Shown one piece after another: positions 1 through 64,000 of a stretch of DNA of 64,000 bases (positions within the stretch are counted from its first letter, which is position 1; each line of letters opens with the position of its first letter). Below the pieces are notes generated by a model that was not told the origin of the DNA, did not search any database, and was given only the letters and a program-made list of their open reading frames with translations. Where the stretch lies: the NCBI GenBank assembly GCA_965198005.1, contig CBDAOI010000002.1, positions 608,001 through 672,000 of the forward strand, read 5' to 3'. Origin of the DNA: Spirochaetia bacterium (lineage in GTDB: Bacteria > Spirochaetota > Spirochaetia > SZUA-6 > Bin103). Position numbers and translations under genes: made by a program.

Positions 1-75
1 CGGCGGAGGGTGTTGCGGCGGCCGAGGGCGCCGCGGCCGGGAGCGCGGCGCTGGCCGGCACGGCGCGCGGCTGAG
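1..75 (+). pseudogene. 3' end of branched-chain amino acid aminotransferase copy A (runs off window edge)
   Basis: Near-identical to 1415-1488 and 5305-5378, the Ala/Gly tail of the BCAT-like ORFs; stop TGA at 72-74. Confidence 0.6.
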
Positions 76-84
76 CGGGCTGCC

Positions 85-481
85 TCAGAACGGCATTCCG
101 AACATGAGGAAGCCGGAGTACGCCCGGGTGCCGGCGCCCAATTCCAGCGCCACCCGCTCACGCACACCGATCGAGAAGCGGTCCTGACGATACGTGCCAC
201 CCAGACCTGCCCGAATCGCGTTGTCAGCCAACTTCCACGTCAGCGTCTCTCCCGGATATCGGGACGACCGTCTGCGCGCCGCTGAACGTTCGCTCTACGT
301 CCGGAGCAGCACGCAACGAGACCTCCCCGCCACCCACGGGAAGCGTGCTCTCCGGCTGCAACCCGAGGTCGCCGACCAGGCGTTGGGCATCCCGAACCGA
401 TGCGGCCGCCAGCACCGGCACGGTCGGCATGGCGCCGACGCTGTACGTCGCCAACAACAGCATCGGCAACGTGCCCACCGA
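85..481 (-). pseudogene. frameshifted 3' part of a probable outer-membrane beta-barrel protein gene
   Basis: Reads ...LADNAIRAGLGGTYRQDRFSIGVRERVALELGAGTRAYSGFLMFGMPF* with alternating hydrophobic residues and a terminal Phe; joins ORF 224..478 through one frameshift; parts recur at 1499-1545 and 2486-2635. Confidence 0.4.
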
Positions 482-485
482 GTAT

Positions 486-563
486 GATCGCTACGGCGTG
501 GGCATGGTTCTCCAGCTTCTTCGAGAAGGCGTTGGTGAGGCGGGTGAAGCGCCTCGGCGACAT
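486..563 (-). mobile_element. IS1-family transposase internal fragment
   Basis: Peptide RRFTRLTNAFSKKLENHAHAVA, characteristic of IS1-family DDE transposases. Confidence 0.75.
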
Positions 564-586
564 AGATAGATAGAATAGATAGATAA
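561..586. repeat. (AGAT)n microsatellite, interrupted
   Basis: catagatagatagaatagatagataa in otherwise GC-rich DNA. Confidence 0.8.
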
Positions 587-590
587 GGAA

Positions 591-623
591 GGCCGCCAGG
601 GAGATGCTTTTTCCCCGGCGGCC
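591..623 (-). terminator. GC-rich hairpin, possible intrinsic terminator
   Basis: GGCCGCCaGGGAGA-tgctt-TTTCCCcGGCGGCC stem; on the minus strand followed by pyrimidine/T-rich ttccttatctatct. Confidence 0.4.
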
Positions 624-639
624 TGCATGTGACGCATCG

Positions 640-737
640 GGCGGGTTGGCAGAGAGGCCGAATGCAGCCGGTTGAGGGCCGGTAGCTTAGGGTGCTCACA
701 CCACCTTAGGCCGTGGGTTCGAATCCCACACCCGCCG
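640..737 (+). tRNA. type II tRNA with GAG (Leu) anticodon on a Ser-type body
   Basis: Acceptor GGCGGGT/ACCCGCC, D-arm GCAG-AGAGGCCGA-ATGC, anticodon arm GCCGG-TTGAGGG-CCGGT, 10-bp variable stem, T-arm GTGGG-TTCGAAT-CCCAC, discriminator G. Confidence 0.85.
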
Positions 738-785
738 TACCGCCGCCTACGTCACTAGTGCCATAATTCAGGGTGCCAGCGCAAG

Positions 786-890
786 CTAGCTCGGAGTGGT
801 GGAGTGGTGCCCCAGCGGGCGGCGGCGCCTATCCGGCCGATCTCCCGCCGGCGCTCCGGGGTCAGGTCTCTTGGGTAGGGTGGGCATCAT
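786..890 (-). pseudogene. internally deleted small basic protein gene of the type found beside IS1-family transposases
   Basis: AGGAGG SD + MMPTLPKRP, then LTPERRREIGRIGAAARWG in another frame; resembles the KRPRD...LTPERRxEIAxxAAxARW small proteins. Confidence 0.5.
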
Positions 891-1048
891 GCTCCTCCTG
901 GGACGCCATAATAAGTAGCGGCGACCGATCATGTCCGCAGTATACCGCGTGCCATTAACCTTTACAAGCAGTGCAAGCCGTGGTACGGAGTACGATCCGG
1001 CCTGGAGCGGGACGAGTTCGAGTCCGGGCACTCGGTGTACGTCCGACC

Positions 1049-1488
1049 CTCACGCCCGAGCTGGGCGACACGGTGCTGGCCGGGATCACGCGCCGCACGG
1101 TGATCGAGTTGGCCGCCGAGCGCGGCATCCGGTCGAGGAGCGCGCGGTGGCGATCAAGGAGGTGCTGGACGACGCGGTGGAGGCGTTCGGCACCGGCACC
1201 GCGGCCGGGGTCACCTACTTCAGCTCGATCCGGCACGGTGAGCGCGAGCAGGTGTTCGGCGACGGCGCCATCGGGCCGGTGGCGCACGCCTTCCGCAGCC
1301 GGCTCAAGGGGGTGCAGTACGGAGCGCTGGAGGACCGCTACGGCTGGATGGTGCCGGTGGCGGCGGCGGCGGACGGCGCGGGGGACGCTGCCGGAGCGGC
1401 GGCCGCGGCGGTGGCGGCGGAGGGCGTGGCGGCAGCCGAGGGCGCCGCGGACGGGAGCACGGCGCTGGCCGGCACGGCGCGCGGCTGA
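1049..1488 (+). pseudogene. branched-chain aminotransferase C-terminal half, copy B (5' truncated, frameshifted)
   Basis: TPELGDTVLAGITRRTVIELA...EAFGTGTAAGVT...QYGALEDRYGWMVPV, class IV aminotransferase motifs. Confidence 0.85.
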
Positions 1489-1688
1489 GCGGACTGCCTC
1501 AGAACGGCACTCCGAACATGAGGAAGCCGGAGTACGCCCGGGGTGCATTCTTTCTGTGTGGTAGCGCACTAGCGGTGCCACCGGCATCGAGCATGGCAGC
1601 GAGCGCGGCCAGGCGCAGCCGGTTAGCGCAGCCGGCGATTGGCGTTGACATCGAAGATGCCGCACGGATACGTTCGCCGGCGGGTCTC

Positions 1689-2350
1689 ATGGCCGACGAG
1701 CGGGCAGCAGAGCAACCGGACACCGACGAGCCGGGGCAGGCGATCAGTCAGCCGCACGACAAGTACTTCCAGCGCGTGTTCTCGAACGAGCAGGACGCCG
1801 CCAGCCTGCTGCGCACCTGCGTGCCGCGCCCGCTCGCCGACACGCTGAAGTGGTCGACGCTCGCCCTGCTGCGCGGTCGCTTCGTGGCTGACGACTGGCG
1901 GCGCAACGAGACCGATCTGCTGTATTCGGTGGAGCGGGAGGGTACGGAGACGCCGGTGCTGGTGTACGTGCTGCTGGAGCATCAGTCGACGCCGGACCAG
2001 TGGCTGCGGCTGCGACTGCTGGGTTTGCGGACTTGGTAACGGCCGCGGCGCCACAGTGGCGGTGGGTGCCGAGGTTTGAGCATCCGCTGATCGACCAGAC
2101 GGAGCTGGGCGCGCGAATCGGTGACGGGCGCGGTAGCGGCGCGGGTGTTGCAGATCGCGATGATGGCGACGTTTCGGGAAGCGCCGGAGGAGTTGCTGGA
2201 ATGGGTGACGCGGTTGATTGGGGAGTTGTACCGCGCCAAGGGGTTCGAGGAAGTGGCGAAACACGTGGAGTACGTGCTGGCGACGCAGCCGGAGGCACAG
2301 CGGAAGCTGTTTGCGGAGGCGTTGCGGAGGAACGTGCCGGGCCACGGGAA
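1689..2350 (+). pseudogene. Rpn/YhgA-like recombination-promoting nuclease, deleted and frameshifted
   Basis: QPHDKYFQRVFS...ETDLLYSV...VYVLLEHQSTPD motif; continues in other frames. Confidence 0.85.
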
Positions 2351-2485
2351 TCGACGAGGCCACATTCCGGCGCCTCAGGCAGCGAATCGACGCAAAGGAC
2401 AACGGGGCGGATTCGACCGTCTGAGGCCGCCGCAGCAACCTCGACGGCCGCCTGCACGCCGCTACCACACTGAGGAATGCACCCG

Positions 2486-2635
2486 ACCCACGGGAAGCGT
2501 GCTCTCCGGCTGCAACCCGAGGTCGCCGACCAGGCGATGGGCATCCTGAACCGATGCGGCCGCCAGCACCGGGACGGTCGGCATGGCGCCGACGCTGTAC
2601 GTCGCCAACAACAGCATCGGCAACGTGCCCACCGG
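2486..2635. repeat. ~150-bp direct repeat of 332-481
   Basis: Only three substitutions seen by eye; two fall at third codon positions of the minus-strand frame. Confidence 0.85.
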
Positions 2636-2728
2636 GTGTTCGTCTTCACGGAGAAGAACGTCCGACAAACCCGACACAATCGCTTCAGCATGGTTTCCTC
2701 AGTTAGTGGGGGGGCAGTATGCTACCGC

Positions 2729-3517
2729 ATGGCTCTCAACGTGAGCGCAGCCGCGATGAACCCGCCTGGCACGATACACACCGGACCGCTCGGCTCCACC
2801 GTGCACGTGCTGCGCGCCGATTCCGAGACCGTCGCCGAGTTGGCCGCCATCGACTGGAGCCTGCGCTTCCGCCGCGTCTGGCTCGACCCGATGCGAGGGA
2901 TCATTGCTCTGACGTCGCCGTCTCACTCCCACGAGGATCTGTCCACGATCCTCGACAACATCGTGGACATTGCGGCGAGTATTCTCGCCGGCGCGACGAA
3001 AGGGTTGCGCAGCACGCGGCTGCGGCGGCGGGATGACCCCCCGGGCACGGGAATGGAGCCCGACTGCGCGTTCTATGTCGGCGCGCGTGCCAGGGACTTC
3101 CGTGCTGCTATGGTCGAAGGTACGGCCGCGGCCGAGGCCTTCATCGAACGTACCGCGCCCGATCTGGTGATCGAAGTCGAGATCACCAACGCCGATGAAG
3201 GTAAGATCGAACGCTATGCCGAGTTGGGGGTGCGAGAGCTGTGGCGCCTGCACGGCCGCAAGGAGTCGTGGGAGTTGCGTGCCGATTTTCTCGCCCTCCA
3301 CGCCAACGCTGCGCCGCGCGAGCTTGACGCTTCGGAAGTCGTCCCGGGGCTCACCCCGGGCGATGTGTGCGAAGCGGTCGACGGGGTGCGCGCCGGTGTG
3401 ACCCACGACGAGCGGACGCAAGCGGTCGCCCGCATCGTGCACCGGCGCCAGTCGCCCAGCGTGCGGGTGCGTGAGGAGGAGGAGGTCCGGTACCTCGCGC
3501 GTTCGGCCGCACCGTAG
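2729..3517 (+). CDS. Uma2 family (DUF820) PD-(D/E)XK endonuclease
   Basis: SPSHSHE, MEPDCAFYVG, PDLVIEVEIT, YAELGVRELW motifs. Confidence 0.85.
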   Translation: MALNVSAAAMNPPGTIHTGPLGSTVHVLRADSETVAELAAIDWSLRFRRVWLDPMRGIIALTSPSHSHEDLSTILDNIVDIAASILAGATKGLRSTRLRRRDDPPGTGMEPDCAFYVGARARDFRAAMVEGTAAAEAFIERTAPDLVIEVEITNADEGKIERYAELGVRELWRLHGRKESWELRADFLALHANAAPRELDASEVVPGLTPGDVCEAVDGVRAGVTHDERTQAVARIVHRRQSPSVRVREEEEVRYLARSAAP

Positions 3518-3601
3518 AACGCGCGGCGAGGCAGTTGGGCCGGGTACACGGCGGCGTCGGCACCGAGGAAATGGGGACCCCGCTGGGCGGCGGCCGCAAG
3601 G

Positions 3602-3965
3602 TCACCGCATCGGCCAGTCATCCTCGGTCCACCGGCGATCAGTGACGCCCACGGCCTGCGCCGGCGTCATCTTCAGCTGTAGCCACGGTGCGCCGCGCCC
3701 GTCGCTCCTGAATCGCCACCGTATACCTTGATCAGCATCGCGTAATCCACGTCGCCGCCGAAGGCGCCGCGCACGGCCGTCAGGTAGGCGCGGTGCCCGT
3801 CCGTGGTCAACTGCACGCGATTCCGAAGGCGGCTCGCCAGATCCTTCATGAACGGGATCGCGGATGCGGCCGAGCGGTCGCCGATGAACCAGGAGGGAAC
3901 CAGCTTGGTGTCGGCGCATATGGCCGTCCAGGTCCACACGTCGCCGGCCTCCGGCGGCGCGCTCT
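3602..3965 (-). mobile_element. IS1-family transposase remnant, internally deleted
   Basis: GDVWTWTAICADTKLVPSWFIGDR...VQLTTDGHRAY...VDYAMLIKVYG and C-terminal TPAQAVGVTDRRWT. Confidence 0.85.
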
Positions 3966-4001
3966 TGGAGCGCGCTACTTGCAACGCTAGTAGGGCGCCG
4001 C

Positions 4002-4259
4002 TTATAGGAGCTTGAGCCCGCCAACGATTACCAGCGCAACGACCAGCGAAGTGCCTATCGCCCAACGCAGGGACGACACCTGCTTCTCGGCAATCAAGGT
4101 CTTGATGGACTCGATGTCGGCCTTTGTGGCTACGTTCTTGGAAAGGTTGTTTACCCGTTCCTCTAGCCGTACCAGCCTCGCCTCGAACCCGCCACCACCG
4201 TTTCCCGCCCCCGATCCGGTGCTGGCACCCGGAAAGTCTATAGGCTGAGGGCTTCCCAC
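4002..4259 (-). CDS. small coiled-coil membrane-anchored protein (DUF1640/Bdr-like)
   Basis: RLVRLEERV...VATKADIESIK followed by C-terminal TM helix WAIGTSLVVALVIVGGLKLL. Confidence 0.65.
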   Translation of the reverse strand: MGSPQPIDFPGASTGSGAGNGGGGFEARLVRLEERVNNLSKNVATKADIESIKTLIAEKQVSSLRWAIGTSLVVALVIVGGLKLL

Positions 4260-4504
4260 GACCTGAGCTTCTCCCAGATGTTCTGAGCGGCGTAGCCGTG
4301 GTATCCCCCAACCTTCACGACCACTCCTGTGCGCTGGTCCGCGCCTATACGATAAGCTGTTGCTATTTCAGTTGACGTGGGCGCGACACCTTCCCCTAAG
4401 GCCAAGCAGGTGGTGTTCGCAACTGCGACATGATCATGGACCCCCGGCGGTGGTTCCGAAGGGACGGGGTCGCCATCTGTATATGCCACCATGAATACTT
4501 CCAT
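4238..4504 (-). CDS. hypothetical protein
   Basis: 88-aa lower-GC ORF overlapping the next gene; no motif recognised. Confidence 0.4.
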   Translation of the reverse strand: MEVFMVAYTDGDPVPSEPPPGVHDHVAVANTTCLALGEGVAPTSTEIATAYRIGADQRTGVVVKVGGYHGYAAQNIWEKLRSWEALSL

Positions 4505-4681
4505 AGTCCGTGTCTCTACTATATATCAGACCAACGCACCGGTCCACGTCTATGCGTTGCTTTGGCGAGCATTAACGTGCAACGACGCCCTCCCTTGAAA
4601 AAGCTATGGCCACCGGAGGGTGGGGCCATAGGGTCTGCCGCCCAACACATGGGTCGGCAATTGAGGATTTCTATGAAGAAT

Positions 4682-5393
4682 ATGGGAACAGATCGCCCGG
4701 ATGTCGAGGGGGCGTCACGGCGGCCTGGTCACGTATTCCACGCAGTACGCAATGCCGTGCTTCGAGGGGCTCAAGGCGTTTCCGCAGCCGGACGGATCGC
4801 TCAAGCTGCTCCGCCCGCACCTCATACGCCGAAGCGGGGATCGGCGTCAACCTGTGCCAGGCGCCTTATTTCATTGCACCAGCGCTACGTCGAGGAGGGT
4901 TCCTCCTGCAACCTGTTCTTCGCTGTCCGACGGCCGGCTGGTCACGCCCGAGCTGGGCGACACGGTGCTGGCCGGGATCACGCGCCGCACGGTGATCGAG
5001 CTGGCCGCCGAGCGCGGCATCCCGGTCGAGGAGCGCGCGGTGGCGATCGAGGAAGTGCTGGACGACGCGGTGGAGGCGTTCGGCACCGGCACCGCGGCCG
5101 GCGTCACCTACTTCAGCTCGATCCGGCACGGTGAGCGCGAGCGGGTGTTCGGCGACGGCGCCATCGGGCCGGTCGCGCACGCCTTCCGCAGCAGGCTGAA
5201 AGGGATGCAGTACGGAGCGCTGGAGAACCGCTACGGGTGGATGGTGCCGGTGGTGACGGGGGGGGTACAGGGGGGTGATGCGAGGGGCCCGGCCGCGGCG
5301 GTGGCGGCGGAGGGCCTTGCGGCGGCCGAGGGCGCCGCGGCCGGGAGCGCGGCGCTGGCCGGTGCGGCGCGCGGCTCAGCCATCGCCACGTAG
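4682..5393 (+). pseudogene. ilvE: branched-chain aminotransferase (ilvE-like) copy C, multiple deletions/frameshifts
   Basis: QYAMPCFEGLKAFPQPDGSLKL, YVEEGSSCNLFF and the GITRRTV...GTGTAA block in different frames. Confidence 0.8.
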
Positions 5394-5637
5394 CGCCAGG
5401 AGCCCTCGTTTCTGTAGTCCCTCTACTACGCCAACCGCTATCTCCTTCGCCAACCCGCCATTCGCCATGTGCCCGAACGTCTCGCGGACCCACCGCCCGT
5501 GGGTCTCAAGATCCTGCGTCAGGGCCGTCATGTCGCCCTTCAGAGCCGTCATGTCACCCTTCAGAGCCGTCATGTCGCCCTTCAATTCATGGCCTCAACT
5601 CGCCGCAGCACTCGCCCTGAAACTCGCCCTCACTCAC
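5376..5637 (-). pseudogene. coiled-coil repeat protein (LKGDMTA x3), frameshifted near the 5' end
   Basis: AGGAGG SD + GTG at 5637; 21-bp repeats at 5519-5584; start is out of frame with the repeat ORF. Confidence 0.5.
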
Positions 5638-5840
5638 CCTCTGACCTCCTGACGCCCCGCCTTGGGGGGGGGGCGCGTATACCAAGAATGAGTGTACATT
5701 GAGCCAGCACACAGGGCAATCGGGGCGCATTCCCTGAGTGTGGTAGCCTTCGGGCTGCCTCCGAGTGGGTTTGGTCGATTTGCTGAGGGGGTGAAGCGGG
5801 GAGCTCGATATCGGCGACCTTCCGGGTGAGCGCGGCGGCG

Positions 5841-7631
5841 TCAGCGGTTGAGCAGGCTGAGCTGGGTGCCGTGGACGCCGCTGGTGGCGGCCAGGGCGGC
5901 AGCCAGCGTGCGGTGCGCCGCGCGCCAGCGCTCCACCGCCCCGCCCACCGCGGAGATGACGCGCGCCTGCTCCGGGTGGCGCGCGCGCAGCCGGCCGCTC
6001 CACAGCCCCAGGAAGTTGGCCACGCGGGCGGTGTCCTGCTGCAGCAGGTAGGCCTGAAACTCGTTCACCACCAGGAACTGATGGTCGACGTCGTAGCCCA
6101 CGGTCGCCAGCAGCAGGCGCCAGAAGGTCTGCTCGTCGGCGCTCAACTGCTGCCACAGCGCCAGCACCTGGGCGCGGTACTCGGGGTGGGTGAAGTAGAG
6201 CCCGTGCAGCGCCTCGTGCGCCAGCAACAGGCGGCGGAGCGGCGCGCCCGACTCCTGCGAGATCGACAGCACCGCGCCGGCCACCGCGCTCCAGCCGCCG
6301 TTGGGGTCGATGCTGATCACGCCGTGGGTGAGCGCCACGCCGCGCAGCCGCCGCTCCTCGGCAGTGAGCGCCACGCCGGATGACTGCACCTCGGTGAAGA
6401 ACCGCGCCAGGTCGGCGGCCGCGTAGTCGTGGGCGTTGTAGCCGCGCCGGCTGCCCAGCTCGGCGTCGGTGAGCAGGCGCCCGCGGTACCCCTGCTTCTC
6501 GACGTAGAACGCCAGCCGGCGGAAGAAGCGCGCCTGCACCGCGTAGCTCGCGGTGTCGAAGATCAGCACCGGCGCCGCGGCGTTGACGCGGGCGGCGTTC
6601 CAGGCGTACAGCTCGAAGGCGGGCTGCCGCCAAGTGGTCGGGGGCAGCGCCAGCACGGTGCTGAGGTCGGCGGCCTTGGCCACCAGGTCGCTGCCGGCAC
6701 CGCCCGGCTGCACCTCCACCGCGGCCGACACCAGCCCCGTGGCCGCGGCGCCGGCCGCCGCCTGCAGGTGCACGCGGCGCGGCCGGAACCCTACCTCGGC
6801 GCCGTGCAGGTGTACGAACTGGCGGCCGGGGCGCAGGGTCAGGGTGAAGGCCGCGCTCCGGCCGGCGGCCTCGTCCGCCTCCTGCAGGGTGATGCGCAGC
6901 TCGGTGCCGTCGCTCTCGGCGGCGTTGTCGAGCTGCAGGGCCAGCAGCCACGGCTGCTCCGGGGCCGGGTACTGCCAGGGGGCCACCTCCAGGTCCACCG
7001 GCCACACCGCGCGGCCGTCGAAGCGCGCCGCGGTGCGGGGCGCGAGGCCGCTGCCCGCCAGCAGGGTGGCGCCGTTCACGAACAGGCCGCCGCGGTGGCC
7101 GGCCACGCCGGCCGCGCGCAGCTTGAGGGTGCCGGGGCCGGCCTCCGGCGGGGCGCGCACCCGCAGTCCCCACAGCAGCAGCGGGTCGCGGATCGCCACG
7201 TGGTAGCGGATCGGCCCCGCGCCGCCCAGCCGGATCTGCTCCGCGTGCGCCAGGTTGCCGGCGGCGCGGTACAGCTCCACGGTGAAGTGGTCGAGCTCGC
7301 TCTCCACCTCCAGCGCCACCGCCTGCCCCGGCTCCAGATACACCGGCTTCGCCAATTCGAACAGGGCGGTGGCGAACACCGCGTACTGGGGCGCCAGGCT
7401 GGCGCGGTCCAGCTCGGCGGTGCGCGCCGCCGCCGCCTCGGGGCGCTCCCGGCGATGGGCGCGCACCGCGACCCGCCCCCCGTCCAGGGCGGTAAAGCGC
7501 AGGCCGGGCGCGACCAGCCCGCAGCCGGCGAGCGACGCACCCAGCACGGCGGCGGCCAGGACCGCGCCGACGGCCCGGCCGGCGGTGTGCGGCGGCGAAT
7601 GAAGGAACACCTCACCCCTCATTGTCGGCAC
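5841..7631 (-). CDS. putative lipoprotein, spirochaete-type conserved hypothetical with HEXXH motif
   Basis: Lipobox SLAGC; IFDTASYAVQARFFRRLAFYVEK, GYNAHDY, AHEALHG. Confidence 0.7.
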   Translation of the reverse strand: MPTMRGEVFLHSPPHTAGRAVGAVLAAAVLGASLAGCGLVAPGLRFTALDGGRVAVRAHRRERPEAAAARTAELDRASLAPQYAVFATALFELAKPVYLEPGQAVALEVESELDHFTVELYRAAGNLAHAEQIRLGGAGPIRYHVAIRDPLLLWGLRVRAPPEAGPGTLKLRAAGVAGHRGGLFVNGATLLAGSGLAPRTAARFDGRAVWPVDLEVAPWQYPAPEQPWLLALQLDNAAESDGTELRITLQEADEAAGRSAAFTLTLRPGRQFVHLHGAEVGFRPRRVHLQAAAGAAATGLVSAAVEVQPGGAGSDLVAKAADLSTVLALPPTTWRQPAFELYAWNAARVNAAAPVLIFDTASYAVQARFFRRLAFYVEKQGYRGRLLTDAELGSRRGYNAHDYAAADLARFFTEVQSSGVALTAEERRLRGVALTHGVISIDPNGGWSAVAGAVLSISQESGAPLRRLLLAHEALHGLYFTHPEYRAQVLALWQQLSADEQTFWRLLLATVGYDVDHQFLVVNEFQAYLLQQDTARVANFLGLWSGRLRARHPEQARVISAVGGAVERWRAAHRTLAAALAATSGVHGTQLSLLNR

Positions 7632-7687
7632 CGATCGTGCGCATGACAGTCGCCAGCCCCATCTGACGTGCGAAGACGAGTAGTTCG

Positions 7688-7795
7688 TTATCCGGCGTGG
7701 AGGCTTCGGCGGTCGAACCGGCGGGGACGGAACTGTTCACCGTGGATGATGCTGGCGCTGCTGCCGGTGGCGCGGATCACGTAGAGACCCACATA
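7688..7795 (-). pseudogene. C-terminal remnant of a PD-(D/E)XK-like hypothetical gene
   Basis: GLYVIRATGSSASII...FRPRRF resembles a widespread C-terminal motif; recognised from memory only. Confidence 0.3.
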
Positions 7796-7835
7796 TCCTG
7801 CGGAGTAGCCGGTTCTCGGTGTGCAATCCGGTCGG

Positions 7836-8618
7836 CTATCGGGTGTTCTCCCGCTTCTGAAGGTAACGCCACCCGGCGCACTCAGCAAGCAGCTCCGCGA
7901 CTTCGGGATAGGCCGAGGACTGTCGGGCGGGGTAAATCCGACAAGCCCGGGGCTCAGCGCAGGGCAGGCGGGCTGCTACCTCGGCCTGGAGCAGGTCGCG
8001 TACGGCCGCCACCGGCAGCGGGAAGCCGGCCGCGTGCAGCGTGGTGCAGAACGCCTGGTGGCCGCGCCCGCGGCGGTAGTCGGGCTCCTGCGCCGGGTAG
8101 GTGAGGTAGCGTTCGAACTCCGCGGGGTCGTTGGCGACCAGCACGCTGGCCTGGTAGAACAGGATGAGGCGGCGGCGAAACACGCTGGTGCCGGCGATCT
8201 TGCGCTCGCCGATCGCCAGGTCGGAGATGCCGCGCGGCGCCACGCCGCGCACGCCGGCCCGTTCCAGCGCCGCGCGCAGCCAGCCGTTGATGGCGTGCGC
8301 GTAGGCGCGGCTACGGTAGGGGTGGGCGACCGCGGTCACCAGCGCCACCACCACCTGACCGGGAGTCAGCAGCACGGTGCCGCCGCCGCCGCGCCGGCGC
8401 CGCACCGGGATGGCCGCCGCCCGCGCCGCGGCCTCGCGCACGTCGGCGGCGGCGCTGCCGGAGGCGCCGAGCACGATCACCCGCCGGTGCGGCTCGTACA
8501 CCCGGAGCTGCGGCGCGCCGCACCGTTCGTAGGCCTCCAGCAGATCGTCGTTCTCCAGCGGCGGCGGGCGCAGCGGTTGCCGCGGTCGCGCCACCACGGC
8601 CGGCTGGTCAAGCGCCAA
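7836..8618 (-). CDS. lipoate-protein ligase A family protein
   Basis: VRRRRGGGGTV, GISDLAIGERKIAGTS, EPDYRRGRGH. Confidence 0.85.
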   Translation of the reverse strand: MALDQPAVVARPRQPLRPPPLENDDLLEAYERCGAPQLRVYEPHRRVIVLGASGSAAADVREAAARAAAIPVRRRRGGGGTVLLTPGQVVVALVTAVAHPYRSRAYAHAINGWLRAALERAGVRGVAPRGISDLAIGERKIAGTSVFRRRLILFYQASVLVANDPAEFERYLTYPAQEPDYRRGRGHQAFCTTLHAAGFPLPVAAVRDLLQAEVAARLPCAEPRACRIYPARQSSAYPEVAELLAECAGWRYLQKRENTR

Positions 8619-9840
8619 AGCGCGCCACCTTGCCGGCGTAGCCCAGCGCGATCGGCAGCAGCGCGCAGCCGGGAATCACCCCCCACGCACCGGCCGCGCA
8701 GGCGCGTTCGCCGAACGCCGCTACGGTGTCCGGGCGCCCGGCGGCGGCGTGCAGCAGGAACGGCACCGGGTGCGCGGTGTGCGCGCGCGCCACGCTCGGG
8801 GTGGAGTGGTCGCCGGTGACGATCACCACCTCGGGGCGCAGGCCAAGCAGCCGCGGCAGCAGCGCGTCCACGCGCTCGATCTCGGCCACCTTGGCGTCGA
8901 ACTCGCCATCCTCGCCGGCGGAGTCGGTGTACTTGTGGTGGAGGAAGAAGAAGTCGTAGTCGGGCCAAACCCGCGCCAGCGCCGCCGCCTGCGCCTCCAG
9001 GTCGGGCAGCTCGTCGAGCGCCTCCATCCCGACCAGGCGGCTCACGCCCTTGTAGTCGGGGTACACCGCCAGCGCCACGCCGCGCAGGCCGAAGCGGTCG
9101 CCGAGCGCGGGAATCTCCGGCAGCCGGGCGAAGCCGCGCAGCAGCACTTCGTTGGCCGGGCGCTCGGCCGCCAGCAGGGCGCGGGCGCGCTCGATGAAGC
9201 GGGCGGCGAGGCCGGCGGTGCGGCGCGCGGCCGCGACCGCGTCCGGCGGCGCGCCGGCGGGTGCTGCCCCGGCCGGCGGGCGCGCGGGAACGCCGGTGGC
9301 CTGGGGATCGGTGTCGGTCACCCGGTCGCTCAGATTGGAGCCGCGGAATACCACCATCGCGCGGTAGTCGCGCACCGCGCGCACGGCGACCTCGACCTGC
9401 GGCAACTCGATGGTGTCGAGCAGCGCGGCCAGGCGGATGCAGACCTCGGTCGGGATGCGCCCGGCGCGCCGGTCGGTTACCACGCCGGCGGGGTCGCGGG
9501 TGGCGAAGTTGAGGCGCGCCGCAACATCTCCGGTGCGCACCGGATAGCCGATCCCCAGCGCGGCCACGATGCCGCGCCCGATCGGGTAGCGCAACGGGTC
9601 GTAGCCGAACAGCGCCAAGTGGCCCGGCGCCGAGCCCGGGGCGATGCCGTACCCTACCGGCAGGTGCAGCCCGCATTCACCGGACCGCGCCAGCTCGTCG
9701 AGGTGCGGCGTGCGCGCCGCCTCCAGCTCGGTGGGACCGCCCGCGGTGCGCGGCAGCCCGCCCAGCCCGTCGAGCACCAGCAGCAGGATGCGCGCCTCAT
9801 TGCGCACCACCAGCGGCGTGATCGGCACGTCTTCTTCCAT
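8608..9840 (-). CDS. apgM: 2,3-bisphosphoglycerate-independent phosphoglycerate mutase (ApgM type)
   Basis: VLDGLGG, GSAPGHLALFGYDP, TDSAGEDG, TGDHSTP, HTAHPVP. Confidence 0.9.
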   Translation of the reverse strand: MEEDVPITPLVVRNEARILLLVLDGLGGLPRTAGGPTELEAARTPHLDELARSGECGLHLPVGYGIAPGSAPGHLALFGYDPLRYPIGRGIVAALGIGYPVRTGDVAARLNFATRDPAGVVTDRRAGRIPTEVCIRLAALLDTIELPQVEVAVRAVRDYRAMVVFRGSNLSDRVTDTDPQATGVPARPPAGAAPAGAPPDAVAAARRTAGLAARFIERARALLAAERPANEVLLRGFARLPEIPALGDRFGLRGVALAVYPDYKGVSRLVGMEALDELPDLEAQAAALARVWPDYDFFFLHHKYTDSAGEDGEFDAKVAEIERVDALLPRLLGLRPEVVIVTGDHSTPSVARAHTAHPVPFLLHAAAGRPDTVAAFGERACAAGAWGVIPGCALLPIALGYAGKVARFGA

Positions 9841-9902
9841 ATGTAGTGGCGTATAGGGGCGTCGGTACCGGCATCCGCCGCGGGGGGCGGCGGGCCGAGC
9901 GC

Positions 9903-10484
9903 CTACCCGCCGGCTGAAGCGGCGACCACGTTGACGGTCCGGGTGCTCGGCGAGCCTGCTTCGAAGTCACCCGGCTCCACCGCGTAAATCGTGAACTCGA
10001 TGGTCCGGTTGGTCGCGAACACGTCGCCCGCCCCCACCAGGTAGGAGAGCGCACCGGTCGATTCCTCAGCCTGAATGACGCAGGCTTGAGAGCCCTCGGC
10101 CGCGCGCGTACCCGAATCCTCGAGATCCACGTGCACCACGATTCTCTCTCCCGCCGGGGGGGCCGCAGTGCACGTAATCGTGACGAACTGGCCCTCCGCC
10201 ACCGGATTGGGCCAGACGCTGCTCAGGTATACGCCGAGCACGCCCGGCGACGGCGGCTCGATTACCGGCTCCTCGGCGGTCGGACGCCTGTCCGCGGGAG
10301 AGGTCGCCTGACCGGTCGCGGCATCGCTGTCGTCCCCCCCGCCGAACGCCTCCTCGAACAACGCGCAGCCGGAGGTCAGCAGGAGGACAACTCCGCACAG
10401 CATTGCCCCGACTCCCACGACGGAGTGATGCCGCCGATGGTGACGGCAGCCGTGCGCTCGACGATTCGATCCAGTTTCGTACAT
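9903..10484 (-). CDS. hypothetical lipoprotein with Ig-like C-terminus (start uncertain)
   Basis: Hydrophobic VVLLLTSGC lipobox; beta-rich C-terminal part. Confidence 0.5.
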   Translation of the reverse strand: MYETGSNRRAHGCRHHRRHHSVVGVGAMLCGVVLLLTSGCALFEEAFGGGDDSDAATGQATSPADRRPTAEEPVIEPPSPGVLGVYLSSVWPNPVAEGQFVTITCTAAPPAGERIVVHVDLEDSGTRAAEGSQACVIQAEESTGALSYLVGAGDVFATNRTIEFTIYAVEPGDFEAGSPSTRTVNVVAASAGG

Positions 10485-10566
10485 TCAAGACCCCTCATGC
10501 TCCGGACTTTCGGTGAAACGAATACAATGTATTTCCCCAAGGGACAACCCGTTCGATATTCGATGT

Positions 10567-11856
10567 ATGGGATCGTTGCGCCCGACGGCGCGTAACCGGA
10601 TCATCGTGCTGGGGGCGATCATGCTGGCGCTGCTGCCGGTCGGCTCCGCCCCGACCCCCGCGGTGCGGCCCGCCCCCGCCAGCGGCTTCGCCGAGGTGCG
10701 CGCGCTGTGGGTGGTGCGGACGGCGCTGGGCAGTGCCGCGCAGGTGCGGACGATGGTGGCCGAGGCCGCCGCCGCCGGCTTCAACACGCTGCTGGTGCAG
10801 GTGCGCGGCCGGGGCGACGCGCTGTATGCCTCCAGCCTGGAGCCGCGCGCCGAGTTCCTCACCGGCGACCCGGAGTTCGATCCGCTGCAGTTGGTGATCG
10901 AGGAAGCGTACCGGCGCGGCCTGGCGGTGCACGCCTGGGTGAACACCCATCTGGTATGGGGCCCGGTCAACCCGCCGCGCAGCCCCGAGCATCTGGTGAA
11001 CGCCCACCCCGACTGGCTGGCGGTGCCGCACGGTCTGGGGCGGCAGCTCTACCATCGCGACCCGCGCAGCCCCGAGTACGTGGCGCGGCTGATCGAGTAC
11101 GCGGCCGCCAACATCAAGTCGATCGAGGGACTGTTCACCAGCCCCTCGCACCCGGCGGTGCAGGATCGCGTGCAGCGGGTCTGGATGGATCTGGCGCGCA
11201 ACTACGACCTGGACGGCATCCACTTCGACTACGTGCGCTTCCCCTCGCCCGAATTCGACTATTCACGCGGCGCCCTGGAGCGGTTTCGCGCCTGGGCCGG
11301 ACTGCGCCTGCCGGCGCGGCGCATGCGGGAACTGGACGCGGCCGCGGAGCAGGATCCCTACGCGCTGGTGGAAGCGCTGCCCGAGTGGTGGCGCGTGTTC
11401 CGCCGGGACAGCATTTCCATGCTGGTGCGGCGCATCTACGTCGACGTCAAGCTGCTCCGTCCCGGCCTGATCGTGTCGGCGGCGGTGCTGCCCGACCGCG
11501 GCGCGGCGCGCGAACAACGGTTCCAGGAGTGGACGAACTGGCTGGCCGAGGGGATCCTGGACGTGGTGGTGCCGATGGCGTACACCACCGACCCGGAGCG
11601 GTTCCGCATCTGGATCGCGCAGGCGCGCGTCGCCGCCGGCAGCCGGGAGCGGATCTGGGCCGGAGTCGGGGGTTACCTGAACCCGGTCGGCGGCACGCTT
11701 GAGCAGATCGAGCACGCGCGCCGCGCCGGGGCCGGCGGCGTGGTGCTGTTCGCCTACGCCACTCCGGCCGCGACCCCGCCGGAACCGGGCGCCCCCGCCC
11801 CGCTCGCGCGGATCGGGCAAGCGGCGTTCGGCCCGACGGCGGCCCAGCCACGCTGA
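10567..11856 (+). CDS. GHL10/DUF187 (YddW-like) glycoside hydrolase, secreted
   Basis: Signal peptide; EVRALWV, QVRGRGDALY, VHAWVN, YDLDGIHFDYVR, VPMAY. Confidence 0.9.
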   Translation: MGSLRPTARNRIIVLGAIMLALLPVGSAPTPAVRPAPASGFAEVRALWVVRTALGSAAQVRTMVAEAAAAGFNTLLVQVRGRGDALYASSLEPRAEFLTGDPEFDPLQLVIEEAYRRGLAVHAWVNTHLVWGPVNPPRSPEHLVNAHPDWLAVPHGLGRQLYHRDPRSPEYVARLIEYAAANIKSIEGLFTSPSHPAVQDRVQRVWMDLARNYDLDGIHFDYVRFPSPEFDYSRGALERFRAWAGLRLPARRMRELDAAAEQDPYALVEALPEWWRVFRRDSISMLVRRIYVDVKLLRPGLIVSAAVLPDRGAAREQRFQEWTNWLAEGILDVVVPMAYTTDPERFRIWIAQARVAAGSRERIWAGVGGYLNPVGGTLEQIEHARRAGAGGVVLFAYATPAATPPEPGAPAPLARIGQAAFGPTAAQPR

Positions 11857-11865
11857 ATTGCGCGT

Positions 11866-12215
11866 TCATGCCTCATCGCGCTTCCCTTGGCGGTCCAACT
11901 CCCTCGCCACGAATGGCGCATGCCGCTGCAGGTAGGACCAGCTTATCTCTCGGCACCAGTAATCTACGGCAAACTTCCGCCGCGCTTCACGGCATTGCGA
12001 GTCGTTGAGCCGCAAACGCTCAATGGTATTGGTCACGTCGGCCTCAATGCCATCGGGAAGCCCGGTACCCGGCACCACCTGGAATTCGTACAGTTCCAGA
12101 GCAAACCATCCGTCCTTGACCTCGAACGGGTCCAGCACCTGGTCAACGCATCCCTTGCGGGCGTTCATCAACGCGCAGGCCAGGCGGTAGTTGCTCCATT
12201 CGTAGACCGGATCAC
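11866..12215 (-). pseudogene. HNH endonuclease (PtuB-like), N-terminal part missing
   Basis: VYEWSNYRLACALMNARKG...LDPFEV...TIERLRLN; no CxxC/DH half of the HNH motif present. Confidence 0.7.
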
Positions 12216-13502
12216 GGCTCGCCCCCGCACCGATTCCACGAATGCATTCCAACGCACCCAGAATACGTCGGGATCGGGCAGCACCGAACGAAGGTGTTCG
12301 TGTGCCTCCATAACTTCTTCGAGTTTCGGAGCCTGCTGTTGGAGCAGAGTTCTCGCTCGAAGGATCGCCTGCTCCGCCTCGACACTGCCGCGATCGGTGG
12401 CTAGATCGAAGGCCTCACTCGTGAGCCAGTGGCCGGCGCTGCCCCGCGGCGTATATTGGCGCCGCTGCAGGGTTACCCGTGGCGGCTCATCGACCAGATC
12501 GAGGTCGAACCATGCGTCCTGTTTCGGGTCGAACCATGCTTCAGTGGACCCGAGCACGAGCGGGGAGTGGGTGGCCGCCACGAGCTGAAAATCTCTTCCG
12601 GCGAAGGGTTGGGTGTCTTCATTGCCGAAATCTCGCAACGCCTTCAGAATCGACCGCTGCCAGCGGGGATGCAGATGGCTCTCGACTTCGTCGAACAGCA
12701 TGATCACGCGCTCGGTGACTTCCTCGCCCAACTGCCTGGCGGCGATCCGATGCTCGCTCCAGGCCCACGTCAACACATATGCCAGTGCGCATGCCCGACG
12801 AATTCCCGACGAGGCATGGAGTATCGGCACCGCACCTGCGTAGGAGGTCTCTATGGAGGGATAGTCCAGCGGGTCATCGACCGCAAGCCGCATGAGCCCA
12901 CCCGGTGTGATGACCTCCTCCGGCGCACCGGGAGACAGCGCCCGCAGTGCGGCAGCCATGGCAGTCGCGTTGTCATCCTGCGCCCGAATCCAGGTTGACC
13001 AGTCTCGCACCAGACCGTTGCAGACGGGAACATCCTCGTTGGTCCCGGTCCACAGACCCTCCCAGACCTCGGCCTCGGTGAATACGTACGCCAAGGGCCT
13101 TTTCCGCGGACCCAAGTTTCGGGCGGGGTCCCATACGGAAAACGACCCGTCGGCATGAGCATACACCACGAGCCCCGCGTTCCATCGACGTTCATTCTTG
13201 AATGACCACTCTTCGGCCCGTTGCAAGTACCTTGAGGTGGCCTCGATACTGTCGCTCTTGGCTGACAGACGAAAGCGGATCGACGCCGGCCTTGCAGGGT
13301 CAACCGGTCGGGCCGGCAGCCCGCAGGTCATGTGCCGGTTAACCTCGCGGGGCCAGTGCCGCGTGAGCGCCCACCACGCGGTGTCCAGCAGGAAGCTCTT
13401 GCCGAGACCGTTGTCACCGGTCAGAAGGTTTACCCGCGATGCGAATTCGATCTCCATCTCAGGCGCAGGTCCCGTGTTTTTCAGTCGCAGATACTCAAGC
13501 AT
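12168..13502 (-). CDS. ABC-type AAA_21 ATPase (PtuA-like)
   Basis: Walker A GDNGLGKS, signature ASSGIRR, Walker B LFDEVESHLHPRWQ, H-loop ATHSP. Confidence 0.85.
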   Translation of the reverse strand: MLEYLRLKNTGPAPEMEIEFASRVNLLTGDNGLGKSFLLDTAWWALTRHWPREVNRHMTCGLPARPVDPARPASIRFRLSAKSDSIEATSRYLQRAEEWSFKNERRWNAGLVVYAHADGSFSVWDPARNLGPRKRPLAYVFTEAEVWEGLWTGTNEDVPVCNGLVRDWSTWIRAQDDNATAMAAALRALSPGAPEEVITPGGLMRLAVDDPLDYPSIETSYAGAVPILHASSGIRRACALAYVLTWAWSEHRIAARQLGEEVTERVIMLFDEVESHLHPRWQRSILKALRDFGNEDTQPFAGRDFQLVAATHSPLVLGSTEAWFDPKQDAWFDLDLVDEPPRVTLQRRQYTPRGSAGHWLTSEAFDLATDRGSVEAEQAILRARTLLQQQAPKLEEVMEAHEHLRSVLPDPDVFWVRWNAFVESVRGRAVIRSTNGATTAWPAR

Positions 13503-13539
13503 GGGCAGCCTCTCGCTCAGTACGAGCGTACTGCCTACT

Positions 13540-14235
13540 CTACGGTGATCCGGCGGGCGTGTATATCTTTTCGGGATAGGGGCACCAGCGCGCGACCGGG
13601 CAGCGGTCGCACTCGGGGCGGCGGGCGCGGCAGCAGCGGCGGCCGTGGTAGTTGACTACCGCCGACAGCTCCGACTGCTGCGCCGCGGGGATCAGGGCGC
13701 GGACCTCGGCCTCGATCCGGTCCGGGTCGGTGGCGGTGACCAAGCCGAGACGGGTAGCCACGCGGCGGAAGTGGGTGTCCACCACCACGGCCGGGGCGCC
13801 GAACCAGTGTTGCAGCATCACGTTGGCGGTCTTCCGACCCACGCCCGGCAGCGCCGCCAGTTCTTCGATGGTGGCCGGCACCGCGCCGCCGTGCTCGGCG
13901 CACAGCGCGCGGGCGCAGGCGATCAGGTTGCGCGACTTGTTGCGGAAGAACCCGGTCGAGCGCACCGCGCTCTCCAGTTCCCCCTGATCCGCGGCCGCGA
14001 GCGCCGCCGCATCCGGATAGCGGGCGAACAGCGCCCGCGTCACCGTGTTCACCCGCTCGTCGGTGCACTGCGCGGAGAGGATGGTCGCCACCAGCAGCTC
14101 GTAGGCGTTGCGGTGGTGCAGCGGGCACGGCGTGTCGGGGTACTCGCGGCGCAGCCGCCGCCGGATGGCCGCGGCGCGGGTGCGCAGCTCGCCCAGGCGG
14201 CGGGACTCGGCGGCACGGTCGGATACCTTATTCAT
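13540..14235 (-). CDS. nth: endonuclease III
   Basis: LVATILSAQCTD, LPGVGRKTAN, VDTH, C-x6-C-x2-C-x5-C cluster. Confidence 0.95.
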   Translation of the reverse strand: MNKVSDRAAESRRLGELRTRAAAIRRRLRREYPDTPCPLHHRNAYELLVATILSAQCTDERVNTVTRALFARYPDAAALAAADQGELESAVRSTGFFRNKSRNLIACARALCAEHGGAVPATIEELAALPGVGRKTANVMLQHWFGAPAVVVDTHFRRVATRLGLVTATDPDRIEAEVRALIPAAQQSELSAVVNYHGRRCCRARRPECDRCPVARWCPYPEKIYTPAGSP

Positions 14236-14309
14236 TGGGCGGACCGGTCAAGGCAGCACGGCCGTGTGCCAGCTCGACCATGCGCGGGCGCGGGCGCATC
14301 CCGCCGGCA

Positions 14310-15850
14310 TCATGAACCGCCGGCCGGCGGCGGTTCCCAAAGACGTTCGAGCGATACCACTCCGGCGTCGCCGTATGCGGGCCCGTGATCCCCGGCCGGC
14401 CGCGCCTCGGTCGGCTCCAGCGGCGCCCCCTCCCAGCGTGGCGCCACCGGCACCGCCGGCAGCGGCGTACCATCCGGCCGCCGGAACACAAGCTGCCCAT
14501 CCGCGCCAGAGACCACCTGAAACCCCTCCTCGTGCACCGCCCGGTGGTGGTAGCGACACACGAGAACCAGGTTAGAAAGTCGCGTCGCCCCGCCGTCTGC
14601 CCAGTGCACGACGTGATGCGCGTCGCAGTGGCGGAGCTGACAGCCGGGGAACTGACACTGATGGTGGTCTCTGACCTCCAGCGCGCGGCGCAACGGGGCA
14701 CCGTGCGCGTTCTCGCCCGACCTCCAGGACTGCGCCGTCGGGAGCGTGGGTACGCGGCCGGCGTCGCAGGCGATGCGGCGGGCCGCGGTCGTAGCGAGGT
14801 GAATTTTGGGATGACCGCCGCGCCGGCGGCGCGGGTGGGTCGGCCGTCGGCGCCGGTGCCACCGGTGCGGGGCTGCGCGTCGGCGGCGGGGGCGTCGGGG
14901 TGCTCAGGCGCGTCCGCGCGGTGACCGGCGGTGCGACCGGCTGGGCGGCAGTCTCACCGGCGGCGCACGGTGCTGCCGGCATCGCCGGTGGCGAGTCCGG
15001 CCGGTGCCCCGCGTTTCCGCTGAACTGGCCGGCGTCAGCGGCCGCGCAGCCGGCTGCCGCCGCGCCCGGGGCGCTCGCTGCCGCGGCCGGAGCACCGGCG
15101 CACGTTTCCGCGGAAATCCCGGGTAGCCACGGGGGAAGGGGCAGTCTCACGGGCAGTCTCACCGGCGGCCAACGCCGGCACGTGCACCGTCACCTGGTAG
15201 CGGTCACGGGTCCAGCTTGGCTTTCCGACTCCCAGCGCATCCGCGCGCCGTTGCGAGGCAGTGCACTCGGTGCCGTCCGCCGCCGCCGCCGGCACCTGCT
15301 CGGCCTCCAGCGCCCGCGGCCCCCACCTCCGGCAGACCGCCCGCGCAGCACCACCATCCCGTCTTCGTCCACCCGCGCTCAACCCGCGCCGCGCCAAGGC
15401 ACCTGCGCGCCATCGTCGCCGGCCGCCGCGCTCCTCCCGGTCCACCCGCCGCCAGCCGCGCACCAGCCGCTCCACCTGCTCGGCGGTCGCGCCGCACGCC
15501 ACCGCCAGCAGCCGCGCCTCGGTGAGCGGGGTCGCCACCCGAGGCGGTACCTTCGCAGCACCCGCAGGCCATGGCGGCGCTCACGTGGTTGAGGTCGGCC
15601 AGGGCGGCGGCCACGGCAGCTTCTCGCGCGCGGCGCCGTCGAGGCCGGTGCGCCGGCCAGTGGGCGCACGAGCAGCCTTCCCAGCCGTGGCGGCGGTCGG
15701 CGTAGGTCGTCATACCTGCGCGCGGAGAGTTCGGCGATGCGGTCGCCGAGCTGATTCGATGGCGGCGGCGCCTGATTGTTCCGCGGCCGCTGGGCGGTTT
15801 TGGACGGGGCCGTAGGCGGCGGTGGCGGGCTTGGTTCGGCGATTTTGGAG
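14310..15850 (-). pseudogene. DUF222 + HNH endonuclease, heavily frameshifted
   Basis: LGDRIAELSA N-terminus; RRALEVRD...CQFPGC...DAHHVVHWADGGATRLSNLVLVCRYHH. Confidence 0.8.
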
Positions 15851-16066
15851 TTTCGTGGCCGGATGGGGTTTCGCTCCAGCGCTGCTAGGGCCCGGGTGCG
15901 GGACACGTGGGTTGGCGCGGGGCCGAGGCGGACTGTGGCGCTCCAAACGCTGGATATTTTTTGGCGCTCGCACCGCCTTACGTGACAGTTTGTGACCCCC
16001 GGGCCGCCGGTCCGGCCGCGCGGTATGCACGCCGGCGGCGGGCCGGCTACACTGGGCGGCGACGCG

Positions 16067-16930
16067 ATGGCCCAACCAACGGTGGTGATCACCGGCGCCA
16101 GCCGCGGCATCGGCCTGGCGGTGACGCGGGCGCTGTGCGCAGCCGGATACGGGGTGGTTGCCGGGGTACGCGCCCCGCGGGCGCTGCCGGAGGACGCGCG
16201 TCTCGCCGGCGTCCACTACCTGGGGCTCGACCTGACCGACTCCGCTTCGATCGCCGCCTTTGCCGCGGCCGCGGGCGAGCTGGCCGGCTCGTCGCTGCTG
16301 GCGCTGGTCAACAACGCCGGCGTGGGCGCCCTGGGCGCGGCCGAAACATTCCCGCCGGCGCGCGCCCGCCGAGTGCTGGAAGTCAACCTGTGGGGCGCGT
16401 TGGACCTCACCCGGCGGTTGCTGCCGCGGCTGCGGGCGCGCGCCGCGCCGGGCCGCCCCACGTACCTGCTCAACGTCGGCTCGCTGATCGCGGAGTATCC
16501 GGTGCCCTACCACGCCGTGTACGCGGCCTCGAAGGGGGCGTTGCGCGCCTACACGCTGGCGCTGCGCGGCGAACTGGCCGCCCACGGGGTGGCGGTCGTG
16601 CTGCTGGAGCCCGGCGACGTCGCCACCGGCACCACGCCCGTACGCGCCGCCGGCGGCGCCGCCGGGGATTCGCCGTACGCGGTGGCCGAGGCGACGGTGG
16701 AGCAGGCCCGGGCGCGCAAGATGGAAGCCGCGCCGCCGCCCGAGGCGGTGGCCGCGCGCGTGCTGGCGGTGCTGGGCGCCCGCCGGCCGCCGCCGATCGT
16801 GGCCTGCGGCGGCAGCGCGCCGCTGCTGCGCTTCGCCCGCCGCCTGCTGCCCGACCGCGCCGCGCAGGCGCTCACCCTGCGCTCCTACGGCCTCGGCAGC
16901 CGCGGCCGCCCGCGCGGCCACCGCGCGTAG
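16067..16930 (+). CDS. SDR family oxidoreductase
   Basis: TGASRGIG, VNNAG, YAASK. Confidence 0.9.
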   Translation: MAQPTVVITGASRGIGLAVTRALCAAGYGVVAGVRAPRALPEDARLAGVHYLGLDLTDSASIAAFAAAAGELAGSSLLALVNNAGVGALGAAETFPPARARRVLEVNLWGALDLTRRLLPRLRARAAPGRPTYLLNVGSLIAEYPVPYHAVYAASKGALRAYTLALRGELAAHGVAVVLLEPGDVATGTTPVRAAGGAAGDSPYAVAEATVEQARARKMEAAPPPEAVAARVLAVLGARRPPPIVACGGSAPLLRFARRLLPDRAAQALTLRSYGLGSRGRPRGHRA

Positions 16931-17024
16931 GGTCGCCGGGGTCGCACGGAACGCGCCCACACCGCCGGACCACCGGAGCGCACCGTTGACGCCGCCACGG
17001 CGAACGGGGTACCGTCGGTCCGTC

Positions 17025-17591
17025 ATGGCCGTGATCTCCATACCGCGCCCCCTGCGCGAGAAACTCGGTGCCGAGGCCGCCGATTCCCTGGCAGACCTCT
17101 TGCACGAGTTCAGCGCCGAGCATCGCGAAGATCTCGTCGTTGTGGTGGAGGAGCGGTTCGCCCGCCGGGTCGCCGAGTCCCGCGATGCGGTACGCAGCGA
17201 GATACACAGCTTCCGCGACGAGCTGCGTAGCGAGATGCATGCCGGCTTCCTCGACCTGCAGAAGCAGATCGGCGCACTGCGTGCGGAACTCGGCACGCAG
17301 ATCGCCGCCGTGCGTACCGACTTCGGCATGGAGATCGCCGCACTGCGTGCGGAACTCGGCACACAGATCGCCGCAGTGCGTACCGACCTCGGCAAGGAGA
17401 TCGCCGCCGTGCGTGCGGAACTCGGCACGCAGATCGGTGACGTCCGTAAGGAAATCGGCGAGATCCATAAGGAGATCGGCAGCGTCCGGAAGGAGATCAC
17501 CGTACAGACACGCTGGATTCTGGCAGTCCTGGTCGCCGCGGCGACCCTGATTCCGTTCATTCAGCGGCTCGCGGAATCACTACTGCCGTGA
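17025..17591 (+). CDS. DUF1640/Bdr-like coiled-coil protein with 11-aa repeats and C-terminal TM anchor
   Basis: PLREKLGAEAADSL N-terminus; 33-bp repeats; WILAVLVAAATLIPF. Confidence 0.8.
   Translation: MAVISIPRPLREKLGAEAADSLADLLHEFSAEHREDLVVVVEERFARRVAESRDAVRSEIHSFRDELRSEMHAGFLDLQKQIGALRAELGTQIAAVRTDFGMEIAALRAELGTQIAAVRTDLGKEIAAVRAELGTQIGDVRKEIGEIHKEIGSVRKEITVQTRWILAVLVAAATLIPFIQRLAESLLP
17265..17429 (+). repeat. five degenerate 33-bp coding tandem repeats
   Basis: QIAALRAELGT / QIAAVRTDLGK alternating units. Confidence 0.85.
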
Positions 17592-17608
17592 TGCAGAGGG
17601 GCGCGCAA

Positions 17609-17681
17609 CGGGATGTAGCCCAGCGGCTAGGGCACCTGCTTTGGGAGCAGGAGATCGGAGGTTCGAGTCCTCTCATCCCGA
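17609..17681 (+). tRNA. tRNA-Pro(TGG)
   Basis: CGGGATG...CATCCCG-A cloverleaf, anticodon loop TTTGGGA. Confidence 0.95.
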
Positions 17682-17698
17682 TCCCGATTCTTGCCACT

Positions 17699-17772
17699 GC
17701 GTCCATAGCTCAGCCGGATAGAGCAGCAGCCTTCTAAGCTGCGGGTCGCGCGTTCGAGTCGCGCTGGACGCG
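17699..17772 (+). tRNA. tRNA-Arg(TCT)
   Basis: GCGTCCA...TGGACGC-G, loop CTTCTAA. Confidence 0.95.
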
Positions 17773-17845
17773 ACGCCCGGCGCGCGCGCGGCCGGCCGCC
17801 CCCGAAACCTGCCGCCCGGTCTCGCGCCGCGCCGGTCAGCCGGTG

Positions 17846-17950
17846 GCGCCTGCCGCCGATGCGCCTGCGCCTGCCGCCGATGCGCCTGCGCCTGCCGCCG
17901 ATGCGCCTGCGCCTGCCGCCGATGCGCCTGCGCCTGCCGCCGGATGCGCC
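17846..17950. repeat. 21-bp intergenic tandem repeat, 4 perfect copies + 1 variant
   Basis: Unit GCGCCTGCCGCCGATGCGCCT. Confidence 0.95.
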
Positions 17951-17952
17951 GG

Positions 17953-19491
17953 TCAGTCCGCGGGGGCGCCGCCGCCGGCCGCGGCCAGCAGCCGTTGCAG
18001 CTCCGGCAGGTCGAGGCCGGGGTAGGCGGGATACGCCTGCAGCAGTTCCGCGACGTCGGCGCGCACCGCCGCCTGCACTGCCGGGTCGAGCCGGTAGCGG
18101 GTGCGGCTCGGGGCGCCGGCTCGGGCCCCCTTGGTGATGCGGGCGGGCTCGGTCGCCGCCACCACGCGCGCGATCTGGCCGGCCACCTGCGCCATCTGTT
18201 CCTCCGCCATCCCCAGCGTGGTCAGCGCCGGCGTGCCCAGCCGCAGCCCCGACGTGTACCAGGAGCCCTGGGGATCGTCCGGCAGCACGTTGCGGTTCAC
18301 GGTGATCCCGGCCTCGCGCAACGCCGATTCCGCCTGGCGGCCGGTCAGCCCGCGCGCCGTCAGGTCGAGCAGCAGCAGGTGGTTGTCGGTGCCGCCGGTC
18401 ACCACTTGCAGCCCGCGCGCCGTGCAGGCGGCGGCGAGTGCCTGCGCGTTGGCCACGATCCGGCGCGCGTAGCGCGCGAACTCCGGCTGCGCCGCCTCGG
18501 TGAACGCCACCGCCTTGGCCGCCATCACGTGCGGCAAGGGGCCGCCGAGCACCAGCGGGCAGCCGCGGTCGACCGCCGCTGCCAGCTCGGCGCGGCACAG
18601 GATCAGACCGCCGCGCGGGCCGCGCAGGGTCTTGTGGGTGGTCGAGGTGACGATGTCCGCGAACGGAATCGGATTGCAGTCGCCGCCGAGCACGCCGCCG
18701 GCGACCAGCCCTGCGAAGTGCGCCATGTCCACCATCAGCACCGCGCCCACCGCGTCGGCGATGGCGCGCAGCCGGCGGAAGTCGATGGCGCGCGGGTAGG
18801 AGCTGTAGCCGGCCAGCAGGATCAGCGGCCGCACCGCGCGCGCGCGCCGCTCGACCGCGTCGTAGTCCAGGCGGCCGGTGACGCGGTCGACCCCGTAGGC
18901 ATGGCACTCGAACATCCGGCCCGACACGTTCGGTCGGTAGCCGTGGGTCAGATGGCCGCCGGACCCCAGGTCCATGCCGAGCAGCCGCTGGCCGCCCAGC
19001 TCGGCGCGCAGCGCTTCCCAGTCGGACGCGCTCAGCGCCACCGCCGACTTGGCGCCCAGCCGCTCCAGGCGCGGCTGCTCCACGCGGGTCGACAGCACGG
19101 CCCAGAACGCGACCAGGTTGGCGTCGGCACCGCTGTGCGGCTGCACGTAGGCATGCTCGGCCCCGAACAGCTCGCAGGCCAGCGCCGCGGCGCGCCGCTC
19201 CACCCGGTCGACGTTGGCGCAGCCGGCGTAGAAACGGTGGCCCGCCACCCCCTCGGCGTACTTGTCGGTGAGCAGGTTGCCCATGGCGGCCTGCACCGCC
19301 AGCGAGGCGTAGTTCTCGCTGGCGATCAGCTTGAGATGCGCCCGCTGATCGGCCAGCTCCTGGACGATCGCGGCCGCCACCTCGGGGGCGAGTTCGCAGA
19401 TCTGGTCCAGCGCGGCGACGTAGCCGGCCATCGGGGCCGTTACCTGATCCGGAGGCGTTGTCGCGAGATAGGAACTGAGTAGATGAGCCAT
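17953..19491 (-). CDS. glyA: serine hydroxymethyltransferase (long form)
   Basis: [42 protein letters not shown]. Confidence 0.97.
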
Positions 19492-19592
19492 CGGTCGAGT
19501 GGGGCAAACATACCGCCGGCAGGGGGTCGTGTCAGGCGCTTTCTCCGCGTACGATCGTGTGCGATCGTGTGGAATCGTGTAAAATCGGGGCC

Positions 19593-20159
19593 ATGACGCC
19601 CACGACGCCGACGCTGAAAGATGCCGAACAACTGCTGGTGCGCTACATTGACAGTGACGCGTTGCGCAACCACTGCCGCGCGGTGGCCGCCACCATGGGC
19701 TACGTCGCCCGCCGGCGCGGGGAGGATCCCGAACGCTGGGCGGTGATCGGCTTGGTGCACGACCTGGACTGGGAGAAGTTTCCCGAGCAGCATTGCCGCA
19801 AGACGGAACAGATCCTGGACCAGGCCGGGTGGCCGGCCGACTACGTGCGCGCGGTGCTGTCCCACGGCTGGCAGATCTGCACCGACGTGGAACCGCGCAG
19901 CGAGCTGGAGAAGACGCTGTACGCAGTCGACGAGCTGACCGGCTTCGTCACCGCCTGCGCGCTGGTGCGGCCGTCGAAGAGCGTGCGCGATCTGGAGGTG
20001 AAGTCGGTGAAGAAGAAGTGGAAGAGCGCCGCGTTCGCGGCCGGGGTGGATCGGGAGGTGATCGTGCGCGGCGCCGGCATGCTGGACGTCGAGCTCGACA
20101 GCCTGATCGAGACCGTGATCCTGGCGATGCGCGAGGTGGCGGACGAAATCGGATTGTGA
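19593..20159 (+). CDS. HD-domain (HDIG) hydrolase
   Basis: [31 protein letters not shown]. Confidence 0.85.
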
Positions 20160-20179
20160 AGCATCGGAGGAGGTTCGAC

Positions 20180-20614
20180 ATGGCTGAAGAGACCGCCACG
20201 GCCGCACCCGAGGCCCACCCGGGCAAGGTGCGCAAGAGCGACGCCGAGTGGCGCCGCCAGCTCACCCCGGCCCAGTACCACGTAACCCGCCGCAAGGGCA
20301 CCGAGCCGCCGTTCAGCGGCGCCTACTGGAACACCAAGCAGCCCGGCGCGTACCACTGCGTGGCCTGCGGCAACGAGCTGTTCGCCGCCGGCGACAAGTT
20401 CGACTCCGGCACCGGCTGGCCGAGCTTCACCGCGCCGGCGGCGCCGGAGCAGGTGGGCACGGCGGCCGACCACAACCTGTTCATGCGCCGCACCGAGGTG
20501 CTCTGCAACCGCTGCGACGCGCATCTCGGCCACGTGTTCGACGACGGCCCCGCGCCGACCGGGCTGCGCTACTGCATCAACTCGGCGGCGCTCGACTTCC
20601 GGCAGGACGGCTGA
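20180..20614 (+). CDS. msrB: peptide-methionine (R)-S-oxide reductase
   Basis: [27 protein letters not shown]. Confidence 0.97.
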
Positions 20615-20699
20615 CGCCGGCCGACGCGGCCGCCCGGAGCCGCCCATTGACAGTTCCGCGCAGGGGTCGTAGGTTTCCGCTACGCCGCAGTTGCGTCTC

Positions 20700-20773
20700 G
20701 GTGGGTGTAGTTCAACAGGTAGAGCACCAGACTGTGGATCTGGAAGTTGTGGGTTCAAGCCCCATCACCCACC
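20700..20773 (+). tRNA. tRNA-His(GTG)
   Basis: G-1, loop CTGTGGA, discriminator C73. Confidence 0.95.
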
Positions 20774-20779
20774 CTCCCA

Positions 20780-20853
20780 GCGCCTGTAGCTCAGATGGAT
20801 AGAGTGCCGGACTTCGAATCCGTAGGTCGCAGGTTCGAGTCCTGCCGGGCGCG
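20780..20853 (+). tRNA. tRNA-Arg(TCG)
   Basis: GCGCCTG...CGGGCGC-G, loop CTTCGAA. Confidence 0.9.
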
Positions 20854-20905
20854 ACGGACGACAGAGCAGCGTAGCGCGCGCCCGGCGCGGGACGCTGGGC
20901 TGCAT

Positions 20906-20978
20906 GGGCCGTTAGCTCAGCTGGCAGAGCAGCAGACTCTTAATCTGCGGGTCGAAGGTTCGATCCCTTCACGGCTCA
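20906..20978 (+). tRNA. tRNA-Lys(CTT)
   Basis: GGGCCGT...ACGGCTC-A, loop CTCTTAA. Confidence 0.95.
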
Positions 20979-20991
20979 TTGCGCATCGTCG

Positions 20992-21073
<82 letters not shown>

Positions 21074-21134
21074 TGGCGGAGCTCGCCGGCTTCGGCGGCG
21101 GGTTCCGGCGGCCATGCCGGCGGCAATGCCGCAG

Positions 21135-21206
21135 GCGGGAATAGCTCAGTGGTAGAGCTCCACCTTGCCAAGGTGGAAGTCGCGGGTTCGAATCCCGTTT
21201 CCCGCT
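21135..21206 (+). tRNA. tRNA-Gly(GCC)
   Basis: GCGGGAA...TTCCCGC-T, loop TTGCCAA. Confidence 0.95.
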
Positions 21207-21219
21207 CAGGTAACGCAGG

Positions 21220-22587
21220 GTGACCGTAACCACTCAGAATTTCTCCGTATCGGCGGACAGCAAAGTTCAGTTCACGCTCACGGTGGCCGGCGCCAGCGTG
21301 CAGGAGGCGTTCGACAAGCGGCTGGCCGAGTTGCGCCGCAAGGCCCAGCTCAAGGGGTTTCGCCGCGGCAAGGCGCCGCGCGACCTGCTGATCCGCAAGT
21401 TCGGCGATTCGCTGCTGGCCAGCACCACCCAGACCGTGATCGAGGATGCGATGCGGGAGGTGGCGGAGGAGATGCCCACGCCGCTCGCCAACCCGGAGGT
21501 GCGCATCGACCAGCGGCCGACGCCGGGGCAGGACTTCACTTTTTCCGTGACCTACGACAGCTACCCCGACGTCGAGTTGGGCCCGTACCGCGACCTGACC
21601 CTCGACGAGCCGCAGGTCACGATCGGCGGCGCCGACCTGGAGCGCGAGCTGGCCCGGATTCAGGAACGAAACGCGGCGGTGGTGGACAAGGCGCCCGCCG
21701 CCGGCGCCGGGGACGAGGTGCAGGTGGCGCGCGGCGACGTGGTTACCGTCAACCACGTCGAGCAGGACGACGCCGGCCGGCCGGTGGCGGCCAGCGAACG
21801 GCGCGACTTCGTGTTCGAGGTGGGCACCGGCTACAACTTGTACGAGATGGATGAAGATCTCATCGGCATGGGGCGCGGTGCCGAAAAAGTAATCACGAAG
21901 GTGTTTCCGGCCGACTACCAGCATCGGCATCTGGCCAACCGCGCGGTCACGCTGCAGGTCACCGTGACCGCGATCAAGGAGAAGCAGCTCCCTGACCTCG
22001 ACGACGAGCTGGCGCAGGACGTGAGCGAGGAGTTCGAGACGCTCGACGACCTCAAGGCGGACCTGCGGCGCCGGCTGGAACGGGACGCGGCGCAGCGCGT
22101 GCGCGCGGACCTGACCAGCCAGCTCCTGGAACGCGTGGTGTCCGCCTCGCGGGTCCCGCTGCCCGGAACCATGATCGCCGCCGATCTGGAGGTGGAGTGG
22201 CGCCGGTTCGCGGCCCGCTCCGAGTCGGCCCCGGAGCAACTGGAGGAATCCCTGTCCGCCGCCGGCCGCAGCAAGGAGGAGCTGCTCGAGCTGTGGCGGC
22301 CGGCGATCGAGCAGCGCACGCGGGTGATGCTGGTGCTGGAACGGCTGGCGACCGCCGAGCGGATCGAGATCGGCGACCAGGAACTGGACGCGGCGGTGGC
22401 CGCGCAGGCGGCCGAACGCGACGTGGAACCCGGCCAGTACCGCGCGCGGCTGGAACAGGCCAAGCTGCTCGACCATCTGCGCACCGAGCTGCGCAACCAG
22501 AAGCTGTACGACCGCCTGCTGGCCGCCAACACCGTGCGCCCCGGCAAGGCGACGGCCTATCTGGACTTGGTAGAGGGGAACCAGTAA
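21220..22587 (+). CDS. tig: trigger factor
   Basis: GFRRGKAP ribosome-binding motif; FKBP-like middle domain; upstream of clpP. Confidence 0.93.
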   Translation: MTVTTQNFSVSADSKVQFTLTVAGASVQEAFDKRLAELRRKAQLKGFRRGKAPRDLLIRKFGDSLLASTTQTVIEDAMREVAEEMPTPLANPEVRIDQRPTPGQDFTFSVTYDSYPDVELGPYRDLTLDEPQVTIGGADLERELARIQERNAAVVDKAPAAGAGDEVQVARGDVVTVNHVEQDDAGRPVAASERRDFVFEVGTGYNLYEMDEDLIGMGRGAEKVITKVFPADYQHRHLANRAVTLQVTVTAIKEKQLPDLDDELAQDVSEEFETLDDLKADLRRRLERDAAQRVRADLTSQLLERVVSASRVPLPGTMIAADLEVEWRRFAARSESAPEQLEESLSAAGRSKEELLELWRPAIEQRTRVMLVLERLATAERIEIGDQELDAAVAAQAAERDVEPGQYRARLEQAKLLDHLRTELRNQKLYDRLLAANTVRPGKATAYLDLVEGNQ

Positions 22588-22611
22588 ACTACCGTTGCCA
22601 CGCACTCCACC

Positions 22612-23209
22612 ATGAACGAACAACTCAACACCCTGGTTCCGATCGTCATCGAGCAGACCGGCAGGGGCGAACGCTCCTACGACATCTATTCGCGGCTGCT
22701 GAAGGACCGCATCATCTTCATCGACGGCGAAATCTTCGATCTCACCGCCGACCTGGTGGTCGCCCAGCTTCTGTTCCTGCAGTCGCAGGACCCCGACCGC
22801 GACATCCAGCTCTACGTCAACTCGCCCGGCGGATCGGTCACCGCGGGGCTGGCCATCTACGACACCATCCAGTACGTCCGGTCCGACATCCAGACCGTGT
22901 GTCTGGGCCAGGCGTCGTCGATGGGGGCGCTGCTGCTGGCGTGCGGCACCCGCGGCAAACGGTTCGCGCTGCCGTCGGCGCGCGTGCTGATCCACCAGCC
23001 GTGGGGAGGCGTTCAGGGGCAGGCCGCCGACATCGGCATTCAGGCGCGCGAGTTGATCCGCATGAAGAAGCTGATCATCCACTACTTCGCCGTGCATACC
23101 CAGAAGAAAGACGACGAGATTGCGTCCGACCTGGAACGCGACTACTATATGTCGGCCGACGAGGCGCAGGCGTACGGCCTGATCGATCGGGTCATGGTGC
23201 GAGGAGAGA

Positions 23210-23232
<23 letters not shown>
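22612..23232 (+). CDS. clpP: ATP-dependent Clp protease proteolytic subunit
   Basis: [32 protein letters not shown]. Confidence 0.97.
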
Positions 23233-24460
<1,228 letters not shown>

Positions 24461-24462
24461 GT

Positions 24463-25038
24463 ATGCTCGTACCTGCTAACGTTTGGACGGTGGTCAAGGC
24501 GCGCGACGGCAACGCGGTATTGATCCGGCCAACCGGCTCCGATTCGGTGGTCCCGATCTTCGTCGAACCGACCGTGGCGCAGTCGATCGTGGTCGGGCTG
24601 GGCGACGTGCACGTGGCGCGGCCGCTGACGCACGACCTGTTTCTGGCGGTGCTCCACCGGTTGGACGTGCACGTCAACCGGATCGAGATCACCGCGATCA
24701 ACGACAATATTTTCTACGGGCGCCTGGTGCTGATCCAGGACGAGCACGAAGAGCTGATCGCCGATGCGCGGCCGTCGGACTGCATTGCGCTGGCGGTGCG
24801 GGTGAAGTGTCCCATCTTCATCGACGAGGACGTGGTCAACCGGGTCGGGATGCCGGTCAGCTCGGTGTCCGGCGTGGACGACGGCCAGCGTTCGGGGCAG
24901 CCGGGCGAGGCCGCCGGGGAGCAGGACGATTCGCTGCTCGCGCAACTGCACCGCGCGCTCGACGAGGCGGTACAGGACGAGGACTACGAAGAAGCGGCCA
25001 AGCTGCGCGACCGCATCAACGAGATGGAAAACGACTAG
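24463..25038 (+). CDS. bifunctional nuclease family (DUF151) protein with UVR domain
   Basis: RPLTHDL, DARPSDCIALA, EDYEEAAKLRD. Confidence 0.9.
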   Translation: MLVPANVWTVVKARDGNAVLIRPTGSDSVVPIFVEPTVAQSIVVGLGDVHVARPLTHDLFLAVLHRLDVHVNRIEITAINDNIFYGRLVLIQDEHEELIADARPSDCIALAVRVKCPIFIDEDVVNRVGMPVSSVSGVDDGQRSGQPGEAAGEQDDSLLAQLHRALDEAVQDEDYEEAAKLRDRINEMEND

Positions 25039-25140
25039 GAGTCTGTCGGATTGCGACAGACTCATAGTCGTCGGTGGGGATGGGCCGAAAGCGACGCCGC
25101 AGGCGACGGTTTCGGGGCGCTAGGCGGGTCCCGACGGGGC

Positions 25141-25812
25141 CTAACGGTGGCGGGTCACGCCGTGCCGCGGGCAGGTGGCCTGCACCGGACAGCGTGAGCA
25201 GTGCGGGGCCAGCGGCGTGCACACCTGCTGGCCGTAGCGCACCAGCACGGCGTTGATCGGAATCCAGTAGCGCCGCGGCAAGACCGCCGCCAGTGCCGCC
25301 TCGGTGGCGTCGGGGGTGCGGGTGGTCACCCACCCCAGGCGGTTGCAGATGCGATGCACGTGGGTGTCGACGCAGATCGCGGGGATGCCGAACCCCAGCC
25401 CCAGCACCAGATTCGCGGTCTTGCGGCCCACGCCGGGCAGGCGCAGCAGGGCCGACGGCGACCGCGGCACGCGGCCGCCGTGGTCGCGCAGCAGGACCGC
25501 GGCGAGCGCCCGCAGGTGGCGCGCCTTGGTGCGGTAGAACCCGGCGGGATAGACCAGTTCGGCGACCTCCGCCTCCGGGGTGGCGGCCAGCAGCGCCGGC
25601 GTGGGGGCGCGGGCCAACAGCCGCCGGGCGGCGGGGCCGGTCACCTCGTCCCTGGTGCGCAGCGAGATCACGGTCGCCACCAGGATGCGGAACGGGTCGC
25701 GCGGCTCCGTCCCCTCGGCCTGGGCCGCGGCGGTGGCGGATACCAGCGGCAGCGTGTGCCCTACGCGCGCGGCGAACCGGTCGAGCGTGCGTTTCCAGGG
25801 TACGCGGGAGAT
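25141..25812 (-). CDS. nth: endonuclease III paralog (start codon uncertain)
   Basis: DPFRILVATVISLRTRD, LPGVGRKTAN, CVDTHVHR, C-terminal 4Fe-4S motif; frame is open upstream of GTG 25680. Confidence 0.85.
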   Translation of the reverse strand: MSRVPWKRTLDRFAARVGHTLPLVSATAAAQAEGTEPRDPFRILVATVISLRTRDEVTGPAARRLLARAPTPALLAATPEAEVAELVYPAGFYRTKARHLRALAAVLLRDHGGRVPRSPSALLRLPGVGRKTANLVLGLGFGIPAICVDTHVHRICNRLGWVTTRTPDATEAALAAVLPRRYWIPINAVLVRYGQQVCTPLAPHCSRCPVQATCPRHGVTRHR

Positions 25813-25816
25813 GGTG

Positions 25817-26629
25817 CTAAGCGCGGACGGCCGCCAGCCGCTGGAAGATCATCTCGTGCACCTTGTCCTTGTCCTTGCCGAGGGAAAAGGAGATCTCGTC
25901 GACCAGCAGGGTCAGGGCGTTGTCGTACAGCTTGCGCTCCAGGATCGGCAACTCCTTGACCTTGCTGCGATGGTAGAGCGCCCGCACTACCTTGGCGATG
26001 TCGGTCACCGTGCCCGCCTTGAGCAGATCGAGATTCATCTGGTAGCGCAGCTTCCAGTCGGTCGGAATCGGCTCGAAGTCTTCCCCGACCAGCTTGAGGG
26101 CGCCGGTAGCGGCCGGCTTCGGCACGATGGCGCGGATACCGAGCTCGTCCGCGCGGTCCACCGGCACCATGATCGTCATGTCCGACACCTCGAGGTAGAC
26201 GATGTAGTAGAGCAGCATCTCGTCGCGGAACTTGAGCTCCTCGATCGAGCGGATCTGACCGACTCCCTGCAACGGGTACACGAGCTGCTGGCCCACCTTG
26301 TAGGGCAGCTTGCGCGGCTTGGACTTGGCGGCCTTCCTGGCGGTGGCGGCCTTCCTGGCGGTGGCGGTCTTGGCCGCGGCCTTGGTGGCGGCCTTGGTGG
26401 CGGCCTTGGCGGAGGTCGACTTGGCCGATGCGCTCCTGGTCGAGGTGGTTCTGCCGGCAGCCGTGCTGCTGCCGGCGGTCTTGCGGGTCGCGGCCTTGGA
26501 GCTGCTCGCGGTGCCCTTCCTGGTGCCGGCCCCGGGCGAGGTAGCCTTTGGCTTCACCGTCGGAGTCGTGGCGGTCCCGCTCGCCTGGGCGCGCGGCGCT
26601 CTCCCGCGGACGCCGAATGTAAACATCAC
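25817..26629 (-). CDS. carD: CarD family transcription factor with N-terminal Lys/Ala/Thr-rich extension
   Basis: YKVGQQLVYPLQGVG, IMVPV, DWKLRY, ELPILERKLY. Confidence 0.85.
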   Translation of the reverse strand: MMFTFGVRGRAPRAQASGTATTPTVKPKATSPGAGTRKGTASSSKAATRKTAGSSTAAGRTTSTRSASAKSTSAKAATKAATKAAAKTATARKAATARKAAKSKPRKLPYKVGQQLVYPLQGVGQIRSIEELKFRDEMLLYYIVYLEVSDMTIMVPVDRADELGIRAIVPKPAATGALKLVGEDFEPIPTDWKLRYQMNLDLLKAGTVTDIAKVVRALYHRSKVKELPILERKLYDNALTLLVDEISFSLGKDKDKVHEMIFQRLAAVRA

Positions 26630-26733
26630 GGCGAATAATAATGTCGCGCGTCCGCTGGGGCAAATCTTGCCGGTGCCGGCGGTGCCGGCGCGGGTCGTAG
26701 CGGAACGGGGAGTCGATTACAGTAGTACCCGTA

Positions 26734-27420
26734 ATGCGCCGCGCCGTAGCCATTCTCGCCTATCCGCTGCTGTTCGCCGCCATCTTCACGGTTACGCTGC
26801 TCTACCGCCAGGAGATCTGGGCGCTGGCCACCGCTCCGGCCGAACTGCGCGACTGGGTGCGCGGGTTCGGGGTGGCGGCGCCGCTGATCTTCCTCGCCGC
26901 GCAGGTGGTTCAGGTGGTGATCTTCATCATCCCGGGCGAGGTCCCCCAGATCGCCGGCGGCTACCTGTTCGGGATCGCCTGGGGGCTGGCGCTGACCTCG
27001 GCCGGGATCGCGCTCGGCTCCGCCATCGCGTTTCTCGCGTCGCGGCTGCTGGGCGTCGAGTTCCTGCGCGCCGTGCTGCCGGCGGACCAGCTCGAACGGA
27101 TGGAGAAGGTCGCCGGGTCGCCGCGCGCCACCGCAACTTTCTTTCTGTTTTTTCTTGTGCCGGGCATCCCCAAGGACATCCTGTGCTACGTTGCCGGGTT
27201 GTCCCCGATGCGGTTCACGGTGTTCATGGTCATCTCCACCGTGGGCCGGCTGCCGGGCATTGTCGGCAGCGTGATCATGGGCGACGCCGCGGCCGGGCAA
27301 CGGTGGCTGTTTGCGGGGATCATCTTCGGCGTGGCGGCGCTGCTGTTCGGGATCGGCTTGCTGCTGCGCGCGCGGCTCACCGCGCTGTTGGAGCGGTTCG
27401 CCGGCGGCCGCGACCGGTAG
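26734..27420 (+). CDS. TVP38/TMEM64 (VTT/DedA) membrane protein
   Basis: IPGEVPQIAGGYLFG, VPGIPKDILCYVAG, GRLPG. Confidence 0.9.
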   Translation: MRRAVAILAYPLLFAAIFTVTLLYRQEIWALATAPAELRDWVRGFGVAAPLIFLAAQVVQVVIFIIPGEVPQIAGGYLFGIAWGLALTSAGIALGSAIAFLASRLLGVEFLRAVLPADQLERMEKVAGSPRATATFFLFFLVPGIPKDILCYVAGLSPMRFTVFMVISTVGRLPGIVGSVIMGDAAAGQRWLFAGIIFGVAALLFGIGLLLRARLTALLERFAGGRDR

Positions 27421-29104
27421 CGGTTCCGTCCGCGGCGGCGGCCACGCCGCGCGGCCCGCTCACCTGCCGGAAGCGGATGAACCGGAACGGATGGATGTCG
27501 AGCGGGTTGGCGAACCACCCGTCCAGGCGGCCGCGGCTGACCAGGTTGTAGGCAACCATGTGGCTGATCGGCAGGATGACCGCTTCCTCCAGCAGAATCG
27601 TCTCCGCGTCCGCCAACGCCCGCAGGCGGTCGGCGCCGGTGGCGCGCACCGCGCGCTGCACGGCGCGGTCATACTGGCGACTGGCAAAGGCCGCGTCATT
27701 GAGATTGCTCGAGCGCACCCACATCTGGAGGAAGCTCAGCGGGTCGGCGAAGTCCCCGACCCAGGACTGGTGCGCCAGGGTAAAGTCGCCGGCGCCGATC
27801 TCCGCCAGCAGGTCGCGGTAGCGGAACTCCTGCACCGACACCTCCACGCCCAGCCGGCCTTCCCAGGTCTCGCGCATCAGCTCGGCGACGTGCCGCTGCA
27901 GGCTGCCGCCGACGATCTTGATCGAGATCGGCGGCAGGCCGCGGCCGTTCGGGAAACCGGCCTGGTTCAGCAGCCGCAGCGCGCGCCGCTCGTCGGCGGC
28001 GCGGATCCCGATTACCTCGGGGTACTCGGCGCTGGCCGGCACCAGCACGTCGCTCGGCACCTGCATCCTGGCGCGGTCGCGGATCTGCTCCCACGGCAGC
28101 AGCAGCGCCAGGCCGCGCCGCACGCGCTCATCGTCGAACGGTGCGCGATCGGACCGGAAGTAGAAGTAGGTCGTGGCGTACAGGGCGTTGAGTACCAGAT
28201 ACGGCCGGAGCTGCTCCGAATGCTCCCAGTTGTTCGCCCAGTGCACCTCGCCCTGCCGGAACGCGCGCGTGATCTCGGCCGGATCCTCGATGAAGCGCAC
28301 CTCCACCCGGTCCAGCTCCACCTGCCCGCTTCCCCAGTAGTATTCATTGCGTTCCAGCATCAGCACCCGGTCGGTCCACTCCACCACCCTGAACGGGCCG
28401 TTGCCGATCAGCGTGCCGGCGCGATCCCAGTTCGCCGCCCCGAGGTAGCCGGGGTGGATGGCGGAGAAACTGTGGTGCGCCAGCACCTTCAGAAAGTGAT
28501 CGGCCGGCTGCTCCAGCTCCACCTCCAGCACGGTGTCGCTCAGGGCACGTATTCCCACCCGATCGGGGTCGGCCAGCTCGCCGCTGCGATACGCCTCCAC
28601 GCCCTCGATCACATCGAACAGAAACGAGTACTCCGCCGCCGCGCCCGGGTCGATCATGCGCAGCCAGGACTGGCGAAAGTGCTCGGCGTGCAGCGGGTCG
28701 CCGTTCGAGAAGCTGGCGCCAGCGCGCAGGTGAAAGGTGTACCGGCGGCGGTCGCGCGAGATTTCCCAGCGTTCGGCCTGGCCCGCGACCGGGTTGAGAG
28801 TGAGCGGATCGTAGGCGACGAGCCCCTCGTAGACTGCGGTGAAGAGCTGCGCTTCCGTGGTCGAGAAGGTATGCAGGGGATCCAGCGAGAACTGCTGGGG
28901 AGCGTAGGCGACCACCAGCGTGCGCGCGCCCGGTTCGAGCTCGCCGGCCGGTTCGGTCGGTTCGGTCGAGTCGGTCTGCGCGGTGACGCCCGCGGCCGCG
29001 AGACTGCCGATGAGCAGCGCCAGGCAGCCGACCGCGCGGGGCGAGCGCCGGCCCCTGCCGCCGGCAGCCCTGCCGCCGGGAACCCTATCGACGAAAGAAG
29101 GCAT
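27377..29104 (-). CDS. peptide ABC transporter substrate-binding protein (OppA-like)
   Basis: SLDP, YEGLV, YTFHLR, NGPF, PFDDERVRRGL, SWVGDFADP. Confidence 0.9.
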   Translation of the reverse strand: MPSFVDRVPGGRAAGGRGRRSPRAVGCLALLIGSLAAAGVTAQTDSTEPTEPAGELEPGARTLVVAYAPQQFSLDPLHTFSTTEAQLFTAVYEGLVAYDPLTLNPVAGQAERWEISRDRRRYTFHLRAGASFSNGDPLHAEHFRQSWLRMIDPGAAAEYSFLFDVIEGVEAYRSGELADPDRVGIRALSDTVLEVELEQPADHFLKVLAHHSFSAIHPGYLGAANWDRAGTLIGNGPFRVVEWTDRVLMLERNEYYWGSGQVELDRVEVRFIEDPAEITRAFRQGEVHWANNWEHSEQLRPYLVLNALYATTYFYFRSDRAPFDDERVRRGLALLLPWEQIRDRARMQVPSDVLVPASAEYPEVIGIRAADERRALRLLNQAGFPNGRGLPPISIKIVGGSLQRHVAELMRETWEGRLGVEVSVQEFRYRDLLAEIGAGDFTLAHQSWVGDFADPLSFLQMWVRSSNLNDAAFASRQYDRAVQRAVRATGADRLRALADAETILLEEAVILPISHMVAYNLVSRGRLDGWFANPLDIHPFRFIRFRQVSGPRGVAAAADGTATGRGRRRTAPTAR

Positions 29105-29705
29105 CGATCGGGTTGCGGCCCAGCCGCAGCCAGACGTACAGAAATCCCGCGATCAGACCGCCCAGGTGAGTCAGGTGCGAGGTGCCCGGCTGGAACCCGG
29201 TGAGCGTGCCCAGCACGGCGATCCCCGCGAACACCAGCACCGCCATCGGGGCGCGCAACGGCAGGAACCAGAACAGGTAGATCTCGGCGTCCGGGTAGAG
29301 CGTGGCGAAGGCCAGCATCACCGCGAACAGGGCGCCGGAGGCACCGATGATGATGACGGCGCTGTTGGCCGAGAACAGCAGCGCGAACAGCCCCGCGCCG
29401 ATGCCGCTCAGGAAATAGAAGGCCAGGAACTCGGTGCTGCCGAGGTGCCGTTCCACCGGCGTGCCGAACCACAACAGCCCCAGCATGTTGAAGATGATGT
29501 GGTACAGCGAGCCGCGCGAGTGGAGGAACATGTACGTGAGCAAGGTCCACCACCGGCCTTCCACCGCCGCCGGGGGAATCAAAGCCAACTCCACCACCAG
29601 CGCCGGCCTGAGGAACTGCAGCATGAAGACCGCGACGTTGGCGAGAATCAGCCCCATGGTGGCGTTGTAGTATCGGTACGGCATGAGGCGGCGGCTGACA
29701 GCCAT
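29085..29705 (-). CDS. rhomboid family intramembrane serine protease
   Basis: WTLLTYMFLH, HIIFNM, GASG, HLGG. Confidence 0.92.
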   Translation of the reverse strand: MAVSRRLMPYRYYNATMGLILANVAVFMLQFLRPALVVELALIPPAAVEGRWWTLLTYMFLHSRGSLYHIIFNMLGLLWFGTPVERHLGSTEFLAFYFLSGIGAGLFALLFSANSAVIIIGASGALFAVMLAFATLYPDAEIYLFWFLPLRAPMAVLVFAGIAVLGTLTGFQPGTSHLTHLGGLIAGFLYVWLRLGRNPIDAFFRR

Positions 29706-29785
29706 CGCTTCTGAAGGTACCAGCCGCCGGCCGGGGGAGGCAACTCGGCCCGGGGAGCCAGGGGAGCCAAGCCCGGCGGTTGCGG

Positions 29786-30868
29786 CTAGTTCTCGACCAG
29801 CGCGCCGGTGAGCTGCTCGATCGCCGCCAGCGCGGCCGCACCGGGAAGATCGGTGCGCGCCTTGAGCTGATCCAGCGTTTGCCGGTACGCGGCGTGCGCG
29901 ATTCGCCGCGCTTCGTCGATTGCGCCGGTACCGTCGAGCAGCGCGATCGCCTCCTCGATCAGAGCGTGGCGGTCGGCCCCCGCAGCCGGCCGGCGGATCG
30001 CGGCCAGCAGCTCCTGCAGCCGCGCGCGCGCCGGCGCATCGCGCTGGCAGTAGAGCACCACCGGCAGGCTTTTCTTGCCTTCTATCAGGTCGTCGCCGCG
30101 CCGCTTGCCGGGATTGCCGGTGGTGAGGTTGAGCACGTCGTCGACGATCTGGAAGCAGACGCCGAACTCCTCCCCGCGGCGCCGCAGGAACCCGGTCAGT
30201 GCGGCGGGCGCGCCGGCGGCCACCGCTCCCAGGCCGGTGGCCAGTCCCGCCAGGCTGCCCGACTTGAACCGGCACATGGTCCGGTACTCTTCGACCGTGG
30301 GCAGCCGCGCCGGATCGCGGTGCCAGAGGATGTCCAGTCCCTGGCCGTAGTGCATCCGCTGCAGGGCCTCGAAGTACAGCCGCACCACCTCCAGCTCGGC
30401 GGCGGCGCCGAGCCGGGCGGCGGCGATGCAGCTCGCCGGCAGGAAGTACAGCAGGTTGCCGGCGTTGATCGCCAGATCCAGCCCGTGCCGCAGATGCACG
30501 GCCGGCTGTCCGCGCCGCAGGTCGGAGCCGTCCTCGATGTCGTCGATGATCAGGCTGCCGGTGTGGGCCAGCTCCACGACCGGACACAGCGGCACGGCGG
30601 TTTCTTCCGCGCCGCCGCACAGACGGCACGTGAGGACCAGCAGCAGTGAGCGCCAGCGCTTGCCGCCGCGCGCGATCAGGTCGCGGGCGGGCGCTTCGAT
30701 CTCCAGGAGCTGCCGCTGATCGCCGAACTCCGCGGTCGCATTGCCGCGCTGCCGCCACACGGCGCCTGCTTCCGCACCCGCGGCCGGGGGAGCGTCCGGC
30801 AACGCCGCCGCCACGGCCCGCTCGATCTCGTCCAACAGACGCGCGAAGGGCGCCGGAGCCGCAACCAT
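29786..30868 (-). CDS. polyprenyl diphosphate synthase
   Basis: GGKRWR, IIDDIED...RRG, GQGLDI, FQIVDDVL. Confidence 0.92.
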   Translation of the reverse strand: MVAAPAPFARLLDEIERAVAAALPDAPPAAGAEAGAVWRQRGNATAEFGDQRQLLEIEAPARDLIARGGKRWRSLLLVLTCRLCGGAEETAVPLCPVVELAHTGSLIIDDIEDGSDLRRGQPAVHLRHGLDLAINAGNLLYFLPASCIAAARLGAAAELEVVRLYFEALQRMHYGQGLDILWHRDPARLPTVEEYRTMCRFKSGSLAGLATGLGAVAAGAPAALTGFLRRRGEEFGVCFQIVDDVLNLTTGNPGKRRGDDLIEGKKSLPVVLYCQRDAPARARLQELLAAIRRPAAGADRHALIEEAIALLDGTGAIDEARRIAHAAYRQTLDQLKARTDLPGAAALAAIEQLTGALVEN

Positions 30869-31046
30869 CGCCGCCAGCCTAGTCCAAACCCGCCAGCGAG
30901 TGCAACGCCGCACCGCGCAGCGCATGCGCAGCGCACGGCGCGCACGGTGATGGCCGCGCGCTACGCGCCGCCCGCGCCTCGAAGCGAGACTTTTCCGGCG
31001 GGTTTGGGTACCGTGCGTCCGTGCGGTGCGACCTGGGCGGAGAGCG

Positions 31047-32447
31047 GTGAGCGGCGAGCGCGTCATCAAGTTCGGCGGCAGCTCGCTGGCGGACAGCGAA
31101 CGGCTGGACCGCGCGCTGGCGGTGGCCGGGCAGCGGCTGGCCGCCGGCGGGGTGGCGGTGTTCTCGGCCATGGGGGGGACGACCGATCGGTTGATCGACG
31201 CCGCGCACACGGCGGCCGGCGGCGGCGACACGCGGGAGCAGATAGCCGAACTGCGCACGCGCCACGTGCAGGCGGTGCACGACCTGTGTCCTCCGCGCGC
31301 CCAGTCCGCCATCCTCACGCGGCTCCAGTTGCTGCTGTCGGAATTGGAGGACGTGCTGCACGGCGTGAGTCTGCTGCGCGAGTGCTCGCCGCGCACGCTC
31401 GACCTGGTAATGAGCTTCGGCGAGCGGCTGATCACCACCATGACCGCGGCGCTGCTGGCCGAGCGCGGCGCACCGGCGCGATTGGTGGACGCGCGCGCGC
31501 TGATCGTGACCGATGCCGAACACGGGCGCGCGGCCGTGCAGTTCGCGGTCACCTACGAGCGGATACGCGCTACGCTGCGGCCCGCCCTGCAGGCGCGCGC
31601 CCCCGCGCTGTGCGTGGTGCCCGGGTTCATCGGCGCCAGCGGCGCGGGCGTCACCACCACGCTGGGGCGGGACGGATCGGACTACACCGCGTCGCTGCTC
31701 GCGGCCGGGCTGCAGGCGGGCGAGCTGGAGATCTGGACCGACGTCGACGGCGTGCTGAGCGCCGATCCGCGGCACGTCCCGGAGGCGTTCGTGATTCCGC
31801 AGCTCAGCTACCAGGAAGCGATGGAGATGTCCTACTTCGGGGCGCGCGTGATTCATCCGCACACCCTGATCCCGGTGGTGGAGCAGCGTATCCCGGTGCA
31901 CGTGCGCAACACCAGGCGGCCGGAGCAGGCCGGCACCCGGATCACGCACCAGCCGAGCGCGGACAGCCGGGCGATTACCGGGATCGCCTCGGTGGACTCG
32001 ATCGCCCTGGTGAACGTCGAGGGCGGCGGCATGCTCGGCGCCTGCGGGATGGCGGCGCGTGTGCTCGGCGCCCTGGCGCGCGGCCAGATCAACGTGATGA
32101 TGATCTCGCAGGCGTCGTCCGAGCACAGCATCTGTCTGGTGCTGCGCGCCGCCGAGGCGGATGCCGCGCTCGCCGCGCTGCACGCCGAGTTGGCATTGGA
32201 ACTGGAAACCAGACGGATCGACCACTTCGAGGTGCAACGCGACCTGGCGATCGTCGCCATCATCGGCGAGCACATGCGCGGCACGCCGGGCATCGCCGGC
32301 CAGTTGTTCGCCGCGCTCGGCGCGCACGGGATCAACGTGCTGGCGATCGCCCAGGGCTCCTCGGAACGCAACATCTCGCTGGTGATCGCCGAGCGCGACG
32401 AGCGGGAAGCGCTGCGCGTGATTCACGCGGCGTTCCTCGGCGACTGA
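31047..32447 (+). CDS. aspartate kinase with two ACT domains (no homoserine dehydrogenase domain)
   Basis: KFGGSS, SAMGGTTD, TLGRDGSDY, WTDVDG, SQASSEHSI, QGSSERNIS. Confidence 0.93.
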   Translation: MSGERVIKFGGSSLADSERLDRALAVAGQRLAAGGVAVFSAMGGTTDRLIDAAHTAAGGGDTREQIAELRTRHVQAVHDLCPPRAQSAILTRLQLLLSELEDVLHGVSLLRECSPRTLDLVMSFGERLITTMTAALLAERGAPARLVDARALIVTDAEHGRAAVQFAVTYERIRATLRPALQARAPALCVVPGFIGASGAGVTTTLGRDGSDYTASLLAAGLQAGELEIWTDVDGVLSADPRHVPEAFVIPQLSYQEAMEMSYFGARVIHPHTLIPVVEQRIPVHVRNTRRPEQAGTRITHQPSADSRAITGIASVDSIALVNVEGGGMLGACGMAARVLGALARGQINVMMISQASSEHSICLVLRAAEADAALAALHAELALELETRRIDHFEVQRDLAIVAIIGEHMRGTPGIAGQLFAALGAHGINVLAIAQGSSERNISLVIAERDEREALRVIHAAFLGD

Positions 32448-32450
32448 GCC

Positions 32451-33392
32451 GTGCCGCCGCTGCAGTCGGTTACCGCGTTCGCGCCCGCCACGGTCGCCAA
32501 CGTGGGCTCGGGATTCGACGTGCTGGGGTTCGCCGTGGCCCGCCCGGGCGACACGGTGCGCGCCCGGCGGCGGCCGGCGCCCGGCGTGACGCTGCGCGCG
32601 GTCACGGGCGACGCCGGCCGCTTGCCGCGCGACGACCGCAATACCGCGGTGGTGGCGGTGCGCATGCTGCTGGAGCGGCTGCAGCAACCGTTCGGGGTGG
32701 ACCTGGAGTTGCGCAAGGGGATGCCGCTCGCCTCCGGGCTGGGCAGCTCGGCGTGCAGCGCCGCGGCCGCGCTGCACGCGGTGAACCGGTTGGCGGGCGA
32801 ACCGCTGCCGCCGGAGGAGCTGCTGCCGTGCGCCCTGGAGGCGGAGCGGGTGGCGGCCGGCGCGGGACACGCGGACAATGCCGCGCCCGCGCTGCTGGGC
32901 GGGTTCGTCCTGGTCCGCAGCAGCGACCCGTTGGACCTGGTGCGGCTGCCGGTGCCGGCCGGCCTGGCGGCGGCGCTGCTCAGCCCGGACGTGGAGATTC
33001 CCACCGAGGCGGCGCGGCGCATGCTGCGCAAGCAGATCCGCCTCACGGACGCGGTCGCGCAATGGGGCAATCTGGCGGCCCTGGTGGCGTCGCTGTATAC
33101 CGGCGACCTGGAGCTGATGGGCCGCTCGCTGTGCGACGTGGTGGCCGAGCCGGTGCGCGCGGTGCTGATTCCCGGCTTCGGGCGGGTGAAGGAGGCCGCT
33201 TTGGCCAACGGGGCGATCGGCTGCTCGATATCCGGTGCCGGGCCGGCGGTGTTTGCACTGGCGGAGTCCAAGTCCCGGGCGACCGTTGTCGGCAAAGCCA
33301 TGCAGGCCGCGTTCAGGACCGCCGGACTGAACGCCGAACTTTACGTTTCGCAGATCAACCGGTCCGGTCCCCGGGTGGTGGAGGAATGCTGA
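32451..33392 (+). CDS. thrB: homoserine kinase
   Basis: APATVANVGSGFD, PLASGLGSSA, HADN, SGAGP. Confidence 0.95.
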   Translation: MPPLQSVTAFAPATVANVGSGFDVLGFAVARPGDTVRARRRPAPGVTLRAVTGDAGRLPRDDRNTAVVAVRMLLERLQQPFGVDLELRKGMPLASGLGSSACSAAAALHAVNRLAGEPLPPEELLPCALEAERVAAGAGHADNAAPALLGGFVLVRSSDPLDLVRLPVPAGLAAALLSPDVEIPTEAARRMLRKQIRLTDAVAQWGNLAALVASLYTGDLELMGRSLCDVVAEPVRAVLIPGFGRVKEAALANGAIGCSISGAGPAVFALAESKSRATVVGKAMQAAFRTAGLNAELYVSQINRSGPRVVEEC

Positions 33393-33424
33393 CCGCCGCG
33401 GGACAATCGGCAGGAGGACGGTGA

Positions 33425-34798
33425 GTGCACGTCTGTTCTACCCGCGATCCGATGGTGCGGCTGTCGTTCAGCGCCTCGCTGCTGGCGGGGCTGCCGCCCG
33501 GCGGCGGCCTCTACCAGCCGGCGCCGCCGCCGGACCTGCGGCGGGAGATCGCCGCCCTGCCGGATCAGGCACCGTACGTGGAAGTGGCGGCGGCGCTGAG
33601 CGCGGCGCTGTTCGCCGAGGAGTTGGCGGGACGGGCCGGCGGGCCGGCGGCTGTGGCAGACGCGGCGCGCGCGCTGGCCGCGGCGGCGTTTCCGTTCGCG
33701 CCCGCCCTGCGCCGGCTCAGCGACGGGATCGTCCTGCTGGAGCTGTTCCACGGCCCGACCTGCGCATTCAAGGACTTCGGCGCCTCCTTTCTGGCGACCC
33801 TGCTTGAGCACGGGCTCGCCGGAGACTCCCGTAGCGGCCGGGCCGGCAGTGGCGGGGCCGTGGTGCTGGTGGCGACCTCCGGCGACACCGGCGGCGCGGT
33901 GGCGCGCGCGTTCTGGCGGCGCGCCGGCATCGAGGTGGTGCTGCTCTATCCGTCGGGCCGGATCAGCCGCCTGCAGGAGCAGCAGCTCACCACCCTGGGC
34001 GACAACGTCCACGCGCTGGAGGTGGCCGGCTCGTTCGACGACTGCCAGCGGCTGGTGAAGGGCGCCCTGGCCGACCCCGAGCTGGTAGCGGCGGCGCGCC
34101 TGTGCCCGGCCAACTCGATCAGTCTCGGCCGCCTGCTGCCGCAGGCGTTCTACTACGTCTTCGCCGGCCTCCGGCTGCGCGCCCGCGGCCGCCCGCTGTT
34201 CTGCGTGCCCAGCGGCAACTTCGGCAATCTGACGGCGGGGCTGTACGCCGCGCAGTGGGGGCTGCCGGTGGCCGGCTTCTGGGCGGCCACCAACCGCAAC
34301 GACGTGGTGCCGCAGTACCTCGACACCGGCGAGTGGCAGCCCCATGCCAGCTTCGCGACCCTGTCCAACGCCATGGACGTAGGCGACCCGTCCAACCTCG
34401 AACGCATCCTGGCGCGCTGGAACCACGACCCGGCGGCGCTGCGCACCAATCTGCGCGGCTGCGCCGTGAGCGACGAGGAGACCCTTGCCACCATCCGGCA
34501 CGTGCACGAGACCGACGGCCGGCTGGTGGACCCGCACACCGCGGTGGGCATCGCCGCCGCCCGCCGCCTGCGCGCGGACCGGCCCGGCGGGGGCGAACCG
34601 ACGCCCATCGTGGTGCTGGCCACCGCCGACGCCGGCAAGTTCCCGGAAACGGTGCGCCGTGCCACCGGCGTCACCCCGCCCGTACCGGCGCCGCTGCGGG
34701 AGCTGCTGGACCGCCCCAAGCAGGCCACGCCGCTGGAGCCGCAGTTCCCCGCGCTGCGGGCCTTCATCCTTTCGCAGACCGCCGCCGGCGCCCGGTAA
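33425..34798 (+). CDS. thrC: threonine synthase
   Basis: ELFHGPTCAFKD, ATSGDTG, VPSGNFGN, NAMDVG. Confidence 0.95.
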   Translation: MHVCSTRDPMVRLSFSASLLAGLPPGGGLYQPAPPPDLRREIAALPDQAPYVEVAAALSAALFAEELAGRAGGPAAVADAARALAAAAFPFAPALRRLSDGIVLLELFHGPTCAFKDFGASFLATLLEHGLAGDSRSGRAGSGGAVVLVATSGDTGGAVARAFWRRAGIEVVLLYPSGRISRLQEQQLTTLGDNVHALEVAGSFDDCQRLVKGALADPELVAAARLCPANSISLGRLLPQAFYYVFAGLRLRARGRPLFCVPSGNFGNLTAGLYAAQWGLPVAGFWAATNRNDVVPQYLDTGEWQPHASFATLSNAMDVGDPSNLERILARWNHDPAALRTNLRGCAVSDEETLATIRHVHETDGRLVDPHTAVGIAAARRLRADRPGGGEPTPIVVLATADAGKFPETVRRATGVTPPVPAPLRELLDRPKQATPLEPQFPALRAFILSQTAAGAR

Positions 34799-34805
34799 CG
34801 CGCCC

Positions 34806-35579
34806 GTGAACCAGTCCGCGCCGCTGCCTCGGGAGGCCGGCGAACGGCCCCCGCGCACCATCTTCGTCGGCGACGTCCACGGCTGCTGCGCCGAGTTCCT
34901 GGCCCTGCTGGAGGCGGTCCGGTTCGCGCCGGACCGCTACCGCCTGCTGCTGACCGGCGACGCCTGCACCCGCGGCCCCGACCCGGTCGGCGTGTGGCAG
35001 GCGATCCGCGCCACCGGCGCCGAGATGGTGCTCGGCAACCACGAAGACTGGCTGCTGCCGCAACTGCGCGCGGTCGCCGCCGGCACCACGTCCGCCGCCA
35101 TCAAGGAATCTCGCGGCCTCCAGGTGCGGACGCTAGCCCCCTACGCCGTCGAGCTCGCGGCGTGGCTGGCGACGGTGCCACTGTGGATCGACGACCCGCG
35201 CTTCCTGCTGGTCCACGCCGGCGTCAACCCCGAGCTGGGCCTGGCCGGCAGCACGCGCGACGAGCTGCTCGCCATCCGCACCTGGCCGCCGACCGGCGGC
35301 ATCGTCGGCCCGCGCTGGCACGACCACGTGGCCCCCGGCGGCAAGCTGATCGTGTTCGGCCACGACGCCCCCGGCGGCCTGGTCGTAAAGCGTCCCCCCA
35401 GCACCGGCCCGGACGCCCGCCCCTACCTGGTCGGCCGCGACAGCGCCTGCGTCTTCGGCGGCCAGCTCAGCGCCTACCTCCTGGAGGAAGACCGCATCCT
35501 CCAGGTCCCCGCCCGCCGCCAGTGGTCTGACTTTCACGACCGATACGGTGGTGACGGATGTCCCTTGCCCGTAGTTTAA
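34806..35579 (+). CDS. metallophosphoesterase (ApaH/PP1-like)
   Basis: GDVHG, GD..RG, GNHE, HAG, FGH, DSACV. Confidence 0.85.
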   Translation: MNQSAPLPREAGERPPRTIFVGDVHGCCAEFLALLEAVRFAPDRYRLLLTGDACTRGPDPVGVWQAIRATGAEMVLGNHEDWLLPQLRAVAAGTTSAAIKESRGLQVRTLAPYAVELAAWLATVPLWIDDPRFLLVHAGVNPELGLAGSTRDELLAIRTWPPTGGIVGPRWHDHVAPGGKLIVFGHDAPGGLVVKRPPSTGPDARPYLVGRDSACVFGGQLSAYLLEEDRILQVPARRQWSDFHDRYGGDGCPLPVV

Positions 35580-35647
35580 TTTAGTACTACAACGCTACAA
35601 CGAGGGTTGGAGTTTGGACAAAATCCTCAGTTCGTCCGGGCCAGCAG

Positions 35648-36688
35648 CTAACCGGTCTCGCTGGTGGTTCGAGTGCTGTCGGAGAGTGCCCCCGCCAGCC
35701 GGTCAATCTCATCGCGATTCGTGACGAATCCCTGGAATCCCTCGTAGTCGGGACCAGCGCTATGGTAATAGATCCAATCCTCATGCGCCGCCGGCATCAA
35801 ATCCTCGACATCTGTCTCGTCTAGGCCAGTGAGAGCCGCGAATCGATTCTTGTACAGCTGGTATCGGAGACCGTCATGCGCACTGCTTTCTCCGGGCAGC
35901 AAGCTGATGACGTTCTTGCGCCGCCCAGCGAAGAGATTGGTGAATCCGATGGAACTCCTTGTTCGGGTTTTCTGCAGGCTGCGTTCGAACGCAGAGACCG
36001 CGTGCTGGTAGAGATCTTGGATACCGGATTCCTCGGCAAGCCGTTCAAGCTCCTCATAGGTGAGATTGGGACGACGCTTGGATGTCCCCTTGGTGCGACT
36101 ATGTAGCTCCACCGCCGACGGATCAATCACGAATACGCGTGCGAGGAACTCCGTCCCGTCGGGCGTTCGGTAGTACTGGAAGGTGGCAGCGTTGATATTA
36201 ACTCCGTGCTTGTCGGACAAGTACTTGATGATTCGCTCCGAGCTCGCGTCGATCTGCGAGCCAACAATCAGTACGCGGTGGTCACCGTTGAGCGTCTCCG
36301 GTACGTCCGTGCCAAAGCTACTCCTGTAGGCCCGCCGGAATCCCGTCTCCCGCAGATATGCCTCAGCGATGGTAGTGACCCGCTCATTGGACAGATCCAT
36401 AACCCACGAACCGTACTCGAGCGCCTGCGCCGTGATCTCCCGTGGTGTCTTGTCTCGCTTGAGCTCGACTACAACAAGGTCGCCGACTGCGTCGATGCAG
36501 AGAAGATCAACATAACCGCCGAAGTCAGTCGGGACCTCACGCCCGATAACGAGAAGCCGGGGATCCAAGATGGATATGTCTCGGGCGAGCCAACCCTGAA
36601 GACGCGCCTCGAGATCAAGGGACTCGCGTTGGACTTCCTTGAGCTGCTCGTCGGGCCCCACCTGCCAAAGGCGAACTTCGTTCGGCAT
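35648..36688 (-). CDS. NucS/EndoMS-like PD-(D/E)XK nuclease domain protein
   Basis: EARLQGW, IGREV, VDLL, VVELKRD, QALEY; lower GC than flanking core genes. Confidence 0.8.
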   Translation of the reverse strand: MPNEVRLWQVGPDEQLKEVQRESLDLEARLQGWLARDISILDPRLLVIGREVPTDFGGYVDLLCIDAVGDLVVVELKRDKTPREITAQALEYGSWVMDLSNERVTTIAEAYLRETGFRRAYRSSFGTDVPETLNGDHRVLIVGSQIDASSERIIKYLSDKHGVNINAATFQYYRTPDGTEFLARVFVIDPSAVELHSRTKGTSKRRPNLTYEELERLAEESGIQDLYQHAVSAFERSLQKTRTRSSIGFTNLFAGRRKNVISLLPGESSAHDGLRYQLYKNRFAALTGLDETDVEDLMPAAHEDWIYYHSAGPDYEGFQGFVTNRDEIDRLAGALSDSTRTTSETG

Positions 36689-36886
36689 CCAGTCCCCCTG
36701 TATCACTCACGCCACCGGCCCGCCCCGTCACGCACGCCGAAAGGCGAAGGCGAAGAGCACCGGACAGATTGTGACAACTGGCCGGTCACAGTATCCGTGG
36801 CCCCTCCGCCAGAACTCACCTAACCACCATAGGTGGAAGCGCCTAGACGTGTCAACAGGGTTTGACGGTGAATACGTCGACAAATG

Positions 36887-36916
36887 ATGGACTATGGTCA
36901 TAATCCATGGTACAAT
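36887..36916 (+). promoter_or_regulatory. palindromic operator and extended -10 of the phd-like gene
   Basis: ATGGACTATG-gt-CATAATCCAT (one mismatch) followed by TGgTACAAT. Confidence 0.55.
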
Positions 36917-36926
36917 TGTCGGGGAC

Positions 36927-37220
36927 GTGGAGGAAATTCGGATCTCGACGTTCAAGGCCACCTGTCTCGCCGTTCTGGATCGCGTGGGAAAGACGCGCGT
37001 TCCGGTGCTCGTGACGCGATTTTGCAAGCCGGTCGCGCAGATCGTCCCGCCTCCCCCCGTTGCGCGGGACGACGGGTGGCTGGGCTGCATGCGGGACCGC
37101 ACGACAATCGTCGGTGACATCGTCTCCCCCGCGTCAGATCCCGTCGGACTGGGACGTGCTGCGCCAGAATCGAACGGAGCACTGCGAGAACTGCGGCAAA
37201 GAGGTCCATCATCCGTTTGA
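36927..37220 (+). pseudogene. Phd/YefM antitoxin, frameshifted near the 3' end; no toxin gene
   Basis: ISTFKATCLAVLDRV...VLVTRFCKPVAQIVPP...VGDIVSP; DWDVLR tail in another frame. Confidence 0.75.
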
Positions 37221-37470
37221 GACCGTCCGATTTGGTAACGGCACACCGCGATTGCTGTGCAACGCCTGCTACAACGAGGAAGTCGCATCGCGCGCCGGCA
37301 TCGACTTCCGGCACCCGGAGTTCCCGCCCGTGCAACTGGTCGACTCCGCCGGCACCGTCCACACCTTTCACTTCGCGACCCGGCTGGTCGATGTATCCCG
37401 GATGTCCATCGAAGCGTACGAACCGCATGCCGATCCCGGGTATCGGTTTCAGGTCATTGCCGGCTCTGCG
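37165..37470 (+). pseudogene. fragment of a Cys-rich zinc-binding hypothetical protein
   Basis: CENC...LCNACYNEEVA...VDSAGTVHTFHF...GYRFQVI. Confidence 0.5.
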
Positions 37471-37524
37471 GGCGCCCCCAGGAGCTGCATCAGCGCTTGC
37501 TGGGAAAGCCCTTCGCAGCCAGCT

Positions 37525-37932
37525 CAGGAACTCGTCCGCGGCCTGCTTTCCGGCGGAAGCTGATAGTCGGAGCCCTTGAGCAGGCGATTGATCAGGATCG
37601 AGAGCTCGTCAATCGCCAACGCAACCCGCTCCTTGTGGTGATCCAGAGCGGCGAACAGTTCGTTCGCCCTTTGTTTCCACGTTCCGCGCTCGATCCCGCT
37701 ACGCAGCTTGGCCTTTACTTCGCCGATGCCTACATCTTCAATGTAATCGCCGACGTATTACAAGCCACGCTTGATGCGCCCCACAGCCTCTGTGCCTGTG
37801 TGGTCGCGGCCGCGACCTCGGCGATGGCGTCCTGCGGGTCGCGCGCGTCCTCGAGATCGACGAACAGCGGCGTCACCTCACCCGCGGCGTCCAGCCCACG
37901 CAGGGTGTCGCGCATCAGGCTGGTCTTGCCCA
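37525..37932 (-). pseudogene. P-loop ATPase fragment, paralog of 46425-46743
   Basis: GKTSLMRD...LFVDLEDARDPQDA; after a frameshift, Walker B LAIDELSIL. Confidence 0.7.
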
Positions 37933-38562
37933 AGCCCGTCGAATCCTACCAGTGAGTTCATCACCACGAGCGAATCACCAAGGATCAGCCGGTTCACCCA
38001 CCCATTGCGATGCTCGTAGGCCTTTGAGCAACCGGTAGTGAATGGGCAGATCGCTCTCGCCGAACAACTCGAACTGCGTCGGCTGGTCGTCCGGCCGATG
38101 CCCCTTCAGCGTCTCCAGGATAGCGGCGGTTGACAACCGTTCGTGCACGAATAGCGGCAGTGTTGGCACCTCGAACGACAGCCGCTCCGCTTTGCCCGCC
38201 CAGTTGAGAAACGACTTGGACAGCGCCCGCAGTTCCGCGAGGTGCCGCTGCGCGTTGGCAAGCTCGCGGCGTGCCGAGGTGCAATCTTCCTCCGACCACG
38301 GCTCGGTACCGGCACCGTCGAGGCTCGCCGACAGGCGCGTGATGTGCTGCTCCAACGAGGCAATCCTCGCCTCGCCCTGCTCCCGTGCCGGATTCTGCCC
38401 ATCCCACTCCAGCGACGGCGCCAGCGAAGAGTCGTAGCGATAGGCGGTCACCGGCTTCTTCTTGCGAAACTGCGGCTGGATGCCAATATCCGGCCGCAGC
38501 AGCGCTTCCGCTTCTGGGTGGCGGTAGTTGTCCGAGCGTCTAGGCGGCTTCCTGCGCCTCAT
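37930..38562 (-). pseudogene. type III R-M Mod-like DNA methyltransferase, N-terminal remnant
   Basis: YRYDSSLAPSLEWD, LNWAGKAE, FEVPTLPLFVHERLS, then YEHRNGWVNRLILGDSLVVMNSL after a frameshift. Confidence 0.8.
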
Positions 38563-38687
38563 CCATGTATCTCCTGTTGGCCCTTTGTTACGCTACCATG
38601 CCGGGCAACAGCGCGATAATCTGGTGGGCGGTCAGTTCCACACCGTCGCGACCATCGGGTGGAGCGTAGACAGAACACGTAAATGCG

Positions 38688-41600
38688 TTACTCCGAGTAT
38701 GGCGCGAGTCGGGTGACGCCCGCGACGACTAGCGAGTCGACGACTTCCTGCCAACCGTCCGAGTGGCCGGCGTTGACAGCGGTACCGCGAATCTCGATTA
38801 GCCAGTCCGGCAGCATGAAGCTGTGGGTGGCGGCGTGGGCAGGATCCGCGAGCGCAAGCTGAGCGACCCACGACAGCCCGGTACGGACTTGGGTCTCGGA
38901 GGCAAGGGCGCCGAGGAAGCTGATGAGGCGGTCGACACATCTGCCTCTGCCTTCAGCGACGCTCAGCCACGCCTCGACCTCGGCTTGCATATCGAGCGGT
39001 TCCCACCATGCGATCGGGTTGGCATGGACCTCGGGGTATAGAAATGAAACGTCGCCCGCGGCGTTGGGCAGGAGGGAGCCCAATGCCATGTCGCCGTACA
39101 GTCCGTCCCGAAACGGCGTATAGTCCGCGTTCGGCGCAAGCACGTGGCGAACGACACTCGGCCAGACCCGTCGAGCCGTGGCTGCCCTGTCCGGTGTTTC
39201 CTCCGCAGCCGCTGACAGAGCTCGCAGCAGGGTACCAAGCAAAGCCGGACTGTCGGCATAAGCGTCAATGTGCTCGTAGATGGCTGCATCGTCGCCATGT
39301 TCGGCCAACGTCAGCAGAGCGCGTGCGCTGACGAGAGTGTGGGAGCCGCGAAGATCCGCGTCGGGAAGACCGCGGCTGAGCAGCGATCGCCGCTGAGCGG
39401 CCAAGAGAGTCGACAGCAGATCGTGAGCTCGCGTAGACACGCAGATGTCGGCAACGGCTGCTGGCGCCAGCGCTCGAATCGCCGCGTCGAGACGAGACGC
39501 GAGGATCGAGTGATCGTCGGCGCTGGCAAGCGATTTGGCCATGGGCTCTTCCAGCGCGAGGGCAACTCTTCGTCCGGTGGCGCGGTCCCAACCGCCAAGC
39601 ACGCAACGGCGCATCGTTTGGGTAGCGAGACTCCAACCCACTTCGTGATGGCAACGCCCGTCCACCGCGCACGGCGTGTTCCAGACGCGATCCAAGCTAC
39701 GCGCAAGGTGGAGCCGCACCTCGTTCGATACAGCTTGAGCAAGATTGAGGCCTGCACGAGCGGCGCGCTCGAAGGCCACCCACCCATCTGCCTTGTCGAT
39801 GAGCGTGCGAAGTCGAGCGGCAATGGGCAGGAGCAACAACGGAAGCGCCCGGGCGGCGCTACGGTCGGCACCGTGCTCGTAGTAAGTGTCTTCGAACTCG
39901 AACTGCCGCGGCGACGCTTCGCCCTCGCCGACCCGCAACACGGTCTCGGCGGCGAAGGACAGCGCATCATCTTCGAGGTCAGCGCCATCAAGGAGGTGCG
40001 CTTCGAGTGCCGCCGCCGCAATCAACGCGGCTGTATCCCACGGATCATGCGCTACGAGGGACGGAGGGCTCTCAAGCAGATTCCGGGCGATGGCGATGTC
40101 GGCTGCCAATTCATCAGGTGCGATGGCCTGAGCGCCCTCCTTCTTGGGGTCGACGTGGTAGCGAACGAACAATCGCGTCGCCTCTTGGAAACGGTGCATC
40201 TCCTCATTGCTGGGTTCCAACGCCTGCAGCACATCGTCAGGTGGCGTGGGACTGATGTACAGGCCGTCCGAAGCCTCAAGAGCCTGATAGCTGTCGCGAT
40301 CAAGGCAACTTGCCCAGATACGAACCGGCATCAACGCCTTTTCGATGGACTCGCCAGCCGGAGCCTCCGACTCGGCGAGTTCGTGATCACGTGACGACAC
40401 GAAGTGGCGACGCGCGTTCGTGAGCAGTTTGTCGCCGATCGCGCGTAGCTCTGCGGCACGATTCTCGTCGGCTCGAACGCCCATGAACATGGCTGCCTCG
40501 CGTAGCGACCAGTTGCGGCGCTCCGATGCGACGAGGCCCTCGGAGTCGGCAGCGAAGCCGCTGCCCTCGTTTACGACTCGCGTGACGTCGATGCGCCAGA
40601 CAAACGGTTCAGCGAGGTAGGAGTCAAGCAGATCGCCTGCCCGCTCAAGGTGCCGTATCAGCAACCCTACTACAAGGCCGACCATGGCGAGGCTCTCACA
40701 TCCGTCGAGCAGTATCGAGACCACGGTCCTGAGCGGGATGTCAGTCTCGATCAGTTGGTCGCACACTCGCTCCAGCGCTTGTAATGCGCTGAGGCATGGA
40801 TATGGTCCGACTCCAGTTCCGCGGTACCAGCGCCAAACGTGCTCATCGCCGACGTAGCGTCGGTCCGCACCAGTGATCTCAAGCTCGGTCTCGGACAAAC
40901 GGACCGTCTCGTCGTTAGGGAGGGGACGCAAAGATCGGGGCGTCGCCATGGAACGGGCGCGATTGCGCGCGGCATGGTTGAGCAAACGATTGAGCACTGC
41001 AACGCCGTGGTGGAAGTCACTCTGGAAGAGCGGCTTGAACGGGCCGCGATACCACGTAGCGTGGGGGTGGCCGAAGCCTCGATTACGGTGGTCGCGGACC
41101 CCGTCGTCGAGATCAGTAGCGTCGGCCTCGTCATCAAGGTAGTACGCCTCGGTCAGATGCGCCAGAAGGCCACGGCCAAAGCTGGCCAGCGCGTTTCCCG
41201 TCAAGAGCTCCTCTACGGTAGGAGCGAGCCGGTGCGGCGCGTCGCGCGCGACACGGCGAAGTATAGCCTCACCGCGGTCGCCAAGGTCCGGACCGAGCAG
41301 AGCCAATAGTTCGAGAACCGTCTCGTCTGTGAGCTCATGGGGCACGTCCGGTCGTTGTCTGCGGCGCCGGCCGTCGTAGCCGATCTCCGCGAAGAGCTTG
41401 TGGTGCTCGGCGAGTCGGCGCGCCTTCTCGACACCCTTTGGCGTGCGGACAGCACCCTTATAGGCTTGGCCGAAGAGCCGACGAAGAGCGGAAAGGAGGA
41501 GCCCAAAGAGCGGCAGATTCCGCCGTTTTGGCCCCAGAGGCCTCTGTTCGGCTGGGCCTTGTGCAGGTTCGGCCTCCCGCTCCTTGGCAAGGCGACGGTC

Positions 41601-44000
41601 ACCCGCTGCGCACGCCTCAACCAGACGCTCGCGAAGCAGGATGCGGAGCGGATGCCCAGCGGGAGTCTTGGCAACCACATGTGCTTGTAACCAGTCCCGT
41701 AACAGGTTCTGGGCGTACTCACCGAAGCGCCATGGTGTTCCGTCCTCAAGCAGCAGCGTGATGATGGGCTCAACGGCGGCGAGGTTGACGATGCCGTTCT
41801 CGTCGCGGTGTCGCTGATCAACCAGACGGGCAAGCCGCCGCAGGCCCGCGGCGTCATCGGCAAGCAGACCGGGCCACGCTTCCCGGAGTAGCGCCTTGGG
41901 ATCGGCAGTCGAGAGCAGGGCTTCACCGGGCACGTCACCCCAGCGGGCGCAATGGCCTGCGTCGACGAGCCGGTCAAACGATGCCTGCAACACACCGAGC
42001 CTGCCGCTTATCGGAGTCCTGGTGGTGTCGGGCCGCCCCAACCATGCCTCACTCGCGAGTCGCGCTGCCGATAGCGACCAGCGCGGCGCGCCAGCTTGCT
42101 GAATTCTTGAAGCTGGGGTGTCGTCGGACAGCAGAAGTCTTGCGACCGCGTAGCGTCGCACCTCGTCGTGCGCGAACTCGGGACCGATCATGAACGGATC
42201 GTCCGGCGAAGTTCGCAGTAGTCCGTCGCCGCGCAAACCGCGGAGAACAGCGGGATCGATCTCCCTGATGACTCCGAAGCGTTCGCCGCCTGCGAGGTCG
42301 AGATCGGCGAATCGAAGGAGTGCCACATCCCGCGCGTCGGGATATCCTCTGTCGGACTTGCCGTGTCGGCGGACGAGCCCGCACCACACCTCTCGCATCG
42401 CATCTGCCTCCGTCAGCGGAACGCCGCGGACGCGGCCACGAACAAGCAGATCAGCCACGACAAGCCGGCGCAGGAGTTCTCGCGACCGTGCGTTGGAGTT
42501 GAGCTTGCTCAGCTCGGGGAAGGTCCGAACGATTACGTCTATCTCGCTGTCGGTCAGCGAGGCCACGGTATGGTCCGTGACATCGGTGCCGAAGCGCTTG
42601 GTGAGTATGTCTCGCACGACCTGGATGCTGTCGACCGAGGTAACCGCGATTACCCTCACGTCGCTTTCCTGAGCTGCGTCAACCATGTAGCGGAATGCGT
42701 CTTCCAGGCCTTCCGCCACGGCGTCTGCGCCGTCAACGATGAGCATGCGTTGCGGTGCACTCAGTTCGCCCAGAATTGGCGAGAGCGGGCAGCCCAAGAT
42801 GGCCTCAAACTCGACCGTCAGCTTGGGGATGTGGCGCAGGTTGATGCACAACGCCTGCAGGCTGTCCTGGTCAGCGGTGCACACAGCGGTGATGCCCAGG
42901 ACCGTGAGTGCGCTCTTGCCTACACCTGACTCCCCGCTTGCGACGACAGCCAGGGCGTCCCCCGCAGTTGCAACCAGCTTCGCGACCGCATCGCTTCGAT
43001 CGAGGCGTACGCGGCGACCGCCGCCACTTGCAGTGATCTCGTCGCGCACCGATGCAACCGCCCTGCAATGAAGATGTTCGAGCGTCTGCCAGCCCTGCTT
43101 GTGGCGTCGCGTCGTCGAGTCGAGCATTGCGTGCACGTCACGTCGCAACAGCTTGAGATCGACTCGCGCGGATTTCGGCGAATACTCACCGGCAAGGCCG
43201 ACGAGCCGATCGCGAAGTGCCGACGCTGCTGTGAGATCAGAACCCCGCGCTACCGATATCAGGCTGTTCGCTACGGCCGACCAGTCCGTCTCGTCCGGTG
43301 ACTCGATCCGCGGCATCAAGACGGCGAGCCGCGAGAGCAGCTCCCACGTGCGCCGCTCTACCAGCGCTACGTCGGCACAGGTCACGCCGAGGTCGTGCAG
43401 CGCACACTTCATGAGGGCCACGACTTGATCGAGCCTGCCGCGAACGGCAGCTTCGAACTTTCGTGGCGTGCGGACGAGATCGAAGAATCCGGACGCGTCC
43501 AGCTGGTCCTTGGCAAGGTCGGCCAGCCTCGCCAGTTGCTCGGCGTGTGATTGCGGTCCGGCAACAACGAGACCGAACCGGTGTTCCGGTCCGTCCGCTG
43601 ATGTGGTGAGCAAAGCACGGACGAATTGCCGGACAAGCTCTTGCGTCGACTGGTCACGCGGTACGAACCTCGGTGAACGCCGAATCCCGAGGGCGAGCAC
43701 CAGCGACGGCTGCCGATCTTCGGGGCGTGCTGCGTACACGACGAGATCGTCGACCGGGTGGTCCGGGGCCTGCTGGAACGCGACGCTCACCACGCGACGA
43801 CCGTCTCCGAGTTCGCTCGCACCATCGCCAACGAGTAAGTGAGCGAGGTACTGGACCGCTACCTTCCGCTCGAAGGTTACGCCGCCGGCGCCGCTAGCAT
43901 AGGGGCTCGTGGCGGCTGCCAACCCCACTGTAGCACTGCTGCCGCCACTATCCTGCGCCCCACTTGTCAACCCCGGGATAACTTCGCTCATTTCGATCAT
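38688..44000 (-). CDS. 1770-aa STAND-class NTPase (Avs-like) with N-terminal PD-(D/E)XK-like domain
   Basis: N-terminal SGAGGVTFE...VDDLVV; Walker A GESGVGKS; Walker B LIVDGAD; FAHDEVRRY winged-helix-like motif; long helical C-terminus. Confidence 0.75.
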   Translation of the reverse strand: MIEMSEVIPGLTSGAQDSGGSSATVGLAAATSPYASGAGGVTFERKVAVQYLAHLLVGDGASELGDGRRVVSVAFQQAPDHPVDDLVVYAARPEDRQPSLVLALGIRRSPRFVPRDQSTQELVRQFVRALLTTSADGPEHRFGLVVAGPQSHAEQLARLADLAKDQLDASGFFDLVRTPRKFEAAVRGRLDQVVALMKCALHDLGVTCADVALVERRTWELLSRLAVLMPRIESPDETDWSAVANSLISVARGSDLTAASALRDRLVGLAGEYSPKSARVDLKLLRRDVHAMLDSTTRRHKQGWQTLEHLHCRAVASVRDEITASGGGRRVRLDRSDAVAKLVATAGDALAVVASGESGVGKSALTVLGITAVCTADQDSLQALCINLRHIPKLTVEFEAILGCPLSPILGELSAPQRMLIVDGADAVAEGLEDAFRYMVDAAQESDVRVIAVTSVDSIQVVRDILTKRFGTDVTDHTVASLTDSEIDVIVRTFPELSKLNSNARSRELLRRLVVADLLVRGRVRGVPLTEADAMREVWCGLVRRHGKSDRGYPDARDVALLRFADLDLAGGERFGVIREIDPAVLRGLRGDGLLRTSPDDPFMIGPEFAHDEVRRYAVARLLLSDDTPASRIQQAGAPRWSLSAARLASEAWLGRPDTTRTPISGRLGVLQASFDRLVDAGHCARWGDVPGEALLSTADPKALLREAWPGLLADDAAGLRRLARLVDQRHRDENGIVNLAAVEPIITLLLEDGTPWRFGEYAQNLLRDWLQAHVVAKTPAGHPLRILLRERLVEACAAGDRRLAKEREAEPAQGPAEQRPLGPKRRNLPLFGLLLSALRRLFGQAYKGAVRTPKGVEKARRLAEHHKLFAEIGYDGRRRRQRPDVPHELTDETVLELLALLGPDLGDRGEAILRRVARDAPHRLAPTVEELLTGNALASFGRGLLAHLTEAYYLDDEADATDLDDGVRDHRNRGFGHPHATWYRGPFKPLFQSDFHHGVAVLNRLLNHAARNRARSMATPRSLRPLPNDETVRLSETELEITGADRRYVGDEHVWRWYRGTGVGPYPCLSALQALERVCDQLIETDIPLRTVVSILLDGCESLAMVGLVVGLLIRHLERAGDLLDSYLAEPFVWRIDVTRVVNEGSGFAADSEGLVASERRNWSLREAAMFMGVRADENRAAELRAIGDKLLTNARRHFVSSRDHELAESEAPAGESIEKALMPVRIWASCLDRDSYQALEASDGLYISPTPPDDVLQALEPSNEEMHRFQEATRLFVRYHVDPKKEGAQAIAPDELAADIAIARNLLESPPSLVAHDPWDTAALIAAAALEAHLLDGADLEDDALSFAAETVLRVGEGEASPRQFEFEDTYYEHGADRSAARALPLLLLPIAARLRTLIDKADGWVAFERAARAGLNLAQAVSNEVRLHLARSLDRVWNTPCAVDGRCHHEVGWSLATQTMRRCVLGGWDRATGRRVALALEEPMAKSLASADDHSILASRLDAAIRALAPAAVADICVSTRAHDLLSTLLAAQRRSLLSRGLPDADLRGSHTLVSARALLTLAEHGDDAAIYEHIDAYADSPALLGTLLRALSAAAEETPDRAATARRVWPSVVRHVLAPNADYTPFRDGLYGDMALGSLLPNAAGDVSFLYPEVHANPIAWWEPLDMQAEVEAWLSVAEGRGRCVDRLISFLGALASETQVRTGLSWVAQLALADPAHAATHSFMLPDWLIEIRGTAVNAGHSDGWQEVVDSLVVAGVTRLAPYSE

Positions 44001-46411
44001 CGCCGTCTCGATGCGGCAAGCTTGTTGCGCACGTCTTGCGCAACTTCCTGCACCTCACGTGATACGCGGGGATTCAGCCCCGACTCCTGCTGCAGCGCCG
44101 TTACCAGCGGGAGCAGAAGGTGAGCTGTGGGCGACGCTTGGATCTGCTCCAATGCGTATGCCGGTTCCAGGTGGGCGGAAAATCCGGTCACGGCGAGTGC
44201 AATCCGTGAAGGAAGATCGTCCCGTCCCGCAAGGATCATCAGCAGGGTATGGAGGTCCTGTGCGCAAGCGGCTTGGTCGACGTTCGATGAATCCATCTCC
44301 AGTAGCGCATTGCCCTTCAGTACCAATGCCCTCGCTACCTGGGCGATGACTTCCGGGGCTTCAGATGAACGATAGCGTCGCACAACGGCGTCACAGATCT
44401 CGAGAGCCTCCGCCAGCCGACCAAGGGCGGCAAGTATTACGCCCCGGTACACGAGCGCTGCCGCGACCTTGGCGTCGATTTTCGGGTTGTCGATTCCCGC
44501 GAACCGCTGCACCACATCGTCGAAGACATGCAGGGCATCCGCGTATCGGTGTTGCGCACTGAGAAACTGTCCCTTGTTCGCCAAGGCGTAGGCGACTGCC
44601 TCTGCGATCGCCGACACTGACGAATCGCCGAACTGCCTCACCACTCGGTCATAGACATCAAGCGCCTCGGCCGGTCGCTGCAGCTCACCGAGCAAAATAC
44701 CCTTGCTGACCAGCGCTCTGGCTGCCTGTTCGGCGCTGACGGTGCCACTCCCATATTGGGCCCCAACGTCGTCCAATGCCGCTATGGCCTCATCGGATCG
44801 ACCAACCCCGCGCAACGCGACTGCGCGGCAGAGCTGCGCTTCCGCACGATGCCCACTAATGTCTTCAGCCGTATTCTCTGCAAATCCGCTTATAACCTCC
44901 TCGTAAAGACCGAGCGACTCCTCACATCGATCAAGGTGGTAGAGGGCACGCGCCTTGTTCATCATCGGGACGGCGAGAAAAGCCATCGGGGCCGGAACGT
45001 CTTGTTGGTGAACAAGGGAGAGGAGTCGGTCGCAGAAGTGGACCGCTGCACGATAGTCGCCACGATCGAACGCGTCATTGGATTTCTTCATCGAGTCCGC
45101 GACGAACGCGGTCCCATTCGCCAGCATCTCCAATTCGTCGCGATAGTCCGCCAGATCTGGCAAGGCGAGGAACTGACTGAAGACTTCGACAAGAAACGTC
45201 TGGTTTCGTGGTCGGGTCAGTAAGGCGTCGACGATCATGGAGCCGGCGATCGACGACAATTCCGGTGCGGAGTAGAACGACGCCATGAATCGCAGCAGCG
45301 CCTCGACGACCCGGCCTGGGTCTCCCCGGCGCAGCAGGTAGTAGATGTTGTACATCCGCTCGACGAGGTAGTACTGCTTGCGGCGGGGGCTGCCGCCGTC
45401 GACCTCCACTGCCCGGCGTGCGATCAGGCGCTGGAGTTGGGCGCTGCACTGACTCGTGCCGATCCGCGCCTGGTCGGCTATTTCGCGTGTGGTGGCGGGT
45501 CTCCACAATTCTGCGAGCGCGACGAACACGCGCCGTTCCTGGTGTGGCAGATCCTCGATGTAGCGCTTGAAGTACTCGGTATGAGCGTCTACCAGATCGA
45601 AGAGATCCGACATGAGTGTCGGGAAGGAGAGCTTGCCACCGAAGCGAGCCACTATCGTCATCAGGCGCGGGCTGCCGCCGGTGAGTATCTGCAGCGATCG
45701 AATCTTGCCGTGATTGGCGCTTGCGCCGGACGCCGCCCGCCACAGCGTGGCGCACTCCCGCTCGTCCAGCGGGCGCAGCGTGATGATGCGGAACAGATCG
45801 TAAAGCGCATGTTCGGGATCGTCGATCTCGGCGAAGCGGCTCGTAGCGCTCCCCAGCAACATAATCCGCGGCTCGGTTTGCAGCGTCTTTCTTAGTTGCC
45901 AGCCGGCGTCGGGGTCCGACATTTCCCCGAGCAGCATGTTCAGATTCTCGACCACGAGCACCAGGCGTTTGCCTGCACGGTCGGCAGCGTCGAGTACGGC
46001 GGCGAGGCAACGCTGGGCGAGCGTCTGTTGGTCCTGGATGCGGTGCAGGTCGCAGTACGTGGCGTGCAGGTCGCGCTCTTCGTTCGCTCCGGACTCCTGA
46101 CCGGCCAGGCGGGCCAGACACTCCAACCAGAACTCCCCGCAGGTGCCGACCACGTAGCTCTCCTCGGAGAACACGACCGGCAACAGCCGGTCGGCCAGGC
46201 CGGCTTGGCGGCGTACCTCCAGCGCGACGCGGAGCAGCAGGCTCGTCTTACCGCTGCCGCGGGGGCCGATCACGATCAGGTGCTGGTTCGAGTTGCCGGT
46301 GTTCTCCTGCAGCGTCTCGACGATCGACTCGAATTCGCTCGTGCGCACGCAGAACGCCGCGGCCAGTTCGTCGTCGGTGAGAAAGCCGGGATTGTAGGTT
46401 CTGACAGCCAA
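43997..46411 (-). CDS. STAND/AAA ATPase with winged helix and TPR repeats
   Basis: AGGAGG + TTG; YNPGFL, GPRGSGKT, LVVENL, TGGSPR; repeated ALVxKG..L..L.R..EAL..YD TPR units. Confidence 0.85.
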   Translation of the reverse strand: MAVRTYNPGFLTDDELAAAFCVRTSEFESIVETLQENTGNSNQHLIVIGPRGSGKTSLLLRVALEVRRQAGLADRLLPVVFSEESYVVGTCGEFWLECLARLAGQESGANEERDLHATYCDLHRIQDQQTLAQRCLAAVLDAADRAGKRLVLVVENLNMLLGEMSDPDAGWQLRKTLQTEPRIMLLGSATSRFAEIDDPEHALYDLFRIITLRPLDERECATLWRAASGASANHGKIRSLQILTGGSPRLMTIVARFGGKLSFPTLMSDLFDLVDAHTEYFKRYIEDLPHQERRVFVALAELWRPATTREIADQARIGTSQCSAQLQRLIARRAVEVDGGSPRRKQYYLVERMYNIYYLLRRGDPGRVVEALLRFMASFYSAPELSSIAGSMIVDALLTRPRNQTFLVEVFSQFLALPDLADYRDELEMLANGTAFVADSMKKSNDAFDRGDYRAAVHFCDRLLSLVHQQDVPAPMAFLAVPMMNKARALYHLDRCEESLGLYEEVISGFAENTAEDISGHRAEAQLCRAVALRGVGRSDEAIAALDDVGAQYGSGTVSAEQAARALVSKGILLGELQRPAEALDVYDRVVRQFGDSSVSAIAEAVAYALANKGQFLSAQHRYADALHVFDDVVQRFAGIDNPKIDAKVAAALVYRGVILAALGRLAEALEICDAVVRRYRSSEAPEVIAQVARALVLKGNALLEMDSSNVDQAACAQDLHTLLMILAGRDDLPSRIALAVTGFSAHLEPAYALEQIQASPTAHLLLPLVTALQQESGLNPRVSREVQEVAQDVRNKLAASRRR

Positions 46412-46424
46412 ATGCCCGCGCCTC

Positions 46425-46743
46425 CTACGGCTCGCCCCGCGGCCTGCGGTCGGCAAATCGAGTGAAGTTCCGAGCGTAACGAGCACGCCACCAGTCCTCG
46501 ATCAGAGCATCCTGCGGGCTTCGGGCATCCTCCAGGTCGACGAACAGCGGCTCCACGTCTCCATCTGCAGCCAGACGGCGTAGCGTCTCGCGCACCAAGC
46601 TCGTCTTGCCCATCCGGCGCTGCGCGGTGAGCAACGTGTGTGCGCCGTCGCGGACCCGTTCGCTCAGCGCCTCTACCTCGGCCTCCCGGTCGAAGAAGCG
46701 GTCGCCATCAACCCAGTTGCCGCCAGCTTTCCTCAGGATGCAA
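46425..46743 (-). pseudogene. partner P-loop ATPase with a large internal deletion
   Basis: GNWVDGDRFFDREAE...AQRRMGKTSL...VDLEDARSPQDAL fused directly to C-terminal EDWWRARY; start codon out of frame. Confidence 0.75.
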
Positions 46744-46813
46744 CACCTCCAACAGCAGCGTTGGCAACAATATAGATGGCAACAAGATTGATGTCAAGCC
46801 CCCCTTCGGATGA

Positions 46814-48190
46814 TCAAGAGCGATTCGGAGCAACGTCATGTGTGCCAGATGAAGCGGAACGCACGCGCTCATCCAGGTCGGGTGGCGCCCGGAACAGATA
46901 GCTGCGCCGCCCGACGCGGCGGCGTTCGAGCAGGCCGAGGTCGGCCAATCTGAACAGGTCGGCGCGAGCGGTAGCGTAGGCGACCGAGTGACTGGTCAGG
47001 TGCGACCGGATCGTGTACTCGGCGTTGGGGTGGCGGACCGCGTGAGCAAGCAGGGCAAGCTGGCGATGGTTGAGGTCGGTCGAGCGCTTCAGAGTCTGTT
47101 CGACCTGTCGTACCTGTTCGATCTTCCTGGCGACGTACGACTCCACGCTGGCGATCGCGCGCAGCATCACGTTGAGCTGATGCACGATGAAGTAGGTCAG
47201 ATCGTTGTCGTCGGTCTCGGTGTACAGAAACGACCGCGCATATTGAGCGGGTGCGGCGGCAAGCACGCTGCTGATCGAGGCGAACTCGAACATCCGGTAT
47301 CCGTGGCGCAGCATCGCCCAGTAGAACAGGACGCGGGCGGTGCGTCCGTTGCCGTCGGCGAACGGGTGGTCGTAGGCGAGCCAGAAGTGGAGGATGACGG
47401 CATGGACGGCAGGATGCAGGAACGAACCGTCGCCAAGGCCGTCGTTGGCGAACTGAACCATCGCCCGCATCCGACCCGGCAATTCGTCTGTCGGGGGTGG
47501 GGAATGGAGCAGGGCTTGATCACGAGTGTCCCACACCTGTACGCGTTGGTCGTCGGGACGTTGCAGGCGACCGGCAGCGTCGGGGTCGTCGAGCGTGTCG
47601 GCGGCAATTATGGCATGCAGATTCAGCACCGCCGGTTCCGTCAGCGGCGCATCCTTCAGCCGGCGGATTGCTTCCATCGCGCGGTAGTTGTTGAAAATCA
47701 TCCACTCGCTCCGGTCCCGCGGCCGCCGTCCCGCGCGGATCATCTCCGCCGCCACGGCACGCGTGGTCGACGCGCCTTCAAGTTGACTGGAAGTGATTGC
47801 CTCCTGGATCAGAGAGTTGACGATGAACTGGTTGCGCGTGTCGGTGTTGGCCACGCCTTCCGCGGCGGCACCGATCCACCCATGGCTCTGGCTGTCGATG
47901 CGATGCAACGCCTCCTGAACCCGGTCGGGCAACAGGTACACGAACGGGCGTCCGCCGGCGTCCCGCAGTGGGAGCTTGCGATACAGCCCGGTGCGGGATA
48001 GCTTGAGCGCCAGCCACCACTCCTCCGGACTCCGTAGTCCTGCCGGAGTGGTAAGGTGACGTAGTGTGTCCCAGTGCAGGTAACGGTTATCAACCGTGGG
48101 GCCGAAACCTCGGCCAAACACCTCGTCAAGTCGCTCGCGATGCCGGACCAACAGCTCACTCAGCGACTTCGGTGTGCGCGGCAACTTCAT
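46814..48190 (-). CDS. Fic family protein with C-terminal winged helix
   Basis: HPFADGNGRTAR Fic motif; SSQLEG inhibitory-like motif. Confidence 0.92.
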   Translation of the reverse strand: MKLPRTPKSLSELLVRHRERLDEVFGRGFGPTVDNRYLHWDTLRHLTTPAGLRSPEEWWLALKLSRTGLYRKLPLRDAGGRPFVYLLPDRVQEALHRIDSQSHGWIGAAAEGVANTDTRNQFIVNSLIQEAITSSQLEGASTTRAVAAEMIRAGRRPRDRSEWMIFNNYRAMEAIRRLKDAPLTEPAVLNLHAIIAADTLDDPDAAGRLQRPDDQRVQVWDTRDQALLHSPPPTDELPGRMRAMVQFANDGLGDGSFLHPAVHAVILHFWLAYDHPFADGNGRTARVLFYWAMLRHGYRMFEFASISSVLAAAPAQYARSFLYTETDDNDLTYFIVHQLNVMLRAIASVESYVARKIEQVRQVEQTLKRSTDLNHRQLALLAHAVRHPNAEYTIRSHLTSHSVAYATARADLFRLADLGLLERRRVGRRSYLFRAPPDLDERVRSASSGTHDVAPNRS

Positions 48191-48292
48191 AACTATCAAT
48201 ATGCACAAAATTGATAGTACCGGACAGGGCTCCATCAGAGAATATCAACCTGTCAAGTATTGATAGGTGTGCTGCTCCGGCGCGTCACTGTT

Positions 48293-48497
48293 CACGGAGT
48301 GTTCGGCGGCGGTCTGGCGATCGCGGTGCTCTATCTATTCCTGCGCCGCCTGCGCAGCACCGTGGTGGTTGGGTTGGCGATCCCCATCTCGGTAATCGCC
48401 AGCTTCTTTCTCATGTACCTGGGGGGTGTCTCGCTCAACATCATGTCGCTCGGCGGGCTGGCGCTCGGGATCGGCATGCTGGTGGACAGCTCGATCG
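48293..48497 (+). pseudogene. RND efflux permease (AcrB-like) internal fragment
   Basis: [11 protein letters not shown]...AIPISVI...[22 protein letters not shown]. Confidence 0.85.
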
Positions 48498-48534
48498 CCC
48501 CGCCGAGCGGCGCGCGGCACGGCAGTGAGGCTCC

Positions 48535-49686
48535 TCATCTGCGAAGGTGCCAGCGGCGGGCGCGGCGGCGGGGGCCGCGGCGGCGGCCGGGGGCGGCGGT
48601 ACGCTGCGGGAGGGGGCGGCCGCGGAGGTGACGCTGGTAGAGGCGGCAGGCGTGGTAGTAGGGCTCGGGGCTGGCGAAGCTGGCGAGCATGTCGGCGCGG
48701 TAGAGTTCCAGCAGGTCGGGGAACAGGTCGGAGCTCATCAGCTCCTCGGCGTGCTCGGGGCGCACGCGCCCGAGGGCAGCCGGGATCATGTGGTTGCGCC
48801 CGAGGAACGCCACCGCGTCGATCAGCCGCGGTGTGAAGCCGAGCCGGGTCAGGAAGCGGCGCGCCACCCGGGCACCGATCTCGGCGTGAGCGAAGAACCG
48901 CTTGTCACCCTGCGGTACCGCCTGCGGCTTGCCCACGTCGTGCAGCAGCAGGCCGAGCGACAGCAACAGATCGGGCGTCTTGCGGTGGGCGAAGGTGGCC
49001 AGCGTGTGCTCCCACACGTCGCCCTCCGGGTGGAACTCCTTGGCGTGCGGAACGTTGGCCATCGCCGCCAGCTCCGGCCACCAGCTCTCCACGATGCCGG
49101 TCTCGTACAGCAACCGCAGCCCCTTCTCCGGCGCGCGGCTGGTCAGGATCTGTTCCAGCAGGTGGCGCTGATACTCGGCCGACACCGGCGGCGCTTCCGC
49201 CTTGATCGGCGCCGAGTCGGGGGTGAAGGCGAAGTGGTAGCGGGAGGTGAGCTGCGCGGCCTCGGCGGTCACCTGCCACCATTCCAGGCCGGCAGGGCGG
49301 CGCACCAGCTCCGGTTTGCGCAGGTCGTAGTAGACCGCGTCCGGATCGAGGAACACGTCCCGACGCGGGTCGAAGCGGAGCTGCTGGACGGTAAACGGAT
49401 AGCCGGTCACCCCACCGCTGTCGCCGCAGCGCACCCACAGCCGCGTGCCGCGGTGCAGCGCCATTGCGTCGACCAGCGGACCGCCGCCGAACTGCAGTTC
49501 GTCCACCAGCGGCGCGATCTCGGCCACCGTGGCGTCAGCGACTATGTGCAGCAACCGCTCACCGTAGTACTCCGGCACCCGGAAGTAGCGATCGAGCGCC
49601 GAATAACTGACCAAGTCGGCGCTGACTCCCGCGTCGTCAAAAGGCGCGAGAACACTGGATGGACTCTCAACGCTCAGACTGGACAC
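48535..49686 (-). CDS. HD-domain protein related to tRNA nucleotidyltransferase/poly(A) polymerase
   Basis: [25 protein letters not shown]; nucleotidyltransferase head looks degenerate. Confidence 0.75.
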
Positions 49687-49695
49687 TGTTCCGGC

Positions 49696-51960
49696 TCAGT
49701 TCCCAAAGCTCTCCAAGAAGCTCTCGAAGCGGCCGGCGGCTCGCTCTATCGACTCTTGCACCGCAAGGAGCGACACCCCCAGCCGATAGCGCTTCTGAGT
49801 GCCTGATCCCTTGTAGTCGGCTCGCTTTACCACGCTGCAGTCCTCAAGAGCTGGTAACACCTGCTTCGAAAACAAAGTCCAGTCCCTGCCCATGCGCTGC
49901 CTGAACGTGTTTTCGTTAACTCCTGTCGAGCGAAAGAACGCCCGGCACATCCGCTCCGTCAAGACCAGCCGAGCGTCCGGCTCGACCACCTCGATGGCTT
50001 CCTGCTCAAGTTCAGCCGCAGGTGTCGAGATGTCGAACCCGGCGTTCTTCAAGACTCTGAAGATCGTCGCAGGGGCGAAAATCGCCGCTCCTTGTGTCGA
50101 TTGAACTACGGCTAACACTTCGCAGTCGTGCAGACGCGATCGATCAACCCGATTCACTTCTGCCAAGTCGATCCGGCCGAATTGGCAGCGTTCAAAGAGA
50201 CAGTTGTCGATTGTCGATTCAGCAAGTTCGGTGCTCTGGAAGTAGCAGTCGTGGAACACCGCGCCAACTATGTGTCTCTTGCGCAATGAATTTACCGGAA
50301 ATGACATGCGCCTGGCGACAACACCTTCAGCGTCTAGAGCGTCAAGGATGCGCACCAACAGAGCCCCGGAGTTGTCCTTGACGAAAGACGCGTAGGGCTC
50401 AGGCGCACATGCGGCATTGAGAGTCTCTGCCAACTTGCGGAGTGGATGCTCATCGCGCGCCAGCCTGCGCTTGGCAACATCGACGGTCAATTCAGGAAAC
50501 CGTGCAATTCGGAATACGCGACGAAGTTCCGGCAGATCCCCCCTTCCCACAAGACGCGCAACTGATTCGCCGAGGAAGTAATGATAGAATTCATCGTGAC
50601 CGAATCCAAATGCCGTACCGCGCCCAGACGCCGATATGAGCGCATGCTGCCGAATACGATGCTTGATCTGCTTTGTGACCGGCGCGTCCATACGCTGATC
50701 TTCGACGTACAGCTCGGCCACATAGTCGAACACATCCGATGCCAGCATCGCTGTTTCGCTGAGCCACATCTCCGAGGCGATCTCGGCCAGGAGTTCGCAG
50801 TGTTGTCGCTCAGAGAGAAGGGGGTGTGCAACTGCTCCCGAACGATCGATCCACTTGTCGCGCGCCTCGCGGGAAATGATCGACTCGACAAATCGCTCGA
50901 AGTAGAGCTCTCCGTCCCCACCAATCTTCTCGATCAGATCGTCCCGTCCGGCGCTATCGGAAGCGACGTCCATCAGGCGCCGGACGAGCACCGGACGAGT
51001 GAGCAGCGGATGCGACTGATCATGGAGTTTGGCGGCCACCTGAGAGAACAATTCAGACCCGCCTGGGATACCTCGTTTCGCGGCATATTCGGCAAACCGG
51101 TCGCGGTCCCATTTTGACAGATGGATTCGTGCAAAATCCGCACGCTGGCCTTGGAAAGAATCGACCAGCGGAGCTTGTGTACGCAGATCCTTGTATTCGA
51201 AGTATGCGCTCCGGGCGGCAATGAGAATAGTCCCTCGGGAGTCGAGCAGGTTCATGAGATTACCGAGTGCGGTTACCGCGTCGCCCGCTTGGCTCTCCAC
51301 GAACATCTCTTCGAAACCATCCAGAGCGGGCACGATAGCCCCCTTCCTGACCATCCACACCAGTGCGTCATAGTAGAAGAACGGGAACCGCAGCCGATTG
51401 ACCAGGGTTCCGGTGAATACGTCGTCAAAACGGAGGAAGGGACGTCCGCCAAGCGCGATAGGCACCAGAAGCCAGTCGGTTGTCTTTTCCTTGTACCGTT
51501 GCGCTTGTTGTCGCGCAAGGTGATGGATCAGGGTCGTCTTTCCTTCTCCCGCGTCGCAGGTCAGATACACGCCGGTAGAGATTCCGGCCGGCCGCTCGTC
51601 GAGAAGCTCGAGGATGGGAGTAGTCACGGAGTCTACACTCGTTTCCACGTCATCGGGAGACCTGTCCATGCGGTCAAGTTTCTTGCCGGCGGGCTCGATG
51701 AAGTGAGGCTCCTCGGGTATGTATGAGAGGATTCTGTCGGCAAGAATCGGCAGTCTAGCGATCCGTTGGAAGATCCAATCCTCTGCCCTCTGGCTGGTGC
51801 CGTTCTCGTCTACCCAGAGGCCGTCGACACGCTCCGTAACCCTGGATTGTATGAGATCGTCTCTGATTTCGACAAGAAGCTCGCCATGCTCAATGTCTAC
51901 ATCGGCTGGTTTGTCAGCGAACGCTGTGAGGATGCTTCTGAATTCGTTAGTGTCCATCAT
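49696..51960 (-). CDS. NACHT/STAND NTPase with C-terminal pentapeptide repeats
   Basis: Walker A DAGEGKTT, Walker B LDGFEEM, LLTRPVL, FGFGHDEFYHYF, pentapeptide-like AVFHDCYFQSTELAESTIDNCLFERCQF. Confidence 0.8.
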   Translation of the reverse strand: MMDTNEFRSILTAFADKPADVDIEHGELLVEIRDDLIQSRVTERVDGLWVDENGTSQRAEDWIFQRIARLPILADRILSYIPEEPHFIEPAGKKLDRMDRSPDDVETSVDSVTTPILELLDERPAGISTGVYLTCDAGEGKTTLIHHLARQQAQRYKEKTTDWLLVPIALGGRPFLRFDDVFTGTLVNRLRFPFFYYDALVWMVRKGAIVPALDGFEEMFVESQAGDAVTALGNLMNLLDSRGTILIAARSAYFEYKDLRTQAPLVDSFQGQRADFARIHLSKWDRDRFAEYAAKRGIPGGSELFSQVAAKLHDQSHPLLTRPVLVRRLMDVASDSAGRDDLIEKIGGDGELYFERFVESIISREARDKWIDRSGAVAHPLLSERQHCELLAEIASEMWLSETAMLASDVFDYVAELYVEDQRMDAPVTKQIKHRIRQHALISASGRGTAFGFGHDEFYHYFLGESVARLVGRGDLPELRRVFRIARFPELTVDVAKRRLARDEHPLRKLAETLNAACAPEPYASFVKDNSGALLVRILDALDAEGVVARRMSFPVNSLRKRHIVGAVFHDCYFQSTELAESTIDNCLFERCQFGRIDLAEVNRVDRSRLHDCEVLAVVQSTQGAAIFAPATIFRVLKNAGFDISTPAAELEQEAIEVVEPDARLVLTERMCRAFFRSTGVNENTFRQRMGRDWTLFSKQVLPALEDCSVVKRADYKGSGTQKRYRLGVSLLAVQESIERAAGRFESFLESFGN

Positions 51961-52676
51961 GTAACTCGCGGCAAGAGGCTAAGCTCTACGTAATTGGCCC
52001 TGCCGCCCCGCCGGTAATCGGGCCTTGTGCTGTGTCCCGCCACCGTATGTACATGGACGACACCGACACCGAACTGGAGCGCAGTATTGATCGCAGGCCA
52101 CAGGTCGTCGTCGGAGGATACGACGGCAATCTGCTCGGCGTTCGCATATACGTTGAAGAACACGTCAGCGGACAGCATCGTATCGACGAGCTTCTGTTCG
52201 CGACGCCGGACAATAAGCCTGCTCGTCACTGGGCAACTCTGCTCGGGGCACTCTCCTCGCACGAAGAAGTCAAAGCTCGGACGAAGCGGGCAACTACCGG
52301 CCAGTTGGCAGCCGGCCACTGTTGGATCCGTGAATTCGAGCCAGCGCGGGGCCGTCTTCGATCGTAACGTGTACACTATGTGGTGCGCCGGATCACACCG
52401 CATGCTGTAGGCAAGTTCGACGTTCACCATGAGCGCGCGCCGATCGTCGTTCAACGGGACCAGTGTCGGGCCGGGCAGTTCCCTCTCCATCTGTTGCGCA
52501 TCGCGCGTAGGAGAAGTCTCCTCGTACCACCCGCCGTAGAATCGGAGGTCCACTCGGCGTTCGCGTGCAGCTATGTAGTTGGGAACGATTGCCGACATGA
52601 TCCGGTTTATGAGGTAGGCGATGCCCTTGCGACGTTCTTGCTGCGGAATGTTGTAGTAGTCGACCAGAACGTCCAT
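51957..52676 (-). CDS. NYN (PIN-like) domain ribonuclease with Cys4 insertion
   Basis: VLVDYYN, EQKLVDTML, VVSSDDDLWPA acidic motifs; CQLAGSC...CPEQSC insert. Confidence 0.75.
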   Translation of the reverse strand: MDVLVDYYNIPQQERRKGIAYLINRIMSAIVPNYIAARERRVDLRFYGGWYEETSPTRDAQQMERELPGPTLVPLNDDRRALMVNVELAYSMRCDPAHHIVYTLRSKTAPRWLEFTDPTVAGCQLAGSCPLRPSFDFFVRGECPEQSCPVTSRLIVRRREQKLVDTMLSADVFFNVYANAEQIAVVSSDDDLWPAINTALQFGVGVVHVHTVAGHSTRPDYRRGGRANYVELSLLPRVT

Positions 52677-52696
52677 GCGGCACGGGCGCCTGTTTC

Positions 52697-53272
52697 CTAG
52701 CCGGTTTCGGCCGATACGACTTCGATCTCGGGGTTTACTTCGTCGCGGAGCACGCTCTGGACGGCCTGCAGGGTGCCCGACACCGAGGCCGGGCAGGTTC
52801 CGCAGGCGCCGACGTAGCTCACCACGACGCGGTTGTTCTCGTAGGCCAGCACGTCCAGGTCGCCGCCGTCGCCCTGCAGGTAGGGGCGCACGGTGCGGTC
52901 CAGCACCTCCTCGATGCGCTGCACCTCGGGCGGCTGGTCGTCGCGCACGTGGCTCACCGGCCCGCCGCTGCCGGCAGCGGCAATCTCGAAGCCGGGATCG
53001 TGCTCCTCGACGTGGTTGGTCAGCACCTGCTTGACCCAATCGGCCACGTCCTCCCACGGCGCCTCGGCGATCTTGGTCACCGTCACCACGTTCTCGAACA
53101 GATGCACCTGCTCCACCACCACCAGGGCAAACAGCGCCTCCACCAGCGGGATGCCTTTCGCCTCCTCGGTGCTGCGGAAGGTCACCTTGCCGGTGGACTT
53201 CACGTCGCGGTTGAGGATGAACTTCATCGCGTCCGGGTTGGGGGTGAATTGGGTCAGTATTGCCACGCCCAT
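52697..53272 (-). CDS. NifU/Nfu family Fe-S carrier (Nfu_N + NifU-C)
   Basis: TPNPDAMKF, VRPYLQGDGGD, GACGTCP. Confidence 0.92.
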   Translation of the reverse strand: MGVAILTQFTPNPDAMKFILNRDVKSTGKVTFRSTEEAKGIPLVEALFALVVVEQVHLFENVVTVTKIAEAPWEDVADWVKQVLTNHVEEHDPGFEIAAAGSGGPVSHVRDDQPPEVQRIEEVLDRTVRPYLQGDGGDLDVLAYENNRVVVSYVGACGTCPASVSGTLQAVQSVLRDEVNPEIEVVSAETG

Positions 53273-53284
53273 GTCGCTTCTCCT

Positions 53285-53323
53285 TTAATCCTGCGCCTTA
53301 ATCCTGCGCCTTAATCCTGGGCC
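53285..53323. repeat. 13-bp tandem triplication containing the sufU stop codon
   Basis: ttaatcctgcgcc x2 + ttaatcctgggcc. Confidence 0.9.
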
Positions 53324-53778
53324 GCCTCGGTGGTGGCCCGGCCCTGGCCGTCGAGGGCGCTCCGCAGTGTATGCCAGGGCAGCGTAGCGCACTTGACGCG
53401 CGCGGGAAACTGCCGGATGCCGCCGAATACCTTGAGCTTGCCGAGCTGATGCGGGTCGCGCGCCGGGTCCAGGTCGCCGGTCACCAGCCCCCGGAACTGC
53501 TCCAGCAGCCGTTCCGCCGCGTCCCGCGCGCGGCCCTTCACCGCGTCGGTCATCATGCTTGCCGAGGCCTTGGAGATGGCGCACCCGGAGCCCTGGAAGC
53601 GGATGTCGGTGATGGTGCCGTCGGCGGCCAGCTTCACCGCCACCTCGTACCGGTCGCCGCACAGGGGGTTGTGCCCCTCCGCGTGGTGGGTGTGACGCTC
53701 CAGCGCGCCCCAGTTGCGCGGCGTGCGGTTGTGATCGAGAATCACCTGCTGGTACAGTTCGCTGGCCGGCGTGCTCAC
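53311..53778 (-). CDS. sufU: SUF system scaffold SufU
   Basis: LYQQVILDH, NPLCGD, GCAISKASASMM, RVKCATL. Confidence 0.95.
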   Translation of the reverse strand: MSTPASELYQQVILDHNRTPRNWGALERHTHHAEGHNPLCGDRYEVAVKLAADGTITDIRFQGSGCAISKASASMMTDAVKGRARDAAERLLEQFRGLVTGDLDPARDPHQLGKLKVFGGIRQFPARVKCATLPWHTLRSALDGQGRATTEAAQD

Positions 53779-55052
53779 GCGAATACCTCGCTCACCTTGG
53801 CGACCGCGCGCGCCAGCGCCGCCACGTCGGAGCTGTCGTTGTACACCGAGAACGCCGCGCGCGCGGTGGCGGGCACCCCGAACCGCTCCATCACCGGCTG
53901 GGTGCAGTGGTGGCCGGTGCGCAGCGCGACCCCCTCCTGATCGGCGATGGTGCCGACGTCGTGGGCATGCACGTCGCCCACGGTGAAGGAGATGATCGCC
54001 GACTTGTGCGCCGCGGTGCCGATGATACGCACCCCGTCGATCGCCTCGAGCGCGGCCGTGGCCTCCGCCAGCAGCCGCTGCTCGTGGCGACGGATGCGCT
54101 CCAGGCCGACGCCTTCGATCCACTCCAGCGCCGCTCCCAGCCCGATCACGCCGGCGATGTGCGGCGTGCCCGCTTCCAGCCGGTTGGGCAGGTCGGCGTA
54201 GGTGGTCTTGGCGAAGGTGACCGACTTGATCATGTCGCCGCCGCCGCGCAACGGCGGCATCGCCTCCAGCAGCTCGCGCTTGCCGTACAGCAGGCCGATG
54301 CCGGTGGGACCGAACAGCTTGTGCCCCGAGCAGCCGTAGAAGTCGACGTCCAGCGCCGCCACGTCCAGCGGCAGATGCGCCGCCGCCTGCGCGCCGTCCA
54401 GCAGCACGCGCGCGCCGACCGCATGGGCAGCCTCGACCAGCTCCGCGGCCGGGTTGATGGTGCCCAGCGAGTTGGACACGTGCACCGCCGCCACCAGCTT
54501 CGTGCGCGGCCCGAGCAGCTCCAGCAGCGCCGCCCACTCCAGCTCGCCGCGGTCCGAGATCGGCGCCACCCGCAGCACCGCGCCGGTGCGCTCGGCCAGC
54601 ATCTGCCACGGCACGATGTTGGAGTGATGCTCCATGTGCGTGATCACCACCTCGTCGCCGGGGCCCAGGTTGGCGCCGCCCCAGGCCAGCGCCACCAGGT
54701 TGATCGAGTCGGTGGTGCCGCTGGTGAAGATGATTTCTTCAGGCTCGGCGGTGCCGAGGAATGCCTGCGCCTGCTCGCGGACGTGCTCGTAGGCGAGGGT
54801 GGCCTGCTCGCTCAGGTAGTGGACACCGCGGTGGATGTTGGCGGTCTCGGCCGCGTAGTGCCGGTACAGGCGGTCGATCACCGCCCGCGGCTTGAGCGTG
54901 GTGGCGGCGTTGTCCAGATACACCAGCGGCCGGCCGTGCACCTCCCGCTCCAGCACGGGGAACTGGGCGCGGATGGCGGCCACGTCCAACGCGGCGGCCG
55001 GCGCCGTGGGGGTCGTGGTCGCGGCGGTCGTGGTCGTGGAGACGGTACTCAT
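53775..55052 (-). CDS. sufS: cysteine desulfurase SufS
   Basis: YLDNAATT, EHHSN, SGHK, RTGHHC. Confidence 0.96.
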   Translation of the reverse strand: MSTVSTTTTAATTTPTAPAAALDVAAIRAQFPVLEREVHGRPLVYLDNAATTLKPRAVIDRLYRHYAAETANIHRGVHYLSEQATLAYEHVREQAQAFLGTAEPEEIIFTSGTTDSINLVALAWGGANLGPGDEVVITHMEHHSNIVPWQMLAERTGAVLRVAPISDRGELEWAALLELLGPRTKLVAAVHVSNSLGTINPAAELVEAAHAVGARVLLDGAQAAAHLPLDVAALDVDFYGCSGHKLFGPTGIGLLYGKRELLEAMPPLRGGGDMIKSVTFAKTTYADLPNRLEAGTPHIAGVIGLGAALEWIEGVGLERIRRHEQRLLAEATAALEAIDGVRIIGTAAHKSAIISFTVGDVHAHDVGTIADQEGVALRTGHHCTQPVMERFGVPATARAAFSVYNDSSDVAALARAVAKVSEVFA

Positions 55053-56695
55053 GCCGGTGCGCTCCATGCGAGGCGGTCCAGGCGCCGGTGCAGCAGCTCC
55101 AGCAGGCGCGGGCGCAGCCCTGCTGCCGGCAAATCGCCCACCACCTCGTCCAGGAAACCGCGCGCCAGCATCTGCCCGGCCGCGGGCCGCGGGATGCCGC
55201 GGGTCTGCAGGTAGAACATCTGATCCTCGTTGAGGCGGCCGGTGGTGGCGCCGTGGGTGCAGCGCACGTCGTCGGCGCCGATCTCGAGCTGCGGCTTGGC
55301 GTAGACCACCGCGTCGTCCAGCAGCAGGTTCCGGTTGAGCTGGAAGGCGTCGGTCTGCTGCGCCGCCGGGCGCACCAGGATGCGCCCGGCGAACACGCCG
55401 TGGCCGCCGGCGCCCAGCACCATCTTGTACAACTGGCGGCTGGCGCAACTCGGGGCGGCGTGCTCCAGGTAGGTGTGGTTGTCGATCACCTGCGGCGTTG
55501 GCGCGGGTGCGCTGCCGGCAGCCGGGCCACCGGCGGGCGCGCCGCCGAGGACCGTGCCGCCGGCCACCGCCGCCCCGCCCAGACGGCTGGCGGTGCCCGG
55601 ACCCGCCGCCAGCAGGTTGAGGGTGTGCCGCGCCAGCCGGGCGCCGGCCGCCACGCTCAGCGCGTGCAGCTCGCTGTCCCGCTCCTGCACCACCGTGGTG
55701 CTGCCCAGGTCGAAGGCGCCTTCCGCCGCGGCCTGCACCCGGACGTAGGTCAGCGCCGAGCCGGCGCCGAGCCGGATCTCGGTGTCGCCGCAGGTCAGGG
55801 CGGGCGCGCCGCCCCCCGCGTGGCCGGCCGTGCCGCCGGCAGCCGGGGCAAAGGTCTCCACCAGCGTGACCCGCGCGCCGGCGGCGATCCGGATCCGCAC
55901 CCGCGGCGCGCTCAGCACCCCGGCCTCGGTCAGATGCACCAGGTGCACCGGCGCCGCGCCGGCCGCGGCGTCCAGCCGCAGCTCGACGGCGCCCCCGAAC
56001 ACGCGCGCCAACCGGGTGAAGGCATTGCCCGTGGGCCGGGTGAAGGTGCTGCCCGCCGCCGGCGCCGAACCGTCCGCAGGCGCGGTGCCGGCGGCAGGGC
56101 AGGTGCCGTCCCCCGTGCCGATGGGGACGACGACCTGCACGCCCGGAACCACCGTCGCCGGTGCGGCACCACCATCGTGCCAGCCGTCGCGCGGCGCGCC
56201 GTCACGGTTCCCCGCGGCGCGGCCGGCTGCGGCATCGTCTCCCGCCGTGGCGCCGTTACCGGTATCGGGGTCACTGGCGGCACCTGTACCGGCGCGCGCC
56301 GCGCTGCCGCCGCCCGCGGCCGCGCCGTTCACCGTCACCAGGGCGACCGGCTCCCCGGCCACGAGCGCCTTCGCCACCCCGTCGAGCGCGACCGGCCCCG
56401 CCACGCCGCGCCCCAGCCGGTAGGTCTGCTCCACCACCGCCCGCACCGGCGTATGCGCCCACTCCTCGTCGTGGCGCAGCGGGAACCCGGCGGCTGCCAG
56501 TTCCTCCAGCGCCGCGGCCCGCGCCGCCGCGTCCGCGGCATCCACCGCCAACCCGGCGCCGTGCTCCCGGTACAGCTCCTGGAACTGCGCCACGTACGGC
56601 GCCGCCCCGTCGCTGCCCGCCGCCACGCCCGCGCTAGCCGTCACCGCGCCCTGCGCCACCGCCGCGCGCTCGGCCACGGCGCCTGCCTCAGCCAT
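55049..56695 (-). CDS. sufD: Fe-S assembly protein SufD with low-complexity insertions
   Basis: KPQLEIGADDVRCTHGAT, FYLQTRGI. Confidence 0.9.
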   Translation of the reverse strand: MAEAGAVAERAAVAQGAVTASAGVAAGSDGAAPYVAQFQELYREHGAGLAVDAADAAARAAALEELAAAGFPLRHDEEWAHTPVRAVVEQTYRLGRGVAGPVALDGVAKALVAGEPVALVTVNGAAAGGGSAARAGTGAASDPDTGNGATAGDDAAAGRAAGNRDGAPRDGWHDGGAAPATVVPGVQVVVPIGTGDGTCPAAGTAPADGSAPAAGSTFTRPTGNAFTRLARVFGGAVELRLDAAAGAAPVHLVHLTEAGVLSAPRVRIRIAAGARVTLVETFAPAAGGTAGHAGGGAPALTCGDTEIRLGAGSALTYVRVQAAAEGAFDLGSTTVVQERDSELHALSVAAGARLARHTLNLLAAGPGTASRLGGAAVAGGTVLGGAPAGGPAAGSAPAPTPQVIDNHTYLEHAAPSCASRQLYKMVLGAGGHGVFAGRILVRPAAQQTDAFQLNRNLLLDDAVVYAKPQLEIGADDVRCTHGATTGRLNEDQMFYLQTRGIPRPAAGQMLARGFLDEVVGDLPAAGLRPRLLELLHRRLDRLAWSAPA

Positions 56696-57476
56696 CAGCG
56701 CGCCGCCGTCCCGTTGACCAGCCATTCGTAGCCGCGCTCCTCGATCTCCAGGGCCAGCTCGCGGTCGCCGCTGCGGATGATGCGGCCGTCGTACATCACG
56801 TGCACGCGGTCCGGGATCACGAAATTGAGCACGCGCTGGTAGTGGGTGATCAGGATGAACGCGTTCTCGGCGTGGCGCAGTTGGTCGATGCCGTGGGCCA
56901 CCGCCTTCAGCGCGTCGATGTCCAGGCCGGAATCGGTCTCGTCCAGGATCGCCAGCCGCGGCGCCAGCAGCGCAAGCTGCAGAATCTCATTGCGCTTCTT
57001 CTCGCCGCCGGAGAAATCGACGTTGACGTCGCGGGCGGCGAACTCCTCCGCCATCCCCAACAGCCGCAGCTTCTCCAGCAGCAACTCCTCGAAGTCGAGC
57101 GGATCCAGCTCCGGCAGCCCCTGCGACACCGCGATCTCGTTGTAGGCCGCGCGCAGGAACACCGCGTTGCTTACCCCGGGGATCTCGACCGGATACTGGA
57201 AGCTGATGAACACGCCGTTCTTGGCGCGCTCGTCCGGCTCCATCGCCAGCAAGTCGCGCGGGCGCAGGTTGACCTCGTAGCTCACGCCGCCGCCGGTCAC
57301 CTCGTAGGAGGGATGGCCGCCGATCACCCGCGCCAGGGTGCTCTTGCCGGAGCCGTTGGGGCCCATGATCGCGTGCACCTCGCCCGCCTGCACCTCCAGG
57401 TCGATGCCCTGCAGGATCGGAATCACGCTGCCGTTGTCGGCCTTCACGGCCGCGCTCAAGTCGTTGATCCTGACCA

Positions 57477-57477
<1 letters not shown>
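56695..57477 (-). CDS. sufC: Fe-S assembly ATPase SufC
   Basis: GPNGSGKST, FSGGEKKRNE, LDETDSGLD. Confidence 0.97.
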
Positions 57478-58957
<1,480 letters not shown>

Positions 58958-58967
<10 letters not shown>

Positions 58968-59467
58968 ACCAACTCCTCCTCCGGCACTTGGTGGCGTGCC
59001 GGCACTCGGTGGCGTACCGGCACTGCGTGGCGGGCGCGGATCGCCGCCTCCTGCGGTTCCTCGGCGTGCAGCAACTCTTCCAGGCTCATGCTGTGGAACA
59101 ACGCCTCGATACGATTGCTCAGCCGGACGACGGGCGAGATCACGTTGCAACACTCGGCGAGCTGGCAGCGCACCCGGTCGTGATGCAGGCAGTAGGAAAA
59201 CTGCATCGGCCCCACCACCGCCTCCGACAGCTCCCCGAAGGTGACGTCGGTCAGGCGCCGCGCGAGCTGGTAGCCGCCGTGGGCGCCCTGCGCGGACCGC
59301 AGCACCCCCGCCGCGGCGAGGTTCTGCAGCACCTTGGACAGGATCGGAAACGTCACCTGGTAGGTGGCGCACAGGTCCTTGGCCGAAACCACCTGTTCCG
59401 GCTGCCGCAGGCGCATATGCTGCAGCGCCATCAACGCGTACTCCACCTTCCGACTGATCTTAACCAT
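58958..59467 (-). CDS. Rrf2 family (IscR/SufR-like) regulator
   Basis: [19 protein letters not shown], Cys cluster C-x7-C-x4-CC; 18-bp repeats in the C-terminal tail (58981-59034). Confidence 0.92.
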
Positions 59468-59477
59468 CGTCGTCCCC

Positions 59478-59502
59478 AAATACGACCTTATTGGTCGCAT
59501 TT
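59478..59502. promoter_or_regulatory. putative Rrf2 operator
   Basis: AAATACGACC-ttatt-GGTCGCATTT inverted repeat 10 bp upstream of the start codon. Confidence 0.6.
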
Positions 59503-59563
59503 GAAGTATATGCCCACCACCACCACGGAGTCAACAGGTTGGTGGCCTAGAGCGGTCGCAGGT

Positions 59564-62500
59564 TCATAGCTCCAGAATGTCCTTGAGGGTCCGGCTTGGC
59601 AACTGGCCCGTGGGAAGCGGGGACTCCGGCGGTTTGAATAGCGGATTGCCGGGCGACCACAGCTCTACGCTTTCGGCGTGCTCCTCGTAGTAGGCGGGAT
59701 CGGTGGTGACGCGCACCGGTTCGGTCATTCCTGGAGCCCGCAGGCCGTATTCGCGGTGTCTCAGCGGTTGTATCTCGGTGCCCGTGGGCAACAGGTCGGA
59801 AGAAGCGATTACCCGATCGAGGTCGTTCATGGTGATCGGCGATGGGGGCCGCTCCGGTATGGTGAGATCGTCGGTCAGTACGGCGTCGATATCGAAGCCG
59901 GCGTCGGCTGCGACGCAGGCGTTCTATCTTAGCGACGAGGTCGGCACTACCCTCGCCCTGGCGCGTGGACTCGGGTAGCACGGCTCTGGTGATGGCCTGC
60001 GGCAGCTCGGCCAGGATCGGTTGCAGGTGCCCGACCACGGTCTCGAACAAGCCGATGCGGGTTCTGAGAGCACGGTATACGTCGGTCTCGACGGTGCCGT
60101 CGTAGTGCAGGTTGACGATGCGTATGGTGGCGTGGGTCTGACCGACACGGTCGATGCGACCGATCCGTTGCTCGACCCGCATCGGGTTCCACGGCATGTC
60201 GTAGTTGATCACCGCTCCACAGAACTGGAAGTTCAGTCCCTCGGCGGCGGCGTCGGTGCAGAGCAGGACGTCGGCCTCGGTCGCACGAGTCAATGATGCG
60301 CCACGTACCGTCCGCGGACGAAATCTCTCCACCACGGCCCGAGAAACACATCAGGCGCCTGCTGCCACCGGTACCCAGTTGGTCACGCAGGAAGTCCATC
60401 GTGTCGGTGTATTGGGTGAACACCATCACCTGCTGGTAACCGTCGCAGTGCAACTCGGCCAGGGTCTCCCGCAGGCGCTCGCACTTGCTGTCCGCCGGCA
60501 ACATCCGGACGCGGGCGAGTAGATGCTCGATGTCTGCCCGTTCCTCGGCGGCCAAGGCTTGCCGCTCGCGCTCCGCAACCTCATCGGCGTCGACGGCTCA
60601 TCTGCCGTTTCGTCATCCGGCGCATCTTCGTCGAGACCGGACACGAACGGGTCGGCGCCTCTCCTGATCATCGCAAGATGCCGCTCCAGGGTCGTACGCA
60701 GCGCCTGAAAACTGCTGGCAAGCCTGCGCCGATAGATCGTCATCACGAACCCGACCGCCGACCGCTCCGTGGCCGTTGCCTGATTCCAAGTTCCGGCGAT
60801 ATAGGCCTCCACTGCCGCATAGAGTTCCCGCTCGTCCGCGGTCATCTCGATGAAACGATCATCGACCTGTCGTTGCGCGATCGGGGTCGAGAGCATGCCG
60901 GCGTCGAAGTAGCGGCGCAGCAACGCGCGCGTATGGCGTGAGATCAGGTGCCGGATCGGCGTATGCGTACGCAGGATTTCCAGGGCAGCACGCCGCTCCG
61001 GAGTCGCCAGCCGCCGGCGCGGAATGCCCGCCTCGTCGCGCAGGGCACGCAGCACCTTGCTGGTCTTCAGCCGCGACAGACCGGTGAGACGAGCCGCGTC
61101 CTCCGGGTCGGCGGCGCCATATGCCCGTTCGACCGCCTGGAACATCCACGCCATGCGGTCCAGCGCCTCCGGCGGCGGGTTCGGCTGCGCAACATCGTCG
61201 AAGAAGCGGAGAAACGCCTCGTCCGTCCATTCCGGCGGCAACCCCAGCAGGCTCAGCAGATCCCATACTTCGACGGGATGCACCTGCATCGGGGTGGCGG
61301 TCAGCAATACGAGCCCCTCGGTACGCTCCATGAGTTCCCGCATCAGGCGCAACAAGGCGTTCGCGCCGCCCTCGCGGGCTGAACCTGCCGCGCGCCGGCG
61401 GGCATGATGAGCCTCGTCGAGCACGACCAGATCCCACGGCTGAGCGTCCTGCAGGAGTTCGGACGCCCGATCACGGCGCCGCAGCAGGTGGCTGGACGCG
61501 ATCACCACCGGTTCGCGGTGCCACTCCCGGGGGTCGACCTCGCGCTCGTAAGCCTCGCGCAGAGCGGGCGAGCGATACCACGACAGTTTGCGGCCGTCGT
61601 AGATCGGCCAGTTGAGATTGAATTTCTCGCGCAGCTCGATCTGCCACTGCCGCAGCACCGCCTTTGGAGCCAGGATCAGAATTCGCCGCGCCCGCCCGGC
61701 AAGCCACGCTTGCCGCAGCAGCATACCCGCCTGGATGGTCTTCCCGAGACCCACCTCGTCGGCGATCAGAAGTTTCGGCGGCCACTGCGCATACAGACGT
61801 TCGAATGCCCGCACCTGATGCGGCCAGGGCGTCACGGCGGCCGTTGCTTCCCCGACACGGGACCCGTAGCTCTGTGCAGGCGCCTCGCGGATGAACGTCC
61901 AAACCAGACCCCGCCGATCGACCGCCGGCTTCACAGCGGCAGGATCGAGTGCCGGAGTCCTGGGTTGTGCGCCCGGCACATGATCACCGAGGCTCGACTC
62001 CTGCGCCTTCAGGCGCGCGGGCAAATCGTACTCAGGCATGAACCGCATCAGATCGCGGCGCACCGCCTCGGGGACGTCGAGCACGATCACCCGTCCGGAG
62101 CGACCGGCCCAGAGCCGCGCGAAGTTTCCTTCTTCGTGCGTGACGCGTTCCGGCTCCGTTCCCCAACTGGTATAGACGTTGATGCTCTCCCAGTTGTGGC
62201 GCCAGCCGGCCGGGGTTTCGTTCAAGCTCCCATTCCAGGCGATCCGGTGACCGCCATGGTCCTGGATGATGCCCGCTTTCTCATGAAAGATTCCGTCGCT
62301 CGGGATCGGCGTGCGGTCGGCGGCGCACGGGACCGCCACCTTCACCGAGAGATGGCCGCCCGCGATCATCCAGGAGAGCAGTTCGAGGGCGCCGGCCGCC
62401 ACCGCATCAACAGGAGTGAGCGGTGCCGCGCACAGGTGCCGCTCTACCGTATCGCGCAGCCTCTCACCGCGTTCGATGGCCGCGATCTCCGCCTCTTCGA

Positions 62501-62708
62501 GGGTGCAGCCGACGACCAGCCGCATATGGCCGGCGTTACCCACCAGACCTTCGATGCCGCGCGCCGCCAGGGCCAGCGCACCTGCACTGAAGTAACCGGT
62601 AAGCCGGTCGTAGCGTACGGCGTCCTGCAGTGCCGGCTCGTAGAACAGGCGAACCAAGTCACCGTCGTCGGGGGTGTATTTAAGCTTCCACGTGCGATCG
62701 GTGAGCAT
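59564..62708 (-). pseudogene. PLD nuclease-SNF2 helicase fusion, with about three frame breaks in the 3' third
   Basis: GYFS, FHEKAGI...GSLNET (PLD); ADEVGLGKT, LDEAHH, LTATP, FTQYTDT, EGLNFQ, WNPMRVEQRIGRIDR spread across ORFs 60426..62708, 59947..60555, 59547..60335 and 59564..59830. Confidence 0.85.
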
Positions 62709-62710
62709 GG

Positions 62711-64000
62711 TCAGCCACGGTCATCCTGCCACAGCTTGAGCTGCTCCGGCTCGTCGATGCGCTCGCGATACGCGAGGCGGTACAGGTTGTAGAGCGCTTC
62801 GAAGTCGTTACCGGCCGCCGCAGCGTCGCCGCTGAGCGCTACACTCGTGAAGTTCTGAGAGAGGGGAAGCACTTCCAGCACCGCCTCGAACGCGGCGAAG
62901 AAGCGCGGATCCTGCTCGACCAGGGATTCACCGAGCATCTCGCGAGCGGCGCCCAGCGAGCGCGCCCGGGCCCAGTTGGCGGCATGATGAAGGGAATCGA
63001 TCATGCCGCGCGAGCCATCCACCGGCCCCAGTGCCCCGGTGGCGGCACGGCGCACGCTGTCCCAGAGCCGGAGGTCGCTGCCCTTCTTTTCACCGAGACG
63101 CCCAACGACGTCGCGGTCCGGGTCGACGCCCACCGCGCGAGCCAGCCGCAGCCCTTCGTCATAGGGGAATACGGGCGCCCGGAAGGCGTCCCACGCCAGC
63201 ACGAAAAACGCGGTGGCGGGATCGAGGTCCGCGTCGGCCTTCAGGTGGGTCAACTGCTCCAATCGCCAGCGCTTCACCTCGCGCCGGGCCACGTCGAGCG
63301 CGTCCTCCGGCGTCACCGCGTAGGGATCCCATGCCTCGTCGTAGGCCGCCCGTTGCGCACGGCGGCGCGGCTTGGGCTTCTCGCGCGGGGTACCGCGCTG
63401 CAGCGGCCAGGCGCGGGAAAACTCCTCCAGCGCCGGCCCGAAGGACGCGAGGTAGAGATCCACCCCGGTGATGCCGGCGCCCTGGAACTCTGCAACACGC
63501 TTGCGCACGGCACCGGCAACGCGCGGCTCGACGTCCTCCCAATACGTCGCGGATGTCTCGCGGATCATCGAGTCGCTTGCGCCCTGCCCGCCTGCCGATC
63601 CGCCGTATGAGCCGCGCGGGCGGCACACCAGGAAGATGGTGCTCTTGGCTGCCGCCTTGTCCTTGATGTGCATACTGCCCTCGGCCTCGGTATTGACAGG
63701 CCAGGACGCCGTGATGGCGAATCCGGCATCCATCAATCCCTTGGTGAGTGCGTCCCAGGCGCCGGTGGCCTTGTGGGTGAACATCAGCGTCATCAGGCCG
63801 TCGGCCTTCAGCGTCCGCCGGCACTCGGCGAAGATGGACGCCATGCGCTCTTGATAGTCGCGTTCCGCGAGCGCCTTGGCTCCTTTCTGGTCGCGGAATC
63901 GCGCCGGGTTGGCTACGGCTTCGTTGTCCTTGTCGGTCAGGTGGCTGCGGAATAGCTCGGGGAACACATGACCGGCCGTACGCTTGAGCCACACATAGAA
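62711..64000 (-). CDS. DUF1156-type adenine DNA methyltransferase, C-terminal part (5' end outside window)
   Basis: FAECRRTLKADG, MFTHKATGAWDAL, ASWPVNTE, STIFLVCRPR, DLYLASFGPALE. Confidence 0.85.
   Translation of the reverse strand, partial: FYVWLKRTAGHVFPELFRSHLTDKDNEAVANPARFRDQKGAKALAERDYQERMASIFAECRRTLKADGLMTLMFTHKATGAWDALTKGLMDAGFAITASWPVNTEAEGSMHIKDKAAAKSTIFLVCRPRGSYGGSAGGQGASDSMIRETSATYWEDVEPRVAGAVRKRVAEFQGAGITGVDLYLASFGPALEEFSRAWPLQRGTPREKPKPRRRAQRAAYDEAWDPYAVTPEDALDVARREVKRWRLEQLTHLKADADLDPATAFFVLAWDAFRAPVFPYDEGLRLARAVGVDPDRDVVGRLGEKKGSDLRLWDSVRRAATGALGPVDGSRGMIDSLHHAANWARARSLGAAREMLGESLVEQDPRFFAAFEAVLEVLPLSQNFTSVALSGDAAAAGNDFEALYNLYRLAYRERIDEPEQLKLWQDDRG

What the first reader, a model, noticed from the sequence alone, without database searches (positions are those of the whole stretch)
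640..737. Intact tRNA with a serine-type body and a leucine (GAG) anticodon loop: candidate Leu-to-Ser mistranslating tRNA in mobile DNA
Seen: a complete 7/5 cloverleaf with all stems paired (some G-U). It has G73, G1-C72, G2-C71, C11-G24, G15-C48, D-loop GG-C-C-G-A (G20b), and a 10-bp variable stem with no unpaired base before C48. Established: these are bacterial tRNA-Ser identity features, and SerRS ignores the anticodon. LeuRS prefers A73, A15-U48 and one unpaired base 3' of the variable stem, as in the genuine tRNA-Leu at 20992. The whole loop, TTGAGGG with G37, is Leu-type, so it is not one point mutation away from a Ser loop (CT-NGA-AA). Inference: it could insert Ser at CUC/CUU codons, resembling the Ser-identity allo-tRNAs but with a canonical fold. 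It is intact while its neighbours (IS1 pieces, BCAT, OMP) are decayed, which hints at selection or recent arrival. Possible roles are toxin, anti-phage or proteome-diversifying RNA. Anticodon-based annotation would simply call it tRNA-Leu.
Basis: partly seen in the sequence, partly recalled or inferred. Interest (0 to 1): 0.88.

Follow-up and report, generated by a model that had tools for sequence, protein, structure and literature searches.

The report
Serine-type tRNA carrying a leucine anticodon
This is a real, fully paired tRNA gene built like a serine tRNA but carrying the anticodon for the leucine codons CUC/CUU, lying among broken mobile DNA in a sponge-associated bacterium; if made, it should put serine where leucine belongs, as shown before for odd-shaped "allo-tRNAs".

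Summary
Window 640-737 (+) is a 98-nt class II tRNA gene (Rfam 49.5 bits); all 30 stem pairs are standard. An independent run carries the same sequence, so it is not an assembly error.

Its body is serine-type: G73, G1-C72, G2-C71, C11-G24, G15-C48, a tRNA-Ser D-loop, and the host tRNA-Ser T-arm. A tRNA-Ser model built from its order scores 66.6 bits; the tRNA-Leu model scores 36.4, which is background.

Its anticodon loop, UUGAGGG, is identical to that of the host's own tRNA-Leu(GAG). The variable arm (10-bp stem) is longer than in 148 ordinary tRNA-Ser.

The gene is absent from 40 relatives. It lies in a mosaic of aminotransferase duplicates and IS1-family transposase fragments. Sponge metatranscriptome contigs cover it, but strand is unknown.

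The same genome holds a second serine-like tRNA (CAG). Sister genomes hold serine-like tRNAs with GAC/GAU anticodons and a leucine-like one with UGG.

Best reading: a mobile, serine-accepting Leu-codon reader, a canonical-fold (7/5) counterpart of allo-tRNA(GAG), probably weakly or conditionally expressed. Charging and decoding are inferred, not shown. This scan has noted similar tRNAs in other genomes.

The parts
640..737 (+). Whole tRNA gene, 98 nt, 7/5 cloverleaf, class II. No encoded CCA.
   Evidence: Rfam 49.5 bits. 30 of 30 stem pairs are standard. 0 of 44 tRNA genes in this genome encode CCA, so its absence here means nothing.
640..646 (+). Acceptor 5' strand GGCGGGT. It pairs with 730-736 (ACCCGCC). 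G1-C72, G2-C71, C3-G70.
   Evidence: G2-C71 is found in 35 of 35 tRNA-Ser of the order; C2-G71 in 21 of 21 tRNA-Leu.
649..665 (+). D-arm: 3-bp stem GCA/TGC (C11-G24) and loop GAGAGGCCGAA (A14, G15, G18 G19, G20b).
   Evidence: The same 11-nt loop occurs in tRNA-Ser(GGA) of relatives, e.g. L159:1436-1523. tRNA-Leu of the order have G[A/G]AATTGG[T/C]AGAC with A15.
667..683 (+). Anticodon arm: stem GCCGG/CCGGT, loop TTGAGGG (U33, GAG at 674-676, G37).
   Evidence: The 7-nt loop is identical to the host tRNA-Leu(gag) at C3:373907-373991 and to every Leu(gag) row in alignment A2.
684..712 (+). Variable region, 29 nt: A684, a 10-bp stem (685-694/702-711, two G-U), loop CTCACAC, then C712 (= C48) directly before the T-stem.
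   Evidence: At 98 nt the gene is longer than all 113 + 35 ordinary tRNA-Ser measured (82-91 nt).
713..729 (+). T-arm GTGGG-TTCGAAT-CCCAC.
   Evidence: Identical to the T-arm of the host's four tRNA-Ser.
737..737 (+). Discriminator G73.
   Evidence: G73 in 35 of 35 tRNA-Ser of the order and in 114 of 114 pattern hits. A73 in 21 of 21 tRNA-Leu of the order.
562..624 (.). AT-rich (ATAGATAGATA)x2 stretch at 562-585, then a 13-bp hairpin at 590-602/612-624. These lie between the transposase fragment and the tRNA. Read on the - strand, the hairpin is followed by a T-rich run.
   Evidence: (D3, I2) and the sequence. The terminator-like reading is my inference; the scan did not list it.
486..569 (-). 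C-terminal fragment of an IS1-family transposase, lying divergently 71 nt from the tRNA.
   Evidence: tblastn with the L226 transposase: residues 219-246, 64% identity. That transposase matches NF033558 IS1 family and PF03400.
3685..3987 (-). Central fragment of the same transposase family.
   Evidence: tblastn: residues 76-184, 40-46% identity. Also seen.
908..967 (-). Two sigma-70-like promoter matches pointing towards the tRNA (antisense).
   Evidence: 2 found against 0.2 expected. These are consensus matches only.
786..890 (-). 34-codon minus-strand ORF behind a GGAGGAGC Shine-Dalgarno-like motif. It is a possible antisense transcript unit.
   Evidence: No family match for the overlapping 81-aa ORF at 786-1031. 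Speculative.
986..1546 (+). Duplicated fragment of a class IV aminotransferase gene; it bounds the unique segment 481-985 on the right.

Best explanation
Window 640-737 encodes an intact, horizontally moving class II tRNA. Its recognition features are those of tRNA-Ser and its anticodon loop is that of tRNA-Leu(GAG).

Proposed mechanism, step by step:
1. The gene is structurally complete (shown).
2. It is transcribed, at least at a low level (hint only).
3. RNase P, 3' processing and the CCA-adding enzyme mature it like the host's other tRNAs, none of which encodes CCA (inferred).
4. The genome's single bacterial-type SerRS charges it with serine. SerRS reads the long variable arm, G73 and the G1-C72/G2-C71 end, and ignores the anticodon. 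The single LeuRS rejects it because it lacks A73 and A15-U48 (inferred from published identity rules).
5. TrmD methylates G37 after G36. The loop, identical to the host tRNA-Leu(GAG) loop, reads CUC and CUU, so serine is inserted at leucine codons in competition with the genuine tRNA-Leu(GAG) (inferred).

CUC makes up 23% of leucine codons here, so strong expression would be harmful. I therefore expect weak, conditional or antisense-controlled expression. The gene is one of a loose set of anticodon-switched class II tRNAs found in mobile or variable DNA of this bacterial family.
For: Structure:
- Rfam 49.5 bits.
- 30 of 30 pairs are standard, and the three G-U pairs make the fold strand-specific.

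Serine type:
- G73 and G2-C71 match 35 of 35 tRNA-Ser of the order. All 21 tRNA-Leu have A73 and C2-G71.
- G15-C48, the D-loop and the T-arm match host-clade tRNA-Ser.
- Ser model R1 gives 66.6 bits and Leu model R2 gives 36.4. Genuine Leu score 93-99 on R2, and unrelated tRNAs score 28-44.
- A pattern made from its D-arm and anticodon stem hit 121 sites in public genomes; 120 are tRNA-Ser anticodons.

Identity rules:
- The review PMC9976931 (passages read) states that E. coli LeuRS needs A73 and A15-U48.
- It states that G73 is an antideterminant against LeuRS and TyrRS.
- It states that C2-G71 of tRNA-Leu is an antideterminant against SerRS.

Precedent: Silvibacterium (8/4) allo-tRNA(GAG) inserted Ser at CUC in E. 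coli and arrested growth (PMC5389517, passages).

Host machinery: one SerRS, one LeuRS and one TrmD.

Sequence confirmed: run X2 contig 524-1033 has no difference within the gene.

RNA libraries: contigs cover 615-909 (X6), 648-915 (X7) and 511-796 (X8), all exact.

Not a one-off:
- Seven serine-like tRNAs with non-serine anticodons keep 97.8% of cells paired, with compensatory changes at 17 of 27 pairs (0 of 500 shuffles reach this).
- G1-C72, G2-C71, C11-G24 and G73 are invariant in all seven.
Against: - No charging, decoding or strand-specific expression data exist.
- The RNA contigs cannot give strand. Two promoter-like sites and a small ORF on the minus strand could account for them as an antisense transcript, and DNA carry-over into the RNA libraries is possible.
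- No promoter-like site was found upstream on the + strand. The same scan also finds none upstream of two genuine tRNA clusters, so this absence is uninformative.
- The Ser model score of 66.6 bits is well below genuine tRNA-Ser (96-99) and about equal to the host's own tRNA-Tyr on the same model (69.6 bits).
- Foreign A73 tRNA-Leu with serine-like D-loops also score as high or higher on the Ser model than on the Leu model (60 against 54; 58.7 against 38.5). The model contrast alone is therefore not decisive.
- The 10-bp variable stem is longer than in any ordinary tRNA-Ser measured, and its effect on SerRS binding is unknown.
- The gene has no counterpart in 40 relatives or in 23 other genomes of the family, and it sits among broken genes.
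- CUC is frequent (24 per 1000 codons), so an active copy should be costly.
Confidence: 0.55

Rival explanations
1. Silent relic. The gene arrived on mobile DNA and is still intact in sequence, but it is not expressed as a tRNA, or not processed or charged, and will decay like its neighbours.
For: - It lies in a segment (481-985) that is unique in the genome, inside a patchwork of duplicated aminotransferase pieces and split IS1-family transposase fragments.
- It is absent from 40 relatives.
- Sister genomes hold clearly decayed versions of such tRNAs: L217, L256, and the G016 copy with C14.
- The expected cost of an active copy is high (CUC is 23% of Leu codons).
- The oversized variable arm is unlike ordinary tRNA-Ser.
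Against: - Every one of the 30 pairs and every universal position I checked by eye (U8, A14, G18 G19, U33, U54 U55 C56, A58) is intact. The decayed relatives show obvious breaks at such positions.
- An independent run has the gene unchanged.
- RNA-library contigs cover it.
Confidence: 0.25
2. Non-translational tRNA-like RNA. It is made and perhaps charged, but it serves the mobile DNA in another way: as a regulatory or antisense partner, a toxin-antitoxin-like component, a recombination site, or a donor for a tRNA-dependent enzyme.
For: - Mukai et al. found that most allo-tRNA(UAU) species did not work in translation and linked them to transposons and toxin-antitoxin loci (PMC5389517, section 16).
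- Here, odd tRNAs sit beside an IS1-family transposase (L224, L226) or a phage-type integrase (L225).
- Antisense promoter-like sites lie downstream of the candidate.
Against: - The anticodon loop is a perfect copy of a working Leu(GAG) loop, and the T-stem equals that of the host tRNA-Ser. An RNA that never meets the ribosome or EF-Tu would not need either.
- No toxin-antitoxin or tRNA-dependent enzyme gene was found within about 8 kb.
Confidence: 0.12
3. An ordinary, foreign tRNA-Leu(GAG) charged by LeuRS. It would be a harmless extra copy.
For: - Leu-type loop with G37.
- Metagenome scan: four apparently genuine tRNA-Leu(GAG) genes (A73; three of them, L188, L191 and L192, stand beside other tRNA genes, L189 alone on its contig) have serine-like D-loops with G15.
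Against: - G73, G2-C71, G15-C48 and serine-type variable-arm geometry.
- The Leu model gives only 36.4 bits.
- All four metagenome Leu genes keep A73, and L189, the one whose acceptor stem I parsed, has C2-G71.
- G73 is a published antideterminant against LeuRS (PMC9976931).
Confidence: 0.06
4. A tRNA-Val(CAC) at 665-738, as ARAGORN reports.
For: ARAGORN calls it in the window and in the genome.
Against: - That fold needs two mismatches in the acceptor stem and an irregular D-arm.
- It ignores a perfect 7-bp acceptor stem 25 nt further out.
- Rfam's best match is 640-737.
Confidence: 0.01

Closest known systems
Allo-tRNAs with serine identity, in particular Silvibacterium bohemicum (8/4) allo-tRNA(GAG) (Mukai et al. 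2017, PMC5389517; outline, sections 13 and 16 and found passages read)
   Same: - Long variable arm and G73.
- Non-serine anticodon, and the same anticodon, GAG.
- Found in mobile or variable DNA.
- Predicted, and for the allo-tRNA shown, to put Ser at CUC.
   Different: - Allo-tRNAs have an 8/4 or 9/3 acceptor/T branch, a long D-stem with a tetraloop, and a long anticodon stem.
- This gene has a canonical 7/5 fold, a 3-bp D-stem with a normal tRNA-Ser D-loop, and a 5-bp anticodon stem.
- Its host is a sponge-associated bacterium, not a soil acidobacterium.
[quoted passage not shown]
   Same: - Canonical-length branch in some members.
- Mismatch between body and anticodon.
- Association with mobile or toxin-antitoxin loci.
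   Different: - Those described carry G-1/His features or extra loops and stand in polycistrons. This one is solitary and serine-type.
- The paper's supplementary figures, which I could not see, may hold closer cases.
Yeast CUG-clade tRNA-Ser(CAG) (recalled; PMC6041473 seen only in the search listing, PMC8629427 passages read)
   Same: A serine-identity tRNA with a leucine anticodon and G37, reading a CUN codon as Ser, in some species alongside a competing tRNA-Leu.
   Different: That case is eukaryotic, chromosomal and fixed as a change of the genetic code. Here the genuine tRNA-Leu(GAG) is present and CUC is a major leucine codon.
Streptomyces tRNA-ProA/ProX mistranslating tRNAs
   Same: Natural bacterial tRNAs whose anticodon does not match their charging identity.
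   Different: That is a proline system with a dedicated synthetase paralogue. Here there is only one SerRS and no paralogue.
Transposon-associated mismatched tRNAs noted earlier in this scan (e1-3556222, e1-5083557, e1-1257608, e1-3613815; unchecked AI notes)
   Same: Class II tRNAs with oversized variable arms and mismatched anticodons next to IS1-family transposases.
   Different: - In this bacterial family, only 2 of 30 loci of the transposase hold a tRNA.
- Between two transposase loci, L259 (G017) and L260 (G019), DNA likeness begins 6 nt before the transposase start, 180 nt away from the tRNA in L259.
- 'Built into the transposon' is therefore not supported here; co-location is.

Membership tests
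tRNA (Rfam RF00005) | Cloverleaf covariance-model score at or above the gathering score of 29 bits. | tested here: met
   49.5 bits, model positions 1-71 of 71.
Bacterial tRNA-Ser (SerRS substrates) | Discriminator G73 with G1-C72 and G2-C71. | tested here: met
   Same as 35 of 35 tRNA-Ser of the order.
Bacterial tRNA-Ser (SerRS substrates) | Long variable arm with serine-type geometry: one base before the stem, and only base 48 after it. | tested here: met
   A684, 10-bp stem, C712. The geometry is the same in alignment A1. The stem is 10 bp against 4-6 in the host's own tRNA-Ser.
Bacterial tRNA-Ser (SerRS substrates) | C11-G24, G15-C48 and a tRNA-Ser D-loop. | tested here: met
Bacterial tRNA-Ser (SerRS substrates) | High score on an order-specific tRNA-Ser covariance model. 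| tested here: inconclusive
   66.6 bits. This is about level with the host's own tRNA-Tyr on the same model (69.6), above a foreign tRNA-Tyr (53.4) and all other isotypes, and below genuine Ser at 96-99. Foreign tRNA-Leu can reach 60.
Bacterial tRNA-Ser (SerRS substrates) | Serine anticodon (NGA or GCU). | tested here: not met
   The anticodon is GAG. The anticodon is not a SerRS identity element (PMC9976931), so this bars the label 'tRNA-Ser isoacceptor' but not serylation.
Bacterial tRNA-Ser (SerRS substrates) | Aminoacylation by SerRS. | not testable with these tools
   Needs a charging assay.
Bacterial tRNA-Leu | A73. | tested here: not met
   G73. A73 in 21 of 21 tRNA-Leu of the order.
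Bacterial tRNA-Leu | A15-U48 and a Leu-type D-loop. | tested here: not met
   G15-C48 and loop GAGAGGCCGAA.
Bacterial tRNA-Leu | Leu anticodon with G37. | tested here: met
   Loop TTGAGGG, identical to the host tRNA-Leu(gag).
Bacterial tRNA-Leu | High score on an order-specific tRNA-Leu covariance model. | tested here: not met
   36.4 bits against 93-99 for genuine Leu.
Allo-tRNA (Mukai et al. 2017) | 8/4 or 9/3 acceptor/T branch. | tested here: not met
   7 + 5 pairs. U8 and C729 cannot pair.
Allo-tRNA (Mukai et al. 2017) | Long D-stem with tetraloop, and a lengthened anticodon stem. | tested here: not met
   3-bp D-stem with an 11-nt loop. 5-bp anticodon stem, with A26 opposite A44.
Allo-tRNA (Mukai et al. 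2017) | Long variable arm, G73 or U73, non-serine anticodon. | tested here: met
IS1-family transposon cargo tRNA (earlier notes of this scan) | tRNA lies inside the transposon, at a fixed place beside the transposase. | tested here: inconclusive
   Transposase fragments lie 71 nt from the candidate, and intact transposase genes lie 57-150 nt from two relatives' odd tRNAs. However, only 2 of 30 transposase loci hold a tRNA, no terminal repeats enclose both, and DNA likeness between two transposase loci (L259 and L260) stops short of the tRNA.

The most novel reading that the evidence does not exclude
This sponge-associated bacterial family maintains and exchanges a pool of small mobile cassettes. 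Each cassette encodes a canonical-fold tRNA that SerRS (or LeuRS) charges regardless of its anticodon (GAG, CAG, GAC, GAU, UGG). These tRNAs are switched on only under particular conditions, such as phage attack, invasion by other mobile DNA, or stress. When on, they cause programmed proteome-wide mistranslation as a toxin-like or abortive-infection device, with antisense transcription holding them off the rest of the time.
Probability: 0.12. Interest if true: 0.85.

Novelty: new variant of a known kind. Interest (0 to 1): 0.6.

Why it matters
Serine-identity tRNAs with leucine anticodons are known from odd-shaped allo-tRNAs of soil bacteria and from CUG-clade yeasts. This finding adds three things.

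- The same trick occurs on an ordinary 7/5 tRNA-Ser scaffold, in a different habitat.
- It occurs twice in one genome, against the two most used leucine codons (CUC and CUG, together 9% of all codons).
- Relatives carry Val, Ile and Pro anticodons on Ser- or Leu-type bodies.

If these tRNAs are active, natural mobile DNA would be spreading ready-made mistranslation devices. That bears on how genetic-code changes begin, on toxin-like functions of tRNAs, and on genome annotation: anticodon-based callers label this gene tRNA-Leu, and ARAGORN labels it tRNA-Val. The gene is also a ready test object, being 98 nt with one SerRS and a clear CUC reporter assay.

Tried and rejected
- **blastn of the 98-nt gene.** 40 relatives gave only 23-29-nt T-arm matches in 3 genomes. 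Phage records gave 5 T-arm-only matches. Plasmid records gave none.
- **Viral contig pattern scan.** One hit, a phage tRNA-Ser(UGA) read in another register.
- **Metagenome pattern scan.** 8 hits. Two are not tRNAs, one is the same phage tRNA, four are A73 tRNA-Leu, and one is relevant (L190).
- **Promoter scan upstream on the + strand.** None found. The control on two genuine tRNA clusters also found none, so the result carries no weight.
- **RNA cover.** The laid RNA runs gave no contigs over 200-385 (all three) or over 944-974 (all three), with little or none over 913-943. Contigs cannot prove absence, so I draw nothing from these gaps.
- **Terminal inverted repeats around transposase plus tRNA in L224 and L226.** No convincing pair.
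- **Other copies of those transposons in G018 and G017.** Too few and too diverged to set the ends.
- **Shared neighbouring genes among 13 odd-tRNA loci.** None apart from the IS1-family transposase in L224/L226. The 172-aa ORF behind the L226 tRNA has no relative in the loci held or in this genome.
- **Flanks of the candidate (560-990) against all loci held.** Only tRNA-internal matches, plus a weak 39-nt match to L225 that runs 13 nt into the 3' trailer (E 0.002). Too weak to claim.
- **Organism name.** L078 (a Gemmatimonadaceae MAG) shares only 45-56% protein identity with this genome. I did not establish the phylum.
- **An earlier-findings look-up for this genome.** It held nothing on tRNAs.
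- **Codon reassignment.** I did not test it by alignment. The presence of normal tRNA-Leu(GAG/CAG/UAG/CAA/UAA) genes makes it unlikely.
Full report
**The object**

Rfam's tRNA model matches window 640-737 (+) over its whole length at 49.5 bits. It is one of 44 tRNA matches in the 4.89-Mb, 66% G+C, four-contig genome.

Segmenting the 98 nt gives a canonical 7/5 cloverleaf:
- acceptor GGCGGGT/ACCCGCC
- a 3-bp D-stem (GCA/TGC) with loop GAGAGGCCGAA
- anticodon stem GCCGG/CCGGT with loop TTGAGGG
- one base (A684), a 10-bp variable stem with a 7-nt loop, then C712
- T-arm GTGGG-TTCGAAT-CCCAC
- discriminator G737

All 30 pairs are standard: 27 Watson-Crick and 3 G-U. The + strand folds to this shape at -50 kcal/mol (z -3.96; 0 of 200 shuffles as good). 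The - strand folds clearly worse.

ARAGORN misses the fold. It reports tRNA-Val(cac) at 665-738 by treating the variable arm as an anticodon arm, at the price of two acceptor mismatches.

A 510-nt contig from a run of another study covers 524-1033 and differs only at 557. The sequence, anticodon loop included, is therefore not an assembly error.

**Serine or leucine?**

I collected 35 distinct tRNA-Ser and 21 distinct tRNA-Leu sequences from this genome and 12 relatives of its order.

- Every Ser has G73 and G2-C71. Every Leu has A73 and C2-G71.
- Ser have G15/C48 and the D-loop GAG-N-GG-NN-GAA. Leu have A15/U48 and G[A/G]AATTGG[T/C]AGAC.

The candidate sides with Ser at each of these positions. 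Its D-loop is letter for letter that of tRNA-Ser(GGA) in several relatives, and its T-arm is that of the host's four tRNA-Ser.

Covariance models built from the two sets gave these scores:

| Sequence | Ser model | Leu model |
|---|---|---|
| Candidate | 66.6 bits | 36.4 bits |
| Genuine Ser | 96-99 | 27-43 |
| Genuine Leu | 36-43 | 93-99 |
| A foreign tRNA-Tyr (L066) | 53 | 42 |

The host's own tRNA-Tyr scores 69.6 bits on the Ser model in the family survey, about level with the candidate.

A pattern made of the candidate's D-arm and anticodon stem hit 121 sites in public genomes. Of these, 120 are tRNA-Ser (CGA, UGA, GCU) of Burkholderiales, Solirubrobacterales, Planctomycetota and Halobacteria.

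**A caveat I found against my own test**

A metagenome scan for 'serine-type D-loop + TTGAGG + T-loop' gave 8 hits. Four of them are apparently genuine tRNA-Leu(GAG) genes with A73; three stand beside other tRNA genes. These foreign Leu tRNAs score as high or higher on my Ser model than on my Leu model (60 against 54; 58.7 against 38.5). In addition, the host's own tRNA-Tyr scores about as high on the Ser model as the candidate does.

So the D-loop and the model contrast are not proof on their own. The weight rests on G73, G2-C71, G15-C48 and the geometry of the variable arm.

The identity review (PMC9976931, passages read) states that:
- E. coli LeuRS depends on A73 and A15-U48
- G73 is an antideterminant against LeuRS and TyrRS
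- C2-G71 of tRNA-Leu is an antideterminant against SerRS

**The anticodon side**

The 7-nt loop UUGAGGG equals that of the host's genuine tRNA-Leu(GAG) at C3:373907-373991, and that of all Leu(GAG) genes of the relatives.

The genome has one SerRS, one LeuRS and TrmD. None of its 44 tRNA genes encodes CCA, so the missing CCA says nothing.

Mukai et al. showed that an (8/4) allo-tRNA(GAG) inserts Ser at CUC in E. coli and stops growth (PMC5389517, passages).

From 1,279 long ORFs, CUC is 23.2% and CUU 2.9% of leucine codons. An active copy would touch about 27 codons per 1000.

**Surroundings**

- Positions 481-985 are unique in the genome.
- To the left lie a copy of the 3' end of a class IV aminotransferase gene and a C-terminal fragment (486-569, minus strand) of an IS1-family transposase.
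- To the right lie another aminotransferase fragment, a truncated Rpn/Transposase_31 gene, a Uma2-like gene, the central fragment of the same transposase (3685-3987), and a further aminotransferase piece.
- Ordinary housekeeping genes resume near 7.8 kb.
- The gene is not found in 40 relatives by blastn. A Ser-model survey of the 24 genomes of the family shows no counterpart.

**Expression**

The stretch is held by runs of several studies, among them four sponge metatranscriptome libraries. Exact contigs from three of them cover 615-909, 648-915 and 511-796.

Contigs give neither strand nor ends, and DNA can contaminate RNA libraries. Two sigma-70-like sites (967-939 and 937-908) and a small ORF behind a Shine-Dalgarno-like motif (890-786) lie on the minus strand, and a hairpin with a T-rich tail lies at 624-565. 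Together these could produce an antisense transcript that fits the same contigs. I therefore count expression of the tRNA strand as open.

**It is not alone**

- The same genome has a second serine-like gene at C4:2198550-2198642 (-). It is 93 nt with G73, a 7-bp variable stem and anticodon CAG. It scores 58.8 on the Ser model and 35.6 on the Leu model. It has C instead of U at T-loop position 55. It lies among metabolic genes.
- A metagenome contig (L190) has a GGAGAGG...G73 serine body with loop TTGAGGA. It scores 77.6 against 35.6.
- A Gemmatimonadaceae MAG (L078) has a serine-like gene with anticodon GUC.
- In the sister genus, 6 of 13 genomes carry a conserved 91-92-nt serine-like tRNA with anticodon GAC (3) or GAU (3). 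It has a bulged anticodon stem, compensatory changes in every stem, and conserved flanks.
- Decayed or odd copies also occur: L217, L256 (whose loop is again TTGAGGG), and L236 and L249 with 9- and 8-nt loops.
- One genome has a leucine-type body (A73) with anticodon UGG (L226).
- Across seven intact serine-like members, 97.8% of pair cells are standard, 17 of 27 pairs show changes on both sides, and G1-C72, G2-C71, C11-G24 and G73 never vary. That alignment was fitted to the Ser model, which favours pairing.

**Link to transposons**

An IS1-family transposase gene lies divergently 57 nt from the tRNA in L224 and about 150 nt from it in L226. A phage-type integrase lies directly upstream in L225. 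The candidate has the transposase fragment 71 nt away.

Earlier notes of this scan describe IS1-family transposons carrying mismatched tRNAs in other genomes. I tested this here.
- The transposase family occurs in 13 of 23 other genomes of the family.
- Of the 30 loci fetched (out of 39 matches), only the two already known hold a tRNA at Rfam's threshold.
- DNA likeness between two transposase loci (L259 in G017, L260 in G019) begins 6 nt before the transposase start, 180 nt from the tRNA in L259.
- No inverted repeats enclose both genes.

Co-location in mobile DNA is real. Carriage inside the transposon is not shown for this clade.

**Verdict**

What remains inferred is transcription of the + strand, serylation, and use in translation.

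The kind is known from allo-tRNAs. The variant is new: a canonical 7/5 scaffold with an over-long variable arm, in a sponge-associated lineage, with a second copy aimed at CUG and a family of relatives with other anticodons. The literature searches I ran turned up no description of such canonical-fold cases. The supplementary figures of PMC5389517 were not available to me and may bear on this.

Noticed in passing
L127:1501-1593 (-) = G000:C4:2198550-2198642: A second serine-like tRNA in the same genome. It is 93 nt, with G73, a 7-bp variable stem and anticodon CAG (Leu). The T-loop reads TCCGAAT (C at position 55), and there is a C-A mismatch at 31-39. It scores 58.8 bits on the Ser model and 35.6 on the Leu model. 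It lies among sarcosine/dimethylglycine-type oxidase and TauD-like genes, between two copies of a roughly 45-nt direct repeat.
   Followed up: partly
L223, L224, L225, L233, L234, L235 (each about 1501-1592): A conserved 91-92-nt serine-like tRNA family in 6 of 13 genomes of the sister genus, with anticodons GAC (3) and GAU (3). Members have a one-base bulge in the anticodon stem, T-loops TTCGATT or TTCAATT, and compensatory changes in all stems. Subgroups share about 100 nt of flanks, including a TAGAAT box 10 nt upstream (L233, L234).
   Followed up: partly
L226:1501-1586 (-): A leucine-type tRNA body (A73, Leu-type D-loop) with anticodon UGG (Pro). It lies about 150 nt from an intact IS1-family transposase gene and is followed by a 172-aa ORF with no known family.
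   Followed up: partly
L190:1112-1200 (-): A metagenome contig with a canonical serine body (GGAGAGG...G73) and loop TTGAGGA (anticodon GAG). This is an independent second case of the same combination. It scores 77.6 on the Ser model and 35.6 on the Leu model.
   Followed up: partly
L078:5112-5205 (-): A Gemmatimonadaceae MAG has a 94-nt serine-like tRNA with anticodon GUC (Asp). Its D-arm is identical to that of the C4 copy of this genome. It lies downstream of truB and ribF.
   Followed up: partly
L249:1501-1596 (+), L236:1501-1595 (+), L256:1501-1590 (-): Serine-like tRNA-like genes with 8-nt (L249, own genus) and 9-nt (L236) anticodon loops, and a decayed copy (L256) whose loop is TTGAGGG, as in the candidate. 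ARAGORN calls none of them.
   Followed up: no
L188, L189, L191, L192 (metagenome contigs): tRNA-Leu(GAG) genes with A73 but serine-like D-loops (G15). L191 and L192 lie in dense arrays of 6 and 15 tRNA genes, L188 beside three other tRNA genes, L189 alone on its contig. They show that a serine-like D-loop alone does not tell Ser from Leu.
   Followed up: partly
L005:2124-6753 (upstream of the window, G000:C2:598124-602753): Four tandem copies, with a period of about 1.17 kb, of an outer-membrane beta-barrel / autotransporter-like gene at 60-98% identity. Some have shortened reading frames.
   Followed up: no
L005:1255-1454 and L005:8256-8363: Two short tandem arrays, one of 21-nt units (8 copies) and one of 18-nt units (5 copies). 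The second lies just upstream of the full-length aminotransferase gene.
   Followed up: no
window 1-5432 and L005:8845-12113: At least four copies or fragments of one class IV aminotransferase gene at 88-98% identity, interleaved with mobile-gene fragments. This indicates repeated recombination in the region.
   Followed up: partly
L231:501-588 (-) (G016): An extra, decayed copy of tRNA-Ser(GGA) beside the genuine one. Its anticodon has changed to GUA (Tyr), it has C at position 14, and three bases at its start read N.
   Followed up: no

Follow-up and report, generated by a model that had tools for sequence, protein, structure and literature searches.

We have analysed a window of 64,000 nucleotides of a Spirochaetia bacterium (contig CBDAOI010000002.1) and found that two adjoining genes, for a NYN protein and a NACHT-type NTPase, are a conserved two-gene unit that occurs across many bacterial groups. 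This pair is probably an undescribed anti-phage system, a variant of the bacterial NLRs that would keep its effector as a second polypeptide. We consider a defence function of the pair likely. The features of the locus are as follows, in window positions.

51957 to 52676, minus strand: NYN (PIN-like) nuclease gene, 239 aa
49696 to 51960, minus strand: NACHT (STAND) NTPase gene, 754 aa
51957 to 51960, minus strand: ATGA stop/start overlap of the NYN and NTPase genes, read from the sequence
51721 to 51960, minus strand: small N-terminal alpha/beta domain of the NTPase (aa 1-80), with an F-A-D motif conserved in all subfamilies
50551 to 51720, minus strand: NACHT core (aa 81-470; NBD, HD1 and WHD), from motifs and structure
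50326 to 50550, minus strand: HD2 helical domain (aa 471-545), from the structure model
50116 to 50325, minus strand: beta-helix of about 13 pentapeptide repeats (aa 546-615), with a net charge of 0
49699 to 49980, minus strand: C-terminal winged-helix-like domain (aa 661-754), from secondary structure only
52697 to 53272, minus strand: nfu gene, the last suf operon gene; host flank, outside the system
48535 to 49686, minus strand: HD-domain gene (CCA-adding/GlnD-like HD region); host flank

The layout agrees with the original prediction, which described two co-oriented genes of lower GC with an ATGA overlap and short gaps on both sides. The NYN gene begins 20 bp past the nfu stop (52697), and the NTPase gene ends 9 bp ahead of the GTG of the HD gene (49686). 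The longest open reading frame in the NYN frame opens further upstream, at 53057, but the NYN start was placed at 52676 because alignments with homologues, 231-250 aa long, begin at residue 1. Across 142 homologous loci, the gap between the two genes ranges from -20 to +26 bp and is mostly -4 to +13. The computed GC is 0.56-0.61 across the pair, versus 0.65-0.81 in the suf operon and 0.66 in the genome, and at 69 of 72 loci the pair has a lower GC than its flanks. No terminator-like site was found in the window between the suf operon and the pair, and from the sequence, read-through of the suf operon into the pair is possible in this genome. One promoter-like match was found within the NTPase gene versus 0.8 expected, which is the level of chance. 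In two sponge metatranscriptome runs, small portions of the stretch are represented and coverage of the pair is limited to scattered bins; in two further runs all bins were covered and, among the joints shown, none skips the pair.

The NYN protein keeps the acidic residues expected of a NYN/PIN nuclease. In 108 non-redundant pairs, D6, D165, D189 and D191 are conserved at 96, 100, 100 and 100%, and these residues form the putative active site. The four-Cys insert reported with them is present and well conserved (C123, C129, C143 and C148 at 100, 100, 99 and 87% in the same set of pairs), but this putative zinc-binding element (about residues 108-158) is specific to the NYN subfamily of the window. 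Against Pfam NYN PF01936, the window protein reaches E 0.0097 and 16.9 bits, under the curated 24.2, and a precomputed PF01936 match is present in many of its relatives. Its structure model (pLDDT 93.5) has the MARF1 NYN domain as its best match (Z 12.1, rmsd 3.2, 137 aligned), followed by VPA0982 (Z 10.6) and then by a match at 8.1; Foldseek alone gave no match for it at E<=0.001. We predict that the protein is a metal-dependent RNase. RNA would be the substrate, and DNA is conceivable.

The NTPase belongs to the NACHT clade within the STAND NTPases. It shows the order NBD, HD1, WHD and HD2 together with the core motifs Walker A DAGEGKT (136-142), Walker B DGFEE (214-218), R250 and F453-H455 in the WHD, and GEGK in Walker A, DGFEE in Walker B and R250 reach 99-100% conservation in the 108 pairs. 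It scores under the curated 26.7 bits of Pfam NACHT PF05729 (E 0.039, 14.2 bits), and its relatives L023 and L259 exceed that cut-off. The structure model (pLDDT 86.5) matches NLRC4 and NOD2 with Foldseek E values of 5e-12 to 6e-11, and NLRP3 too is among the top matches. Since the structure models agree, we regard the NYN and NTPase domains as confirmed despite Pfam scores below the curated cut-offs. The pentapeptide repeats also held up: the beta-helix model matches a pentapeptide protein (Z 9.9, rmsd 2.2, 92 aligned), with a Pentapeptide_4 match below the curated cut-off (E 6e-4) and pentapeptide-family matches that span only 35-66 residues, far under the family cut-offs. No TPR, no fused enzyme and no Avs profile match was found in the window NTPase.

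The N-terminal domain (aa 1-80) had been called unrecognised, and profile searches indeed placed it in no known family and no catalytic family. In the ESM Atlas it scored 0.81 or less and the C-terminal part gave no usable match, and profile searches of PDB sequences with the two domains returned nothing below E 0.5. By entropy (1.91 versus 2.41 for the beta-helix), the N-terminal domain ranks with the more conserved parts of the protein. The C-terminal domain carries a net charge of +5 and includes Arg residues that are conserved, along with a G-x-G hairpin. The winged-helix-like fold proposed for this tail fits the predicted secondary structure, from which alone it is read, but was found by no search.

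The two genes are closely linked. Of 80 genome loci, 78 have NYN adjoining the NTPase, and of 80 metagenome loci, 75 have the NTPase after NYN; the loci without a linked partner are mostly at contig ends. Directly upstream of each of the eight distant NTPase matches in relatives lies a NYN-like match. The NTPase tree repeats 38 of the 45 well-supported splits of the NYN tree, and the pair forms at least four subfamilies. Its distribution is patchy, with a full-length pair in 4 of 40 relatives and none in 300 genomes drawn across the phylum. Searches of 72,556 plasmids (3 queries), 50,697 GenBank phage records (2 queries) and 20,395 E. coli records (2 DNA queries) gave no match.

Enrichment near defence genes, which the original prediction named as a check, was observed. 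Among the two nearest genes per side, 39 of 280 belong to defence families (at 22 of 77 loci), versus 1 of 142 genes (1 of 19 windows) in a control from one bacterial family, with genes of one operon not being independent. Fic, PIN/TA genes, lone AAA/SMC ATPases, HNH, TatD, RelA/SpoT, DACNV and D12 methylases were left out of this tally as ambiguous, and counting the D12 methylases in gives 40/280 versus 2/142. At two loci (L071, L078) the pair is placed between hsdS and hsdR, and at L088 it comes directly after brxL of BREX. Eight viral contigs carry the NTPase, seven of them with a NYN-like gene upstream, in surroundings of tail, terminase-portal, integrase and filamentous-phage genes. One subfamily is carried by a filamentous prophage of Pseudomonas aeruginosa, where the genes (proteins APC74624.1 and APC74625.1) are annotated as hypothetical or ATP-binding; the two exact prophage proteins are on 274 and 157 contigs of this species. 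Two points count against a defence reading: at 55 of 77 loci none of the two nearest genes per side is a recognised defence gene, and the window pair is flanked by housekeeping genes.

The suf context is limited to a single genus and was seen at just 2 of the 80 genome loci. Of 19 relatives in which both flanks were found, 14 have nothing at the nfu-HD site and 3 have different cargo there, and in relatives without the insert the HD gene is directly next to nfu. This insertion site is old within the genus. Allele replacement was seen for the pair. Hitch-hiking in host operons was rejected as a family trait, as a co-oriented gene lies within 100 bp at 26 of 111 loci versus 420 of 1027 in the background.

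A separate NYN partner had been proposed, and the complex model is in line with it. For the window's subfamily, the model scored 0.63 versus 0.00 for the best control. In the calibration, 116 of 157 solved complexes reach this level, as do 2 of 215 mismatched pairs; it holds only roughly for a complex folded, as here, with custom alignments. The runs have at least 90% of contacts in common, with a partner pLDDT of at least 81, and among solved structures no sequence relative of the NYN family was found. In the model, NYN residues 55-61, 69-72, 80-98 and 177-179 face the NTPase, where they contact WHD 397-417 and HD2 480-486 and 520-526, and NYN also touches NBD residues 196-197. The catalytic aspartates are outside the predicted contact residues, and aa 1-80 of the NTPase are absent from the confident contacts. 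The model supports direct binding of NYN at WHD-HD2, not at the N-terminus, the usual place of a fused effector in NLRs. At the predicted interface, inter-protein mutual information shows no signal, with a block mean z of 0.01 at an effective depth of 85, and many of the residues there are poorly conserved; we counted both against our main reading.

In characterised NLRs, the WHD, HD2 and NBD rearrange on ADP-to-ATP exchange. We propose that translation of the NYN and NTPase genes would be coupled and that their products would form a complex, in which NYN would be seated on the NACHT protein at its WHD and HD2 and touch its NBD. A phage product bound by the beta-helix and the basic winged-helix tail may flip the switch, and NYN would then be released or clustered and cut RNA, aborting the infection. 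The NTPase would accordingly activate NYN rather than neutralise it. We lean slightly towards this whole mechanism, an anti-phage (anti-mobile-element) NLR with a separate NYN effector.

Coupled translation, predicted direct binding and prophage carriage would also suit a toxin-antitoxin logic, where NYN is a constitutively active toxin held inactive by the NACHT protein and freed by loss of the NTPase or by a phage trigger, and where the pair defends the host or only addicts it to the element. NYN, which has a third of the NTPase length, is also broken or missing beside an intact NTPase more often (8 of 160 loci) than the reverse (3 of 160). However, the catalytic aspartates are not among the predicted contacts, three loci (L044, L135 and L157) keep an intact-looking NYN next to a broken NTPase, where assembly errors are possible, and the invariant Walker motifs point to an active switch. 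We consider this logic unlikely. With the roles reversed, the NTPase would be the effector, oligomerising by its N-terminal domain or binding nucleic acid by its tail, and NYN an accessory, with a part in its regulation or in the processing of a ligand, much as KpAvs2 has Avap2 at its side. In the accessible part of the source (PMC11564622), the nuclease is fused in KpAvs2 itself; for Avap2 no activity is known, and it goes with about 5% of the Avs2 homologues, binds to KpAvs2 and is required for defence. The N-terminal domain, well conserved and outside the confident NYN interface, would fit such an effector, but no catalytic family was found for it and the NYN catalytic residues are nearly invariant, which makes a reversal quite unlikely. 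As far as that source goes, the KpAvs2-Avap1-Avap2 operon likewise joins a STAND NTPase to a partner, which binds KpAvs2 before infection; unlike there, no enzyme other than the NYN partner is recognisable here, and nearly all loci have that partner.

A non-immune module, for RNA processing or stress signalling, would be in keeping with the ordinary genes around most loci and with the age of the site in the genus. The patchy presence (4/40 and 0/300), the low GC, the replacement of alleles, carriage on prophages and positions inside restriction operons speak against it, and we find it very unlikely. The original prediction had a different picture: phage DNA-binding proteins would be lured by a beta-helix that mimics DNA, and Rrf2/Fe-S stress control would govern the module. 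On the one hand, the beta-helix has sequence similarity to MfpA and Qnr (E 3e-6 to 2e-3), its fold is common to MfpA/Qnr and Hailong HalA, and the pair is co-oriented with suf without an intervening terminator-like site. On the other hand, DNA-mimic pentapeptide proteins have a longer, acidic beta-helix, whereas that of the window is short and uncharged (family median -2), and in other subfamilies its sequence has drifted from the pentapeptide pattern. The rarity of the suf context, the mostly empty site and an upstream co-orientation (77/111 loci) not above background (735/1027) also speak against Rrf2/Fe-S control as a feature of the system. We hold this picture to be highly improbable. The HalA entry is titled as an oligodeoxyadenylate complex, and therefore the beta-helix fold can occur in a ligand-bound defence protein.

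The expectation of a conserved, unnamed module was borne out, and the module occurs in defence and prophage contexts. The window proteins have no match in PADLOC-DB 2.0.0 and only short pentapeptide matches in NCBIfam 20. Only weak partial matches were obtained for 30 and 11 family proteins against PADLOC, and for 91 NYN relatives and then 16 and 11 family proteins against NCBIfam. A NYN and NACHT pair was not found described in literature of mostly open-access scope, with the bioRxiv supplementary tables of 10.1101/2022.07.19.500537 and 10.1101/2024.01.29.577857 outside it, and the gene link is absent from the available parts of PMC8195603, PMC10853773, PMC10910872, PMC12035536, PMC12328805, PMC13092281 and PMC11564622.

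Bacterial NACHT proteins are established anti-phage proteins, and the available text of Kibby et al. (10.1101/2022.07.19.500537) lists pentapeptide repeats among the bNACHT sensors and a 'hybrid' sensor class. As in bNACHT there, the window NTPase has an NLR-fold NACHT module in a mobile, patchy family, and like the 'hybrid' class it has a C-terminal repeat and a small terminal domain with a putative sensing role. Unlike bNACHT, which in that text is typically a stand-alone gene, it has a separate NYN gene that is nearly always linked and is modelled on WHD-HD2. The window NTPase also differs from Avs (AVAST) in showing no recognisable fused N-terminal enzyme and no recognisable long TPR-type sensor. 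The single-gene NYN candidate HEC-09 gave no protection when assayed, according to the accessible part of 10.1101/2024.01.29.577857; it shares the MARF1-like NYN fold and the conserved aspartates and, as presented there, has no NACHT partner. The window NYN does not match HEC-09, and six NYN relatives match it weakly and partially in PADLOC (E 6e-6 to 3e-3, 40-57 residues). In the accessible part of PMC13092281, the metallophosphatase-NACHT system DS-8 requires its NACHT for defence and is a single fused protein, unlike the two proteins here, and the best DS-8 match has E 0.0036 and 15 bits versus a cut-off of 790. DS-5, in the same text, also has two genes, with a PIN RNase that is non-toxic alone and requires its partner; that partner is not an NTPase, unlike here.

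In summary, the pair may, tentatively, represent a widespread NLR class in which a separate NYN subunit sits on the WHD-HD2 of the resting switch and is gated by its conformational change, the effector being neither fused nor N-terminally recruited, with at least four subfamilies and one of them as accessory cargo of the P. aeruginosa filamentous prophage. In the cited literature, as far as accessible, bacterial NLRs carry the effector in the same chain. If our reading is true, a nuclease held as a separate subunit on the regulatory part would be a different wiring of NLR output, and NYN nucleases would gain a defined role in bacterial immunity, where the sole assayed NYN candidate found (HEC-09) had failed. 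One member lies inside the filamentous prophage of many sequenced P. aeruginosa genomes, and the finding would then bear on strain differences in phage sensitivity.

We have found that a NYN nuclease gene and the gene of a STAND NTPase form a pair that is real and widespread, and that apparently has no name so far. As the original prediction stated, the two genes are joined by an ATGA overlap, start 20 bp after the nfu stop at the end of the suf operon and end 9 bp before an HD gene, and their GC content is 0.56-0.61 vs 0.66 for the genome.

52676-51957, minus strand, NYN gene
51960-49696, minus strand, NTPase gene

Profile and sequence libraries barely detect either protein. The structure model of the NYN protein (pLDDT 93.5) is closest to the NYN domain of MARF1 (Z 12.1, rmsd 3.2, 137 aligned), and Foldseek alone returned nothing significant with this model. 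The NTPase model (pLDDT 86.5) most resembles NLRC4, NOD2 and NLRP3, and modelled fold and motifs place the NTPase among NACHT proteins. Pentapeptide proteins match its residues 546-615; its N-terminal 80 and basic C-terminal 94 residues matched no known family, and we label this tail winged-helix-like from predicted secondary structure only. Hardly any variation is seen across 108 non-redundant pairs in the NYN aspartates, the four cysteines or the Walker motifs. Five NYN relatives (P0174, P0231, P0283, P0291 and P0330; 319-396 aa) mostly carry 80-110 extra N-terminal residues, either an extension or a start-site miscall.

The conserved adjacency that had been predicted was borne out. Protein searches identified 1074 relatives of the NTPase (of 8000 candidates scored) and 212 of NYN (of 568), and a profile search gave 1260 NYN-like clusters at 50% identity (357 at E<=1e-30). 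In the best 80 of 149 NTPase loci from species genomes, titled Spirochaetia, Planctomycetota, Acidobacteriota, Bacteroidota, Proteobacteria, Cyanobacteria and others, NYN adjoins the NTPase in 78; of the other two, L060 starts at the gene and L061 lacks NYN. Among the best 80 of 129 metagenomic NYN loci, 75 have the NTPase next in line; four others run out within 150 bases, and at L092 no hit was found in 190 bases. Furthermore, 38 of 45 well-supported splits of the NYN tree recur in the NTPase tree. At L029 (9037-12256), NYN is inverted relative to the NTPase, and AAA ATPase and GmrSD/HEPN genes flank them.

We count at least four subfamilies of the pair. Forty relatives yielded eight weak NTPase matches, each with a NYN-like match immediately upstream, and the six intact loci among them form two groups beyond the window's own, which keep its gene order and NTPase layout but lack the four-Cys insert that marks the window's subfamily. 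A scan of viral contigs with these groups added three loci, two of them a fourth group. One relative (G012; L218, L219, L225) holds three different subfamilies and another (G009) two; L023 carries a second, distant pair (14827-17785, minus strand) 2.5 kb from the first and facing it. At L229 (1562-10186, G011), at least five short ORFs with a near-identical 'ALTDTDLQ' start are scattered around an ordinary NYN gene.

The window's subfamily also occurs on five viral contigs amid tail, portal and integrase genes; one is apparently the same place as L069, one begins at the NTPase, and in another NYN is broken. A distant pair at L259 (4352-7211) belongs to a tailed phage, where terminase and portal genes flank it, and another, at L261 (4345-7148), lies in a P. 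aeruginosa filamentous prophage with an inovirus coat gene and an excisionase-like HTH. The two L261 proteins are annotated 'hypothetical' or 'ATP-binding' in P. aeruginosa, on 274 and 157 contigs; alignment to the window's family spans 572 columns for the NTPase (probability 99.3) and only 52 for NYN (probability 90.5). This pair is located past a 90-aa gene, which we take to be the Pf repressor. Pf4 accessory genes and Pf6 KKP toxin-antitoxin genes adjoin the Pf repressor, according to a table in PMC12328805.

Enrichment near defence genes, likewise predicted, was observed. Of the called genes closest to the 80 genome loci, two per side (280 genes, 77 loci; 234 cluster representatives, first 480 residues each), 39 genes in 22 loci belong to defence families (restriction-modification, McrBC, GmrSD, Gabija-like, TIR, SIR2, DarT, DUF499, DUF4420), vs 1 of 142 genes in 19 arbitrarily chosen windows of related genomes. 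The Fisher p-values (8e-7 by gene, 0.04 by locus) overstate the significance, because the control is drawn from a single family and genes that share an operon do not count as independent. No defence neighbour occurs in 55 of the 77 loci. The pair lies between hsdS and hsdR at L071 and L078 and after pglZ-brxL at L088, and its GC is below that of the flanks in 69 of 72 loci. In the window, the surroundings include the following.

Within 38688-48235, minus strand, Fic protein (PADLOC SoFic, E 2e-37), one of three defence-like genes past the HD gene
Within 38688-48235, minus strand, 829-aa STAND-like ATPase with TPRs, past the HD gene
Within 38688-48235, minus strand, 1770-aa protein past the HD gene, weak Avs4 match (E 1.7e-5, far below cut-off)
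48260-48631 region, minus strand, short stretch between the HD and Fic genes
59547-62708, minus strand, PLD-SNF2 helicase gene (PADLOC PbeA, E 8e-69)

The short stretch, whose translation we take to resemble a transmembrane fragment of an RND efflux permease, is probably a gene remnant. The PLD-SNF2 gene looks frameshifted, its C-terminal helicase motifs running on in two other frames (59947-60555, 59547-60335).

The suf context is common to only 2 of the 80 genome loci, both titled Spirochaetia and the same two places as those found among relatives, here counted once. Both nfu and the HD gene were found in 19 of 23 relatives, adjacent in 14, separated by a three-gene cargo in three and by the pair in two. 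The cargo (L210-L212; G005, G006, G007) is oppositely oriented and, going by its motifs, presumably encodes a GntR-like regulator, a membrane protein and an ABC ATPase. Since 19 of 21 bases from the 3' end of the NTPase gene survive at the empty site of G010 (L214, 831-915), against a maximum of 16 in 30 shuffles, G010 lost the pair. G000 groups with G003 in the host tree (support 88/90), whereas in the NTPase tree it groups with G009 (100/100) and G003 is far off, a conflict suggesting that the allele was replaced at an old site. Of 40 relatives, 4 have a full-length copy, and none was found among 300 genomes drawn across the phylum. Considering that the suf context is rare and the site often empty or filled with other cargo, the suf link is local history; of the Rrf2/Fe-S control once proposed, possible read-through from suf into the pair is what stands.

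Direct binding of NYN to the NTPase is supported by modelling. The predicted complex scored 0.63 (runs 0.63, 0.54, 0.65) vs 0.00 for the best control. For comparison, 116 of 157 solved complexes attain this mark, as do 2 of 215 mismatched pairs; these counts apply only roughly to the alignments used. The runs have at least 90% of contacts in common, with partner pLDDT of at least 81, and a memorised structure is a less likely source of the score because the NYN family has no solved sequence relative. Confident predicted contacts would join NTPase residues 196-197, 397-417, 480-486 and 520-526 (NBD edge, WHD, HD2) to NYN residues 55-61, 69-72, 80-98 and 177-179, and include neither the NTPase N-terminal domain nor the NYN catalytic aspartates. 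High conservation is seen at a few contact residues (NYN P70 99%, P96 94%; NTPase S525 96%, E397 87%) and is lacking at many; mutual information gave no signal at the predicted interface.

We consider a defence function of the pair quite probable. Most likely, the NACHT protein would be the sensor-switch and NYN the effector, pre-bound at the part of the NACHT protein that rearranges; in NLR structures, WHD-HD2 moves upon switching. This mechanism as a whole we favour slightly. In 8 of 160 loci an intact NTPase stands next to a NYN gene that is broken or missing, and 3 loci show the opposite, although NYN is a third as long; assembly errors and loose thresholds contribute to both counts. The more frequent loss of NYN may hint that it is the costly part, and the three loci with a broken NTPase beside NYN fit activation perhaps slightly better than neutralisation. 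As for what is sensed, the beta-helix, proposed earlier as a DNA mimic, is short and carries no net charge, and the basic tail has conserved arginines; for this reason, binding of a nucleic acid or a protein at the C-terminal end is no less plausible than DNA mimicry.

Neither the window proteins nor further family members matched a system in PADLOC or NCBIfam, in line with the lack of prior naming expected, and no description of a NYN-NACHT pair was found in the main texts of open-access papers and preprints. The bacterial NACHT class is described with fused effectors and rare operons (10.1101/2022.07.19.500537), whereas here NYN is a separate gene; KpAvs2-Avap2 shows that such an NTPase can have a bound partner, yet offers no example of the enzyme being a separate protein (PMC11564622); and HEC-09, a NYN-only candidate, gave no protection, whereas the present system pairs NYN with NACHT. 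With a NACHT protein as its NTPase, judged from fold and sequence motifs, the system should act like a bacterial NLR.
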